Part shown: piece after piece, positions 1 to 64,000 of the stretch | How the letters are laid out: every line of letters starts with the position of its first letter | Position numbering within the stretch: the stretch's first letter is position 1 | Assembly (NCBI GenBank): GCA_010093605.1 | Contig: MU004182.1 | Location: 2,775,195-2,839,194 of the forward strand | Origin: Lophium mytilinum | Lineage: Eukaryota | DNA: 64,000 bases | Reading direction: 5' to 3' | Translations under genes and position numbers: made by a program | Notes under the pieces: model-generated | Told to the model about the DNA's origin: nothing | Database searches by the model: none | The model's input: the letters and a program-made list of their open reading frames with translations, nothing else

Positions 1-91
1 TACATTGTTTACAGATCAAATATCTTATATCAACCTTCTTTTGCCTATATTTCCCCAGATACAAACCTCTTACACACTTCGTAGTCACAGA

Positions 92-1018
92 ATGTCATTT
101 ACACGGGATGAAAGCCCCCCATTCGTTTCCCTTGCAACTCTTAAATCCGAGTTCAAGACTTATCAAAAGAATTGGCGATGCTCGACTTTCTCCACTCAGC
201 TCCGCTCTCTCCTGATATCCCGCCTCGAGGAATGGAACATCGACCAAGCGATTGTCATTGGCCTCGGTTGTGTTGACATGATACCCACTTACAGTCACCT
301 CAAGGGCACGGAAGAGGACTACAACGAGTGGCGTAAGAAGATCCTCTGCCAAGTGATGGTCTTCGTCGAAGTTGTTAACATCCTATCTAGGGCACAAAAT
401 GGCCGTCCAATTACGATGTTCGCCAGCGACCCTACATTCGATGATCTCGACGAGTTTTATCTCGCTCGGTTGAACATCACCGTCATTGAAAAGGCAGAGG
501 AGCGTGTTACCCCCACCACATTCGTTTTCAGCCCGTTCGCCCCGTGGCCTGTAGCCCTCGACGCTGTGCGCCGCTCACCGGAGCTCTATCTAGGTACCAG
601 CTGGACTAGGGTCTTGGAGGCAAGACCGCCACGATCACGTCGGCGTAGAAAGAGGCGGCATCGAGACTGCTATATGAACGATGAGCAACGTGCTGACTGT
701 CATAGATACTTAGAGAGCCGTATAGAGAACACATTTCCCGGCCTCGAAACCTACCAGCACCCATCGGTACATATGACACCTCCGAAGGAGCTCTTAGAGA
801 AGAGTGCTGAGCTGGCGAATCTAACTGGGCGCGGACTTGCTGGGCTCTTCCAGTTTCTCTGGCCGAAGCCGAAGCCCTTCCAGGAGGAAGATGATTCAGA
901 CTCCCAGGAGGGAGAGAAATCAAACTCCCAAGAGGAAGAGCAATCAGACTCCCAAGAGGAAGAGCAATCAGACTTCCAGGAGGAAAAGGAATTCGACTCT
1001 CAGGCGAGTCAAACATAA
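92..1018 (+). CDS. SRR1-like domain protein with an acidic repetitive C-terminal tail
   Basis: Motifs IVIGLG, ILCQ..VF, ASDPTFDDLD..YL..L.ITV and TFVFSPFAP resemble fungal SRR1-domain proteins. ATG at 92 is preferred over ATG at 5. Confidence 0.6.
   Translation: MSFTRDESPPFVSLATLKSEFKTYQKNWRCSTFSTQLRSLLISRLEEWNIDQAIVIGLGCVDMIPTYSHLKGTEEDYNEWRKKILCQVMVFVEVVNILSRAQNGRPITMFASDPTFDDLDEFYLARLNITVIEKAEERVTPTTFVFSPFAPWPVALDAVRRSPELYLGTSWTRVLEARPPRSRRRRKRRHRDCYMNDEQRADCHRYLESRIENTFPGLETYQHPSVHMTPPKELLEKSAELANLTGRGLAGLFQFLWPKPKPFQEEDDSDSQEGEKSNSQEEEQSDSQEEEQSDFQEEKEFDSQASQT
878..1004 (+). repeat. 24-bp coding tandem repeat, about 5 copies (SQEEEQSD-like)
   Basis: Units ttccaggaggaagatgattcagac / tcccaggagggagagaaatcaaac / tcccaagaggaagagcaatcagac x2 / ttccaggaggaaaaggaattcgac. 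Confidence 0.9.
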
Positions 1019-1316
1019 CAGATAGATACGTTTCTCTGGTAAGACTGTATGCAATCAGATAGCTGTTTTCGCTCCAGTTACTCTTCAGTAGTCTTAGTTA
1101 TTCACTTCCATGTTTTACAGCAAAGAGATCTTGCAAAGCACACTAACCGTCGCCATTGTATTCACCCTGTTGCTCCTTGAAGAACCAGGCTACCTATATC
1201 TTTCAACGTCGGTGGATTCAATCCACCATCCTTCATCCTCTCCTTGCCACGCCCACCACCACAATACCACCACAAGAACAGACCCGTGACCCGTAAGAGT
1301 CTGACGGGGCTACCTT

Positions 1317-2390
1317 ATGTCGGCTCATTTAAATGACCCTACATACTGGGCAAGAGAACGAGTTTGCGCAGGAAACTTTCAGGACTTCCTATCCGCGCAG
1401 GTTGCGCAATTGTTCAACAATGTTGAAAGACTGCCTCGAATCAACCTCGTTGGGAATCTGATTCAGACGTGGTCATGTCAAGGAAAAAAGTTCAATGACG
1501 TTGTCTCCCGATGTGCCAGAACTCCCGACTGCGCTCTAACGGACGACGAAAAGTGGTTCGTCGTCGCCCATGGAAGATTCAAGCTGCTGCAACAAATGAG
1601 AAGCTTGAAGCAATGGAATCAACCGAGGACTCCCATCGTAGAATTCATCCAATTCCAAGTGAAGCGGCTCGAGACAAACGTCAGGCTAGCTCGTATCTAC
1701 TTTTCGGACTGGGTGGCGAAGGTTCCGGGCATGGAAGGGCTTGGCATGAAGGATTCGCTTTTGGTACTATACCATATGCTTCAACGACAGGTGGACGCAA
1801 ATATTGCTTTGTTACGCATACATGGAACGATCTGCGAGGTGGCGGCTGTGAGTGCCCTATACTCCGTGGGCCATCGCGACGGAATACTGGAGAAAATGGA
1901 GGACGATGGCGATGGACAGATGGAAATCGACTACGATGGCAGATGCCCTGTCTGTTACGAACATTACGGGGACTCCGTCCACGCCATGAAGCTGAAAAGA
2001 TGCGGTCACGTCTACTGCCGCACGTGCTTGATGAAGCAGTTCGACGTTTCGGCGGGACGGCCTCGTACATGTGGTCTGTGTCGGGTTACCTTACTCCCGA
2101 GTCGCGAACGTTCACTTGTCGTTCTGGTGGAAACTGCTATGGTTCGGGTTTACAGGATGAAGCGCTTGGCTAAGAATCTATGGTGCCTCGCAATGGAAGC
2201 GTACGGGCCTCAGTCAGAGCTCAGAAATGAGGCGATGAAGGTCAAAGAGGCTATCGAAGAGCTTGATCAACTCGGTATGACATGGGGTCATGGCTCTATT
2301 GCCGCAGCTGGAGCTCGTCTGGCGGTTTGGGAGGCGGAGAGAGAGGCACAAATGGACGACATGGGCTGCCCTGTCGTATCCATACGTTAG
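1317..2390 (+). CDS. RING finger (C3HC4) protein, putative E3 ligase
   Basis: CPVC...LKRCGHVYCRTC...CGLCR in a 357-aa intronless ORF. Confidence 0.8.
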   Translation: MSAHLNDPTYWARERVCAGNFQDFLSAQVAQLFNNVERLPRINLVGNLIQTWSCQGKKFNDVVSRCARTPDCALTDDEKWFVVAHGRFKLLQQMRSLKQWNQPRTPIVEFIQFQVKRLETNVRLARIYFSDWVAKVPGMEGLGMKDSLLVLYHMLQRQVDANIALLRIHGTICEVAAVSALYSVGHRDGILEKMEDDGDGQMEIDYDGRCPVCYEHYGDSVHAMKLKRCGHVYCRTCLMKQFDVSAGRPRTCGLCRVTLLPSRERSLVVLVETAMVRVYRMKRLAKNLWCLAMEAYGPQSELRNEAMKVKEAIEELDQLGMTWGHGSIAAAGARLAVWEAEREAQMDDMGCPVVSIR

Positions 2391-3630
2391 GAGGTGGTAC
2401 TTGCAGCAAACGTCTTCGATATCTGTCTCTGTGCTTTAAGTTTAGAGTATCATTGGTCCTGAAACAGTTCTAGAGGATGTTTTAGCAGATTTTTCTTACT
2501 CTTAGAATCAACAACTCTGTCAAGAAGCTTGGATTCCGCCTTTAGGATAGCTCTCTGAATTTTTTTCTAGAATGTGCATTGACACTATAACTATAGAAGG
2601 AAAATTCATATGCGGAAACCTACTATTCTAGCGACCGATTCGATCCCCTAGGAAAGCGTAAGCCTTTAGCTCAGACAAGTTTCCAGAGCGATGGCCCCCT
2701 TTGAGCGGCGTTTTGTATATGACTGAGACAGAGAGCTACGCCAACGGGATGGCTAGCAGGGAGTGATTATACTATCGTGATTTTATGGGAGATTCACTTC
2801 ACGATCGCAATCGGTGACGATCAGCCTTTGATTGTGGTTACGTGCCCGCATTGCTGCCACCGCGATTCTATGGGATATTCGGTACGCCACTATAGTAGCG
2901 CATACTAAAAGAATTATGTTGAACCCTCTGAATCCTGTTACATATATGCGATACGTGATTCGCCCACTTGTAAGCTTAAGACATGGATAAAACACCAGTA
3001 CGAGTCGAAGGTCATTCATGAACAAAAGGTAGAAGAGCATTCGTTGACCAGTAAAGAAAATTTCACAGTACCTCGTCTCTGTAGATATGCTTTCCCGATC
3101 CACATCCGCGTCTAACATAACGCGTAAAAGGCGACGAGGTCCTGGGGGCCCGAGACAAGCTTCATTCGTAGGCTTGCCAATAAGAAAACTTTCATTCAAA
3201 AACGGATAGGACATTGAACAGACACACTCAAAGAAGCAAAAAGAAACCAGCGAAATAGATGACACTTTTTGAAGCTTGAGTTGCGGAAGATGAGGAAAGA
3301 CGATGAGCAACCACACGCCGGCTATCCACGTATTACCGAGTCAAAACCGACAGCGTATCTCAGACTAGCCGGAAGAAATCCAAATATCACGTCGTCATTG
3401 CCGGGCCCTTTCAGCCTCTGTTCAACTTTCAAATTGCGGCAACTCGGTAGAATGGGTAGAAGAGGCGGTCCACCCCTCGGCAAAAACTCCCGGCCCCAGA
3501 TCTTCACACGCGTGTCACGTGCACTCGCGACCGCTCATATGCTCTTAGTCCTCCGCTCTTAGTAGAATGTTGCACAGTTTTCGAAGTCAGCTAAACCCAA
3601 AATTATTCATCTTGTAAAAGCTGCAAAAAA

Positions 3631-4986
3631 ATGGCCTTCGTCACAGCTCTCACGGAAGGCTTGGGAATCGAGAGTATGTTCTTCGACATCGGGCGCAAAA
3701 TGAGCTCCAAAGAGCTAATCACTATTGACAGTCCCGGTTATCCAAGCTGGCATGCAATGGGTTGGCTACGCAGAGCTATCATCCGCCGTGTCGAATGCCG
3801 GTGGCCTCGGAATCGTAAGTTCAAGGCAAGGGCACACTGTGAACCAATCCCCGCGAAAGTATTGACGTTATCCATACAGCTAACCGGATTAACCCAACCG
3901 ACGCCTGGTAAAAACTCCAAATCCCAAGAAAGCTATGTACTGGAGGTTCTGATAGAACTATAGAGGATCTGCGGAAGGAGATTCGCAAATGCCGCTCCAT
4001 GACGAACAAGCCAGTGCGTTCTCCCAAACCACAAACTCGATAGCATCACTGAAACCCCCAGTTCGGCGTCAACCTGACCCTCCTTCCCGCCATAAATCCC
4101 CCGGATTACGCTGCGTACGCCCGCGTCATCATTGAGGAAGGCGTGAAAATCGGTACCAAGTCCCCCGTCTTTCTCCCCACCATCTAATTCTCATCCATCT
4201 CCTCCATAGTCGAAACCGCAGGCTACAGCCCCGGCGCCATAATCAAGTTCCTGAAAACCGCCAACATCAAGATCCTGCACAAGTGCACCACAGTCCGGCA
4301 CGCCCTCTCCGCGGAGAAACTAGGTGTCGACTTCATCTCCATGGACGGCTTCGAAGCCGCTGGCCACATTGGCGACACCGATATTCCCAACATGGTGTTG
4401 CTCCGACGCGCCGCACAGTCCCTCCACATTCCGTTCATTGCTTCCGGTGGTTTTGCCGATGGCCAGGGCCTGGCCGCCGCGTTGGGATTGGGTGCATGTG
4501 GGATTAATATGGGGACAAGGTTTATGAGCACGGTGGAGAGTCCGATTCACATCAACGTCAAGAGAGCGATTGTGGAAGGGAAGGAAGAGGATACAGAGTT
4601 GTTGCTGCGGAAGTGGAAAAATACGAGTCGGTTGTATAAGAATGGGGTGGCGATTGAGGCGAAGAAGATTGAGTCGGAGCAGGCGGGGAGCGAGTTCAAG
4701 GATGTGCAGCATCTTGTTGCTGGGGCGAGGGGGAAGAGGGTGTTTATTGATGGGGACGTTAACGCTGGAGTGAGTCGTTTGATCTTGCGTGCAAGCGCTT
4801 GCGAGTCTGACCAGTGTGGGAAGATGCTAACGTGTATATTTCCTTTAGGTCTGGACGGTTGGCCCAGTACTTGGCGTCGTTCAAGATATCCCAACTTGTG
4901 AGGTTCTCTTGAAACGCATCGAACAAGAAGCTTTAGAGACAATCGCAAAGCTTAATCAGCTTTCCAAGGTGGGGAGCAAACTATAG
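3631..4986 (+). CDS. Nitronate monooxygenase / 2-nitropropane dioxygenase-like flavoprotein, multi-exon, C-terminal SKL
   Basis: MAFVTALTEGLGI start; MDGFEAAGH, IPFIASGGFADG.GLAAAL.LGA.GINMGTRF. The last exon reads VWTVGPVLGVVQDIPTC...VGSKL*. Confidence 0.9.
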
Positions 4987-5052
4987 ATTTCTTTGATCGC
5001 TTTTCGAGGTTTAATATGAATGAGAGCAATCCTGATACGCAGAATTTGTAAA

Positions 5053-7989
5053 TTATGTACGGGTCGTTTCTGGTGATATCATCCACTCGTCGCCAAGAAA
5101 CATCGTGTCAACCCAGTTTGTTGAGTGATCGAATAGCGCATCGACATTTTCCTGCATTTTCTCTCCCACAGACCCGGAGCACATCGGTGACCCAAGATCT
5201 CCTAGCGGTGATTGGCCAATCATTCGAGTGGATGGGAAACTCATTGCATCCACGAAACGATCTGTCATGGATATCGCTGAGCTAAACGCGGGAGCAAAGC
5301 TATTGCCATTACCTCTGCCACGAGCCATGCAATCTGTTCCGGTATTGTGGTATTGAGAGTCCTGGTTCGTATCGCTTGCTTCTGCGACAGGCCGCGAAGT
5401 ATTTTCAAAGTCGCCCATAGTGATGCGGTAAAGTGGAAAATGGGTTTGGATATGGTTTTGAGATTGAAGCGCGGCCGGGAAATCGGTGTCATCTGGGAAC
5501 TGTCCCTTGGATAAAGATAGGTCCATCGTCAGAGCGATCCGGAGATAAAGGCCTGGTTGCCGCAATAGAACATCGCCCCAATCATTGACTGCTCTTCGTG
5601 GATTCTTTGGTTCAAGCGAAGATAGTCTCGGGCTATCGCTGTCCTGGAAGATATCTTCATGCTCGTTATTGGAGCGGCGTCTTTGCATTGGCTTCTCGAG
5701 CGACATATAGTCAACTACTTTTCCGATGATCTCAAATACCTCGTCCGTACCATCGTATTGGGCCTGTAAGCCCTTCATCGTCATAGTGTAGATATCGAGG
5801 CGTCGTCTTTTCCTCGCCGATTGGGACTCAGTGGCAGAAAGCTTTACATCTAGCACGTGCAAAACTAGAGGAAGGGCAGCGTACGCGACTCTAGGTTATC
5901 ATTAGATCTAGACCTCCCGCCCTGACATTGAATTCAGCCACTTACACGCTTATTGGAAGATGCTTTGCTAGTTTGAGCTGGATTAGCTCTTTCAAATTCT
6001 CCGTTATGCCGGCGGCAGCCGCTTCCACTCTCGACTTGCTACGGCACATGTGGTTGAAGTGTGATTTCAGTAGATTTGAGCTTGTTATTATCACAAGAAC
6101 TTCGTGATGATGAATAGCCAAGAGTGCCGAGCTGCGCGTCTGGGTTAATAATGTAGAGTGAGGTAGAAGTGGTAGGTATAAAGCTTACTAATAGTACATG
6201 TACATGAGGTTGGTATACAAGATAACGGATTCATGGCTGTCGCTAATGCCGGCTGGGGAGGGGAAGGCTATTGTGGCGTTTTCGAACCAGGCAAGTAATT
6301 GGCCTTTGCAAGATTCAATGCGATTGAGGGATAGTCTGGCCTTCTGCTCTGTTGACGAGCCACAAACAGCATCATTCACGGGATATATTAGCATGATAAC
6401 CTCGGTCAGGGATACCGCAAGGTCGCAAAGGGTCAGCAACAGCTGCACGAGGGAAGCTTTTGTCGACGCATCGTACACCCTTGACCTGAAAATCTCGCTA
6501 TCGAAGTCTTCTTTCGTCGGAGGTTCCAGGCTGAAATCGAAGTCCGCGGAGCTGATATGTAGAGGTCTTCGCACGCCAAGCGGTAATATCCGGTCACGCA
6601 GTATGCAACACCACCATAGTCGTTTGAGAGCACTCTTTCTTTGCGGTTTCAAGCTCATGTTGGAGTGATATCGATGCGCATCTGCATCTTTCGCAAACTG
6701 TATGGCCGTGCTTAGCCAGAAAGTATTCAAGATCTTGTGGTTACGCGTTGATGCGTTGTACGTCATTAGAAGCGCACCCTGGGCGACCGAGACCGAGTCT
6801 CGCTCTCCATTGAAGTCGAAGAGAAGCTACGAGGCGAATGAGCATCATTTGCAAGCTGGAATCTGGGAGGCTATCTGACCTTTGCTCGGCGAAAGTATGC
6901 AGCTCGAGCAGATCGCGTGCTGGTGAAACCGAGTTTGCGAATAGTACCTTGAGGCACAAACTAGATGCTCCGATTAGTACTTCTATGGATCAGGGCAAGT
7001 GTCTCTAACTTACACTGCACGCCGCAAAAAGCATTGCTTGGAAAACAAATAGGGATATCTTCGAATGCTCTGCCAAAACATTGTCACGATTGGTGTAGAC
7101 GTCCCAGAAATCACCCTCGTTTATGATTGGAAGACTTGGATGCACGTGTAGGAAGTATTCTCGCATGAGCTCATCTAGAGCGGGCTGAGTTGGAATGCGA
7201 AAGCAGCTCTGCTTCTCCAGAAAGTTGATATCGTCGGGAGCCATCTGCGTGAGGTTGTTGAGCTTGAGGAACGGGTAGTAGGAAGACATGACATGTGGGT
7301 CAATCGAGTTAGAAGTCCCTGCATAGGGTTGCGCTGGATTATGCGCGTGGACGAAGGGGGCGTTATTTGATGCTGTTTCAACCATGTGGCGTCAGAATCT
7401 TGCAAGTACCCTTATGGTCTCTTCACTAACCTTCATCGAAGAAACTTATGGCTTGAGGCCCCTCTCTGGTCTCGGACTGCGCTGGAGAATCCCAGTTGAG
7501 GTCCCGTACTGCCTGATCAGAAGGATTGTCGTGATGGCTTGCCGTATTCAGCCCAATGGAAGCATCCAAATCAGGGAGTATGTCCTCAGCATTCGTTGGC
7601 TGGTATGGGGGCTCTTGATCGAGCAAGGCGGGAGGTGGGACTTGAGATGAGACTTGCGGCGCATTGGATGGGATGGTGGTTGGCAATGTAGCCCGTGGGG
7701 ATGGGTCCGACTGTGGTCCATTGCGGCTCTTGGTGATACGGCTAGACAACACGAAGCTTGAATCAGTTTCTGCCAGACATGAGAGATTCCACACAAAGTC
7801 TTCCACTCACTATCTTGTAGGTCTCGGCTTGACAACGCAGACCTGCTGATCGAGAGAGCAATTGGTACAAGTCCCTTCCCGTTGCGATATGTCGCAGCGT
7901 ACTTTTCGAGCACGACATGCGAGGCAGGCTTTCGAGGCTCGTTTTCGAGAGCGAGGAGGAGGGTTCGCCCTGGATTGATCGTCTGCCAT
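5053..7989 (-). CDS. Zn(II)2Cys6 transcription factor with fungal-specific TF domain, Ctf1beta/FarB-like, multi-exon
   Basis: RKRASKACLACRARKVRCD...CTNCSLDQQVC; YFLHVHPSLP; KRLWWCCILRDRILPLGVRRP. Confidence 0.9.
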
Positions 7990-8564
7990 GATGATTGATG
8001 ATGTAAACGTGGTAGTCGAAGGTAGGTAGGTATGTGGTATATCAATATGGCTTCCGCACACCATGCTCAAAGCTCATCGTTCTCAAGGGGCCTGCAGGAA
8101 CGGAGGACACAACATGATGGGAGGAAAGGATCCACCGGATAGGAATGGATCTGGCCCTGGCATGGTGGCGGCTTTTGCGGGGGTGGTGGTGCGGAGGTGG
8201 AGTGCGGAGGTTGTATGTGGAGAGTCATATGAAATCGCTCCGAAGCTCTGGACGAGTCAGGGGGTGGCTCTTTGTGGCTTAGTCGCTGTATCATCATACC
8301 AAGCGTTCAATATCAACCTCTCTGAAAACGTAGACGTCTCTATCTATTAATTCTTCACATATCCACGCAAAAGTATTTACATTCTCTACTGTTCCTGCAC
8401 CCCATATTTCGTATTGCTCGAACGCCTCCATTCTGGGGGCAAACGTAGGTTCGGCCGATCCTTGCACTACTCGGTAGAAATTTCGCCCTCGGCTGAAACT
8501 CTCGACACCAACAGCATCCTTTGGATTACAATCAGAACTCAGTCGAGCACATTCTGATCACATG

Positions 8565-10554
8565 CTACAGATGAGCCTTCTCCTTTATCGTTTTGGAGCT
8601 GTAGGGGTCCTTGATCATGCGCCTCAGAATCTTGCCCGATGGAGACTTCGGAATCGCCTGCGTGAACACGACCCCACCAGTCAGTCGTTTATGGGCCGAA
8701 AGCCTGCCTTCCATGAACTTGAGTATGGACGTTGCTGTTGGGCTCTCTTTGCTTGGTACTATGTGAGCTTGGGGATGTTCTTGTCCGTCCCTACATGCTA
8801 TTAGCATACGAATCTTCCCATCATTGGATAATGTGAAGTTACCTCTCAACACGGATCACCGCGCAGTCTTTCACTTCGTCGCATTCCAGCAGATGCGCTT
8901 CGAGTTCTGATGGTGCGACTTGGAATCCCTTCACCTTGATCAATTCCTGCAACAGCGTTAGCGAGCATCTTTCAGCGCTCTCCCAAGCAACAAACCTTCT
9001 TGCGATCAACCACACTAAATAGTCCGTTCGGCTGAACAACCACATAATCACCCGTCTTCAACCAGCCATCTTCAGTCCACGCCTCCTTCGTAGCCGCTTC
9101 ATTGCGATGGTAACCCCGAAAGACGTTCGGCCCTCGAATCAGCGCCTCTCCTTCCTCGCCATACCCAACCTCATTTCCCTCGTCCGTAACGATCTTCGCT
9201 TGCATGTTCGCGACCAGATATCCCACCCCGGAGTGGGTAGGATCATACTCATCAGGTGCGAAGAGAGTCACTGAGCAGGTCGCTTCGGTCATGCCCCAGC
9301 CTTGTCTTGTTCGTGCCCCATTCGCAGAAAAGACTTTCTCCAGCTGGGTTGAGGTTTCTTTGCCGAGAGGTGCTGCGCCGCAAAGGAGGAACTTAACACT
9401 AGATAGATCGTACCCGGATAATAAGGGACTTTTGATCAGCAGAACGGCGACTGGTGGGACTACTAGGAGGTATGTGACGCGGCATTGCTGTATCGCTTCG
9501 AGCAGTGACGGGAGACTGAATTTCGACATGATCACGGTGGTGCAGTCGCGTCGGACATTCAAGACGCAGAACTGGAATAGACCCACTACAAGTTCAGTCA
9601 GCCATGCGCCAGGTTTCTTGGGGCACAGGTCGTTTCGAGATCCACTCACTCGCATGATACAGCGGTACGTATGCGCAATGAACGTCTCGTGTCGCATACG
9701 TCGGGTCTGAGTTCCTTACTCTTGCCAGCTCGTCGAGGTGCATTGACTGCTCGGCATTCGCGATCAAGTTATGATGGGTGACCATGCAGGCTTTAGGAGG
9801 TCCCGTGGTACCGCTGCTGAAGTTCAAAACTGCCGTTCTACCGCTCCGTCAGCGTATGCTCGAAGATAGCATCGGGAGAGCCGAAACCTTTTCGAAATCG
9901 TCTCAAGATCGTTTATTTTCTCCCATTGAAGCTCGCCATGATTTAGAAGCTCCGAAAGAACAGGTACGCCCGCTTTCGGAGAAATGCCTTCTCCGCCATC
10001 AATCAAGAAGATCTTCTCGCACGGAGTTCGCGCAACTTTTGCTGCTTCAAGCACAGCGGGAAGTCTTTCTCGATCGGTGAAGATGACCTTCGCCGAGCAG
10101 TTATTGAGTTGATGGGTCAATTCCGAGACTGTATAGGATGGATTCGCGCCTGTAAAGATTCCTCCTGCGCACAGTGTTCCTAGAATTATGGCTGGGTACC
10201 AGATCTGAAGCAGTAATAAGCTTCAAGTCTGCGATTGGGATATGATTCTCTAGTCTCACCGAGTTCTCCGCGCATACGAGCACAACATCTTCACGCTGTA
10301 AACCGCATGCCTCCTTTAATCCACTCCCAATCTTTTTAACCACAGTCTCAAGTTCTGGTTTCGTGAAGTTTTGCGCGGGGTTCTCAGCGTTGACGAACGA
10401 GGGAAGACCGGTCGAATTGGTAGTTGGATCTGGATTCAACACTCAACGTCAGCAGTCTGCCAAATCATTAGGACGTGATAATGAGCCTACCGAATATATA
10501 GGATAGGATATCCACAGGAGGAATCTCGATAGTGTACTTGGAAGAGATGACCAT
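8565..10554 (-). CDS. 4-coumarate:CoA ligase-like / phenylacetyl-CoA ligase-like AMP-binding enzyme, C-terminal AHL
   Basis: FSSGTTGPPK, QGWGMTE, GWLKTGD, ELIKVKGFQVAPSELE, IPKSPSGKILRR. First exon MVISSKYTIEIPPVDILSYIF. Confidence 0.92.
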
Positions 10555-10914
10555 GATGAACGACTTGCCCTTACGACATCAGCCGCAGAGCCAGGCTTGA
10601 TATTCCCCAGCCATGGCCGCGAGATGACCTAACGAACCGGCACTGTTGATCATCGTGATTTGATCTGACCCGACCCGCTAAGCAGCCGAAGTGTCAAGGC
10701 AAGAGTTTCGTGCCGATACCGAGCTTGAAAATGCAACCCACTTTTTCCGCGGCACGGCATAACGCTACCCCAGGAACCGTAGGAGAGATGGTGATGTTTC
10801 CCCATGGTACGATAGACTACGCCCTGGGGCCTCAAGCCATGGTTCAAGGTCTTTGCAAGTTCCATTTGAGCCACTCCAAGCCCGTCCAAACACTCCAACT
10901 TTACAAGGCGCGAA

Positions 10915-12617
10915 ATGTCTCAAATCTTCTCACTCTCAGAAGTCGCAACTCACAACACCAAAGACTCACTCTGGTGCATCATAGACTCCCGCGTCTATGA
11001 CCTAACCGACTTCCTCGAATCCCACCCCGGCGGAGAATTCGTGCTGCTCCAAGGCGGCGGGAAAGATGCTACTACCGACTTCTACAACCTGCATCGCCAA
11101 GCCGTGCTTGAAAGGTACTCCAAGCTATGCATCGGGACCGTCAAGAACGAAGAACCGCAAGTTATCAGACACCACCCAGGCGATCTAAGCACAGTCCCCT
11201 ACGCAGAGCCAGCATGGTTGACGCCGCAATTCGAGAGCCCGTACTACAACGAGTCGCATCGGCGGCTGCAGAAAGCGATGCGAGTGTTCACAGATACCTG
11301 GGTTACGCCGGAAGCGCAAGAGAAGGAGATTAGTGGGGAGAGGATTAGTCTGGGGTTGATTCAACGGATGGCGTATGTCCCAAAAAGGATCGAACGTCTT
11401 GGCCTTTTGCTAATGATTGTTCTATAGGGACGCAAATATCCTTGGAATGCGCGTCGGACCCGGACCGCATCTTCACGGGCGCTCAATCCTCAATGGCGTG
11501 CTTCGGGGGGAGGACTTCGACTATTTTCATGATCTCATCGTTTCGCAGGAGCTTGTCCGAGCTAACGCACGTGGGTTTTGGGATGGGAATATGGTCGGCA
11601 TGACTATTTCCTTGACTGCGGTACTCCAGCACGCGAGTCCCGATTTGAATGAAGAAGTCCAACGGGATTGCTTGAGTGGAAAGAAGACCATCTGCTTAGC
11701 AGTCTCTGAGGCATTCGCAGGCAGCGACGTTTCGAACATACGTACCGTAGCGGAGAAGACTGCAGATGGTAAATTCTATGTGGTTAATGGTACGAAGAAA
11801 TGGATTACGAATGGAACATGGTGTGACTATTTTGTCACGGCGGTCAACACTGGCAATGGTCTCTCGGTGCTTTTGATCCATCGAAGCGAGGGACTGGAAA
11901 CGAAAGCCATAAAGACGTCGTATTCGCCAGCAGCGGGCACAGCTTTCGTTACGTTCGCCGATGTCAAGGTACCGGTTCGAAATCTTCTCGGGGAAGAAGG
12001 AAAAGGATTGAAGGTTATCTTGAGCAACTTCAATCACGAAAGATGGATGGTGACATGTGCGGGAGTGCGCATGTCGAGAATAGTGGTGGAGCAGTGTCTG
12101 AAGTGGAGTAATCAAAGGCTTGTCTTCGGTAAGAGGCTTGTCGAGCAACCTGTGATAAGGGCAAAGTGAGTAAAACTGTGAGGTCCGGAGTATGAAGATG
12201 TATCATGCTAATATCCGTAGACTCGCAAAGATGATCTCCCTCGTCGAGGCTATGCAAGCGTGGCTCGAGCATACGACGTTTCAAATGACGAGGATGTCTC
12301 ATTCATCGCAAAACGAGCACCTCGCTGGGCCTATCGGACTGCTGAAGATGTACTGTTCTCGCTGTGCTCACGAGATTGCCGAACTTGCAGTCCATGTATT
12401 CGGAGGAAGGTCATTAACGCAGACCGGGATGGGAAGTGTCATCGAGATGTTCCATCGTACTACGGAGTTCGACGCGATTCTAGGTGGTTCCGAAGATATC
12501 ATTGGTAAGTGAAGTCCTTGTGGATTCGTCTGTAAGCGGCGAAGAGCACTGATCTTTTCCACAGGTGACATGGCTGTTCGACAAGCCATGAAAAAGTTCC
12601 CGAAGGCCATGCTCTAG
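10915..12617 (+). CDS. Cytochrome b5 / acyl-CoA dehydrogenase fusion, multi-exon
   Basis: N-terminal HPGG heme-binding b5 domain; CLAVSEAFAGSDV, NGTKKWITNG, NFNHERW, ILGGSE. Ends KKFPKAML*. Confidence 0.92.
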
Positions 12618-12827
12618 CGAGTTCGGAGCCACCCGATACTGCGTTGGGTTGGCCTATTGGGGATCATGACTGTCTATTCGGTTCAGGTGCATAAATTCGA
12701 GACTTATACTGTACATAAAGACACGTGGAAACTTGTAAAACATCCAGGTAGTTGAGTAGTCATCAGGCACTTCAACCAAAAATTGGCTAGGTGACTTGCG
12801 GACCAAAACTGTACAAATACAACGCTC

Positions 12828-14235
12828 TTACCAAACCAAGACCGGCTTCACGGTTGCTGTACTCTTCATGTCCGCTAGCGCCGACTCAAAGTCTTTGACC
12901 TGCGAGAACGTGTCAGCCTCATAGTACGGAGACATGATTGCAAGATTCTCCCAGAGTCCACTTACCGGGTAGAATTTGACAAGCTTGTCAACCGGAAGCT
13001 TACCATCTCGATACCACTGAATCATCTTCGGAATGTACTAGATCTTGTTAAGTAGATTACAAACTTCGAATGGGTATTGACAAACCTCAGACGGCGTGAC
13101 ATCTCCTTCGATGCTGCCACGCAGCGATTTCCCAGTCTGAACAGAATTAGATCCGTGATCATACACATCAGGACGCTACTTACCTGCATGAAAGAGATGA
13201 GATGGACACCCAAGGAAGCTTCTACGGGTGGAACTCCGAGTATGATCATCTGCCCTCGATTTGCTGTAAAGTCCATACCATTCCCGATTACACCCATGTG
13301 TCCAGTGGTATCTATGGTGATGCTCGAGCCATTGCCATCCGTGCGAGACTTGACCTCTTCAACAAGATTGAGCTCCAGATTTGTGGTGTTGATGATATGC
13401 GTCGCGCCGAAACTGCTCGCCATGTCCAATCTTTCTTGGGAGCGATCTACTCCGATGATGGTCTTGCAACCCTTTATCTTTGCAGCCTGGGGGGTTCAGT
13501 ATCATATTTCGACGTGTTCATGGAAAATCTCACCATAATCGCGGCCAGTCCCACACCACCGAGTCCCATGATGACTATTGAATCATCCTTTCCCGCACTG
13601 GTTAATTTGTCTACTGTCCCCACTCCGGTCTGAAAGCCGCACCCGAATGGGGAAAAGAGCTTGAGCTCCTTCTCGTCTTTCACGACTGAAGAAACATTTG
13701 TAATGGAAGATTCTTTAACGATGGTGTGGCTTGCAAAAGACGACTGTCCAAAGAAAGTCCCTGCGGACTTTGACCCATTTTCAATCTCGAAAACCTCTTG
13801 CTCGCCGCCATAGTTGAGCGGTGAGAATTGTTGACAGTAAGATGGATGCCCGTCCTTGCAGTCTTTACAATATGAACAGGACTGGAACGAAAGTAGTACC
13901 GAGTCCCCAACTTTGGCATTCTTCACATCCGAGCCAATTTCTTGCACGACCCCGGCCCCTTTGGTACGCTTAGTACATACATGTAGGAATTGATTCAGAA
14001 TTGACTACTGACCCTCGTGGCCTAGCACCTTTGGATACGGAATAGCTTCCTTTGGCCACGTCGAGAAGACGATGTCAGTGTGACAGAGACCAGTAGATAC
14101 CATGCGCACGACCAGTTCCGTGGGATTGAGCTCGCGCAGTGTCACATTCTCCAGCTTCCAGTTTGGCTGGCCATTTATTGGCTCATGCGCTACGATAGCA
14201 CGAGCAGAGACAGAGGGAGTCTTCGTTCCGGGCAT
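12828..14235 (-). CDS. Zn-dependent (MDR) alcohol dehydrogenase, aryl/benzyl-alcohol dehydrogenase-like
   Basis: GLCHTD, VLGHEG, CSYCKDC..GHPSYC, FFGQSSFA, PFGCGFQTG, GLGGVGL. Confidence 0.92.
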
Positions 14236-15001
14236 GGCTATAACTTTGAGAACAAACGATCGGGCTTGATCAACGTAGAGAGGTATCAAAGGTATAAGGG
14301 CGATTCGAGAAAATCAATTCAAGATTTGGTGATATAATAGCACTCTAAAAGAATGCGTGGGCCCTGGAGATTGGCTCCGAGCTCATAATACATCAGATGA
14401 TGCTCTATAGCGGCATCGTCGAGTCTTGAAAACCATCATTTCAGCCGCGGTATGGACCAACAAAGCGGTTCGGAAGCGAGGAGGGGTAACTGTCGTGGGG
14501 AGAAGGTGTTGCCATGGGGAAATGCGGGGAGAGGGGGAAAACTATGAATCGTTGGAGGCACCGAAAAGGGGATGGATTGGCTTGGCATGTAGGCTAGAGC
14601 TAGTCTAGCGTATTATATACATTACGGAGTATGTTACGCTCTGCCACCGCATCATCCTGTTCCTCTCATCTATGCGCTCCATCGCTGTAAGCTGACCCCC
14701 ATCGGCTTCTCCTCGCGGGTCTCTTTTCCTTTTCACTTTACTGTTTAAATGGCCTAGAGTATGAAACATAGTGTGGTTTGAGTGGCTAATTCTTCTCCCC
14801 CGCGAACTGTAACTTCGTAATCTACGCTTGAACTCTTGACCCTCGGTTCACGGTTCAATTAGGTCCCTTGCGGGGCTTTGGATCTTGATACAGCATACCA
14901 GGATGGGCTACAAAGACGGCCATGTGGTCCCACAGCGACATCACACTTGTCCGCGATTCTCATACGTCACCAAATCAGAACCGTAAAAACTTTCTATCAT
15001 C

Positions 15002-16605
15002 ATGGCTACCAATGGCATCGTCAAAGACCTTGACTTCTCAAGCTTTCATAATGTCATCGACGGCAAACTAGTCGATACAAAATCTACGAGGCGTGGCATC
15101 AATCCCGCCACGAATGAAGAGCTCTGGCCCTGCCCGGTCTCTACACCGCAGGATGTGGACGCCGCCATCCAGGCAGCCCGTACGGCTTTCAAGAGCTGGA
15201 GTAAGACCACTCTGCAGCATAGGAAAGCGCAATTGCTAGCTTTTTCTGCGGCATTCACTGCCCTGAGATCGGAATTTGGTGAGGTACTCACGAAGGAGCA
15301 AGGCAAAGCGGTACGGACCCCAGATGCCGAAGTCTAGTATGATGCTGATAACTTGCAGACTTTCTTTGCTGAACAAGAAGTCGACTTTGGGGCATACTGG
15401 CTTGCTGGAACCTGCGCGCTCGAGATGCCGTTTGAAGTCGTTGATGATACGCCCGACATGCTGGTCAAGACTCGTTACACCCCGCTCGGAGTTGCAGTAG
15501 GCATTGTGCCTTGGAACTGTGAGATTCATTTCGCTTCGCAGTATGTAGCAATTACTGACATTGGTAGTCCCTATCATGCTACTTTGCGGTAAAATCGCCC
15601 CTGCAGTTATGACTGGAAATTGCATCATTATCAAACCGTCGCCGTTCACACCATACTGTGGAATCAAGATTGTCGAACTTGCGCAGAAGTTCTTCCCGCC
15701 CGGTGTGATTCAGGTCCTCAGTGGAGATGACAACCTTGGGCCCTGGCTTACTGCTCACGCCGGTATCAACAAGATCAGCTTTACAGGCTCTACGGCAACG
15801 GGAAAGAGGGTGATGGAAAGCGCCAGCAAGAACCTTGTTAGAGTCACCTTGGAGCTGTAAGCATTCGGGGGAGTGTATGGCCAACGCAGGTGCTAATAAT
15901 ATTAACAGGGGAGGGAACGACCCTGCTATAATCTGCTCGGACGTTGATATCGCGACCGTGGCCCCTCAGATCGCAGCGATGGCTTTCATGAACGCAGGGC
16001 AGATCTGCATCGCAATCAAACGGATTTACATTCACAAGGACATCTATATTCAGTTCCGTGACGCTTTCGTTGAGTGTGTCAAAGCCTTTAAGGTCGGAAA
16101 CGGCTTTGAGAAGGATGTCTTTCTAGGTCCTGTCCAGAACAGACTGCAATACGACCGCGTTAAGACGTTCCTCGACGATGTCAAGTCTTCTGGACAGAAG
16201 GTTGCGACTGGCGGACAGGTTATTGACACGAATACATCTGGTCTTTTCATCCAGCCAACTGTTATCGACAACCCCGCCGACGATAGTAAGATCGTCGCGG
16301 AAGAGCCTTTCGGGCCGGTTGTCCCTCTCTTGCAATGGTCGGAGGAAGACGAAGTCATCGCCAGAGCGAATGATACCGACATGGGACTGGGTGCTTCGGT
16401 GTGGTCCGAGGATATTGACAAGGCTCTTCGCATTGGCGAATCTTTAGAGGTGGGTAGTGTGTGGATCAACGAGCATCTGGGCATCAAACCTACGGCAACA
16501 TTCGGAGGTCAGAAGCAAAGTGGGATTGGTCGCGAATGGGGGGTTGATGGGTTACGAGGTTACTGCAATACGCAGACTGTGTTCCTGAACCATCGTCGTT
16601 CGTAA
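15002..16605 (+). CDS. NAD-dependent aldehyde dehydrogenase, multi-exon
   Basis: IVPWN, KPSPFTP, FTGSTATG, TLEL(GG)ND, NAGQIC, EEPFGP. Confidence 0.95.
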
Positions 16606-16648
16606 ACAGCATTCGTAATACCATATTTTAAACTAGCGTTTACTCTTC

Positions 16649-16826
16649 AAGAACCCAATATCCGAAGCCCTCCATCCGTAGCTTTGTCTCACTAACTTCC
16701 ACCTTCGCGATCAAGCCTGAGAATCACTGACACCCTAAAGAACCCGATATCCGAAGCCCTCCATCCATAGCTTCGTATCCATAACTTCTACCTACGCGAT
16801 CAAGGCTGAGAATTACTGACACTCTA
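16649..16826. repeat. Diverged tandem duplication, 2 x ~89 bp, between the ALDH and P450 genes
   Basis: aagaaccc(a/g)atatccgaagccctccatcc...cgcgatcaag(c/g)ctgagaat(c/t)actgacac occurs at 16649 and 16738. Confidence 0.9.
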
Positions 16827-17236
16827 GGATTAGGTTCGAACGAGGCTCACAAGTGTGTTTTAACTACGGAAAGCTTTCATCCTAATTCGTTACTAGCAGG
16901 ACAAGACTACGACACTGATATTCATTACCGTTGACTAAGGCAACACTAACCTCTTCCATGCCACCCGGCACACGCCGCCATCCTTGACGCCCACAGATCC
17001 CATCCTGCCCAACTACCGTGGTCCGTGGCTCAATCTCGGCCCAATTCTCCACCCAGGGCGACAAACATGTGGCGTGTCGACCGTGGGGTCCGGGGCGATA
17101 TTGCGGGGAAAACGCGAACTTTTACTCCGGATTTCTACCCAATACGGCTAGCGGAACGATCATTCATTATTCTTAATGCTCAGGAGGTGCTCGGTATATC
17201 CTCTGCTGAAACTTTATACTCGATTTTCAACTCAAC

Positions 17237-19094
17237 ATGGCTCTCAATCTCCCTGCTCTTGTGCCAGCTGCGGCCTTTCTAGGTCTTGTTTCCCACTTGG
17301 CGTATTTCATCAATGGCGAACATCACATGGAAGCGATGGGGCTCTTTCAGGCGGCGTTGTTCCTTCCGCCGGCGATGACTGCCGGTTTGGTGTATTTGAC
17401 TGATAGCACGGTTGTAGAGGCAGCGAAAATAGTCGCTCTTTTGCTGGCTGCTTATTTGACGCCTCTCTTCACGAGTATGCTCCTATATCGCGTATTCTTC
17501 CATCGACTGCGCAGATATCCGGGGCCGTTTTCAGCCAAGTTGTCCAAGCTATGGCACGTCTCGAAACTGTCCAATAAGGACAACCACAAGCAATTGCAGA
17601 CATGGCATGCTAAATACGGGGAATACGTTCGAACTGGTAAAAGCTTCCACCTCATGTATTGAGCAGAGAGTTGACCGCAAAACACAGGCCCAACCGAGCT
17701 CTCAATCGCGGACCCCGACGCCGTCGAGCTCATCTATGGCCCGCGAACCAGATGCACAAAAGCTCCGTGGTACGACATTTCAATGCCGCTGGTCTCCATG
17801 CACCAGAACCGCAACAAGGCTGAGCACGACCGCCGCCGCCGCTCTGCCTGGGACAAAGGCTTCGGGGCTAAAGGTAACTCCCCTTCCACTCCCACCTCTC
17901 ATCATTTCACTAACACACCATCCACTCAAGCCCTCCGCGACTACGAGCCCCGCGTAGTCAACTACGCCGACCTCCTCGTCTCGCAGATCTCCACCTTCGC
18001 CGGCGCGCCCCTCAACGCATCGCGCTGGATGAACTACTACAGCTTCGACGTCATGGGCGACCTGGCTTTCGGCAAGTCCTTCGACATGCTGAAAAACGGG
18101 CAATCGCACTTCGCCATCGACCTGTTGAACAAAGCCCAAGGGGCGTTCGGGCTGCTGTCGCCCGCCGTTTGGGTCTTCCGCATCCTAACGCGCATGCCAA
18201 TCATCAGCGCCGACTACAAGGCCTTTGTCGCATGGTGCGAGAACCAGATGATCGAGCGCACCAAGATGAAGGTTGAGAAGCCGGATATCGCGCACTGGCT
18301 CATAAACAGCCCGCCCATGTCGAGCGACCCGTTTGTGAATCGGATGTGGGCGGCGGGGGATTCGAGGCTGATTATAGTCGGGGGCAGTGACACGACGGCA
18401 GCGACCTTGACGTTTTTGTTCCATTACCTGGCGAAGAACCCAGCGGAGATTGAGAAGCTGAGGAAGGAGTTGGAGGGGGTGGTTGTGAATGCGAATGAGA
18501 CGTTGCAGGCAGCGTTGAGGGATCTGCCGCATTTGAATGGAGCGATCAATGAGGCATTGAGGTTGAATCCGCCGGTGCCATCGGGACTGCAAAGGATGAC
18601 GCCGCCGGAGGGCATGGATGTGGGAGGGAAGAGGGTGCCCGGGCTAGTGACGGTGTTTGTGCCCAGTTATGTTATGGGGAGATGTGAGCGTCTGATTCGG
18701 GAGCTGGAAACTTATTGGAAGCTGACCATTGCGTAGCCGAGGAGTGTTATGAGCGGCCGTACGACTTTGTCCCTGAGAGGTGGTACTCAAGGCCGGAGAT
18801 GGTCAAGAGGAAAGATGCATTTATACCATTCTCGTCAGGTGAGTATCAATTGCGGCGCTACAGCACTACTGCACTACTTCGTGCTAATCGATTCACGCAG
18901 GCGCCTACTCATGCATCGGCAAGCAGCTTGCTCTGCAAGAAGTCCGCACAGTGACGGCGAAGCTAATCACTAAGTTCGACGTCAGTTTTGCACCGGGCGA
19001 AGATGGGTCGACTCTGCTAGAAGAATCCAAAGACATCTTCACCACGGAACTGGGCGACATGTTCCTATGTTTCAAGCTGAGAAAGCAGGAGTGA
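17237..19094 (+). CDS. Cytochrome P450 monooxygenase, multi-exon
   Basis: N-terminal TM segments, YPGP, I-helix IVGGSDTT, EALR, PERW. The heme motif PFSSG-AYSCIG is split by an intron. Confidence 0.93.
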
Positions 19095-20049
19095 TAGCTT
19101 GACGTGGAGAGAAATGGCTCAAAATAACATAACGTTGAATGTTTGAAAGAGATGGTGGAAGACCTGCAAATAAAGCTTAAACAATGAAGTGTCAACAGAC
19201 TAGCGTGTTGTATATGACGATGCGGGAAAAAGAGCTGTAACTGATGCATGACCCCAGGATGAGACAAACCGAAGTGGCATGGCGCAGATCAATCTAGAGT
19301 CCGATGGATGAGTACTCCAGACATGCAACAGCTCCGAAAGCGAGCTACTCCGCCACGCTGGACTTGAAACATGTGACACACTCAGCAATCAATCTGGTTA
19401 GTGTACACCGGTCTGCCGCTGCTTGTGGTGCTTCAATGCATCTTTAAAATATCAAAGAGATGGAAACTCCTAGCTTTGACTTTCGGAAACTTATGCAGGC
19501 ACTCCAAGCAGTGCCAGACAGGTGTAAACATGACCGCAAAGCACAAATCTTAATGATACTGCCGATCCTTTTATAACCCAGCGTGCCTCAGTCGCCCATC
19601 TCATCAGTATTACACCTCAGGATTCTTAAAAACAATCTGGCTCAAGTCCGTGGGTCTGTATCCCGTTCATATTCCCACGATCTCTACTTGCTTGAGATCC
19701 GACGGAGATCAGGCACTGCCCATGACGCAATCACGGGTTCCGACCGATTTTGACACGTGGAGATTACTCCGAAAAACCAGCAGTATTGACTGACCGAATG
19801 AGAAAACCGACAACAGACTCGAAAATAGAGAACCTGAACGCACTATACCCTGTCCCTCCTCCCAGAGAAAGAACCATCCGAAATCGTTCAAGGCAAGAAC
19901 GGGTATCGCCCTCCTCAAAGCGCCTCAACGACCATCCACCAATCCCGCATCCCAGTCCTCCATCTCATGCTTCGTGAATGTCGACTGGAATGATAACGCT
20001 CTTCGTGCCCTCCACATAGCTTTCAACCACATTCTCCTTATCGCGCTCC

Positions 20050-20223
20050 CTACTTCTTAGCCGCCGTCTTCTTCGCCGTCGTTGTGGTCGTCGTCTTGCC
20101 GAACCTCGCCTCCCGCGCAACCGCCGCCCGCTTCTGCGCAGCAGCCTTCTTCTCTGCCTTGACTCTCGCCTTCTCGATGCGGCCCTTCTGCATGGCGGCT
20201 TTGGCGGTGGAAGAGACAGCCAT
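20050..20223 (-). CDS. Small basic Lys/Ala/Arg-rich protein, 57 aa, not in the ORF track
   Basis: MAVSSTAKAAMQKGRIEKARVKAEKKAAAQKRAAVAREARFGKTTTTTTAKKTAAKK*. GC-ending codons (all Lys are AAG except one), a C/A-rich leader and gcaATGG context. Confidence 0.6.
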   Translation of the reverse strand: MAVSSTAKAAMQKGRIEKARVKAEKKAAAQKRAAVAREARFGKTTTTTTAKKTAAKK

Positions 20224-21617
20224 TGCGATTGTGAGTAGCGATTAGGTGCGATGGAGTTGGGTGTATGGACGGAGGCGTCTGCGCGTGATGAGTTTCGAGT
20301 GTATATTCGAAGTATTTGGAGATTTGGTTTGCTAGCGGGTTCTGGGACGGTATATTCAACTTTTGATGCTGGAGTGGTGCTGGAGTGGAGGAGGGGAGGT
20401 CACTGGGGAGCGACGTTGTTGATAACGACTTCTAGACGCGACGCGACAGAAGTGCGCTAACCGGATTCGGGCGTGTATATGAGAACAATCACTTTTACGA
20501 GAGCCTGACGTTGTGTTCTTGTGTCAGGGTCACAGGTAGCCCTGGAGTGATGTATCATTACTATCAAGCTTCATAGGTCTTCATAGGTCAAGAGAAGGCT
20601 TCAACTCATGTATCTGAGACGCAATATTCGATCATGAAACATGGATATAAGACCTGGGCATGATCCGCATGAGATGGATAAGCTTAGGGCCTGAGCTACC
20701 GAGGAACTTGCCGCAACAGTAACACGTGGAACGCCTATGGAGTTCTAATTAAAAAGGGTAAGTGGGCCCAATAACGACATCCATGTCTATCCCTCGAATA
20801 CGCCGAAGTATAGATTGAAACCAGGTCAGAATGGGCTTCTCGCGAATCTGGTCTTCTTTGACGACGTCTTGAACGCACACCATTCCTCCGCTACTCTAAA
20901 TCTTTCGAAATCAAGACGGTCTTAAGAAGCTTATTGTACAGTGCTTTGCTGTAGATATCCGCACACTTCCCTACTAGAGTTTGAGGGGCTCCAAAGTACC
21001 ACTAGAAACCGGGGGTAGCGGATACGCTTTCAGCTTGTGGAGTAGCCTTGCGAGCTTACCAGTAGTCCAGAATATCGTAATTTCTTCTTAATCGGAACGC
21101 TGAAAATCCCGTAAGGCTTCTCAAGCAGTGGTAAACGAGTGGTTACGCATTTCTATTACGAGTCATTGTAGTACAGATGTAACAGCGCTCTCTCCATTAG
21201 CTTTTGCCTCGCTGTGACTCCCGATTGGAGCACGACTTCTTATTTCATTACGGCCAATGAACCTTGCGATTCCAAGCAGAGTCATCCTGGATATGTCATC
21301 GGCCTCAGAAGCTATAGGCTCTCGAGTTCGTCTTCTGCTTCAAGCGATCACAGCAAACACGTCCATGGATTCAGACTGAGGCCCAGCAAAATCGCCAAAC
21401 ATGAGGTCGATGTTCCGAAATGGACGGAGGGAATTGCTGTCTATCATGCGATCTATAATGTGGACGTAATGTAAGCACGTGATACGTCCAGAGGCGAAGG
21501 CTGGACTAACCGCGTCTCTGTCTTCAGCCGGGAAGTGGGCTACGAGGATACGTCTAATTCCTGGTAGCAGATTTGGCGAGAACCATCGATACCCGACGAC
21601 TCAGACGCCTGGTACGT

Positions 21618-21962
21618 CTATATCTTTATATCATTTATAAACTCTGTGCTGATCTGTGGGATGTTCAAGGCTGGCAGAACTGGCCGTCGTTTCGTGCTTC
21701 TAGCTGGTAATGCTGGCGGGTCCGCACTTTGAGCTGGCAGTTCTGTGACACCAGGAATCGGTCTTTTGGTGCTCTTTGCTGGCACGCTTGGTGTATAGGC
21801 ACTCGATTTCTCTGTCTCATCTTTGGTGTTCAACAATCGCTTTACGAAGCCAAAGCACATGACGCCGATGACGGCGGTGGTGATGGCGTCTCCAATGGAA
21901 AACAAACGGCGACTCAAGCGGGATTCCGCGAACGAGTATCGTTTTGGTGTAGACGTTGGCAT
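21618..21962 (-). CDS. Hypothetical small protein with one possible TM segment and a Pro-rich tail
   Basis: 114-aa ORF with hydrophobic AITTAVIGVMCFGFV, internal PAKSTKRP/PARSTKRRP repeat, and a TATA-like element near 22177. Confidence 0.35.
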   Translation of the reverse strand: MPTSTPKRYSFAESRLSRRLFSIGDAITTAVIGVMCFGFVKRLLNTKDETEKSSAYTPSVPAKSTKRPIPGVTELPAQSADPPALPARSTKRRPVLPALNIPQISTEFINDIKI

Positions 21963-22799
21963 GGAGAAAGCTCGGTCGAGGAAGCTGGAGGAATCTTGGA
22001 GTTTGTAACACCGATTCTTAGCATATAGAATATCGTGATGAAAAGCAAGAAAAAGTTCTGAATTGGCGACACTCTACGTGCGAGAAGAGAATAAATGAGA
22101 AATATGATGAGAGTAGGATACGTTTCATTCCTGCGAAGTTGTGAGGGGTAACCGAGACATAGTGGCACGCCTGTCTTTATATATAGCCAGAACGCTCCGG
22201 AGCCACACCACGTAATAAGGTAGTCCCATAATAAAACACCGATTCCATGTACAGTCACGGAGCCTGCCATAGTTTGCCGCTCCCTAGAAATGACTTTGAA
22301 ACAGCAGATGAATGTACTAGTGATATGATGAAAGACGAGGTTGGCCTGAGAGAAAGCGGGTCACGGGACATCAGGGTCTAGAATATGCAGGTGCCTTGAT
22401 CTCCTCAGGCATCTTGGCGAGACCGTTAGAGGCGCAGTGGGCAGTGCGGGTTCTAGGCGGTCGTCGGGTGGCTGGAGGAAAATTCGGGATGGAGAGGAGA
22501 CGTGAGAGGGCGCGGGGTGGGCGGTGTAGAGGCTGATGACATGAGAGATTTCGCTGTCGTCGCTGGGGAATGCAGGATGACGTCTCTCACCTGACCCGCC
22601 AGCACAGCAGCCAGCAGCTTCGGCTTCAGCTATTAAACACCATCACACGGTCATCCACCGCAAGCCACCACGCCCTCATCACCAGGTCCTATTTCATGAA
22701 TAAAATCTTAGGTGCAATACACCCTCTACAACAACATTCTCGAAGCTAGTACAACATCTCCACATCCAGCAAAGATCAGCACACACTTCCACCCCTACG

Positions 22800-23933
22800 A
22801 TGCCACGACCTCGAAAATACTACGACGACGACGAGAGCGACGACGATGGCTACGCGCCCCCTCCAAGAAAGTATCGCCCCGAGAATGAGCCCCGACAGCC
22901 CGACCGACGTTCAAGGGGAGATCGAAACCCGTATGAAGACGACGATCGCATTCCCCCTCCCCCTGTGACCCCGAATCCACCCCGCCAGTACCCTCCAGTT
23001 GCCGATCCTCCAGAAGCTGTCGACGACGAGCGCCCTTCTGGTCGACATCAACCCAGAGCCCGGCGAGCGAAAAGCCCCCCGCAGGACGATGGCAGGCCGC
23101 CAAGAGAGACTCGAGACCCATATGGGGTAGACGAAGGAGAAATACGCAAGATACCAAGGAGCGGGAAGGCAGCAGCGGCAAAGGGCCCCTCTGGGGCGGA
23201 TGATGATGACCGCGATCCAGCACCACGACGCCGGAGACGTGGTGACGATGACCTGGATCGTGAATCTAAGGGCATGGCATTGCCGGTGAGGAGCAAGACT
23301 CGCGACAACTCTCCCGCCAGGGATGATAGGCCCCGGAGACGACCACAAAGCTACGCTCTACCTGATCCATACGACTCCCGAGGCGCCCCACGGGAACGCC
23401 GACAGCCCTCGCGTCGATACGACGATGAGGACGACCGCGAGCCTCCACGCCGCAGAGACCGCGAGAGGTCCGGCTACAAATCAGACGGCCCGGACCCCCG
23501 CCGACGCCGCAGCCGCTACGACGAGGATGACTACGAAGATGATCGCAACCCCCCTCCGCGACGACGAGACGACGGATACCGCTCTGATCGTGCTCGCCGC
23601 GACGCACCTCCGCCGAAACCTCGATATGACGACTACTACTCTGACCATCGCGACGATCGAGGTGCCCGGCGGGGAGGTCGGGACAGATACGCAGACGAAC
23701 GAGACCGTCGAGACCGCTATGAACGAGACCCCAGAGACCGCTATGATCGAGACCCTAGGGACGACAGATATGGAGCCAGGGACACTCCGCGGAGCAAGAA
23801 GGAGGCCGCTGATTGGCAGAGGCAAGCCAAGACTATGTTCATGAAGCATGGCTTGCCCGTGATAAAGAAGGAGGGTGGCCGACTGCTCCAGAAGGAGATG
23901 GCTAAGTTTTTGGCAGGTCAAGCCGGGCGATAG
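22800..23933 (+). CDS. Low-complexity Arg/Asp/Pro-rich hypothetical protein
   Basis: 377-aa ORF with RDRYDRDP repeats and a short predicted helical C-terminus, preceded by a C/A-rich leader. Confidence 0.7.
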   Translation: MPRPRKYYDDDESDDDGYAPPPRKYRPENEPRQPDRRSRGDRNPYEDDDRIPPPPVTPNPPRQYPPVADPPEAVDDERPSGRHQPRARRAKSPPQDDGRPPRETRDPYGVDEGEIRKIPRSGKAAAAKGPSGADDDDRDPAPRRRRRGDDDLDRESKGMALPVRSKTRDNSPARDDRPRRRPQSYALPDPYDSRGAPRERRQPSRRYDDEDDREPPRRRDRERSGYKSDGPDPRRRRSRYDEDDYEDDRNPPPRRRDDGYRSDRARRDAPPPKPRYDDYYSDHRDDRGARRGGRDRYADERDRRDRYERDPRDRYDRDPRDDRYGARDTPRSKKEAADWQRQAKTMFMKHGLPVIKKEGGRLLQKEMAKFLAGQAGR

Positions 23934-24125
23934 TTGCGTCGCGTGAGAGCAGATACAGGTGCAGTCACCCCATATACGACTTCATGAGGAAATTGGCTAC
24001 ATTGCAAATACTTGTAAGAATGTTTGGCGTTTTCAGCGGATCCATTAACTAGAATGTCTATCAGTTACACCTCTCTACCGTCGTCTCCCTCGTGCATTAG
24101 TCTCCCGTCTTTCTTTGAATCTCTA

Positions 24126-25903
24126 TCAAGCAGCGTCAGTCATCCTTTTCTCCTTCTCTTTCTCCTTCAAGTCTTCCATACCATACTCAGTATCCAAATC
24201 TTTCCTCAACTCCACGCTCTCCTCCAAAAATGTGAGCAGAAATGCTATTCCAGTAAATGCGATCCCCACTTGCCAAGTTCTCTTCAGACTCTCCACGAAG
24301 ACTCCCACAACCTGTTGCCGCGCCCCACTTTCCACACTAAGTGACTTGACAAAGTCGCGTGTCGCATGCTCATAAGCATGCCCATCTGCCAACATCGCCC
24401 TGACACCCAAGTCTTCAATCTTGCCAACTAACTCTGCAAGACGACTGTTAAAGACGGCGGCTGGAATCGCACTCCCCCACACTAGTCCGAAAGAACGCAC
24501 AAAGCCGAACGTTGCTGTCGACTTCGCGGTATCCGCATCGGTGAGCTTTGCCTGTATCGCTGGTAGCAACACGCCGACAACAAGCCCAGCGCCCATAGAT
24601 TCCACAGCTTGATAGACCACCCACTCTGCAGTCGACGACTTCTCGTCCAGTAGCGTATACAGCCCGAAGCCCAGCACCATAATCCCGTACCCAATAACGT
24701 GCATCGGCTTGTACTTCCCGAACTTACTCAATAGCCCACCTCCGGCGGCAGCAAATGGGATCATCACCAACACCGTCGGCAGCAACTGCACCCCCGACCG
24801 ACCGGGGCTGGACATCAGCACACCCTGGAAGTATACTGGGAGAAAATACAGCACATAAACTGTCAGCAGCCCATGGAAGAACGTCAGCAAAAACGCAACC
24901 AAGCTCGTCCGGTTTGCAAACAGATGCAGCGGCATCGTCGGCTCAACAGGGTATCCCGAGCCCTCGTACCACAAAAACGCGCCAAAACCCGCGAACCCCA
25001 GAACCAGCGGCAGGATAATGCGAAACGACGACCACGGATACACCGCATCCGCCCACCCCAGCGCCAACAACGCCGAGACACAGGACGCGATGAAGATCAC
25101 ATTCCCCAGTATATCCAGCCTTGCCATCTTCTCGGCAAACCCCCGCCCCGCCTGCCCCTCGCCGGCCTTCACTTTGAGGAACAGCGCGAGTAGCACAAAC
25201 GCGACCCCCCCGACGGGCAGGTTGAGGTAAAACACCCACCGCCACGTGGAGTACTGCACGATCAACCCCGCGAAGACGGGGCCCAGCGCGGTGCCGATGG
25301 TGATCATTCCGAAGATGAGGGCCATAAACTTGCCGCGCTCGCGCAGCGGGATGATGTCGCAGATGACGGTTTCGATCAGCACGTTGACGCCGCCCGCGCC
25401 GAGGCCTTGGATGGCGCGCCCGGCGATCAGCATGGTTATCGAAGAGGCGCCGCCGCACAGGCCGGAGCCGAGGACGAAGATCAAGACCGAGGCGAGGAGG
25501 GGGTGTCGGCGACCGTAGATAGTGGAGAGCGAGCCGACGAGGGGTTGGGGTGCGGTGCTAAGAGGTGTCAGAAAGGGGGGAGGGGAGCGAGTGGGGGTGG
25601 GGATGGGTACACGGTGAGGAAGTAGGCGAGGCTGATCCAAACGTAGTTGGAGGTACCGCCTAGGTCGGCGATGATGGAGGGGAGAGCGGTCGAGACGACG
25701 GTGGCTTCGAGGGAGACGAGGAGGCCGGTTAAGGCGATAGAGAGGAGGAGGGTGTAAAATTTGAGGCCGCGCTCCTGAGGTATGAAGGGCGAGGCGGTGG
25801 TTGAAGGGGCTACTGGAGTATTTGGTTGGTTGGGGACAAAAGTCGAGTTCTCCACCCCCTTCGCGGGGAGAGCGGCGGCTGTCGAGTCGAAGGATGAGGT
25901 CAT
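24126..25903 (-). CDS. MFS drug/H+ antiporter (DHA2, 14-TMS), one intron
   Basis: LEATVVSTALPSI, YGRR motif A, GRAIQGLGAGG, WRWVFYLNLP. Confidence 0.93.
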
Positions 25904-26048
25904 TGCGAGAATATATTCAGATGCTTGATGTGATATAGGTAAAAGAGTGACTCTATGAAACTATTGGGAAAGGAATGCTGGTAGGAGAGAGATGTGGCGA
26001 TTGGTGAGCTAGAAGGAGGCTTTGGCCACGGTGTATATGGAGGGCATG

Positions 26049-26239
26049 TTCGGCGACCTTTGAAGATGGCCGAATGCCGAAGTGCTTCGGTGTACTTTGC
26101 TTGGAGCCGTGGACGAAGGGCGGATGAAATAGTGTAGTGGCAACAAGACATCATCATAAACCGAATGCTTTACCTAGGTTCGGTAAACTATGGAGCTCTA
26201 ATCAAAGACGTTAAAGCGTGATGGTGATAGAACGCCGAA
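26049..26239. promoter_or_regulatory. Cluster of CCGAA/TTCGG half-sites, putative Zn2Cys6 binding sites
   Basis: Seven CCGAA/TTCGG pentamers in 190 bp, including the near-palindrome CCGAAGTGCTTCGG at 26077-26090. Confidence 0.5.
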
Positions 26240-26650
26240 TAGTGGTATCCAAGCTGTGACTATCGATAGCTTCTTCTAATACGATGGAAGACGGTTTGGA
26301 GTCCAATAACTGTGAGCTCAATCGAGTAGACTGTACACTTGGAATTGACCGGAGTCAAGTGGATCGCGTGAAGTTGTTGTGTCCTGTCCAGGTATTGTCC
26401 TATTTTGGCGAATGGTGCTGTTCAAGGTTTTAGGGGCCACTTCAACTTCTAACTGCCACTTTCTGCTCTGGTCTTCGGCGGGAGCACTACCTTCGTACTA
26501 CGATAATAATCCATCCACCTTCCAATATTCTTTGGCGTCCTTTCTAAACCTGTAGCAGAGACAAGATGAGGTAACAAAATAGATCTGCAGAAGTGCTCTT
26601 TTTACCCTCTTTAACCCTTTTTTTGACGTGACCGCGGAGCACCTAAAGCC

Positions 26651-27808
26651 ATGAGGCCACGACTGGCGTGCGACCGCTGTCATACGCACAAGCTACGATG
26701 TACAAAACCCGAAGGCAGTCAGTACTGTAATCGGTGTCTCTCCGCTAGCACGCCTTGCCATTTCAGTGTATCATTGAGAGGCTTCCGACCCAACGGCTCC
26801 AAAGGCCGGCGCCAGCATCCTTCCCATCAACCGTCGTGCCGCGACAATGGCCAAGAGATGCTGGCAGTGACGCCCGAAGATGGATTATTCGACCCTAATC
26901 TGATCTCCTGGGAAGAAGATGTACCGGCGGGTTTGCTGCCTGAAGACCCATTCGACCGTGCTATGGAGGCTCTGCACTTTCCCGCTCCCATGTCGTCTTC
27001 AACCACTTCCTCAGGTACATTGTCAGGACTCTCAGCACGCGACAGAACGTCTACCAATGGCACTGAAATCAACATTCCTGATGTGGAGATAGTGTTGACG
27101 AGATTGTTGCAAAACATCAGCGAGCACATTCTCACAATACCGCCGCTGTCCATGTGGCCATCCGCGTCCTCTTCCAGCAGCAGTACCTACAATTTTCAAT
27201 CGGCTCCAGAAATTTACACACACCCAGACGGCTCCCGAGGAGACACTGGGTTTGCTATTGAGGAGACGTTCAGCCTTACTCAGACTATGGTCGATGCCTA
27301 TAAATCTTTCGTCTCTCCCCTCCGCAACCAGACCCACCAAGCAAACCTGAGCTGTTCGACTGTACATCTACTCATCTCGTGCCATCTCCGGCTCCTTGAG
27401 ATGTGGGACGTAGTCTTCCGGCACATGGGCCACTGCGTAGCGCTGGCAACGATGGCTGCGGCGTCCGGGAGAACGCAGGTCAGCGTCCCGGCAATCAAAA
27501 TGGGAGAATTTGCTCCCTCGTCTTCTATCGCGACTCATCTGCATCTAATGCTTATATCCACACTCGCTGGGCAGCTTCAAAAGGGCATTCGAGAAGTTCT
27601 TGGCGAACTTTCCGCGAGGCCAACAGAAGTATCGTGCATACCGAGCTTCGGGGCTCCGAGTGAGCAATACGATAGTCATGAAAGTAGCGAAGGAACCTCG
27701 CTAAATGAAGCAACTCGACTGTCGTGCGAAGCGCTTGCGAACCGGGCAGCTGTTATGGTCCGTCGTGTTGACGAAATCCAGCTTCAGATCCGCGATGTAA
27801 ACCTCTGA
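26651..27808 (+). CDS. Zn(II)2Cys6 transcription factor of the pathway-specific type
   Basis: RLACDRCHTHKLRC...CNRCLSASTPC; divergent from the MFS gene. Confidence 0.88.
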   Translation: MRPRLACDRCHTHKLRCTKPEGSQYCNRCLSASTPCHFSVSLRGFRPNGSKGRRQHPSHQPSCRDNGQEMLAVTPEDGLFDPNLISWEEDVPAGLLPEDPFDRAMEALHFPAPMSSSTTSSGTLSGLSARDRTSTNGTEINIPDVEIVLTRLLQNISEHILTIPPLSMWPSASSSSSSTYNFQSAPEIYTHPDGSRGDTGFAIEETFSLTQTMVDAYKSFVSPLRNQTHQANLSCSTVHLLISCHLRLLEMWDVVFRHMGHCVALATMAAASGRTQVSVPAIKMGEFAPSSSIATHLHLMLISTLAGQLQKGIREVLGELSARPTEVSCIPSFGAPSEQYDSHESSEGTSLNEATRLSCEALANRAAVMVRRVDEIQLQIRDVNL

Positions 27809-28731
27809 TGTTCTGTTCCTTTCGAAATGTCATACATACCGTGGAACTTAAATACCCACGATGTTTTCTGATTCGTGCCACGGTTTACACATCTCGACGT
27901 GCGACCCTCGTCTCGGAGCCATGCCTTGTGAAAGAGTCGTACCGAACACTTGACAAAAGCCGTGTCCCGAGTTTTGAAAGTATATCAAAAGGACCTTTGT
28001 ATATACATACCACGGCATCAATATCTAGAAGTCGCCGCGAAGCGTCTAGGGGGATTGTCGTACCCACTTTCGCCACCGCAGTTTGAGAGTCCTAAGATGG
28101 CCCAAGGTCGTATCCATGCGTTCAACCGGCACAACGCAGGATTTGCAACCCGTAGAGATAAGGCACTGCCGATGGTCTCTATCGGAGGTTCAAACATTTA
28201 TAGTGCAACTCTTGAAACCTCCCCCTCAAGGTAAGCGTCGCCTTCAATTTTGGAGTCAAGCGAATCACGATCGTGCCTCTCGGCCTGTCCCTGGTAGGAT
28301 CTGCAGATCTCAACACCAACGTTGCCAGCCAAGAAAACACCAAGAGAACACCAAGACTCCGCCCCGGCTCCGCCAGCAAGCAGGGCGTCTGCGCAAGCCT
28401 ATTGCTCGTGCAACACCTTCTCGAACCGCCCATACCAAGGAACAATCAATCATATACCCTTCGCGAATGGAGCCGCGTGCAACACTACGCTTCGTTCCCA
28501 CACGGGCAAGCAGGCCTATTTAGGCAGTCCGAGAGACCGCCAAGCGACCAGTAATTGAATTTGCACGCGTACCGCGTACCTGAGGTCATTCACGAGGGTG
28601 AGTGATACAGACGTCAAAGCAAGTCCGGAGAGGTACTTAAGAGGCCATGTACTCCTCGAAAGACGACGTCCAGCTCACACACGGTGCCATTCGTTATTTC
28701 GATCTACCGGTCCATCATTCCTTCGTTCAAG

Positions 28732-29849
28732 ATGCGCTCCTCAATCGCTGCCCTTATTGGTCTCGCAGCTCTGGCTTCTGCCTTCCCAGCACACACTGTC
28801 CCGCGTGCTACCCATGAACACGACTTTGGATGTGGCACTGAGCCCTCAGACGCGTTCTTAGCGGTGGCCAAGGAAATGGGTCGTCAGGAGCGCGGATTCG
28901 GCAGACTTTCGGCAGCCAATGCAACTATTCAAGTTCAGACGTACTTCCACGTCGTAGCCGCCAATAAGACTATAGAAGGCGGATACGTTACCGACACTAT
29001 GCTCGCGGACCAACTCACAGTCATGAACAGCAACTATGCTCCCTACGGCATCTCCTTCACCCTGGCTGGAACCGACAAAACTGTTGACGCTAGCTGGGCG
29101 GTTGACGGCGCCGAGCTGGCTATGAAGAAGAAACTTCGCAAGGGTGACTACAAGGCCCTGAACGTGTACTTCCAGAAAGAGATTGGTGGCAACCTCGGAG
29201 TGTGTTTTATCCCGGCCCTCTTCAGTCACGTGAAGGTCATGAACTAACATTTGTCAGTACTGCTACTTCCCAGACAGCGTCCCTGCTGGATCAGACGACT
29301 TCTACTATGATGGATGCAGCATCCTCTTTAGCTCCCTCCCTGGTGGCAGTGCGACCAATTATAATGAGGGCAAGACGGTGACCCACGAGGTGGGGCATTG
29401 GTTTGTACGCACTAGTACTCCTGAGCTTCATAATCTTCAACACCACCACAACTAACACATACCGAAGGGGCTCTTCCACACCTTCCAGGGCAACAGCTGC
29501 TCCGGCGACGGTGACTCTATCGCGGATACTCCTCAGCAGCTCAATGCGACACGCGGGTGCCCCATTGGCCGCGATTCGTGCCCGAGTGTTGCGGGCCTTG
29601 ATCCTATCCACAACTATATGGATTACTCTTATGAGCACGTACTACCCAGATTCTGCAAGCCCTATTGGGTTCGAATGCTGATGTAAATATAGTGCTTGCT
29701 ACGAGGAATTCACCCCGAACCAGGTCACCCGCGCGTACAACATGTTCAACAAGTTCCGTGTTACTGGCCCGGCTGCGCCTAACGCGAAGAGAGCGCCGAT
29801 TGATCTCAATATTGCGTTGGCTGAGATTGAGGCTGGGAAACTTGATTAG
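28732..29849 (+). CDS. Secreted M43 (pappalysin/ulilysin-like) metalloprotease, 3 introns
   Basis: Signal peptide [17 protein letters not shown], prodomain CG, HEVGHWFGLFHTF joined across an intron, Met-turn HNYMDY. Confidence 0.92.
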
Positions 29850-30144
29850 ATATCGAGCCACGTGATTAGAACTTGCATTTGCATCTGTTCGGAGTTTCCG
29901 GAGGTATAGTGGCAAGACGACACTGAAGATACGCTATCTATTTCGTGTGCCTCTACAATCACCCTTTGTCGTTCTTCTTGGTGGATCAATTCGTCCCTAA
30001 ATAATGAAAAACCGGGGATTTCGCACGCCTAGTAGCTCCCCAGGCCACCACAGGCAGTGTCAGAATGCAACTGTATGTTCAACAGAGCCTGACTACATTA
30101 ACCCCATTTGCCACAACGGCCTACCTAGTGGTGTAGCTCTTAGC

Positions 30145-31722
30145 CTATTGTTCGAACATGTCGAAACGGACATTATCTGGATCCAACCGCGAAGCTCTCA
30201 CGATCTTCGTGTCTTCCGCCGCATCCTTGAACGTCTTCCATTCTTCGGTCAATACACGATCGGTCTCATCGCCATACCTCCACATGGCCCAATCATAGCC
30301 TTCTTCTTCGGCTTTGTTATCACCTTCGAGTTCTTCTATAATGTCGCGATCCTCCTCACTACCTTCACTGCGCGTGTAGAACTCCATTTCCAGCTCGCCC
30401 ACATCATCGTTCTCGTCTGGAGGTTCAGAATCGAGATCTCTGCTTTCTTCTTCAGTCTCCTCTCCTTGCCAAAGCCGGTCACGGTCCGCAAAGCCATTCT
30501 CTCCACTACTGCTCGATCCTTTCACGCCCAGCACCGCAGCATGGAAGTGTACCCTAGGACTGAATAACCAGAGGCTCTGGAGCTTGTTGTGTTCTTTGAC
30601 ATCCCGGAAAACGGCCGTCCAGTCTCCGAAATCAGGATCCAGATTGATGTTCCCGAGTGCGAGACGGCGGAGGCACTGCAGCCCGCCAAACACATTCTTG
30701 ATATGGCATGCTTTGGTCAGGGTTCCCGCATCTTGGGCAACGCGGAAATCGCGCACGTTCTGAAATCCGCCCTTGTTTCGTACGGCTAGTAGAATATACC
30801 AGGAAAGTTCCCATATGCGAGAGCCCGTGAAAGCGAGCTCTAACGTGTCTACGTTGGAAGCAGCGAGGAGGGCCCTGATGACTGTATTACAGGGTATCTG
30901 TTTGTGGGCCGTCGGAGGGGAGATGTTCAGATGGAGGTGCTTGAGCTGGCCAAGAACCGCGAGTGCGTGGAGGGGGGCTGAGCGAGTAAGGAGGTTGGCG
31001 TTGATAGGCTCGCGAAGAAGACTCCGGCGGCCAAAGCATGGTGTTGAGAAAGTGCTTAGCTGCTGGCCGCTCAGACAGAGGGCTTTGAAGACATGCCCTA
31101 ATACGGTAGGGCGATCTACAACCCCTTCCTCGCCGAAAGACACCCTATCCCGACTAAAGAACGGGTTAAGCTCCCAGTCGTAGTCCACTGGACAGATAAT
31201 GTTGCTGAGCCAAGCTTTTATAGGCCCGCCTAAGCTGTACGGGATGTACTGGAGATGGGTGAGCTGCGCAAAGCGTGGCAGAATGTCGACAAGATCTTGC
31301 ATGTATTCGCCAGAGTCCTGGTATAATATCTGGTCGTGGTAACAAGCCGTATGTGCATCGACTGCTTGTGGTGTCATCTTACGAACTACTGGGGGCGTTG
31401 GCCTAGCGAATTGCATGCCGGACACGGTAAGTGTCGTTGTCCACGACGTTACTTCTGGCATCTTTGATAGTTCCTTCAGGCGCTCCATGCTTTGTTTGGT
31501 GGACGCGAAAACGGTGGACTCGACAACTTTCGCAAAAGACTTGGTGGTAGCGTCGCGAAAGAGTCTCGAAACGTGTCGAGTGTTCTTGAGATCTCGTTTG
31601 GAATCGTTCGTGAGGCGCTGAGAGGATCCGTGTCGGTCGTAGGACTCTAAATTCTCGATGATGATCTCCGCTAATTCTAGTGGAAGCTCTGCACATAGGG
31701 TTGGCTGTGCCGAAGCAGGCAT
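30145..31722 (-). CDS. F-box-like protein with an acidic C-terminus
   Basis: 525-aa ORF starting AELPLELAEIIIENL...LKNTRHVSRLF, with LRR-like LxxLxL repeats. Confidence 0.65.
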   Translation of the reverse strand: MPASAQPTLCAELPLELAEIIIENLESYDRHGSSQRLTNDSKRDLKNTRHVSRLFRDATTKSFAKVVESTVFASTKQSMERLKELSKMPEVTSWTTTLTVSGMQFARPTPPVVRKMTPQAVDAHTACYHDQILYQDSGEYMQDLVDILPRFAQLTHLQYIPYSLGGPIKAWLSNIICPVDYDWELNPFFSRDRVSFGEEGVVDRPTVLGHVFKALCLSGQQLSTFSTPCFGRRSLLREPINANLLTRSAPLHALAVLGQLKHLHLNISPPTAHKQIPCNTVIRALLAASNVDTLELAFTGSRIWELSWYILLAVRNKGGFQNVRDFRVAQDAGTLTKACHIKNVFGGLQCLRRLALGNINLDPDFGDWTAVFRDVKEHNKLQSLWLFSPRVHFHAAVLGVKGSSSSGENGFADRDRLWQGEETEEESRDLDSEPPDENDDVGELEMEFYTRSEGSEEDRDIIEELEGDNKAEEEGYDWAMWRYGDETDRVLTEEWKTFKDAAEDTKIVRASRLDPDNVRFDMFEQ

Positions 31723-32418
31723 TTTGGATTATGGGGGTGAGCAGGCTCTATCGGTAACTTGAAGTGGACGGCGGCAAAGCTTGCCCTCCAAAATTGATTC
31801 CGCGGAAGCTTCCAAATGCAGTCTCCAAGTGTGCTGCGATTGGGCCTTTGGGAAGATAATACTAGGGCTCGTTATAGTCCAATAGAGTCCGCGGTGTTCT
31901 GGAGGGTAATTATTAGGAAGCTGTCAAAACGATCGGATTGCCATTTTTAAGAACTCACCAGAGGACCTCAGGCAGCTTTCGGCAAGGGTGCAACTTTGTA
32001 ACCCACCGAAGGTAGAGTAAGTGATCCCTCGCACAAGTTCCTGAGCTGACTTGTTATGTTCGAGGGAACCTGAATGCATAGGTAGGTTGCCGGACAAACT
32101 TGGTGGAGGGCGCGAATCCCAACAAGGGCGCCAAGGGTGGATGCCGGTCAGGCGCGGGCAGCGGTGGTGAATGGAGGCCAAACCCAACGAACGTGTATGT
32201 ACCTGTGATTAGTGAATGAGAACTTCAAATACGCATGTGATGCTTTACGTTGCTTTCATGCCATCGATTTGAAACAGCTATGGGGAGTTAGTATGTACTG
32301 TACCGTGCCCTTCCACAACCGACCGCCCGGTCGCACATAAAGGCAACTAATTCCTGTATCAGGATTGCAAAGTCGCTATCTAGTCCAATTCACTGTGCCA
32401 AAAGGCTTGTCGGTTCCG

Positions 32419-33385
32419 CTATCTTGTGGACAGATCGTTCTCCTCAGCATCTAAGAGGTTTGCGAGCGCGCCAAGTCCACATTCGAGAGTCCCGTTTCTA
32501 CCGTCTAAGAAGACATCGACGTCGTTTTGCACAGCTTGCATGTCCTCATCCACATCTTCCGTCGATCGGTAGATATACGCCGTCTTGAAACCACTGTATA
32601 TGGCGAGTAGATTAGTATATGCCCATCGAGGGAACTGTGCTTCATACACCGTCTTCGCGGCACGCAAATCATATGCGTGCGCAGCAACCATCATAGCGTT
32701 CTGTGGTTCAACACCCATAAGCCGAAGCGCTTTCCGGTATATCTCTGGGTCAGGCTACGCAGATCTGAGCAATTTCTTCACCACGTAGACTTGAGATATC
32801 AAGCGCACCTTCGTGAATCCCAACAACTCCGAAGAGAAAAGCATATGGAAAGGCAATCCGGATGACTTCGCAATATCGAGTTGTAGTTTCGTTGTACCGT
32901 TGGCTAGCACGACTCTGAATCCCGGTTATTGAGAGCGGGCTTCACATCACGTGTTTAGAGAATTTACCCTCGGCTCTTCCACGATGGCTAGGAACTTACA
33001 CGAAGAACTTCTTCCTCAACTTCTCTAGAGCTGGTGCTGCGTCTGGCCATCCTTTCTGATCGTGCCATCCACTTACTAATCGCTGGCGGACCTCGTCGTC
33101 CCATGCGTCTAGCCCCACGCTCCTTTCAGCTAGTAGCCGGTCAAGGACGCGTCGATGTGTCACATCAATATCTTCTGCTGGCAGCTTGTGCTCGAAGCGA
33201 TAATGAATTTCAGCAAAGAAGCCAGCGCGCCATGCAGCTGCCAGTTCCGGAAGTGCGGTGTTTGATGGCTGAAGAGATGGATGAGAGGGAAGAGACGAGA
33301 GAAGAGGTAAGAGAGATGATAACCAGTCACAACACGTGCCCATGAGATCGAACAATAGCGCTTCTTTGGGTTGATTCAGAGACAT
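32419..33385 (-). CDS. HAD-superfamily haloacid dehalogenase type II-like hydrolase
   Basis: LLFDLMGTCCDW motif I, GWPDA, LANG, MMVAAHAYDLRAA. Confidence 0.9.
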
Positions 33386-33634
33386 AGTGGATAGACGGAA
33401 ACAGGATGAATGCTGGAGGCGTGCGTGAGCATCATATGAGAATCGCTCTCCGCGGCCGCATCTAAACTCAAAGCAGACTGGTGTCTTATCTATTAAAAGC
33501 CTCGCATAATTGCACGCAACCTCCTTTTTTTCCACAACCCCATGAACCACGAACAACTCGGAGGGACACCACGACCCATTTCCTATAGCTTGCTTGAAAA
33601 TCGAACAGCATCGTTCGAGCCGTTCACTCGAATC

Positions 33635-34810
33635 ATGTCAGCCCTGTCCCTACCCTCGATGCCAGACGAGCTGCAACTCCAAATCCTAGAAATCTGTGAT
33701 ATGACCTCTCTTGCGGCCATATGTCGGACCAGCAAGGAATGGTACTCGAAAGCTTTCCCTATCTTATGAAGCGATATCGATTTTGTCGAGCTGAGTGGAG
33801 ACGGCGAATACGACGCCGACCTGATCGACCAGCAACGGCGTTTCTTCGCCACATGCGAGACTCTGATGGACGACCGACCGAATTATTGGGAAGGGCTGGC
33901 TGCCCGCGTTCATTCACTGAAACTTGCTCGGATGCCGGGAATCGCTATCTCACACAAGAGCGTAGCCGAGTCCGACATCAACAATGACTATATTTTCATT
34001 GGTATCTGGCCCCGTGACGCACGGAATATCTACGATGTCATTGCCCAGTTCGAAAATCTGCATACTCTCTACTTGTTCGTGAAGGATTGGTGGCAATCCT
34101 CGTCAATCCTCGGGAGCGAGAAGGCAGTAGCCCGCAACCTCCAAAAGTTGACCAACCTGAAGCTGGGAGGTCAAATACATCAAGATATGTTGTTGGCACT
34201 GCTGGCAAGACCAGAAAATATTCAGCACCTCTCTTTGATCAACTTGATCCAATCTCCGGGCCAAGAGGACGGCCCAGATCCGGTGCTATTCCTTCGGTCG
34301 ATCCAGAAGCGATTCACTAACCTCAAATCCCTCCATATGAGCAAGCTAGCAGAATTGACCGAGGACCATGATATATCGGGGGCCCGATGGGAGTTCGACC
34401 TGGCAGGAGAGATTGAGTTGCTTCGAGAATGGGCTGACTTTCTCCGCCATGTCTCTGGTACACTCAGAGAACTTACCTTGGAGAACCGCTATCATGTCAG
34501 CACCCAAGTCTTCGACTTTACCGATGAAATTGATCCGGGCTCCGCAGAGCATCCGGCACACTACGGCAGGCGATCTAATGAGAGATGCTGGGAAGTTCTT
34601 CTTCCTGTATTCTCAGAGAGGACTTTCCCGAAGCTGAAGAAACTCAACTTCATTGGAATGAGCCTGTTCCAATCACCGGAAGCTCTCGCCCACCTCAGTC
34701 AGCTGGGATCTCATGTTGACATTGAGGATAAGCTTGGTGGGATCATCAAGGTTACTGACGAGTCAACGCCTCAAAATTTCTCTCCGCCAAATGGGCTCTT
34801 TCAAGACTAA
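33635..34810 (+). pseudogene. F-box protein interrupted by one in-frame TGA (33767-33769)
   Basis: LPSMPDELQLQIL...AFPIL*SDIDF continues in the same frame into the 33866-34810 ORF. Confidence 0.7.
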
Positions 34811-35678
34811 GATCGCCGGGAACTATATTCAGACGCGGGAACTTAGCGGGAGGGACAGATCTAGTATTGACTCGCCGCGGGTTTTATCATGGGAAAGAGA
34901 TAGTATTGGATGCTGTCACAGCAGCTGGACTCTGTTGAGCACAAAGAATAGCTATTAGCTTTCTCGCAATCATGGTTTTAAAGTTCGTGAAAACGCTCCA
35001 GAGAGCGGCGCTAGACAGCAGTACATCAGCCTGGAGTGAGTGTGTTTTCCAAGGCACCTTTTCTCGTTCAAAGAAGCCTGGCACGTGCCTGGAGGCAAGA
35101 AATGGTACGTTGCAATGGTCCGAGCGGAAATCAGTCGTTTCAAATGCGCGGAAGTCGAGTTGTTAATCTCCGCGCCCACGCTGTCACAGGCCGTCTAGGT
35201 CTGATACACCGACATCGTTGTCGTGGAAAGTCGACGTCGTTCTAAGGGCTTCACTGCGAAATCTGCATGCGAAGTCAAATTGCACCCTTAGACTCATTGG
35301 CTGCCTTCGGAGCAACTCCCACATCCCGGCATACAAATCGAAGCTATAGATCACGAGACCGACACGGCACACTCTAACTCTCATGATCCTTCAGCGTTTC
35401 AAATCATTCACTACCAGCCATTGTCATTTTGCTCGGCCTGAATCGGGTGGTGTCGATAGTCGATGGACTGCACCAATACGACGTCACGGCCTTTCGCAGC
35501 GGCCCTGATGGCTATACGAGTTCACTAGATCAGAGTCAGCATATGTTATCAACACCCGCAATATTTTTCGTCGCAAGCTACCACCAAGTATGCATCAAAT
35601 ACCTTAACATAGCTCCTTCCCTTACGTCCACCCACCAGCTTCAATCTCCTTTCACACTCCCTGCTGTCCACATTCGCC

Positions 35679-37026
35679 ATGGGTTTTATTCTTCGAGCTG
35701 GCGTTCTATTTACCGCACTGTTACTACTGCCATTTGCAAGTTGTATTCCAGCTTCAGGTAAGCGCTTTCCATGACTGTTCTGGCACGCTGGGCGCGAAAA
35801 GATGGCATACTCATGAAGCACTCTGTCTCGTGTGTATATCTGTCTGCCACTAGTTTTATTCAACGAGATTTCACATATTCCAAAGTGATAAACTTTCGTG
35901 TCGTTCTATGTTTGAAATTGCACCGAGCCACCCCAAGCACTAGCGTACGCGCGTACACCCACGAAGATTCCGCAGAACTAACAGTCCGTCGACTCACAGG
36001 GACAGTCACTTATGGTGGCATCAACATCGCCGGCTTCGAATTTGGTTGCGATGACTCGGGAAACTGTGACCCCGCCAAGGCAACGCCTCCTGGTCAGAGT
36101 GGCATTGACCAGATGAACCATTTCACCTCCAAGGGCCTGAATGCCTTCCGTCTTCCGGTGAGCTGGCAATACTTGACCTCTAGCATCGGTAGCCCCGTGG
36201 ACGCAAGCAGAATCGCAGCCTACAACAAGTTGGTCCAAGGCTGCCTGAATTCTGGTGCAGAAATGTGCATCATCGACCTCCACAACTACGCTCGCTGGAA
36301 CGGCAAGACAATCGGCCAGAGCGCACCCAGCGGCCCAACAGACGAGCAATTCGCGGAGCTCTGGCGCCAGATCGCCGCAAAATACAAGACTCAATCGCGA
36401 GTGGCCTTCGGCATCATGAACGAACCCCACAACCTAAACATGGAGACCTGGGTCAACACCGCCCAGGCAGCCGTGACCGCAATCCGCAAAACCGGCGCCA
36501 CTTCGAACATCATCCTGCTCCCGGGTACAAATCACCAAGCCGCTGGTGGGTTCGGGAAGCGCTCGGGGGGTCTCGCGGCTGTCAAGAATGCAGACGGGAG
36601 CAAAACGAATCTCATTTTCGACGTTCACCAATACCTCGACTCCGACTCCACTGGCACGCATGCAAGTTGCACCACGAACGGGATCCAGGGCTCGTTTGCT
36701 CCACTCACGGCCTGGGCCCGCAAGCAGAAGCGTCAGGTGTTTTTGTCTGAGATCGGTGGTGGATCCAACGATTCGAGCTGTATTCAGTATCTTTCGCAGA
36801 CGCTAAGTTATCTGAAGTAATCACCGCCCCCTCTCCCACCCCGCTTCAGCGGCATTCTGAAGAAGGTATGCTGACAAAGTGTAGCGACAACAGCGACGTC
36901 TTTCTCGGATGGACCACCTGGGGCGCTGGGTCTTTCAAACAAAGCTACGTGCTGTCTGAGACGCCAAATGGAGACTCCGACGTGCCATTGGTGGCGCAGT
37001 GCATCATACCGTCTTTCGTGAAGTAG
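35679..37026 (+). CDS. Secreted GH5 endo-beta-1,4-glucanase (GH5_5/EGII-like), no CBM1 seen
   Basis: Signal-peptide exon; GINIAGFEFG, FRLPVSWQYL, IDLHNYARW, acid/base IMNEPH, DVHQYLDSD, nucleophile LSEIG. Confidence 0.92.
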
Positions 37027-37338
37027 GCCGTCAGATGGAGGTGTAGATAGTAGTTTAACATGGGTTATAAAACTGTGGATATTATTTTGGCCCTGGTAAC
37101 TGCAGTGCGCTAGGGGTCAGCAGGCGCAATAAATGGAGAAGGGGGTTAATTGCAGTCCAATAATCATCATGCTTCGGGTCACGTGACTTGTGACACTTTG
37201 CTCACCTAATGTCGTACTACGTAGCGTCCATCACGATTTCATCGTCATCCTGCCTATGCCAACTGGTGATGACAGTCGCGAACAAAGCCTCGACAGTGTC
37301 TTCCTCCCTCGGGAGCTCTGACATCGCTTTCGTTAATA

Positions 37339-38066
37339 TCAAATATGTATCGTCATAACTAGAATCGACGTAACGAAAACGCGATGCTTAGTCTTCAGTG
37401 CTGAGAGTATCCTTGGAGTTGCGTCGTCAAAGAAGCCCTGGAGTAGACGCTCGCAGCTAAGCAAGGTAGTCGACAGAGAGCCTTGTTTTACCATCCACTC
37501 CAGAGTCTCTCTCGCGGTCATCTCCGAGTTGGTATTGTTCTGGTACGCTTTAAGAAAACTAGGCTCTGCTATCAGGCTCCCGAATTTCTCATTTGAAGTG
37601 GCCTTCGGGCAGAGATTGTCTTCCCGTACCCTTCGTCATGTTGCGTTACAAGCTTCGCTCGAGCAACTGAGACGCCCATGGTGTCTGCATTTCTTTTCAA
37701 CTCATCGGCTTGAACCTCCCCTCCTTGCAAGCTTTGCTGTTCCACTAGTTTAAAAGTTTCATAAACGAACTCAGCTGCTCTTGGAATCTCCACAAATAAG
37801 AAAGTACGAACGGTCTTCGGAGATGCTGATTGACTGCCCCACTCTTCATCCGAATCCTCATCCTACTCGATTTTTAGCGAGAGGCTAAAGGTTCGAACAT
37901 TTATCCAGTCCAAACGGCGAGCTCGATAGACACAATAGCATGGGAATCTGTTTTTGCAACCATCGAGGTTTACATCGAACTCTAACAAGGAAACACTGGC
38001 GTCTGCGCCGTAATCGAGGAAGTAGCATATTATCCTTCTAAACTGCCTCAAAATGTTGAGCTTCAC
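37339..38066 (-). pseudogene. Possible decayed gene fragment
   Basis: ORF pieces 37863-38066 and 37572-37793 are in frame across a TAG and contain an ankyrin-like FLDYGADA. No clear family. Confidence 0.25.
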
Positions 38067-38751
38067 ATTTACTGACTGAGGGACGAAGTTCGCTTGAGGA
38101 TTATTTTCTTGTTATGCGACTGACAAGAAGCAATGGAAAGGAGTCGGGCCAAAGAATCTACATCGGAAAGCTTATAGTAGGGATCAGCTCCTTAATCGTC
38201 GTAGGAACCACTGGTCTTCAAGACAATATGAATCAAATGCGTTTCGAGACCCATGTCCGAGAAAGTGGGCCTAACATGGAGGTAATAAGTTTAGGAGTAG
38301 GGACGGAGGAGCAGGGCGGGGAACAAGACGAGACTAATCTTCAGCCTTGTGGCTTTAATCAAGTGGAGTCCTCGACTGCACAGGCACGTTTTAAGTGTTC
38401 CCGTTACCTCCACCTTATAATATTAGACCTCGGGGGTATGCTTTTCAAGCTGATTGATCCAAACTTATACCTTAACAAGTCTTCGCATTCCTTTTTGCTC
38501 TCAACATTTTTTCAGCGAGAGGAAGGTTTGGATTAATACGACCTTGGGTAAGCAACCTCTTACGTAGCATGTGATCGCATGAACAAGATCATCCTCTCTA
38601 CATGTCTTCAACAAGTCTAACAGCTTCGAGCTAAAGAAATGCCGAGAACGCTTTATGCAACTTCATCGAGCTGCCCTTGAGCTAAATAACGCGAGTATTA
38701 TATTTGACAAGAGAACTATGCAGCGCCTCCACAGTAGAGTATACTAATCGC

Positions 38752-40446
38752 TCAACGAAGTTCGCTCAGGATAATGTCGGCAGCCTGCTCGGCGATAGCA
38801 TAGACTGCGACTTGGTAGTGCGAAGCAAGCGGCTGAGGAATCTAAAAAGCTTCCGTTAGATCCATGGATGGCTTAATCACTGACATGAAACTTACAACGC
38901 TGGCATCAACCACCCTTAGATTCTTGACACCCTTGACTTTGAGCGAGCCGTCGACAACGCTTCCCATAGCAGCCGTTCCACCAGGATGGAACACGGTAGA
39001 CCCGCCAAATTTGATTCTCTGATCGATCTGCTCATCCGAAGCATCTAAGCCGAGGATCGGCAGTTCAGGTGGAGTGTGCTCCTCGACCACAAGTTCCTTT
39101 CCTTCCGGGGTATCAAGCATGAGTCGAGTGTGCATACGGAAGCCTTCACGCATGACGTGCTTGTCTGTCTCCGTAGCGTAGTAGTTGGGGTCGATGACGG
39201 GTGGGGCTGCGGGATCACTCGAGGAAAGGGTGATAGAGCCACGGGAGGTAGGTAAACAGCCCATGTAGTAGGTCATGATGGAGTTCCCATCGAGAGGGAT
39301 TTGGAGTCCTTGGGTTTCTGCAGCAACAGCGGCATAGAGAAGGTTCATCTCTAAATGGCTGCGCGGACCCTTCAATAGTGCGTGTTCGTCCGACACAGGG
39401 CCTTCATCCTTTTCAATGGCCGCCTTCAGCGGTGCAGTGGAAATGGGCGCTGTGACTAGCCAGTCAACTGGCCCTCCTTTCTCGAAGTTCGGGCCTACGA
39501 AAGACGGAGATCCAAGGGCGAGGCCTTTCTCGGGGTGGCGAAGCTTCCAGTATCTAAAGAGCATGAGGTGGTCGTGCAGGTTCTTGCCGACCTCGACGAG
39601 GCTGACTGATGTTTCGATGCCATGCTCGGAAAGTTGTGTTGGGTCACCGATGCCTGAAAGCAAGAGAAGCTGCGGTGTACGATAGGCGCCAGCAGAAATG
39701 ATGACCTGACCGTTTGGCTTGACCATGTGTTTCTCTCCATTGACCAGCTCCACCCCCTCTGCAACATTGTCGCTGTTGAGGAGAACGCGACGAGCGAGCG
39801 TATCGGTTAGCACTGTAACTCCGTCTAGGGGATAAACAGAACTAGCGGTCTGTCGCTTCCCATCGCGCCAGTTCTCCACCAACTCGGCGATGCCCTGAGG
39901 GTGGCCGCTGTTCGCATCCGGCACGTGTTTAAGGCCGAGATGGGACCAGAGTTTTAGGACAGTATCTCGCAAGGGAAACTTGCGGCCGGAAGCAGTGATA
40001 GACGCGGTATGTATTGGGCCATCGAATCCATGTTGAGAGGGATCGGCATTGGGGTCAAAATGGTGCTCGGAACGCTTGAAGTAGGGCAGAAGGCCATTGT
40101 AGCTCCACCGTGGATCGTTCACCTGCCTCGCCCATTCATCGTAGTCGAGGGCGTCGCCTCGAATCCAGCCGCCGGTGTTGATAATGGTGCCTCCGGACAA
40201 GCCTTTGATTGCGCAATTATACCGGGGAAGGCCATTGAGATGTTTCTGAGGAGCGGTCATGTACATCCAATCGAGGTCTGAGCCATGCAAGAATGCAGCT
40301 TCGGCGGGATTGGAGATATGCGCGTGGTTGGTGACATCGGGGCCTGCCTCAATGAGGAGAATGGAGAGCTCTGGTTTCATCTGGTGGAGGCGAGAGGCCA
40401 GGACCACACCAGCAGTGCCACCGCCAACGATAATGATATCCGCCAT
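38752..40446 (-). CDS. GMC oxidoreductase (AA3), no signal peptide, one intron
   Basis: IIVGGGTAG, ISAGAYRTPQLLLLSGIG, VGKNLHDH, VFHPGGT, LRVVDAS. Last exon IPQPLASHYQ...LSELR*. Confidence 0.93.
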
Positions 40447-40915
40447 GGTGTTGAGTTTGGAGGTGAGATTTTGGTGGAGGAGGTTGCTAAATCGTTAACG
40501 CTATTTCTATACCATAGCACCAAGGCGGCGAGGTTTGCTGTATGATCCCCTGTTGATGCATGCAGGTGGATATTCTATGTGGGCCTTCGGTCGTACCACA
40601 TCGCCCGGGCCGCACTTAATCTACTCGCCGGCTGAAGTAACCTCAGGGCGGCTCCGAGTGGCCGGAGTCCGTTAACTATCCACCAGCTGGGAAGGCCGTT
40701 GGGGACTGAAATACCTCTTTGGCACGTCCCCTGCATGCAATTTCGAGATCGCCACACACTCGTTGGCTGGTGCGGGGGTCCCCGATCGGCCCCCCACGGC
40801 AACACATCACGTGATCCGGACTACACCACTACAGCTCAATCAAGAAGGCGTCGCGGAGGGACGCGAACCCAATAAATGTGCCGTGTTTCTTTCATTCTAT
40901 TTTGTCACCGTTACA

Positions 40916-42550
40916 ATGGGTCAGTCGTCATTGTTCTCGTTCTTTTCCGTCACCAACCTCTTTGCCATATTCTTCCTTGTGATTGCTCTATACTCTTTTG
41001 GTCTCGTTTTGTACCGCCTTTACTTCCATCCTCTGGCCAAATTCCCCGGGCCAAAGCTCGCTGCTGCCACAAAATGGTACGAGTTTTACTTCGATGTCGT
41101 CAAGGGCTCAGGCGGGCAATTCATGTTTGAGACCGATCGCATGCACGAGCAGTATGGCCCAATTGTTCGAGTCAATCCAGACGAGCTGCATATCAAAGAT
41201 CCAGAGTTCTACGACACTCTCTACCGGGCCGGCAGCGCAATCAGAGACAAGTATCCTCCAAGCTGTCTCTTCGCTGGCACGCCACTTGGAGTCTTTGGCA
41301 CCGTGAAACATGACCCTCACCGAGCGCGAAAGGCTCCTCTGGCGGCCTACTTCTCCAAACGTGTGTACCGGACAGCGGAGCCTATTTTCCAGTCTCAAAT
41401 TGAGGACTTCTCCGATCGTCTGCGCAATCGTCAGGTTTCAGGAAAAGTCACCGATGTCCGCGTAGACTTCCTCTCCACTGCGACTGAGATCGTCTCTCGC
41501 TACGCTTTTGGCCACCCTATTGGTCTCCACGACTCACCCGAGGAAGCCATGGACTGGCTTCTTACTGTCAAGGCTATTGCAGCCGTGTCTCCGTTCTTCA
41601 AGCAGTATCCATACGTCGCTCAATGGCTTTTGCCGTGCCCGGAATGGCTTGTCAAGATTTTATATCCCGTTTTTGCTCCTTCGATCAGATTACATAGCGT
41701 GAGTGCTTTTTGCACGAGTTAACGTGAGCCAGAGACTGACACATCATTATAGAAAATGCAGCGCGAAGCCGTTGAAGCGTGCGAAAAGGTTGCCTTGGAC
41801 GAGAAAGTCACTGTCTGGGACGGCACCCCCGAGACGCGTCCACCCACCGTCTTCGAAGCTATCCTCAAGACTAATCTCCCACCCTCAGAGAAGACACCCG
41901 ATCGGTTAGACCACGACGCCTTTACAGCTATCTTTGGTGGTGGCGACCCGGCTGCTCGCACTTTGACAAACTGCACGTTCTGGCTTCTCACAAACCCTTC
42001 AGTCCTGCAAAGACTTCAGCAGGAACTAGACGACGCCATACCGAATCGTTCGCAGCAATTCACCATGCAACAAGTAGAGGAGCTACCATACCTGAACGCG
42101 GTGATGAAAGAGTGCTTGCGCCTCCAGGCGATTTCGACAAGCAGGCTCGAGGTTGTGTGTCCAAACGAAGTTCTCCGATACAAAGACTGGGTCATCCATC
42201 CTGGCACTGCCGTAGGCATGTCCCTACGCCACACTCTTCATGACCCGTACATTTACCCAGATCCTCATGCGTTCAGGCCTGGGAGATGGCTTGACGAATC
42301 TGGAAAGATTGATGTCGGAAAAGACAAGTACTATATCCCCTTTCATCGTGGTCATCGCATGTGTCTCGGATACGCCTTTGCTACGACTATGATGCTCATG
42401 ACGCTTGCTACCGTCTTTCGTCGGTTTGAGCTGGAGCTGGTAGATACAATTTACGAACGGGACGTGAAGATTGTCAGGGATTGCTTTATTGGAGAAACGG
42501 AGCCTGATACGAAGGGCGTAAAGATCAAGGTTCTAAAAGAGAGGAATTAG
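40916..42550 (+). CDS. Cytochrome P450, trichodiene oxygenase (CYP58)-like, one intron
   Basis: HPLAKFPGPKLAAAT.WYEFY, YGPIVRVNPDELH, KECLR, FRPGRW, PFHRGHRMCLG. Confidence 0.92.
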
Positions 42551-42961
42551 GCAACCAGAGAACCTGTTCATAGCCCAGAAATCTCGAAGTTGTAACTAGA
42601 TCGGGTCTCTAGACGGTGGGAACTTGACGGTCACGTGAGTAGATGCTGTAACTGGTGATATTCGGAGTGCGAAGCAACCGAAGACAATGTTATAACTACA
42701 AATATAATAACTTTGCCATTCAGATGTAAATTTGCCACCAAATAAACTATGAGTACTGGAAACGGAGTCGCAATGGATTCAAATTATCGAACTAGATGAC
42801 ATGATTTAACTTTTCTCCATGGAAACATCTCTTGATTACTTTACACATACATCTTCACTGGCTTAAAAGGTACGTCCTCGTCGACTAACCAAACATGAAA
42901 CATAAACTCATATACAAAATAACAACACGACCCAGCAAGCCCCTCACCAACCACTAAGTCC

Positions 42962-44132
42962 TTAAACCGCCGTCACTACGTCAGTCCTGTGTGGAACTTC
43001 TCCCGAAGGCGTCCTTGACCAACTACCGTCGATGTGTACCTCTGTCGTGTGCCAAATCTTACCTGGCACTGTCTTCAGCTCGCGCTCGCTCTCGTTCTTC
43101 TGCGCAGTGAAACCTTTCTTAGACTTTGTCGTTCCATCGCTCAGGATATAGCTGTCCTTGCCCGACTTCCTGGTAGACCAAGCACTTCCATACGGCAGGC
43201 TCGAGATCAGACTCGAGCATTTAGCTCGCATGAAGACAAGCAAGGGCCGGATTACAAGAAGACATGCGACAATGATAGCCACAGAAGGCTCGACACTAGC
43301 CCAAATTAAATTTTGGGTCGGGCCTTCGAGGTCATTCGGGCTGAAGCGCGTGTGCAGGATCATGGCCGTGCGAACCACTCCCGCAGCTACGGTGAACAGG
43401 CCTAGTGTAAAGATGGCCATAGTCGCCAACTTGGAGCTCTTCCGCATCTTGAGGCCATTAATGAGCGGCATGGGGAGGACGAAGATGATGATGTCGCTGA
43501 TAACATCGACGACTCCAATGCTCACGTACGCGACGGTGGTGTTCCCACATGTGCCGGACTTGTTGACTTGGTCCCAGTTGTAGCTCAGCGGGCGACAGAT
43601 TAAGAAAGCGATGAGGATAGTTTGCAGCGCCCAGCAGATGCAGAAGACAATGGCACAGTTCGCGATGATTCTGAAAACCCTGAAGACGTTGAATATGCGC
43701 TTTAAAGAGAGCAGAATAGAGGTCTTGACGAGGCCGAGCGCAATGGCGTATGTGACTTGGTTGGCGATGAGGAGCTTGAGCTGGTTTTCGAGCTGGTTCG
43801 ATTTGCCCGCTGCTACGAGGTCTGCGACTTGTACACCGAGGCCATTGTACGCGACTGAGGGTTTCGCGTTAGCGGCTGTTGTGCATGATTCGTGATGATG
43901 TGGTGAAGGTGGAGTGCTCACAGACGATGTTTCCGGCGGCGTATCCCCAATTTACAATTACACCTCCAACTACTAGCCAGTCCTCTAACAACGGCGTGAT
44001 CGCATTCAGATAGCGAGCCCAGAAACGACCCAAAACAGCAACGGTTGCTAAGAAGCTGAAAACGACAGTAATGATAATCGTTCGGAGGCCCATCTCCGTC
44101 AGGCCATCTGCTGGGACTGTAGACGTGTCCAT
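42962..44132 (-). CDS. PTH11-like (fungal rhodopsin-domain) integral membrane protein, no CFEM seen
   Basis: GRFWAR...LEDWL, VKTSIL, CRPLSYNWD, DIIIFVLPMP, WASVE..VAIIVACL. Confidence 0.88.
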
Positions 44133-45673
44133 GATCAAGAAAAGAGCGTAGATAGAGATGCACAAAGCGAAAAGCGGAGCAACTAAGGAGGAGACGATAC
44201 ACGACGGTGCGGACGGGTGTATTGAGAGATGCGAGCAGGGCAGTCAGGATTCATGCGACATGATCCTTTGGTAATCTTTCCTTATCGAAAATCACATGTG
44301 CGGGTTGGCGAAAGCGGTAACGGAGAATGGAGCCAATGATATTACGGACTCCGGCGCAGGCTAATACAAGTAGGGTAGGAGTGCATATTCAAGGATCCAT
44401 AATGAGAGACTGCATGCGACTCGCCTCCACGAGACAATACCGCGAAACGAGTTGAGGGCCGAGGGATCATCTCACCACCGCGCGTTTCCGAGACGGGGTG
44501 GCGCTGCGTTTTGCTCACCTACAAAGCGAACGAGGTAGTAGCAGCCGGTATGTTACATTTGATCAGGACTTTTGGGGCCCTAAGATAAGTCATCTGTAGT
44601 TTTGGATAGAGCGCCGAACCGCGTGCGAACCGCCATTTGGGCGGCCCGCAGCATTGGAAGGTTTGTGCCGTCTATTAAAGGAAGGTCGGGGTCGAGATAT
44701 ACAACAAACACTATACGTTCGCTTAGTCTAGTTCCGTGGCGTAGTTCCCGCAGCGGTAGCGGGCCGTGCCCCCACGTCTTCCCGTGTGTGTGCCGTGGGA
44801 TCGTCGCTTAGGAAGAAGAAGTCTTCACGGTGACTCTCCTATCTTGAGACAGTTCGCTCGCAACTCCAAAGCAAAGGTCAAAAGTAAGGTACTTTGGCAT
44901 TGAGAAGCTCTGAAAACCTCGGTACAAGATCAAGATGCATTTTCCCGTGATGCTTGTTCTGTGACGGCGGTCCCCTCCGCCTCCTACTTTGAGCTTAGTC
45001 TAGTGGAGAACGGCTTGCCGCTTGCCCCATGTCCATCCACCAGCCCAACAGAGGCCCCTGCTTTACTATTCCTGTTCCTGGGCTAACGTAGGATCAGTAT
45101 GCTGGGCTTGTAATGCGGACAAGAGAATGCTAGAGCGGTCAGCATTTAGTCTCAGACTAGCCAGTGCTTGCGCAAGCCCCTAACCCTCATAGCCTGGACA
45201 CGGACACCTTTGGGCCTAAACACCGACAACCCGCTATCCACCATGGCGCAAGCCCGAGTGTGGGTAACAGCCTTGCGAGGGAGGTCCCTTCACACTGATC
45301 AGATGCACGAGCCAGGCGGACGGCGATGGAGTTGGAAGGCCTATTTCTGCAAAATCTAATTTGGTCTTGAATTGGGATAGGTGGGAAAGAGCCTGTGGTT
45401 TGAGACGACGAGCAAAGCCACGCTTTGATAGTCTCCGTAGTCAACCTTCGGTAAATCCCCTAAATGTCAAGCGCAGGATGAAATTGTGAAGTACCTCGTT
45501 ATAATAGTAGGCAAGCTGGCAAGGTCCGATTCAAATTCTGCACCCTTTTCATACAAACCTAAAACACACTCTTACTACCCAGGTCAATTTCCAGAACATC
45601 ACTCCCGACTTTGCGAATCCTGACCGGTGCATTCCCAGTGATAGTCCTGGATTCCAGTACCAGTACCACAGAC

Positions 45674-47022
45674 ATGGCACCAGCGACTGTCGAGCATGGC
45701 CTCTCTGAAACAGAACCGGCATCGTGTCACCTCGAGCCGCTTTCGAACCCACTGCGGCACAGCAAGCACGACCAACAGGCACAGCGAAAAAGGGTCCTCG
45801 CTTCGCTGCGAGGCCAGACAGTCCGCATACCGAATATGGCATCACTGTTTCAATCCTGGCCTACAAAAGTGAATCCCGCAGTGGATCGTATGCGCGTCGA
45901 GATCAAGGAATGGCTCAACAGGTACGCCGCAAACCTGCATTGCTTCAAACCCCTATGTCAGATCCACTTCATCCCCCAATTCGTCGCTGCTCCGTCAGCC
46001 CTACTCCATCACCAGTATCCCCGCTGACCATATCCCTAGCACGATGCCCCCGGGAAAGGTTCTTACCGCACTACAGGCCTCAGACTTTGGCTTCTTCGGC
46101 GCCACATGGTGGCCCTGTGCTCCATTCCCCCAGCTGCGCATCGTGACCTATCTTGTCGTCTGGCTCTTCATCTGGGACGATGAGATTGACCTCTCTGACG
46201 GAACCATGTGGAATGCCTTCAGCGCCGCTCAGCTCTACCGAGATCAGACTCTCTCCTATGTACGCTATACACTGGGTATCGATGCTACCCGCCCGCTGGT
46301 TACAAATCACATCATTCTGATGTTCGCCCCCATCGGGGAAGCAGTCAGAGAGCGGTACTCGCTCGCACAACGAATGATGTTTTACAACGAAATTCGCTAC
46401 TTCATGGAGATGAGCGAGAGGGAACAGCGATTGCGGCTCGCGGGCCCGATTCCTAATCTCGAGGAGTTCTGGCGGTATAGGCTAGGGAGTAGCGCCGTTA
46501 CGGTTTGCCTTGCGCTGAACGAGTTCTCATGGGAAGCGATGGATCTCCCGCTGGAATTTTATGCGGATGATGACGTGAAAAGTATCTTTAGATACACGAA
46601 CACGATTATCTCGGCGACAAACGATCTCGTGTCGATTAAGAAGGAAGTGGTGAGTGGTTCGTACATTTACGATCCGAGATTCGGTCGTTAGACTCAGAAT
46701 GTGGAGCTAATGGTGTTACTAGAAACGTGACGCGATTGATTCTCTCATCCCAATCATATATTCCCACGTGGGAGATGTCCAAATTGCTGTAGCTGAAGTC
46801 ATTGCGTTTATAGCGGCTGAGATTGGGAACCTAGACGATGCGGCTGAGAACTTAGTCATGCGGTATGCGTCCGCCGACGACAAAACGCAGGCCCAAGTGA
46901 GAGATTTCGTGGACGGATGCAAGCACTATAGCACCGGGAACTTCATCTGGTCCCTGGAGACGGACCGATATGATGTTGATTATGCGACCGATGGGTCAGG
47001 GGATATTCTCATGACACTTTGA
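45674..47022 (+). CDS. Class I terpene cyclase (probable sesquiterpene synthase), 2 introns
   Basis: WDDEID, RLGSSAV, NSE motif NDLVSIKKE, WSLETDRY. Confidence 0.93.
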
Positions 47023-47302
47023 GAGCGATAATGGAAAGAGGAGCAGGTTGGTGAAAGGACTCGAGATATTCAAGATTGCGACCTGTAAGGTGGGCTTAGG
47101 TGATTGTACGCGTTCGGAGGAACCTTATAAATATTTTTTGAGTCTAGAAAATGTTATAATACTGCTGCACATTCTTTGTGGTCTCGGTTCTAAAGCTGCG
47201 TTCAAACTACGGTGTAGCGCTGTTGTCTATGCTGTTGTCTTTCTATGCCTTAAGAAAATAGGATTAAATATTATCACAACCTTCTCATCTAAACGTGAAG
47301 AA

Positions 47303-49215
47303 CTACTTCCTCTTAATGATTGCATCCGCGATTTTCTCGGCCAGCATGTACACAGTACTCTGTGGATGCCCTGGCACCATAAACGGAAATGCACTCGCGT
47401 CTACAACCCGAAGCCCATCTACCCCGAACACCTTTGCCTTGGAATCCACAACAGCGTTCTTATCCCCTTTCTTTCCCATCGAACAAGTCGCACCCGCATG
47501 CCAGATCTGGGTCGCGGCATTCTTCACGAACGCGAGTATCTGTGCATCCGTCTTGACTGCGTCCCCAGGCGCAACCTCGGGCCCAACTTTGATGCTTGAT
47601 ATGCCGTTGAAGGCTTGTCGTGCCCGCTTCAATCCAGCCACAGCAACCTCGCCGTCTGCGGGGTTTGTAAACCACCCTAGATCAATGACTGGAGGTATCG
47701 CCGAGTCGGCGCTTTGGATGGTGACGCTTCCACGAGACAATGGCGCCGTGAGACAGGCACTCAAGACACCCAACGTGCTTCCATTCGGGCCTGCAGCCGC
47801 ACCAGCAACATACTCGACTTCCGGCCAATCAGCTGGAAACCAGTCAAGAGCGACTTTGGTGGCGCTGGAGAAAGTCTTGCGGAGCGTGCTGGGAATTTTC
47901 TCGAAGGAGATGTAGGCTGAGATTGAGCTCAGCGGACCCCACTGCTGCTCATAGTACTGCTTGTTGGCCTTTTCTGGGTCGAGGGCTATCTCTTGACCTC
48001 CGGAGGGCGTGCTGACGACGTTGATGATTTGGAAGTAGAGCTGGTCCCATAAATTCTGACCGACGCCGGCAAGGTTCGAGATGACGGGGATATTGTACTT
48101 GCTCAGTGTTGCTGCAGGACCGATTCCAGATACCAATAGGAGATGCGGAGAACCGAAGACACCGGCTGAGAGTATGACCTCCCTCTTAGCAGTGAGAATG
48201 TACGACTTTTCATTGGCAGTGACCTGGACACCCTTTGCACGTTTGGAGCTGAAGAGGATCCTCGTCGCGCGTGTGTGGTGGTAGACCTGCAAGCCGGCTG
48301 GCACCCCAATCTGCTCCATGTAGCTGGTTCGCGACGATGATCGAGTCGCGTCGCACGGGTCGACCGACGTGGTGACGTACGCGCTGGTGCCAGTCAGGAG
48401 TCCACTGTTCAGGCCAAGTACACTCTGGGGCAGGCCGAGAGATCGGATGCCCTTAGCGAGCCAAGTGATGGTTGGATCAACCCATTGCGCCCACGAAACC
48501 TGGACTGGGCCTTTGAGAGAATCACTGAAGGCTGTGGGGTCGTAGATGAAAGTAGCGTTTGGTGTATTGCGTTTGGGGAAGTTAGGAGGATAAGAGAATG
48601 CCGATCTTTTGAAGAAAGGGAGGATGTTCCAGTACGTGTAGGAAGGATCGCCCACTACATCTGCCCATTTTTGATACGCTCCATACGTTGCGCGATGGAA
48701 GGCCAAAGTATTGATCGCAGATGAACCTCCGAGAGTCTTGCCTTGCGCGTAGTGGATTTGGCGACCTCCAGCCGCTTTTTGAGGGACCGAGACATAGTCC
48801 CAATCCATCAATGAGTTTCGAGGGTAAGAGGGAGTCGTGTCGAGGAACGGCATCGCCGTCGCGTAACCCGGCACTGTGCTGAGATTGCCATTGTCCTGCT
48901 CGTAGAAGCCACCAGCCTCAATCACGGCCACGGAGGCAACTTGAGCTAGACGAGAGGCTATGGCTAGGCCAGCAGTACCGCCTCCAATGACTACAGTCAT
49001 GGTATTAGTCAAGCAGGCTCAATCGACAAAAGGGACGACTGGAAAACAGGATGGCTCATACCAACATAGTCGTAAGTACCGGCTTGTCCAAAGGCTGGCT
49101 GCGCGAGAGCCTCGCCGATGACGAGCTGCAAGAACAGCAGTGCCGCAGCCACTTGTCCCCCCGAACGCTGTGCAGCCGTCACGATGCCCGCATATATTGG
49201 CCCCGAAAAACGCAT
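47303..49215 (-). CDS. GMC oxidoreductase (AA3), probably secreted, one intron
   Basis: Hydrophobic leader, YDYV(V)IGGGTAG, GKTLGGSSA, ILSAGVFGSP, IWHAGATC, PGHPQST. Confidence 0.93.
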
Positions 49216-50299
49216 TGCTTTCTCGATCGCCCGACGACGAATTGGCGGAAAATCGGGTAAAGAGGTAAGAAAAGCGCCAGCCAGGTGCTAAGAAATGAGG
49301 GCCGAGGACACAGCTCGAGCGATGGTACTCGGTACCTGCATACCAGCAATCAAACCCATCACGTGAAGAAGGAAGCGCAAGGTTGCGTAGGAGTGCAGGA
49401 GTGGCGTCCCTGCGATGCCGGACGAGATGAAGATAGTCTAGCGTGCTTGGTTTGCTGTTGGAATGGTGAAGGGACGGCACGGGGCGAGCTCTCCTTGCAA
49501 CCCGACACCCCGATGTTCTAGGGCTCTGCGGGTGAACCAAGTCCGTGGATCTGCGTGGGCATATCCCCTGTTAAACTCGGCACGGCATAGCAGCTACCTC
49601 CTCGGTCTTCCCGACGTCGAAAATCCTAACTAGGCATTATTCTCCTGTAAATTTATGCCCCGTCTTCTAGCTATACTATAGTAAGGTAGATAAGTAGTAA
49701 TATAGTAGTAGAAGATAGAATAGTTATAAAAGTAAAAATTATATTTACTAAAAGAAAGAAAAAGTAGAAAAGAATAGCCTTAATTATAGAGTACTACTAA
49801 ATATATACTCTATATTTACTTAGTATATACTTTTTTTCTACTCTATATATACTCTTTTTATATCTAATCTTCTAATTAGTTTAAAGAGCTTAAAGAAAGC
49901 TCTAGTACTTAATTCTTATATATATCTATATAAAATAAGAAGGCTATATAGCCTTACTATTTTATTATATATTTTTACTATTTTTATAAAGCTATATATA
50001 TAGGCTAGCTATATATAAGGCCTTATATAAGGCTATATATAAGGCTATAGTTATAATAAGGCTATATAGTATATCTATTTTACTATATATACTTTCTATT
50101 TTCTATATATATAGGCTATTATATTACTATATATATATCTATATATCTAAAAGTATACTAAAATAGTTAAATTCTTATCTTATTATAGCCTCTCTATATT
50201 AAACCTAGCCCCCCTATATTACTACTACGCCTTCTTAGCTATTTTAATCTATTAACCCCTCTATATACTAATTATATAATACTATCTAATATTAAAGCT

Positions 50300-52080
50300 C
50301 TTTAATAGAAAGTAGTATAGATACTATCTAAGGCTAAAAAGTTAACTAAGGCTAAGAAGCTAGCTAAGGCTTAGAATAAGCGCTATTATAATACTGCGTA
50401 GCCCCTTTCTCTAGTACTATCTTCTTTTTAAATACTTTATTCTTTATACTAGGTAGCTAGCTATACTTTTTAAATATAGTAGTAGATATAGTAGTAGATA
50501 TAGGTATAAATATAGTAGTAGAAAGAGGCCTAGATATTACTATATAGTTAAACTTAGGTAGATTAGTAAGTAAATTATTAAATTCTATAATAGCTAGTAT
50601 AGTAGCTAACTAAGAAGTACTCTAAGTAATAGAAGCTAGATAGGGGGCTATAAAAATAGGCGGTTCTAGTAGTAGAACTATTAGCGTATATTCTATAGAT
50701 ATATTTATAGGTCTAGCTACTATATCTATATTTATAGTAATTTTAAATCTTAATAGCTTTTACTATATATTATTATATATATAATAGCCTCTCCTTATAA
50801 TAGTAGGCTAGCCGCGCTAGTACTTAATAATAGTAGAATTCTCTATATCCTTAAAAGGCCTAAAAGAAATAGCTAGCTAATATTCTTCTAGCTAAATAAA
50901 CTACTAATAGTAATCTATTTCTTCTAGTTATATATAGAGCACTAGATCTAGCTAATTTATAAGCGCTTAGTATAGAGAATTATATAGTTTATATATATAT
51001 AGAATACTATAGATAGACTTAAATATTTAAGTATAATTAAGTAGGTTATATTTATTTAATTTAGCCTTTTAGAGCTACTTCTTAAGAAGAATAAGCGCCT
51101 ATAATATTACCTTTTAATATAGGTTATAGAATTTAGGTTCTTTAATATTATATAGAGTATAGGTATAATATCTAGCTATTTTATCTCTAAACTTAGACCT
51201 AGAGTTAAGAATAAGATTCTATATATTAAGAAGAATATTAAATAGATAGCTAGTTAATATTTAAAGAAAGCTCTTAAGTAGGCTATATAAGCCCTTATTT
51301 TATAATATAACTCTATAAGAAATTAAATTAGTATAATATATCTCTACTACTTTTTTATTTCTTAGTTATTCTTTAAGCTATACTCTTATTCTCTTTAGTA
51401 CTACTTATTTAGTATATAAGTAGACCCTATATAAAGTTTAGGCATTTAATTTAAATATTTTAGTATTAAGAAAAATTACTTATATAGTACTAAAGTACTA
51501 TACCTTATAAATATAGTAGGTAGCCTAATTCTATCTATATAGCTACTACTTATTCTCTATATATATTACTAGATTAGGGCGCTTTTTATAGTTATTAAGT
51601 AGCTTTTTCTAAGCCTTATTAAATTAAGCTATAACTTCTAGCTTTATTATAGTAGTCTAATAGGTAAGAAACTACTCTTTTTTCTTCTATTTCTTCTTCT
51701 AAATAGCTTTCTTCTCTTTATTTAATATAGGTATAGGTAGCGCGCTATCTATAGTATATATAGGTTCCTCCTTATATATTTTAGCTAGTTTAGTAATAAT
51801 ATTTTTTTTAATATACTATATATAGAAAAGGCGTGTAACTATAAGCTATTATTAATATAGTATATTTTTTAGAGCTTATTTTTTATCTATTAAGAAAATA
51901 TATAGAATAAGAGAATAGTGCTTAAAGAGCTTAAAGAGCTATAGTACTACATAGTTATAGTTTATCTTCTTCTCTTTTAGTAGAAAATAATAGGTAATTT
52001 TAAAGTTATTACTAGTATATATAACGCTAGTAATATATAAAAAGAGTATACTAAATTATTAGGGCTTAAGGTTAGAACGT
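50300..52080 (-). mobile_element. RIP-inactivated Mutator-like (MULE) transposase relic, 5' truncated
   Basis: Minus strand reads IDKK*ALKNIL...RLFYI*YIKKN (about TDKEQALKNAL...LFCIWHIKKN), NKGLYSLLK (about EGSHSLLK), and decayed GIPCxH-like and RGRP motifs. Confidence 0.7.
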
Positions 52081-52086
52081 TAGAAT

Positions 52087-52256
52087 TGTTAGATTAAATA
52101 GTATTAATATTAACAAAAGATAAATATAAGAGAGGAAGAGGTTTCTAGGATAAATATTATAATAACCTAAAGGGCGGAGTAATATTTACCCGTTCTATAG
52201 AGCCTCTATTACGTAACCTCTAGTTACGTGTTATGCGTAATTATATGGCTATAATA
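52087..52256 (-). repeat. Putative 3' LTR (~170 bp) with an adjacent polypurine tract
   Basis: Bounded by TGTTAG...ATAATA (RIP of TAACA). Followed on the plus strand by cgtctcccccctct, which is the PPT on the minus strand. Confidence 0.7.
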
Positions 52257-52472
52257 CGTCTCCCCCCTCTAAAGAAGCCCCCTAATTAAAGCTTTTATAA
52301 GAGAGAGTCCTTTCTATACTAGAGTATCTATACCCGCTTAAATATCTATTAAATAAAGTGCCGATTTATGCTTTAGCCGTAAGTAAATAAAGAAAATAAA
52401 TTAATTTATAGAGGATTACTTATCCTTTCTATTTTAGTGCAGCCTACTATAGCCTTACTATTTTAGTGCAGT

Positions 52473-52535
52473 AGTATTACTATGCGTAGTATTACTATGC
52501 GCAGTATTACTATACATAGTATTACTATGCGCAGT
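52473..52535. repeat. 15-bp tandem repeat, about 4 copies, in the gypsy 3' region
   Basis: agtattactat(g/a)c(g/a)(t/c) units. Confidence 0.8.
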
Positions 52536-55500
52536 CTTATAAAGAGTAGCCTTATTTATTTAAACTAGGGCCGGCTATAATAGAGCTATAAGAAGCTATA
52601 TAGCCTTTATAGCTACTATTCTACTACTAGGTACTTATAATAATCTATACTATTATATTATATAATTATTGCGCACGTCCGCAGTTAGGCCTCCTTAATA
52701 AATTAATTTAACCGCCGGTCTAGTAATTAAATTATATAGCTTTTGCAGTATTAGTTATATAGAGGTTTATAGCGGCAAGAATAGTAGCTAAGGTCGGCTT
52801 CTAGTCTAATAGTGGTCTAAATAAGGAATAAGGGCCTAGTTTCTTTAGGTATTAGTAGTGGAAGTCTACTATAAGGTATAGATAACTATTAGCGCAATTA
52901 TAGTTATTCTATTAGGGTTTATTATTCTATCTAATAAACTTAATCTTATATTATAGCATGCCTCTCTTACTAGTACTTAGATTAAGGCGTCTTCTATCTA
53001 GGCGGGAATTAATAACTTTCTTAGCGTCGCCTTTCTAGTATATAGGCGTAGTTTAAATAGATAGAGGCTTAGGATTATATTATCCTTTTATAGGAATAGC
53101 GTTAGCTAGGTAAAGAAGCTAAGAATAGAATACTAGGTATAAATTCTCTATACCTTTAGGTAAGTTAAGCTTATAGGTACTACTATTTTTATAGCTCTTA
53201 AGGATTCTAAAGGGGCCTAGCTTTTTAAAGTTAAGTTTCTTATTTAGGCGGTTTATTTTAATAAACCGTCTATTAAGTATAACTTAATTACCTAGATAAT
53301 ATATATAAGCTAGGCGTTGTCCTGCATTAGTATATTTCTTTTACTTAGCCTAGGCCCATTTAATTTCTATATAGAGGAACGCGCGTAACTTATCTATTTT
53401 ATTAATAAATTTATCCGCAAGTTTTATAAGATAAACTATTAGTGCGTTTACGTTTATATTTATATTTACGTCCTTAGATAATCGCGCGGCTAGCGCGGTG
53501 CCTATACTAGAAATATAGCCCTTAGTAGCTATAAAGGGCGCCACTCTAGTAGAGGCGTTCTTAGATAAGTTAGCCTTAAATTTAGCAACCGCGAGGAAGT
53601 TAACCTAGTTATTTTGCTAGTAGTTAATATACGCTTAAAGGTACTACTTTAGGCCTATATTAGTAATTTCCATTTAACTATCTATTTCTAGATAAAAGAT
53701 AGTAGAAAGTTTTAGTTTTATTCTAATATATTTATATAGGTAAGACTAGAAAGTTAAGATAAATTATAATTCTTAGTTAGAAATAATAGACTATAGGTAT
53801 TCTTTAGTGCACTATATCTATTTAAGGAAGGCTTAGGCTACTTTCTTAGCGTCTATTATTACTATTAGAATAAACTTACGCATCTTAGAAAGCCTATTAA
53901 CAACTACTATAATATATTAATAGTCTTGTCTAAATTATATATAGATTAGTAGGAGTCTAATAAAATTAACTATAAGATTAGTCTAATACCGTTTAGAAAT
54001 TAAAAGCAGCTTAAGAAAGCCTTATTTTACTTTACGCGCGTGCTTAATCTAATTACATAGCTAATAGGCTTTAATGTAATAATTAATATTAGATATTATT
54101 TATAGCTAAAAGTAGTATATTAAAATATAGTTATAAGTAGATATAGTTCTACTGTAGCCGACTAGCGGAGGTTTATATAGATTTTTAATAATAGCTAATT
54201 AGAGTTCCTCTTTAGTAGGAATATATAATTAGTTCTTTTAAATAAAAATAAGGCTGTTATAGATTATATAGTTATAGAGTTTAAGCTTAACGCCGTAATT
54301 TTTAACTATATTAGTAGGCAGGCGGCGTAGCTTAGCTCTAATAGCGTCTTTAATAGTGTTAGTAATAGTATTATTAATAAGGGCCTCTTATATGTAATCT
54401 ATAATATCTTACTCTATAGCACTATTAGTAGGGCTATTCTTTAACTCCCCCTATCTATTTAGTAACTTCTATAGTTTATTATTAAGGTTACTCTAAGACT
54501 CCCCTTAATTAAGTTCTACTTTACTAAGGTTATATATTATTGCTGCAAGGGAGACTATATTATAAGTTACGCCGTTAGTTATAATATAAGCTAGTTTAAT
54601 AGCGTAATGTATTTCTAGTTTAAGATTATAGTCTTTTAAGATAGTCTATTACTAAACCTTATAGCGCTTATTATTTTTATCTAGTATATTACCTAGGCGC
54701 CTAGTTAGTAAATTAGCCTTACTATTATCCTTACCTAGCCTATATATAATCCGGAAGTTAAATTTAAAGAGAAATTTAGCCTATCTAGCTTATTATTAGT
54801 TAAGCTGCTTAGTCTCTATAAAGTATTATAGGGTCTAGTAATCTAAAAGAACTTTAATAGAATTACTATACCTATAGCTAGTAAGTTCTATACGCTATTT
54901 CTTAAAGGCGCATATAATTGCTAGAAGTTCTTTATTATAGATTTAATAGTTAAGCTAGGCTGCGCTTATCTAATAAGATATAAAGGTAACTAGATAGAGG
55001 ACGCCGTCTTATATTTAGGATAGTATAGTAGCTATAATAGTATTAGATATATTATATTCTACCCACGTCTCTAGGTCTAGATTAAAGTAGGCTATCTAAG
55101 GAGCGTTAATAAACGCTTATTTTATTTATTTAAAGGAGAAGTCCTTTAAGCTACCTTCTTACTATAGAAAGGTAAACTACTTATAGACCTCTACCCTAGT
55201 AAGTCTTATAAGGGGTCCTGCGATATTAGAGTAGGCAATAATAAATTACTAGTAGAAGTTATAGAAGCCTAGAAAAGCTTATATATTACAGAGGTTCCGT
55301 AGTTATAGCTAGTTAATAACTATATTAACCTTAGCTAGATCTATTTTAAGGCTATTAACGCTAATAATAATGCCTAGATACTTAACCTCTTATTTATAGA
55401 ATTTATATTTAGTAATATTAAGGAATAGGCCTACCTTATAGAGTTACTAGAGGACCTTCTTAATGTGGCCTACGTGCTCCTCTAATGTCTCGCTAAAAAT

Positions 55501-58500
55501 AAGAATATTATTAAGATAAGCTGTATAGAAATTATCTAAGTATTCTAAGAGGATATTATTAATAAAGGCTTAAAACGTTGCTAGGGCATTATATAAGCTA
55601 AAGGGTAGGATAGTAAACTTAAATAGGCTGTATCTTATAAGAAACGCTGTGTACTTTTTATTGCCTTCTTATATTCTAATAGTGTTAAAAGTAGTAATAA
55701 TATTAAACTTTATATAGTATTAAGCATACTTTAGAAGTGTAAGAGTATTCTTTATAGCGGGAGGTATATTACGGGCTTTAATAGTAACTATATTAAGTCT
55801 ATAGTAGTTAATATAGATGTGGAGGCCTCCCCTAGGTTTATAAATAATAATAACTAGAGCAGTATACTAACTATTACTTTTTTTAATATAGCCTTTACTA
55901 TATATTTTATTAATAAATATTTTAATAACTAGTATCTTATCCTATAAGAGTCTATAAACTTTACGCGCTAGTACCTTTATCCCGGGTTTAATATTAATAT
56001 AGTAGTTAATATTAGTATTATCTTTTACTTTATAACGCAGTAGTAGCTTATTAGCTTCTTTTAGGTTCTATATATTAAGGAAGCCGTAATATTCTATAGG
56101 TACTAATGCTTTAAGTTTATTGCGGGTTATTAGTTTACGCTCTATCTTCTTAAAGAACTTCCGTTAGTTATCTTTTAATATAGTGTAGAGACTAATAGCT
56201 GCTAGGTTATTAGTAAAATTAGCTAAACCTAAGATAATATTACTAGATTTATACAGGCGTCTATTAGCGCGCGCTTAAGCTTTAGCTTTCTTATTAGTAA
56301 GTATAAGCTTAAAGTGTTTAGGCTATATATAGATAGTATCTTTCTCTAGTAACTACTAGAAGTTATATAAATACTCTTTACTAGATACTATATTAATATT
56401 AAGTACTTTAAAAGCAGTAAGCTAAGCATTAAGTTTCTACTTAAATAGGCGCTTGCTAGTGCGGGTAACAGGGTCTTTAAACTAGATATAGACTAGTTTA
56501 TAATTAACTAGATATTAAGAATAGTAGTAGTTTAAATCTAGCTGCATTATTTAGGTGCTAAACTTTATATAGGCGTCGTGTATTATAAGCTAGCCTATGC
56601 CTAAAATAATATTATAGCCCTTAAGGTTGTAGATTAGAGCCTAGAACTTATTATAGTGGCCTTTAATCTATATAGTAACTTTAGCTGCTTTATTAATAAC
56701 TAACGTAGAACTATTTAGTAGTTTAATATTATATAGAGTAGCTTTATAGATATTAAGCTTATACTATTTTATAAAGCTTATAGAAATAAATATAAAGCCG
56801 CTATATCTAGAATCTATAAAAATAGTTAATTTAACTATTCTAGTTAAAGTAATAATCTTATAGTTAAAGTCTATTTATTTACTAGAGAGAGAAGTAAGAC
56901 TAATAGCGCATGTAGATAGCTTAATATTAGGTGGTTTTAGAGGAGGTAGCTTAAGTTCTTAAATGCGTATAAGAACTTAAGCTAGCGTATCTTCTAACTA
57001 TCTCTAACAACAACTTTTATTAGAGATTACGCGTTTTCTAACTTATTAAAATAGATAGCTTTATTATTATCTTAGTCTTAGTTATACTTATATTTATACT
57101 TATACTAGCACTCCTAATTACTACTATAGTTAAATGCATTAAGTTTAATACTATTAATGCTAGCGGTAGTAAGGCGCTTATTACGCTAAGCCTCTAATAT
57201 AGTCTTTCTAGCTATAGCGCATTTAGAGTTGCTAGCATAGTAGTTCTTCTTAAAGTAGCTAAAGTAATATTCTTTCTTACTAAGATGTAAGCAAATATAT
57301 AGTAGGACGCTTAGTAATAAGACTATAGTAGTCTTTTTAACTATAATACAGTTATTAGTCTTAGTAATAGACTACTCTTATTAGACGCAGTTTAAATTAT
57401 AATAGCTGTTCTACGCATATACATTATTAAGGCGGCGTGCTAAAATCTATGCAGTAAGAAGTTTTTTATTAGCTTATTTTTCGCGTTAAATATAATAATA
57501 GTCCTTATATAGAATATTATCTTTTATCTAGTACTAGGTTAATAATCTAAAGTTAATATATTTAGCGAAATCTATGCGTAGTGTTTTCTTAAGGTAATAG
57601 TATTAAGTTGCAAGGCTGTTATTAATTTTACTGTACTTAAGCCCGTTAAGAACTATATTAAGGCGTTATAGAAAGTTAGATATCTTTTTATTATATTACT
57701 ATTTTATGCCCTTACTATTAAGCTAGTTAAGAAGGTAATTATAATAAACTACGTTACTCTTTTAGAATATAGCGTCTAGGTCTTAGATAAGTTCCTTAAG
57801 TAATTAGTACGGGTTAGTAGATATAAGAAAACTATAGTCTTCTATAACCTTATATGCACGCCCCTTATAGTAGCTAACAGCAAGCTAAATTTAGGTTATA
57901 GTTATAGGGTAAGTCTATTAGTCTACTTAGACTAAGTAGATTAGGTAGTTCTTCTATACTATATATACTATAGCCCCTAATTTAAAATTCTATAGGTATA
58001 TATACTTAGGGCGAGGGCCTTATTATTATCTATATTAAGGATAGATAGGTCTAAATACCTATAGCTAAGTAAAACCGCCTAGTTAGCTTAGGTTTAGGTT
58101 ATCTCTACCTCTACCTCCTATATTAGTAAAGTATTAGCCTAGAATGCAATTATATTAGAAGTTATCTAGGTTAATAGTATATAGTCCTACTAGTGGCAAA
58201 GAAGAGGCATTATTAGTAGAGTTATAATTAGTAGGCTATTTATTAGGTTATTCTACTAATATCTTCTACTAGAGTTAAGCTTTAAGCTAGGTAATTTATA
58301 TTAAGGCTTATTAGTATTTAGCTTCTAGATTATTAAGCTAGAGGGTTTAGGCTTAGAAGTTAGCGTGCTTTTTATTATATAGATAACGGACGCGGGCTAA
58401 CTCTATTTATTTAGACTTAAGTTTATAGTTAAGAGTATAGACTTATATCTAGAGCTTAGTAAGTTTACTATTAGTAAGTAAATATTTCTTATTTAGCTCT

Positions 58501-59877
58501 TTAACGGTAGTATTAGCTATATCCTATTCTTAGGTGGCGATATTTATCCTATACTTATAGTTATTACTATCTTAGTAAGCTAGTATAATGCAGTTCTACT
58601 ATTATTCTAGTATAAGTTAAATGTCTTTAATAAGGTCTTATAGACCTTATAGTTTATATTATTAGTAGACGCCTTCTCTATAGCGCATCTTAAAGATAGA
58701 GCCGTTAGCGCGCTATATAATTATAAGATATAACCGCTAATAGTTCTCTACGCATATTATAGTATAGTGCCTACTACTCTATTCTATGCCCGCTACTTAC
58801 TAGGCTAGGTTAGAAGTATTAAGTCTAGTAATAGATTTAATATAGGTAGATTAGTATTATAATAGAGATATATTAGGTAAGGAAATACTATAAATAGGTA
58901 GTATTCTTAGATATTTAGAGTTGCGGGACTAATATAGCTTAGAAACGGTATTATAGTACGCCGTGGCGTTAGAAGTATTAATAGTAACGCCTTAGTAAGC
59001 GGTTTTAAGCTTATTAACTTTATTATCCGCGTTATTACTAAACTAATATTCCTTCTCTTAACGGTCGTGTTTATCGGCTAAATTAAAGTTAGAGGAGGAG
59101 TCCTTATTATAAGTAGTAGTTATATTATTAAGGCCGGCAGTTATATTATTAAGGCCTGCTATTATATTCTTAAGTTCTTTAGATAAATTAAAGTTGCCTA
59201 GTATATAGCTACTAACGCAGGAAAGCGGAAGTATAGTCTTCTCTATAGTTAGAGAAGCTAGACTAACTAGTAGAGGCTTGCCTATAGTACTAAACTTATT
59301 CTAATAATATTAGAGGTTAGCTAGTATTACTAGAGGGACTAGTCTAATAGATAGAGCTAATTAAGAAGTAGTAGCTAATATCTGCGACTAGAATTAAGTT
59401 ACTTAAAAGGGTAGATTTGCTAGCTAAATAAAAGAAGGCTGCAGGCCGTAATTAATCTATATTATATTATTATTATTATCTTCTATAAGAAGGTGCTATA
59501 GGTTTAGGGCGCCTTCTTAATATAATATAATGCGGCGGGGGTTAATAGAAATACTATTAGCGTTACTAAATAGGCGTCTAGTAGTAGAGCGTCTACTAGA
59601 GACAGAGTTACTAAACTATAGAGCTTTAGCGCGGTTAAAAGTATAGCGGTTAGGGTTAGCTATATAAAAAGGTAGAAAAAGTTAATATAGAAGAAAGAAA
59701 ACTTAAAGAGGCGAGGTATTAAATTTATGTGCAAGAACCTATTAAATTTAGATTATTTACTACGCGCTCTTAAAGGCGTAGAAGGTTTAAGAGGGTAGTA
59801 CTAGTAGCACTAGTTACGCCTAGCTGCGGAACTGCCTAGGGGGTTATAGTAAATAATAAGTTTAGTATTTATAAGGT

Positions 59878-60118
59878 ATAGGTAGTATATAGAAAATAGG
59901 TAGTATATAGAAAATAGGTAGTATATAGAAAATAGGTAGTATATAGGTACTTATTCTATAATACTAGGTATATACTTAGGCTTACTATTATTAATACTAA
60001 GCTTTCCGGGCGTTAGTCTCTATATAGTAATAGTAATTAATTAGTAACGCTAGGCGCGCGCACACGCTATTATTAATACTAAGCTTTCCGGGCATTAGTC
60101 TCTATATAGTAATAGTAA
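59878..60118. repeat. 18-bp tandem repeat (ataggtagtatatagaaa, about 3.5 copies) and a 52-bp direct repeat (59985 and 60067)
   Basis: ctattattaatactaagctttccgggc(g/a)ttagtctctatatagtaatagtaa occurs twice. Confidence 0.85.
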
Positions 60119-60349
60119 AGTAGATAGAAGAAAAAGTTATAGAGCTATTAAAGTAATAGATAAGAATTTATAAGGACTTTCTAGGGTACTACTACTACCC
60201 CTCTATTATAGGGGCTTATTATAAGCGCTGCTATAGTTATAAGGTCTACTATCTAGCTTTATATATAATAGCTGGATTACTTTATTAGGGGCCCGCGGCG
60301 CTGCTAATGGGTATACACAATACTACTGCCACTAGTAATAATACTATTA

Positions 60350-61500
60350 ATGGTAGTAATACTAGTAGTAATAGAAATAATAGAATTTAATAGTAATTAC
60401 TAGCTAATATTAAATATACTAATAAAACTAAGCTATACTAAGCTAAAACTAGTAAAATTAGCTTATTTTATATAGCTACTAGCTTAGTAATATATATAAA
60501 TAGTAGAAAAGTTAATAGTAATAATAAGCTAATACTAAGCTTACTAATAAAACTATACTATAATAAGTAACTACTAGTAGTAATACTTAGAAAAAGAAAA
60601 AGATTAACTAGTAGTAATACTAGTAGTAATAGAAAAGTAAATAGTAGTAATAGAAAAGTAAATAGTAGTAATAGAAAAGTAAATAGTAGTAATAGAAATA
60701 ATAAGATTTAATAGTAATAAGAAGTTATTATTAAGTATACTAATAAACCTAGGCTATATTAAGTTATAACTACTAGAAATAGTTTATTTTATATAGCTAC
60801 TAGCATAGTAATAGTACTAAATAATAATAAAAGTACTTAGTAGTAGAAAAATTAAACGGTAGTAATAGAAATACTAGGATATAATAATAATTACTAGCTA
60901 ATATTATATATACTAGTAAAACTAAGCTATAATAAGTAGTAACTAGTATAATAAGCTTATAATATATAGATACTAGCTTAGTAATATACCTAAATAGTAA
61001 AAAAAGTACTAAATAATAGAAAAAGTAACTAGTAGTAATACTGGTAGTAATAGATATAATAAGATATACTTACTAATACTAACTATTACTAAGCTTACTA
61101 GTAGTACTAAGCCATAATAAGTTATAACTAGTAGATTTATCTTATAATATATAGCTACTAGCCTAATAATAATACTAAATAGTAATAAAATAGAAAATAG
61201 TAGTAAAAGTAACTAGTAGTAATAGAAATAATAAGATATACTTATAAATACTAACTAATACTAAGTCTAATAGTAAGACTAATCTATAGAAAGTAATAAA
61301 TAGTAGAGTTTAGCTATAATATATAGCTATTTACTTAGTAGTAATACTTAATATAAATAGAAGTAAAAGTAACTAGTAGTAATATAAATAATAAAATATA
61401 CTTATACTATATACCTAATACTAAGTCTACTAGTAATACTTACCTATACTAAGTAGTAGTAGAATAATTTTATAATATAAAGCTAGTAGTAAGAAATAAT
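60350..61500. repeat. Degenerate ~160-190-bp tandem array, about 6 units, with an internal 21-bp repeat
   Basis: The anchor agtagtaatagaaataata...tatatagctactagc recurs near 60365, 60685, 60860, 61045, 61216 and 61376. agtagtaatagaaaagtaaat is repeated at about 60622-60690. Confidence 0.75.
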
Positions 61501-61865
61501 AATAAAATATAGATATATAATATAAATAACTACTTAGTAATAATATTAGTCTATATTTTAACTATTAATAGCTTATATCTTATTAATTAGCGCCTCTAAG
61601 TAAAATATATATACTAGATATAAAGTTAATAGTACTCTAAACTCTAAAAATATATAGTTAGTAGTTAGTAAATAGAAATAGAATATATAAGTATAATAGC
61701 TTAAATTAAAAATCTATTTAAACTATATACTAGTTTTTTTTTCTTTCTTATAAAAACTTCTAGAAAAGTACTCTCTAACGCCTTAATAGTAATATAACCC
61801 TAAACTAAACCTTTAACTATATAGAATAAACTCTAATACTAAGTAGTTTTTAGAACTACTATATA

Positions 61866-64000
61866 TTAAACCTTTATCTTACTATAAATATAGTCTAGAT
61901 TTAATTCTAGTATTAAATCTAAGCCTCTAATATAAGAAGTATCTTCTTTAATAGTAAAGATAGTTCTAGTAAAGTCTTCTACTAAGTAGTAAGTATCTTT
62001 ATTACCTTCTAATAACTTAAAGCTATATAAATCTCTACCTTCTAGATTTCTAGCTAAATAAGTAGCTAATAGAATAATATCTTTATATATGCATATAATA
62101 GGCTCTATTCTATTAGCTAGGCATACTTCTAAAGGTAGGAAGCATTCTAAGCAGGTATTAGTATTATTTAATAAGCCTAAGTTAGATATTTCTTCTTTAA
62201 TAGGTAGAATAGCTTTAAATATTAGTTTACTTTTAGAATTAGGGCAGTTATATATACTATGCCATTTATAATTACTATCTCTATTATTAAAGCAGTAAAA
62301 GCAGATTTCTTTTAAAGTATCTAGCCGTTCTAATATACTAATAATATAGCTATTATCTTCTTCTTTTTCTAGTTCTTCTAAGAATAAAAGCTTAGAACTA
62401 GACTTAGATTTAGTAGTAATATTCTCTTCTTCTTCTCTTTCTATATCTTCTAGAAAGCCTAGCTTTTTAGTAGGGCTAGTTAAAGTAGTACTAGTATTTT
62501 TTTTAGCTTTAGTATTAATAGAAAGCTTACTAGAATAAGTATTAGGTACTCTACTAGTATTAGATAAGATAAACTCTTTATCTTTTCTAATAATACTACT
62601 AGGATAAGTATTAGGTACTATACTACTACTAGGTAATATAGTATCTTTATTTCTTTTAGTAATACTAGAAGAATAAGTATTAGATACTCTAGTAGAAGTA
62701 GGGCTATTACTAGGTAATATAGGTAGATTATTACTAGAAGTAGAAGAAGAGTTATTAGAACTTATTTCTATATACTTTTTATCTTTACTTTTAAGTATAT
62801 TTCTAGTAGTTCTACTAATAGATATATTATTACTAGAAGAAGAATCTTTTCTAGCTTTATCTTTAGATTTACTTTTCTTTTTTAAACTAGTAGGTATATT
62901 AATACTAGTATTATTAGAAGAACTATCTTCTATTTCTATATTTTTAAGCTTAGCTTTCTTAGTTATAGTAGAACTAGTAGGATTATTTATACTAGATTTC
63001 TGCCGTCTATGCTTTCTACTAGAGCTACTAGCTATAGAATTAGTATTTTTATCTACTAGCTTAATAGGAGCTAAACTAGAAATAAAAGTAATATTAAAAG
63101 GGTTACCTTCTAGCTCTATTAGATTAAAGTAAGTTAAAAATCTAATACTAGCTAAAAAGAACTCTTCTTCTAAAGGCTTAGTAGTATTTCTAGCTAAGCT
63201 AAAAGGGCGGCCGTAGTTTCTATTACTAGTAATAGTATTTCTATTAGCTTATATATCTTCTATAGTAATAGTATCTTTAAAAGTATCTTTATTAATAGTT
63301 TTAGTACCTATTTTATACTTTAAAATATAATCTATTAACTGCCTATAGTTACTAATATTAATTCCTACTTTAAAGAAGTTCTTAGTTTCTTTAACTAGTA
63401 GATTAGAGATAGAACTAGATTTAATAATACTATTATTATACTCTAGTAAATAAGGACTAATAGTAGTAATTCCTAAGGCTTTAATAGATAGAAAGTTATA
63501 AAAAGGTAGTACTACTAGTAGATATAGCTTAAGTATATTACTTAGCTTAGGCCCGAAGTATCTAGTACTTTTAGAACCTATATTAGTAGTATTTTGCATT
63601 TTATGCCACCTACTATTAAGTCTTATTAATCCTAATCTAGGTTCTATAGTTAAGTCTCTTAAACCGGTTTCTATAGTATTTTTATAAGTAATTAATACTA
63701 CTTCTTCTCCTCTTAAAGGGGAACCGCTAGTTAAATAAATAGCTAGTGCTAAATACTCTATAAATCTTTTTCTAGCTTTTAGAAAAGTAGTAGTATTTTT
63801 AGTATTAAAAGTATACTCTAAAGTAGAACTTATATCTTTAATATACTTCTTACTAAAAAAAGTTTCTCTATCTAGTACTTTATCTTCTAAAAGAGTAGTA
63901 TATTTACTTAGATTATAATAAGAGCTAGTTTCTATATAGTCTATAAAGTAATAGTCTTTTTTACTTTCTAAAGGTATATCTTTAAGAGAGTTAAAATCTA
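61866..64000 (-). mobile_element. Tyrosine-recombinase-like gene (telomere-linked helicase/DUF3505-associated type) with a C-terminal Cys/His domain; 5' end outside the window; one stop at 63249-63251
   Basis: LAIYLTSGSPLRGEEV, RWHK, RYFGP..LYLLVVLPF, NYRQL, EDI*ANR...NYGR; then an S/T/K-rich linker; then CFYC..WH...NC and CLECFLP..C...CIYKDII. Confidence 0.7.

Follow-up and report, generated by a model that had tools for sequence, protein, structure and literature searches.

A helicase-less member of the fungal telomere-linked helicase family with a predicted tyrosine recombinase-like domain and a coding sequence shaped by RIP

The TLH domain of the fungal telomere-linked helicases (TLH) was reportedly defined in the paper of Rehmeyer from 2009. 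The protein family is characterized by two C2H2 motifs, a TLH domain of ca. 250 amino acids that precedes the helicase, and RecQ motifs, according to a preprint (bioRxiv 10.1101/2024.02.27.582403), in which the function of TLH is described as 'yet to be determined'; in the TLH literature the domain itself is regarded as specific. The copy number varies between strains: a Botrytis preprint reports one strain with 14 subtelomeric copies and two further strains that have none. According to the literature, the TLH domain is also found in a choanoflagellate. In the open literature we found no paper that joins telomere-linked helicases with tyrosine recombinases; subscription-only work, including the 2009 paper, was outside this search. 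The words 'helicase' and 'RecQ' do not occur in the text of the survey of Cryptons by Kojima and Jurka (2011), as judged from a word search, and a search for literature on 'RIP-resistant' genes gave nothing relevant.

The gene described here is located at the end of a 64-kb stretch of DNA from an ascomycete genome, the whole of which was analyzed and is called the window (Table 1). The surrounding AT-rich block bears the marks of repeat-induced point mutation (RIP). A sequence-only reading had reported a fusion of a tyrosine recombinase-like domain to a Cys/His zinc domain at positions 61866..64000. The frame itself holds, with the corrections that position 61866 belongs to the stop codon and that the gene runs from right to left, and the motifs on which the reading was based were all found in the order given (LRGEE, WHK, YRQ, ANR directly after the internal stop, NYGR and both Cys/His clusters). 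Over this length, the remaining five frames contain 25-165 stops, and when the sequence was shuffled 500 times with its dinucleotides preserved, the frame with the fewest stops had on average 82 with a minimum of 61. Because a single stop is found where the shuffles give at least 61, the 710-codon frame is not due to chance. In the adjoining 11.9 kb of the AT-rich block the average is 0.119 stops per codon, and apart from this frame the stop-to-stop ORFs of the block reach at most 89 amino acids. The frame represents the 3' two thirds of a helicase-less TLH-family gene, and comparison to the sister protein P0152 suggests that some 525 further codons should be located beyond position 64000. A telomere repeat (three times TTAGGG) was not detected within the 64-kb window.

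Table 1. Positions in the window of the TLH-family gene, its predicted domains and candidate catalytic residues, and the surrounding block.
Feature	Position	Strand	Remarks
TLH-family frame	61869..63998	-	710 codons, one internal TAA, open at window end (64000)
Terminal TAA of frame	61866..61868	-	
Catalytic-domain-like core of TLH domain, residues 74-298	63105..63779	-	AlphaFold model and structural matches
R96 in SGSPLRGEE, candidate first catalytic Arg	63711..63713	-	R in 136/139 aligned relatives
K133 in RWHKMQ, candidate hairpin Lys	63600..63602	-	K in 146/146
R219 in NYRQ, candidate second catalytic Arg	63342..63344	-	R in 126/129
In-frame TAA, codon 250	63249..63251	-	family position usually Gln: Q in 79/115 relatives
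R253, candidate His/Trp-III position	63240..63242	-	H 91, R 18, Y 3, N 1 of 114
Y262 in NYGR, candidate nucleophile	63213..63215	-	Y in 113/113
Low-complexity S/T/K/N linker, residues 299-545	62364..63104	-	
C-terminal helical domain with two Cys/His clusters, residues 547-700	61899..62360	-	
RIP-type AT-rich block around gene	50001..64000	.	composition indices

A phmmer search of 1.84 billion representative sequences gave 277 matches with E<=1e-3, including 63 with E<=1e-10 and 11 with E<=1e-30. Apart from the window's own protein, matches to the TLH domain had E-values down to 1e-44 at 31-51% sequence identity. Residues 1-339 align to the part that precedes the helicase in proteins of 1500-1900 amino acids, for example P0004 (E 8e-43) and P0006 (E 1e-41). 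Pfam analysis of 18 matching proteins showed DEAD and/or Helicase_C domains downstream of the matched region in 16 and an OrsD domain at the N-terminus in 11. By homology, the window gene is a member of the fungal TLH family, with residues 1-339 corresponding to the TLH domain; the kinship to fungal telomere-associated RecQ helicase proteins, which had been pointed out before, is real and agrees with the family consensus SGxPARGTEL. The sister protein P0152 is encoded by an intact ORF of 1173 amino acids and carries OrsD (the C2H2 pair) at residues 20-115. A homologue search restricted to proteins of similar length returned three proteins. Metagenome contigs scanned for related loci gave 362 pattern matches for P0152 and 216 for the window ORF, and none of these was a relative. 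In a protein atlas, unnamed Ascomycota clusters were the only matches (score 0.95, with the recognition under the guide value of the tool).

The helicase core, which had been noted as missing, was not found by any of the searches that were done. Neither half of the protein gave a Pfam match to DEAD or Helicase_C at E<=1, and an HMM of the helicase built from 12 relatives did not match the window protein. The DEAH motif is absent from it, as is GK[ST] on inspection by eye; a regular expression for Walker A was discarded as a test since it also missed the helicase-bearing controls. Searching the complete 64 kb by tblastn with 17 relatives revealed no helicase relic. Of 30 proteins in which the TLH and C-terminal domains occur together, 27 show a helicase hit between the two, with a gap of 414-824 amino acids. 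The helicase-less ones are the window protein (gap 208), P0152 (177) and P0005 (79), the latter being a diverged fragment. Phylogenetic analysis recovered the window protein as sister to P0152 (support 0.978); the clade to which this pair belongs (support 0.941) includes the helicase-bearing P0004, P0006, P0007, P0008 and P0009. The absence of the helicase is a feature of the lineage and not an artefact, because the sister P0152 is intact over 1173 amino acids and has the same architecture. In this phylogeny the helicase-less branch is derived, being nested among helicase-bearing TLH proteins, and the earlier suggestion of a separate kind of element is not supported by the tree.

The linker occupies the place where the relatives have both a linker and the RecQ helicase core. 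The join of ca. 250 S/T/K-rich amino acids that had been described was recovered as about 210-245 residues that are also rich in Asn. Residues 301-520 gave no matches in the search, and a 69-nt unit is repeated in tandem about three times within the linker (62507-62713). In the C-terminal domain, the first cluster has the pattern CxxC-x10-H-x4-C (C566, C569, H580, C585) and the second the pattern CxxCxLP..C..C (C616, C619, C626, C636). An HMM of this domain matched 27 of 150 relatives. These are long proteins which carry the same domain after the helicase, in agreement with the resemblance to the C-terminus of such proteins that had been seen before. C566 and C585 are invariant, and C569, H580, C616, C619 and C626 are conserved for at least 90%. 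The domain was modeled with a pLDDT of 84.2, and no structural match was obtained (best VIA Z 3.0, best Foldseek E 1.2), which does not make the fold a new one.

The AlphaFold2 model of the TLH domain (pLDDT 81.7, pTM 0.79) was compared with 48,161 chains using VIA-align. The best match was XerA (4a8e_A, rmsd 3.3, 152 residues aligned, model residues 77..294) with a Z-score of 10.1, which is moderately above the 7-8 that this tool typically gives for models that lack a clear match. XerH (Z 8.6), XerD (Z 8.6 and 8.4), Cre (Z 7.4) and bacterial topoisomerase IB (Z 6.5) were also found. The first 29 matches are recombinases, integrases, type IB topoisomerases, a protelomerase, or proteins that we take to share the tyrosine recombinase fold, i.e. 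Ndc10, SroF, MrpR and a Zincore entry; the first unrelated protein has a Z-score of 3.7. Ndc10 entries scored 5.3-5.6 and the Zincore entry, which presumably contains a Crypton-derived DUF3504 protein, scored 5.2. With Foldseek the first 21 matches were Xer, Cre and Tn1549 integrase structures with probabilities up to 0.99, at weak E-values (best 1.1e-2, none <=1e-3). The TLH domain is thus predicted to have the catalytic fold of tyrosine recombinases and type IB topoisomerases, as had been anticipated for the N-terminal part of the protein. The model is weak at residues 231-270 (pLDDT 50-58), the region of position 253 and Tyr262. The proposed relatedness to recombinases stands at the level of the fold; membership of Phage_integrase or DUF3435 at the sequence level found no support in Pfam or PHROGs. 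Pfam gave no recombinase family, including Phage_integrase, for the window protein or 27 relatives at E-values up to 1-5, no DUF3435 in the window or the relatives scanned, and no match at all for the TLH domain itself at E<=5. Similarly, no integrase family of PHROGs matched any of 48 members, and there was no recombinase among the matches when PDB sequences were searched with a profile. The best matches of this search, a penicillinase repressor (E 0.059) and Csy1 (E 0.83), were treated as noise.

The residues that had been proposed as a catalytic set from their order (R, K, R, H/R, Y) coincide with the most conserved columns of the family (Table 1). In the model, K133 is positioned at the turn between strands 124-131 and 142-147, and R219 is found at the start of helix 215-230. 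Position 253 is separated from Tyr262 by a spacing of nine residues. Position 216, which corresponds to the His of the canonical HxxR motif, is variable among the relatives. An Arg at the equivalent of position 253 also occurs in archaeal SSV-type integrases.

The block around the gene differs in composition from the rest of the window, with a GC content of 0.23-0.31 (vs 0.48-0.57), a TpA/ApT ratio of 1.7-2.0 (vs 0.5-1.1) and a (CpA+TpG)/(ApC+GpT) index of 0.04-0.28 (vs 1.0-1.4). Within the gene, CpA/TpG dinucleotides occur at 8.5 per kb, compared to 135 per kb in GC-normal genes of the window. In the 2130 nt of the frame 18 are left, and an RIP transition would be non-silent at 17 of them (12 residue changes and 5 stops), leaving one at a silent site; this pattern of RIP under selection is derived from this one copy and in the relatives rests on amino-acid composition. 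The surviving targets encode Cys, His, Trp, Met and Gln and include all seven Cys codons. The gene now has 440 TpA dinucleotides, and for 365 of their possible CpA/TpG precursors the change would have been silent. A Ty3/gypsy relic that neighbours the gene within this block is broken up. Relatives with the same bias in amino acids (N/I/K/Y/F) are intact over 1173-1783 residues, and GC-normal members of the TLH family exist.

Two public sequencing runs, X1 and X5, have CAA at codon 250. The window copy is dead and was recently inactivated, an RIP-type change having converted the Gln250 codon to TAA. The X1 sequence is 99% alike to the window (12 differences in 1196 nt) and has a TAA at the position of CAA135 of the window. 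There are 8 synonymous and 16 non-synonymous differences between the two, which is close to neutral, so the window and X1 copies are without visible constraint now. Transitions predominate among the 36 places classified by type of change (A>G 10, T>C 10, G>A 5, C>T 3). X1 also contains two variants of a 135-nt segment (62617-62751). Pieces 80-99% alike to the window gene also occur in the small-share air-metagenome runs X3 and X5, from which no habitat is concluded. RNA data with the gene were not among the runs listed, and X8, presumably an RNA run, gave no match; neither outcome bears on expression.

We consider it likely that the window contains a recently inactivated, RIP-shaped copy of a gene from a helicase-less TLH sub-lineage with a recombinase-like TLH domain. 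The intact protein, like P0152, would consist of an N-terminal C2H2 pair (OrsD), the TLH domain and the C-terminal zinc-type helical domain. With its Arg-Lys-Arg-His(Arg)-Tyr set, the TLH domain may cleave and rejoin DNA via a phosphotyrosine link, by which the gene, or a repeat unit bearing it, would recombine between chromosome sites. RIP has acted repeatedly during evolution of the gene, in which nearly all silent or tolerable targets are gone, and the open frame would be the outcome of selection. A more far-reaching proposal is that the TLH domain is an active enzyme of the tyrosine recombinase/topoisomerase IB type, that TLH genes, instead of being ordinary helicases of the host, form a widespread class of recombinase-helicase elements which copy between chromosome ends through site-specific breakage and rejoining, that the helicase-less branch is a streamlined or parasitic form, and that the family survives in RIP-competent fungi because its coding sequence has lost all dispensable RIP targets and is thereby nearly RIP-proof; we put this forward tentatively.

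A different use of the same fold is conceivable, in which the TLH domain is a DNA-binding module without cleavage activity, serving as a (sub)telomeric factor like Ndc10 or the Crypton-derived DUF3504 proteins. The presence of Ndc10 and Zincore among the structural matches, the variability at the HxxR His and the lack of any match to sequence profiles of active recombinases are consistent with such a role. We regard it as unlikely, however: Arg96, Lys133, Arg219 and Tyr262 are conserved for 97-100% in 113-146 diverse relatives, and His/Arg253 precedes the Tyr by nine residues, which is the canonical spacing; such a pattern is expected from selection for catalysis. Ndc10 does not have these catalytic residues. 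The helicase-less form could also be a distinct and autonomous mobile element, moved by the recombinase-like domain alone as in Cryptons. With the intact P0152 and the diverged fragment P0005 at hand, the helicase-less architecture must have lasted and diversified; earlier duplication is implied by the RIP signature, and X1 contains two variants of one segment. However, only 3 of the 30 two-domain proteins lack the helicase, and the nesting among helicase-bearing TLH proteins fits an internal-deletion derivative equally well; this might need full-length copies in trans or ride in subtelomeric duplications. Autonomy thus seems rather improbable, if somewhat less so than a function restricted to DNA binding.

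The frame itself may be viewed as a mere dead RIP relic, the openness of which is meaningless, as the in-frame stop, the location in an RIP block beside a dead retrotransposon and the near-neutral differences from X1 might suggest. Such a relic is very hard to reconcile with one stop in 710 codons, given the at least 61 in shuffled sequences and the 0.119 per codon in the adjoining block, with the non-silent character of 17 of the 18 surviving RIP targets, including all Cys codons, and with the intactness of the relatives that have the same bias. It is equally improbable that the AT-richness is native and stems from an AT-rich donor or an organelle plasmid. Many relatives are indeed rich in N/I/K/Y/F, but the specific depletion of CpA/TpG (8.5 vs 135 per kb, index 0.1) together with a TpA/ApT ratio of about 2 is the signature of RIP, the differences from X1 are mostly transitions, and the family has GC-normal members.

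TLH genes have for years been catalogued at the chromosome ends of fungi. A recombinase/topoisomerase-like fold with an Arg-Lys-Arg-His-Tyr set provides a concrete and testable function for the TLH domain, and such a function would explain why TLH genes are multi-copy, strain-variable and linked to chromosome ends. In the helicase-less branch the recombinase-like and zinc domains are maintained although the helicase has gone, which suggests that they are the core of the system. An open frame in DNA that is saturated with RIP also offers a clear case in which to study how repeated genes stay open despite a defence that usually ruins repeated sequences.

Among described systems, the TLH proteins are the closest; the literature names them from Magnaporthe oryzae, Ustilago maydis, Schizosaccharomyces pombe (Tlh1/2), Metarhizium, Fusarium oxysporum and Botrytis cinerea. 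The family shares a homologous TLH domain and the C-terminal Cys/His domain with the window protein, and the N-terminal C2H2 pair (OrsD) with the sister P0152. Unlike these proteins, the window protein has no RecQ core and its coding sequence is heavily shaped by RIP. The candidate residues of the TLH domain follow the same order as in the Xer, Cre and lambda-integrase recombinases and topoisomerase IB (Arg, hairpin Lys, Arg, His, Tyr, with a His-Tyr spacing of nine), and the TLH domain is predicted to have their fold. It differs from tyrosine recombinases by the absence of sequence-profile similarity, by a variable residue in place of the His of HxxR, by an Arg at position 253 in the window protein, and by its fusion to domains of the zinc-finger, helicase and C-terminal zinc types. 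Cryptons and the Starship captains (DUF3435) are likewise eukaryotic, largely fungal proteins with the tyrosine recombinase fold, whereas the TLH proteins have a different domain architecture and no match to DUF3435, and their likeness to Cryptons is at the level of the fold.

The window is ascomycete-type nuclear sequence with about 50% GC and ordinary genes over positions 1-50000. At about 50000 the composition shifts abruptly and, through to the window end, GC drops to 0.23-0.31, TpA/ApT rises to 1.7-2.0 and (CpA+TpG)/(ApC+GpT) falls to 0.04-0.28, the classical signature of repeat-induced point mutation (RIP). Roughly 1 kb separates the end of the GMC oxidoreductase ORF from this abrupt change in composition, and TpA/ApT is already 1.08 in the first 2 kb interval touching the border, which may be RIP leakage. 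Region 22001-26000, containing the transporter ORF, is GC-richer (0.565) with a strong AT skew of 0.14-0.25. Inside the block, broadly over 50001-61800, a RIP-shattered Ty3/gypsy relic is marked by a match to a Tf2-1-like SH3 domain (E 3.6e-8); this dead retrotransposon beside the frame is an internal control.

Features of the window and their positions
Feature	Position	Strand	Remark
409-aa ORF	22704-23930	+	no Pfam match
MFS transporter (MFS/TRI12-like) ORF	24129-25916	-	within the 1-50000 part
GMC oxidoreductase ORF	47306-49018	-	571 aa open; Pfam GMC_oxred_N/C
Border with the RIP block	49500-50100
Ty3/gypsy relic, 54-aa ORF	53122-53283	-	SH3 domain
Tandem array	60340-61506		about six diverged units of ~172-185 nt; begins ~360 nt 3' of the gene's stop codon
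Perfect 21-nt repeat, x3.7	60621-60698		same region as the array
Terminal TAA of the frame	61866-61868	-	
Single reading frame	63998 to 61869	-	710 codons, one TAA at codon 250; 5' end off the window
Three in-frame 69-nt (23-aa) repeats	62507-62713	-	residues ~429-497; '..PNTY(S/P)SS..' unit, in the low-complexity linker

The single in-frame stop compares with 25-165 stops in the five alternative frames over these 2130 nt. The rest of the block (11.9 kb) has a mean of 0.119 stops per codon, equivalent to about 84 in 710 codons, and contains no stop-to-stop ORF of more than 89 aa; the best frame of 500 dinucleotide-preserving shuffles had 82 stops on average and 61 at minimum. The open frame is more than chance. 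All motifs quoted by the sequence-only reading occur in this frame in the claimed order, and its observation as a whole, comprising frame, motifs and absent helicase, is confirmed.

The frame is as poor in RIP targets as its dead neighbours, with 8.5 CpA+TpG per kb as compared to 3-27 elsewhere in the block and 135 in GC-normal genes. Only 18 CpA/TpG survive in the 2130 nt, and a RIP transition at these would change the residue in 12 cases, create a stop in 5 and be silent in only 1. Seven of the 17 non-silent survivors account for every Cys codon of the frame, and the others belong to two Trp, three His, one Met, three Gln and one Ala codon. For the 440 TpA of the frame, 365 silent CpA/TpG states are a possible origin, of which none is left. 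Silent or tolerable targets are exhausted and those encoding Cys, His, Trp, Met and Gln survive, which is the pattern that purifying selection during repeated RIP would be expected to leave. His, Gln, Cys, Trp and Met together make up 2-3% of the intact relatives P0152, P0015, P0026, P0017 and P0007, whereas GC-normal members (P0025, P0042 and P0055, for example) reach 10-16%; the intact relatives share this bias in their amino-acid composition.

Pfam gave no match in either half of the frame. With phmmer, run in full against 1.84 billion representative proteins, 277 relatives were identified at E<=1e-3. The long relatives have 1500-1900 aa; in 16 of the 18 that were Pfam-scanned DEAD and/or Helicase_C is present, and 11 carry an N-terminal OrsD (C2H2-type). 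Residues 1 to ~300 of the frame align directly upstream of the helicase, at ~550-900 of the long relatives. A preprint (bioRxiv 10.1101/2024.02.27.582403) describes telomere-linked helicases (TLH) of the RecQ type as having two C2H2 motifs, a 'TLH domain' of ~250 residues and RecQ motifs, and a Botrytis preprint (10.1101/2022.03.07.483234) lists the same set of domains. Since the layout of the relatives corresponds to this published architecture, the frame belongs to the TLH family. The family consensus at the first conserved Arg is ..SGxPARGTEL.., so the earlier comparison with a GQPARGTE segment of telomere-associated RecQ helicases was sound. Tandem repeats near TLH genes are mentioned in TLH papers; here, contigs of the public sequencing run X1 have a greater depth over 61500-61667 than over the gene, although contig depths give no copy number.

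Thirty proteins combine the TLH domain with the C-terminal domain. A helicase match separates the two in 27 of them, the domains being 414-824 residues apart; the exceptions are the window protein (208 residues between domains), P0152 (177) and P0005 (79). Three helicase-bearing controls contain a DEAH motif, which these three proteins lack, and tblastn with 17 relatives found no helicase relic anywhere in the window, in agreement with the earlier claim that no helicase core separates the two domains. P0152, annotated as 'hypothetical protein' (JGI source), is an uninterrupted protein of 1173 aa on a 4.5-kb contig, with OrsD at 20-115, a TLH domain at 526-813 (47% identity to the window) and a C-terminal domain at 997-1154 (33% identity), and it has no helicase. 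P0005 is a 333-aa fragment in which the end of the TLH domain is joined to the C-terminal domain and the second Cys cluster is lost. The low-complexity linker is much shorter in both than in the window. In a FastTree of TLH domains (HMM match of >=230 positions required, 101 of 153 kept), window and P0152 are sisters (support 0.978) inside a ten-member clade (support 0.941) with the helicase-bearing P0004, P0006, P0007, P0008 and P0009. Because of the intact P0152, P0005 and this placement, the helicase-less form is a genuine lineage derived within the TLH family, and no artefact of assembly or annotation. In two other relatives, P0017 (1526 aa) and P0043 (1298 aa), the TLH domain is followed by 350 or more residues with neither a helicase nor a C-terminal-domain match; these may represent a further form that lacks the helicase or is heavily degraded.

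A second domain conserved in the family occupies the last 150-160 residues. With an iterated HMM it was detected in 27 of 150 relatives, in every case downstream of the helicase and in some as two copies, which bears out the suggested resemblance of the Cys/His motif to the C-terminus of TLH helicases; the full-length TLH proteins P0004, P0008 and P0013 carry it in tandem. In a 28-sequence alignment C566 and C585 are invariant and C569, H580, C616, C619, P622 and C626 are conserved to >=90%. The predicted model (207 residues, pLDDT 84.2, >90 from residue 45 on) is confident and mostly helical with two Cys/His clusters, and neither VIA-align (best Z 3.0) nor Foldseek (best E 1.2) matched it to a known structure. 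We treat the domain as a family-specific zinc-type module which probably binds DNA or a partner.

The TLH domain was modelled over residues 1-330, with X at the stop, from a 48-sequence alignment of the window and 47 hits of <=700 aa covering the domain (of 150). The model has a mean pLDDT of 81.7 and pTM of 0.79, and is weak at 231-270 and from 300 on. Among 48,161 PDB representatives searched with VIA-align the best match is archaeal XerA (4a8e_A; Z 10.1, rmsd 3.3 Å over 152 residues, model 77..294), followed by XerH (8.6), XerD (8.6 and 8.4), a staphylococcal integrase (8.0), the integron integrase (7.6), Cre (7.4), SSV1 integrase (6.6) and type IB topoisomerases (bacterial, Leishmania, variola and human; 5.4-6.5), with further matches to Ndc10, Flp, P2 and HP1 integrases and protelomerase TelA. 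All of the first 29 rows are of the recombinase/topoisomerase IB kind, including a Zincore entry, SroF and MrpR, which we take to have the recombinase-type fold; the first unrelated row is a potassium channel (Z 3.7). Foldseek gave no match at E<=1e-3; among the matches listed, the first 21 are all Xer, Cre or Tn1549 integrase (best E 1.1e-2, probability 0.99). The proposed check by structure prediction points to a recombinase-type fold of the model, with weak Foldseek E-values.

Residue conservation, over 113-146 aligned relatives depending on the column, is high for Arg96 (136/139), Glu99 (130/139), Lys133 (146/146), Arg146 (141/144), Arg219 (126/129) and Tyr262 (113/113); position 253, nine residues before Tyr262, carries His in 91 of 114 sequences and Arg in 18. 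In the model Lys133 lies in the turn between strands 124-131 and 142-147 and Arg219 at the start of helix 215-230, which is where tyrosine recombinases have their hairpin Lys and Arg-II. The residues R, K, R, H/R and Y, read earlier as a recombinase-like set, coincide with strongly conserved columns of the family and are candidates for its catalytic set. Because the canonical His three residues before Arg-II is unconserved among the aligned relatives, the set looks closer to the Arg-Lys-Arg-His-Tyr pentad found in type IB topoisomerases. Sequence profiles (Pfam, PDB profile search, PHROGs) show no link of the TLH domain to recombinases, and its assignment as recombinase/topoisomerase IB-like is therefore a prediction from fold and residue pattern.

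The TAA at codon 250 falls at an alignment position where 79 of 115 relatives have Gln. A contig of X1 (organism A; 12 differences in 1196 nt) reads ATG CAA where window codons 249-250 read ATA TAA, a difference of two RIP-type transitions, and has TAA at the CAA codon 135 of the window. X5, an air-metagenome run (~90% alike), has CAA at codon 250. The window copy is dead, and became so recently; as the near-identical window and X1 copies carry different RIP-type nonsense codons, their common ancestor had an open frame. X1 and window differ at 8 synonymous and 16 non-synonymous sites among the best-supported differences listed (217 further exist), which looks near neutral, and the 11 synonymous and 8 non-synonymous differences of X5, likewise among the best-supported listed, suggest constraint over the longer term. 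Segment 62617-62751 occurs in X1 in two variants, of which one matches the window exactly and the other shows 7 differences. This hints at the presence of multiple copies or haplotypes; contig depths give no copy number.

Family members thus have an intact-looking catalytic set on a predicted recombinase/topoisomerase IB fold. In intact members the TLH domain would cleave and rejoin DNA through Tyr262, the C2H2 and C-terminal zinc modules would provide DNA or partner specificity, and the activity would serve recombination of the gene-bearing repeat between chromosome sites. The sequence-only interpretation is partly supported: the recombinase-like fold stands as a prediction and the lack of DUF3435 stands as well, but not the element of its own kind. 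The stretch represents a known family, as a copy from its helicase-less branch that RIP has inactivated. Of more interest is a family-wide result, namely that a hallmark domain of undefined role is a predicted recombinase/topoisomerase-like enzyme, and that TLH family members retain long open frames within RIP-saturated DNA. In openly accessible literature, no paper joining TLH proteins with tyrosine recombinases was found; by word search 'recombinase' is absent from the accessible text of TLH papers including 10.1101/2024.02.27.582403 and 10.1101/2022.03.07.483234, and 'helicase' from the Crypton survey PMC3212892 and from PMC13465315.

The frame has no Pfam match to DUF3435, so by that test the stretch is not a Starship captain. 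With Cryptons the tie is limited to the shared fold. Tyrosine recombinases and type IB topoisomerases resemble the domain in predicted fold and residue pattern, but tyrosine recombinases match sequence models and carry the HxxR His, whereas the window domain does neither. To TLH genes the stretch is homologous and it would work alike, but without the helicase that gives them their name.
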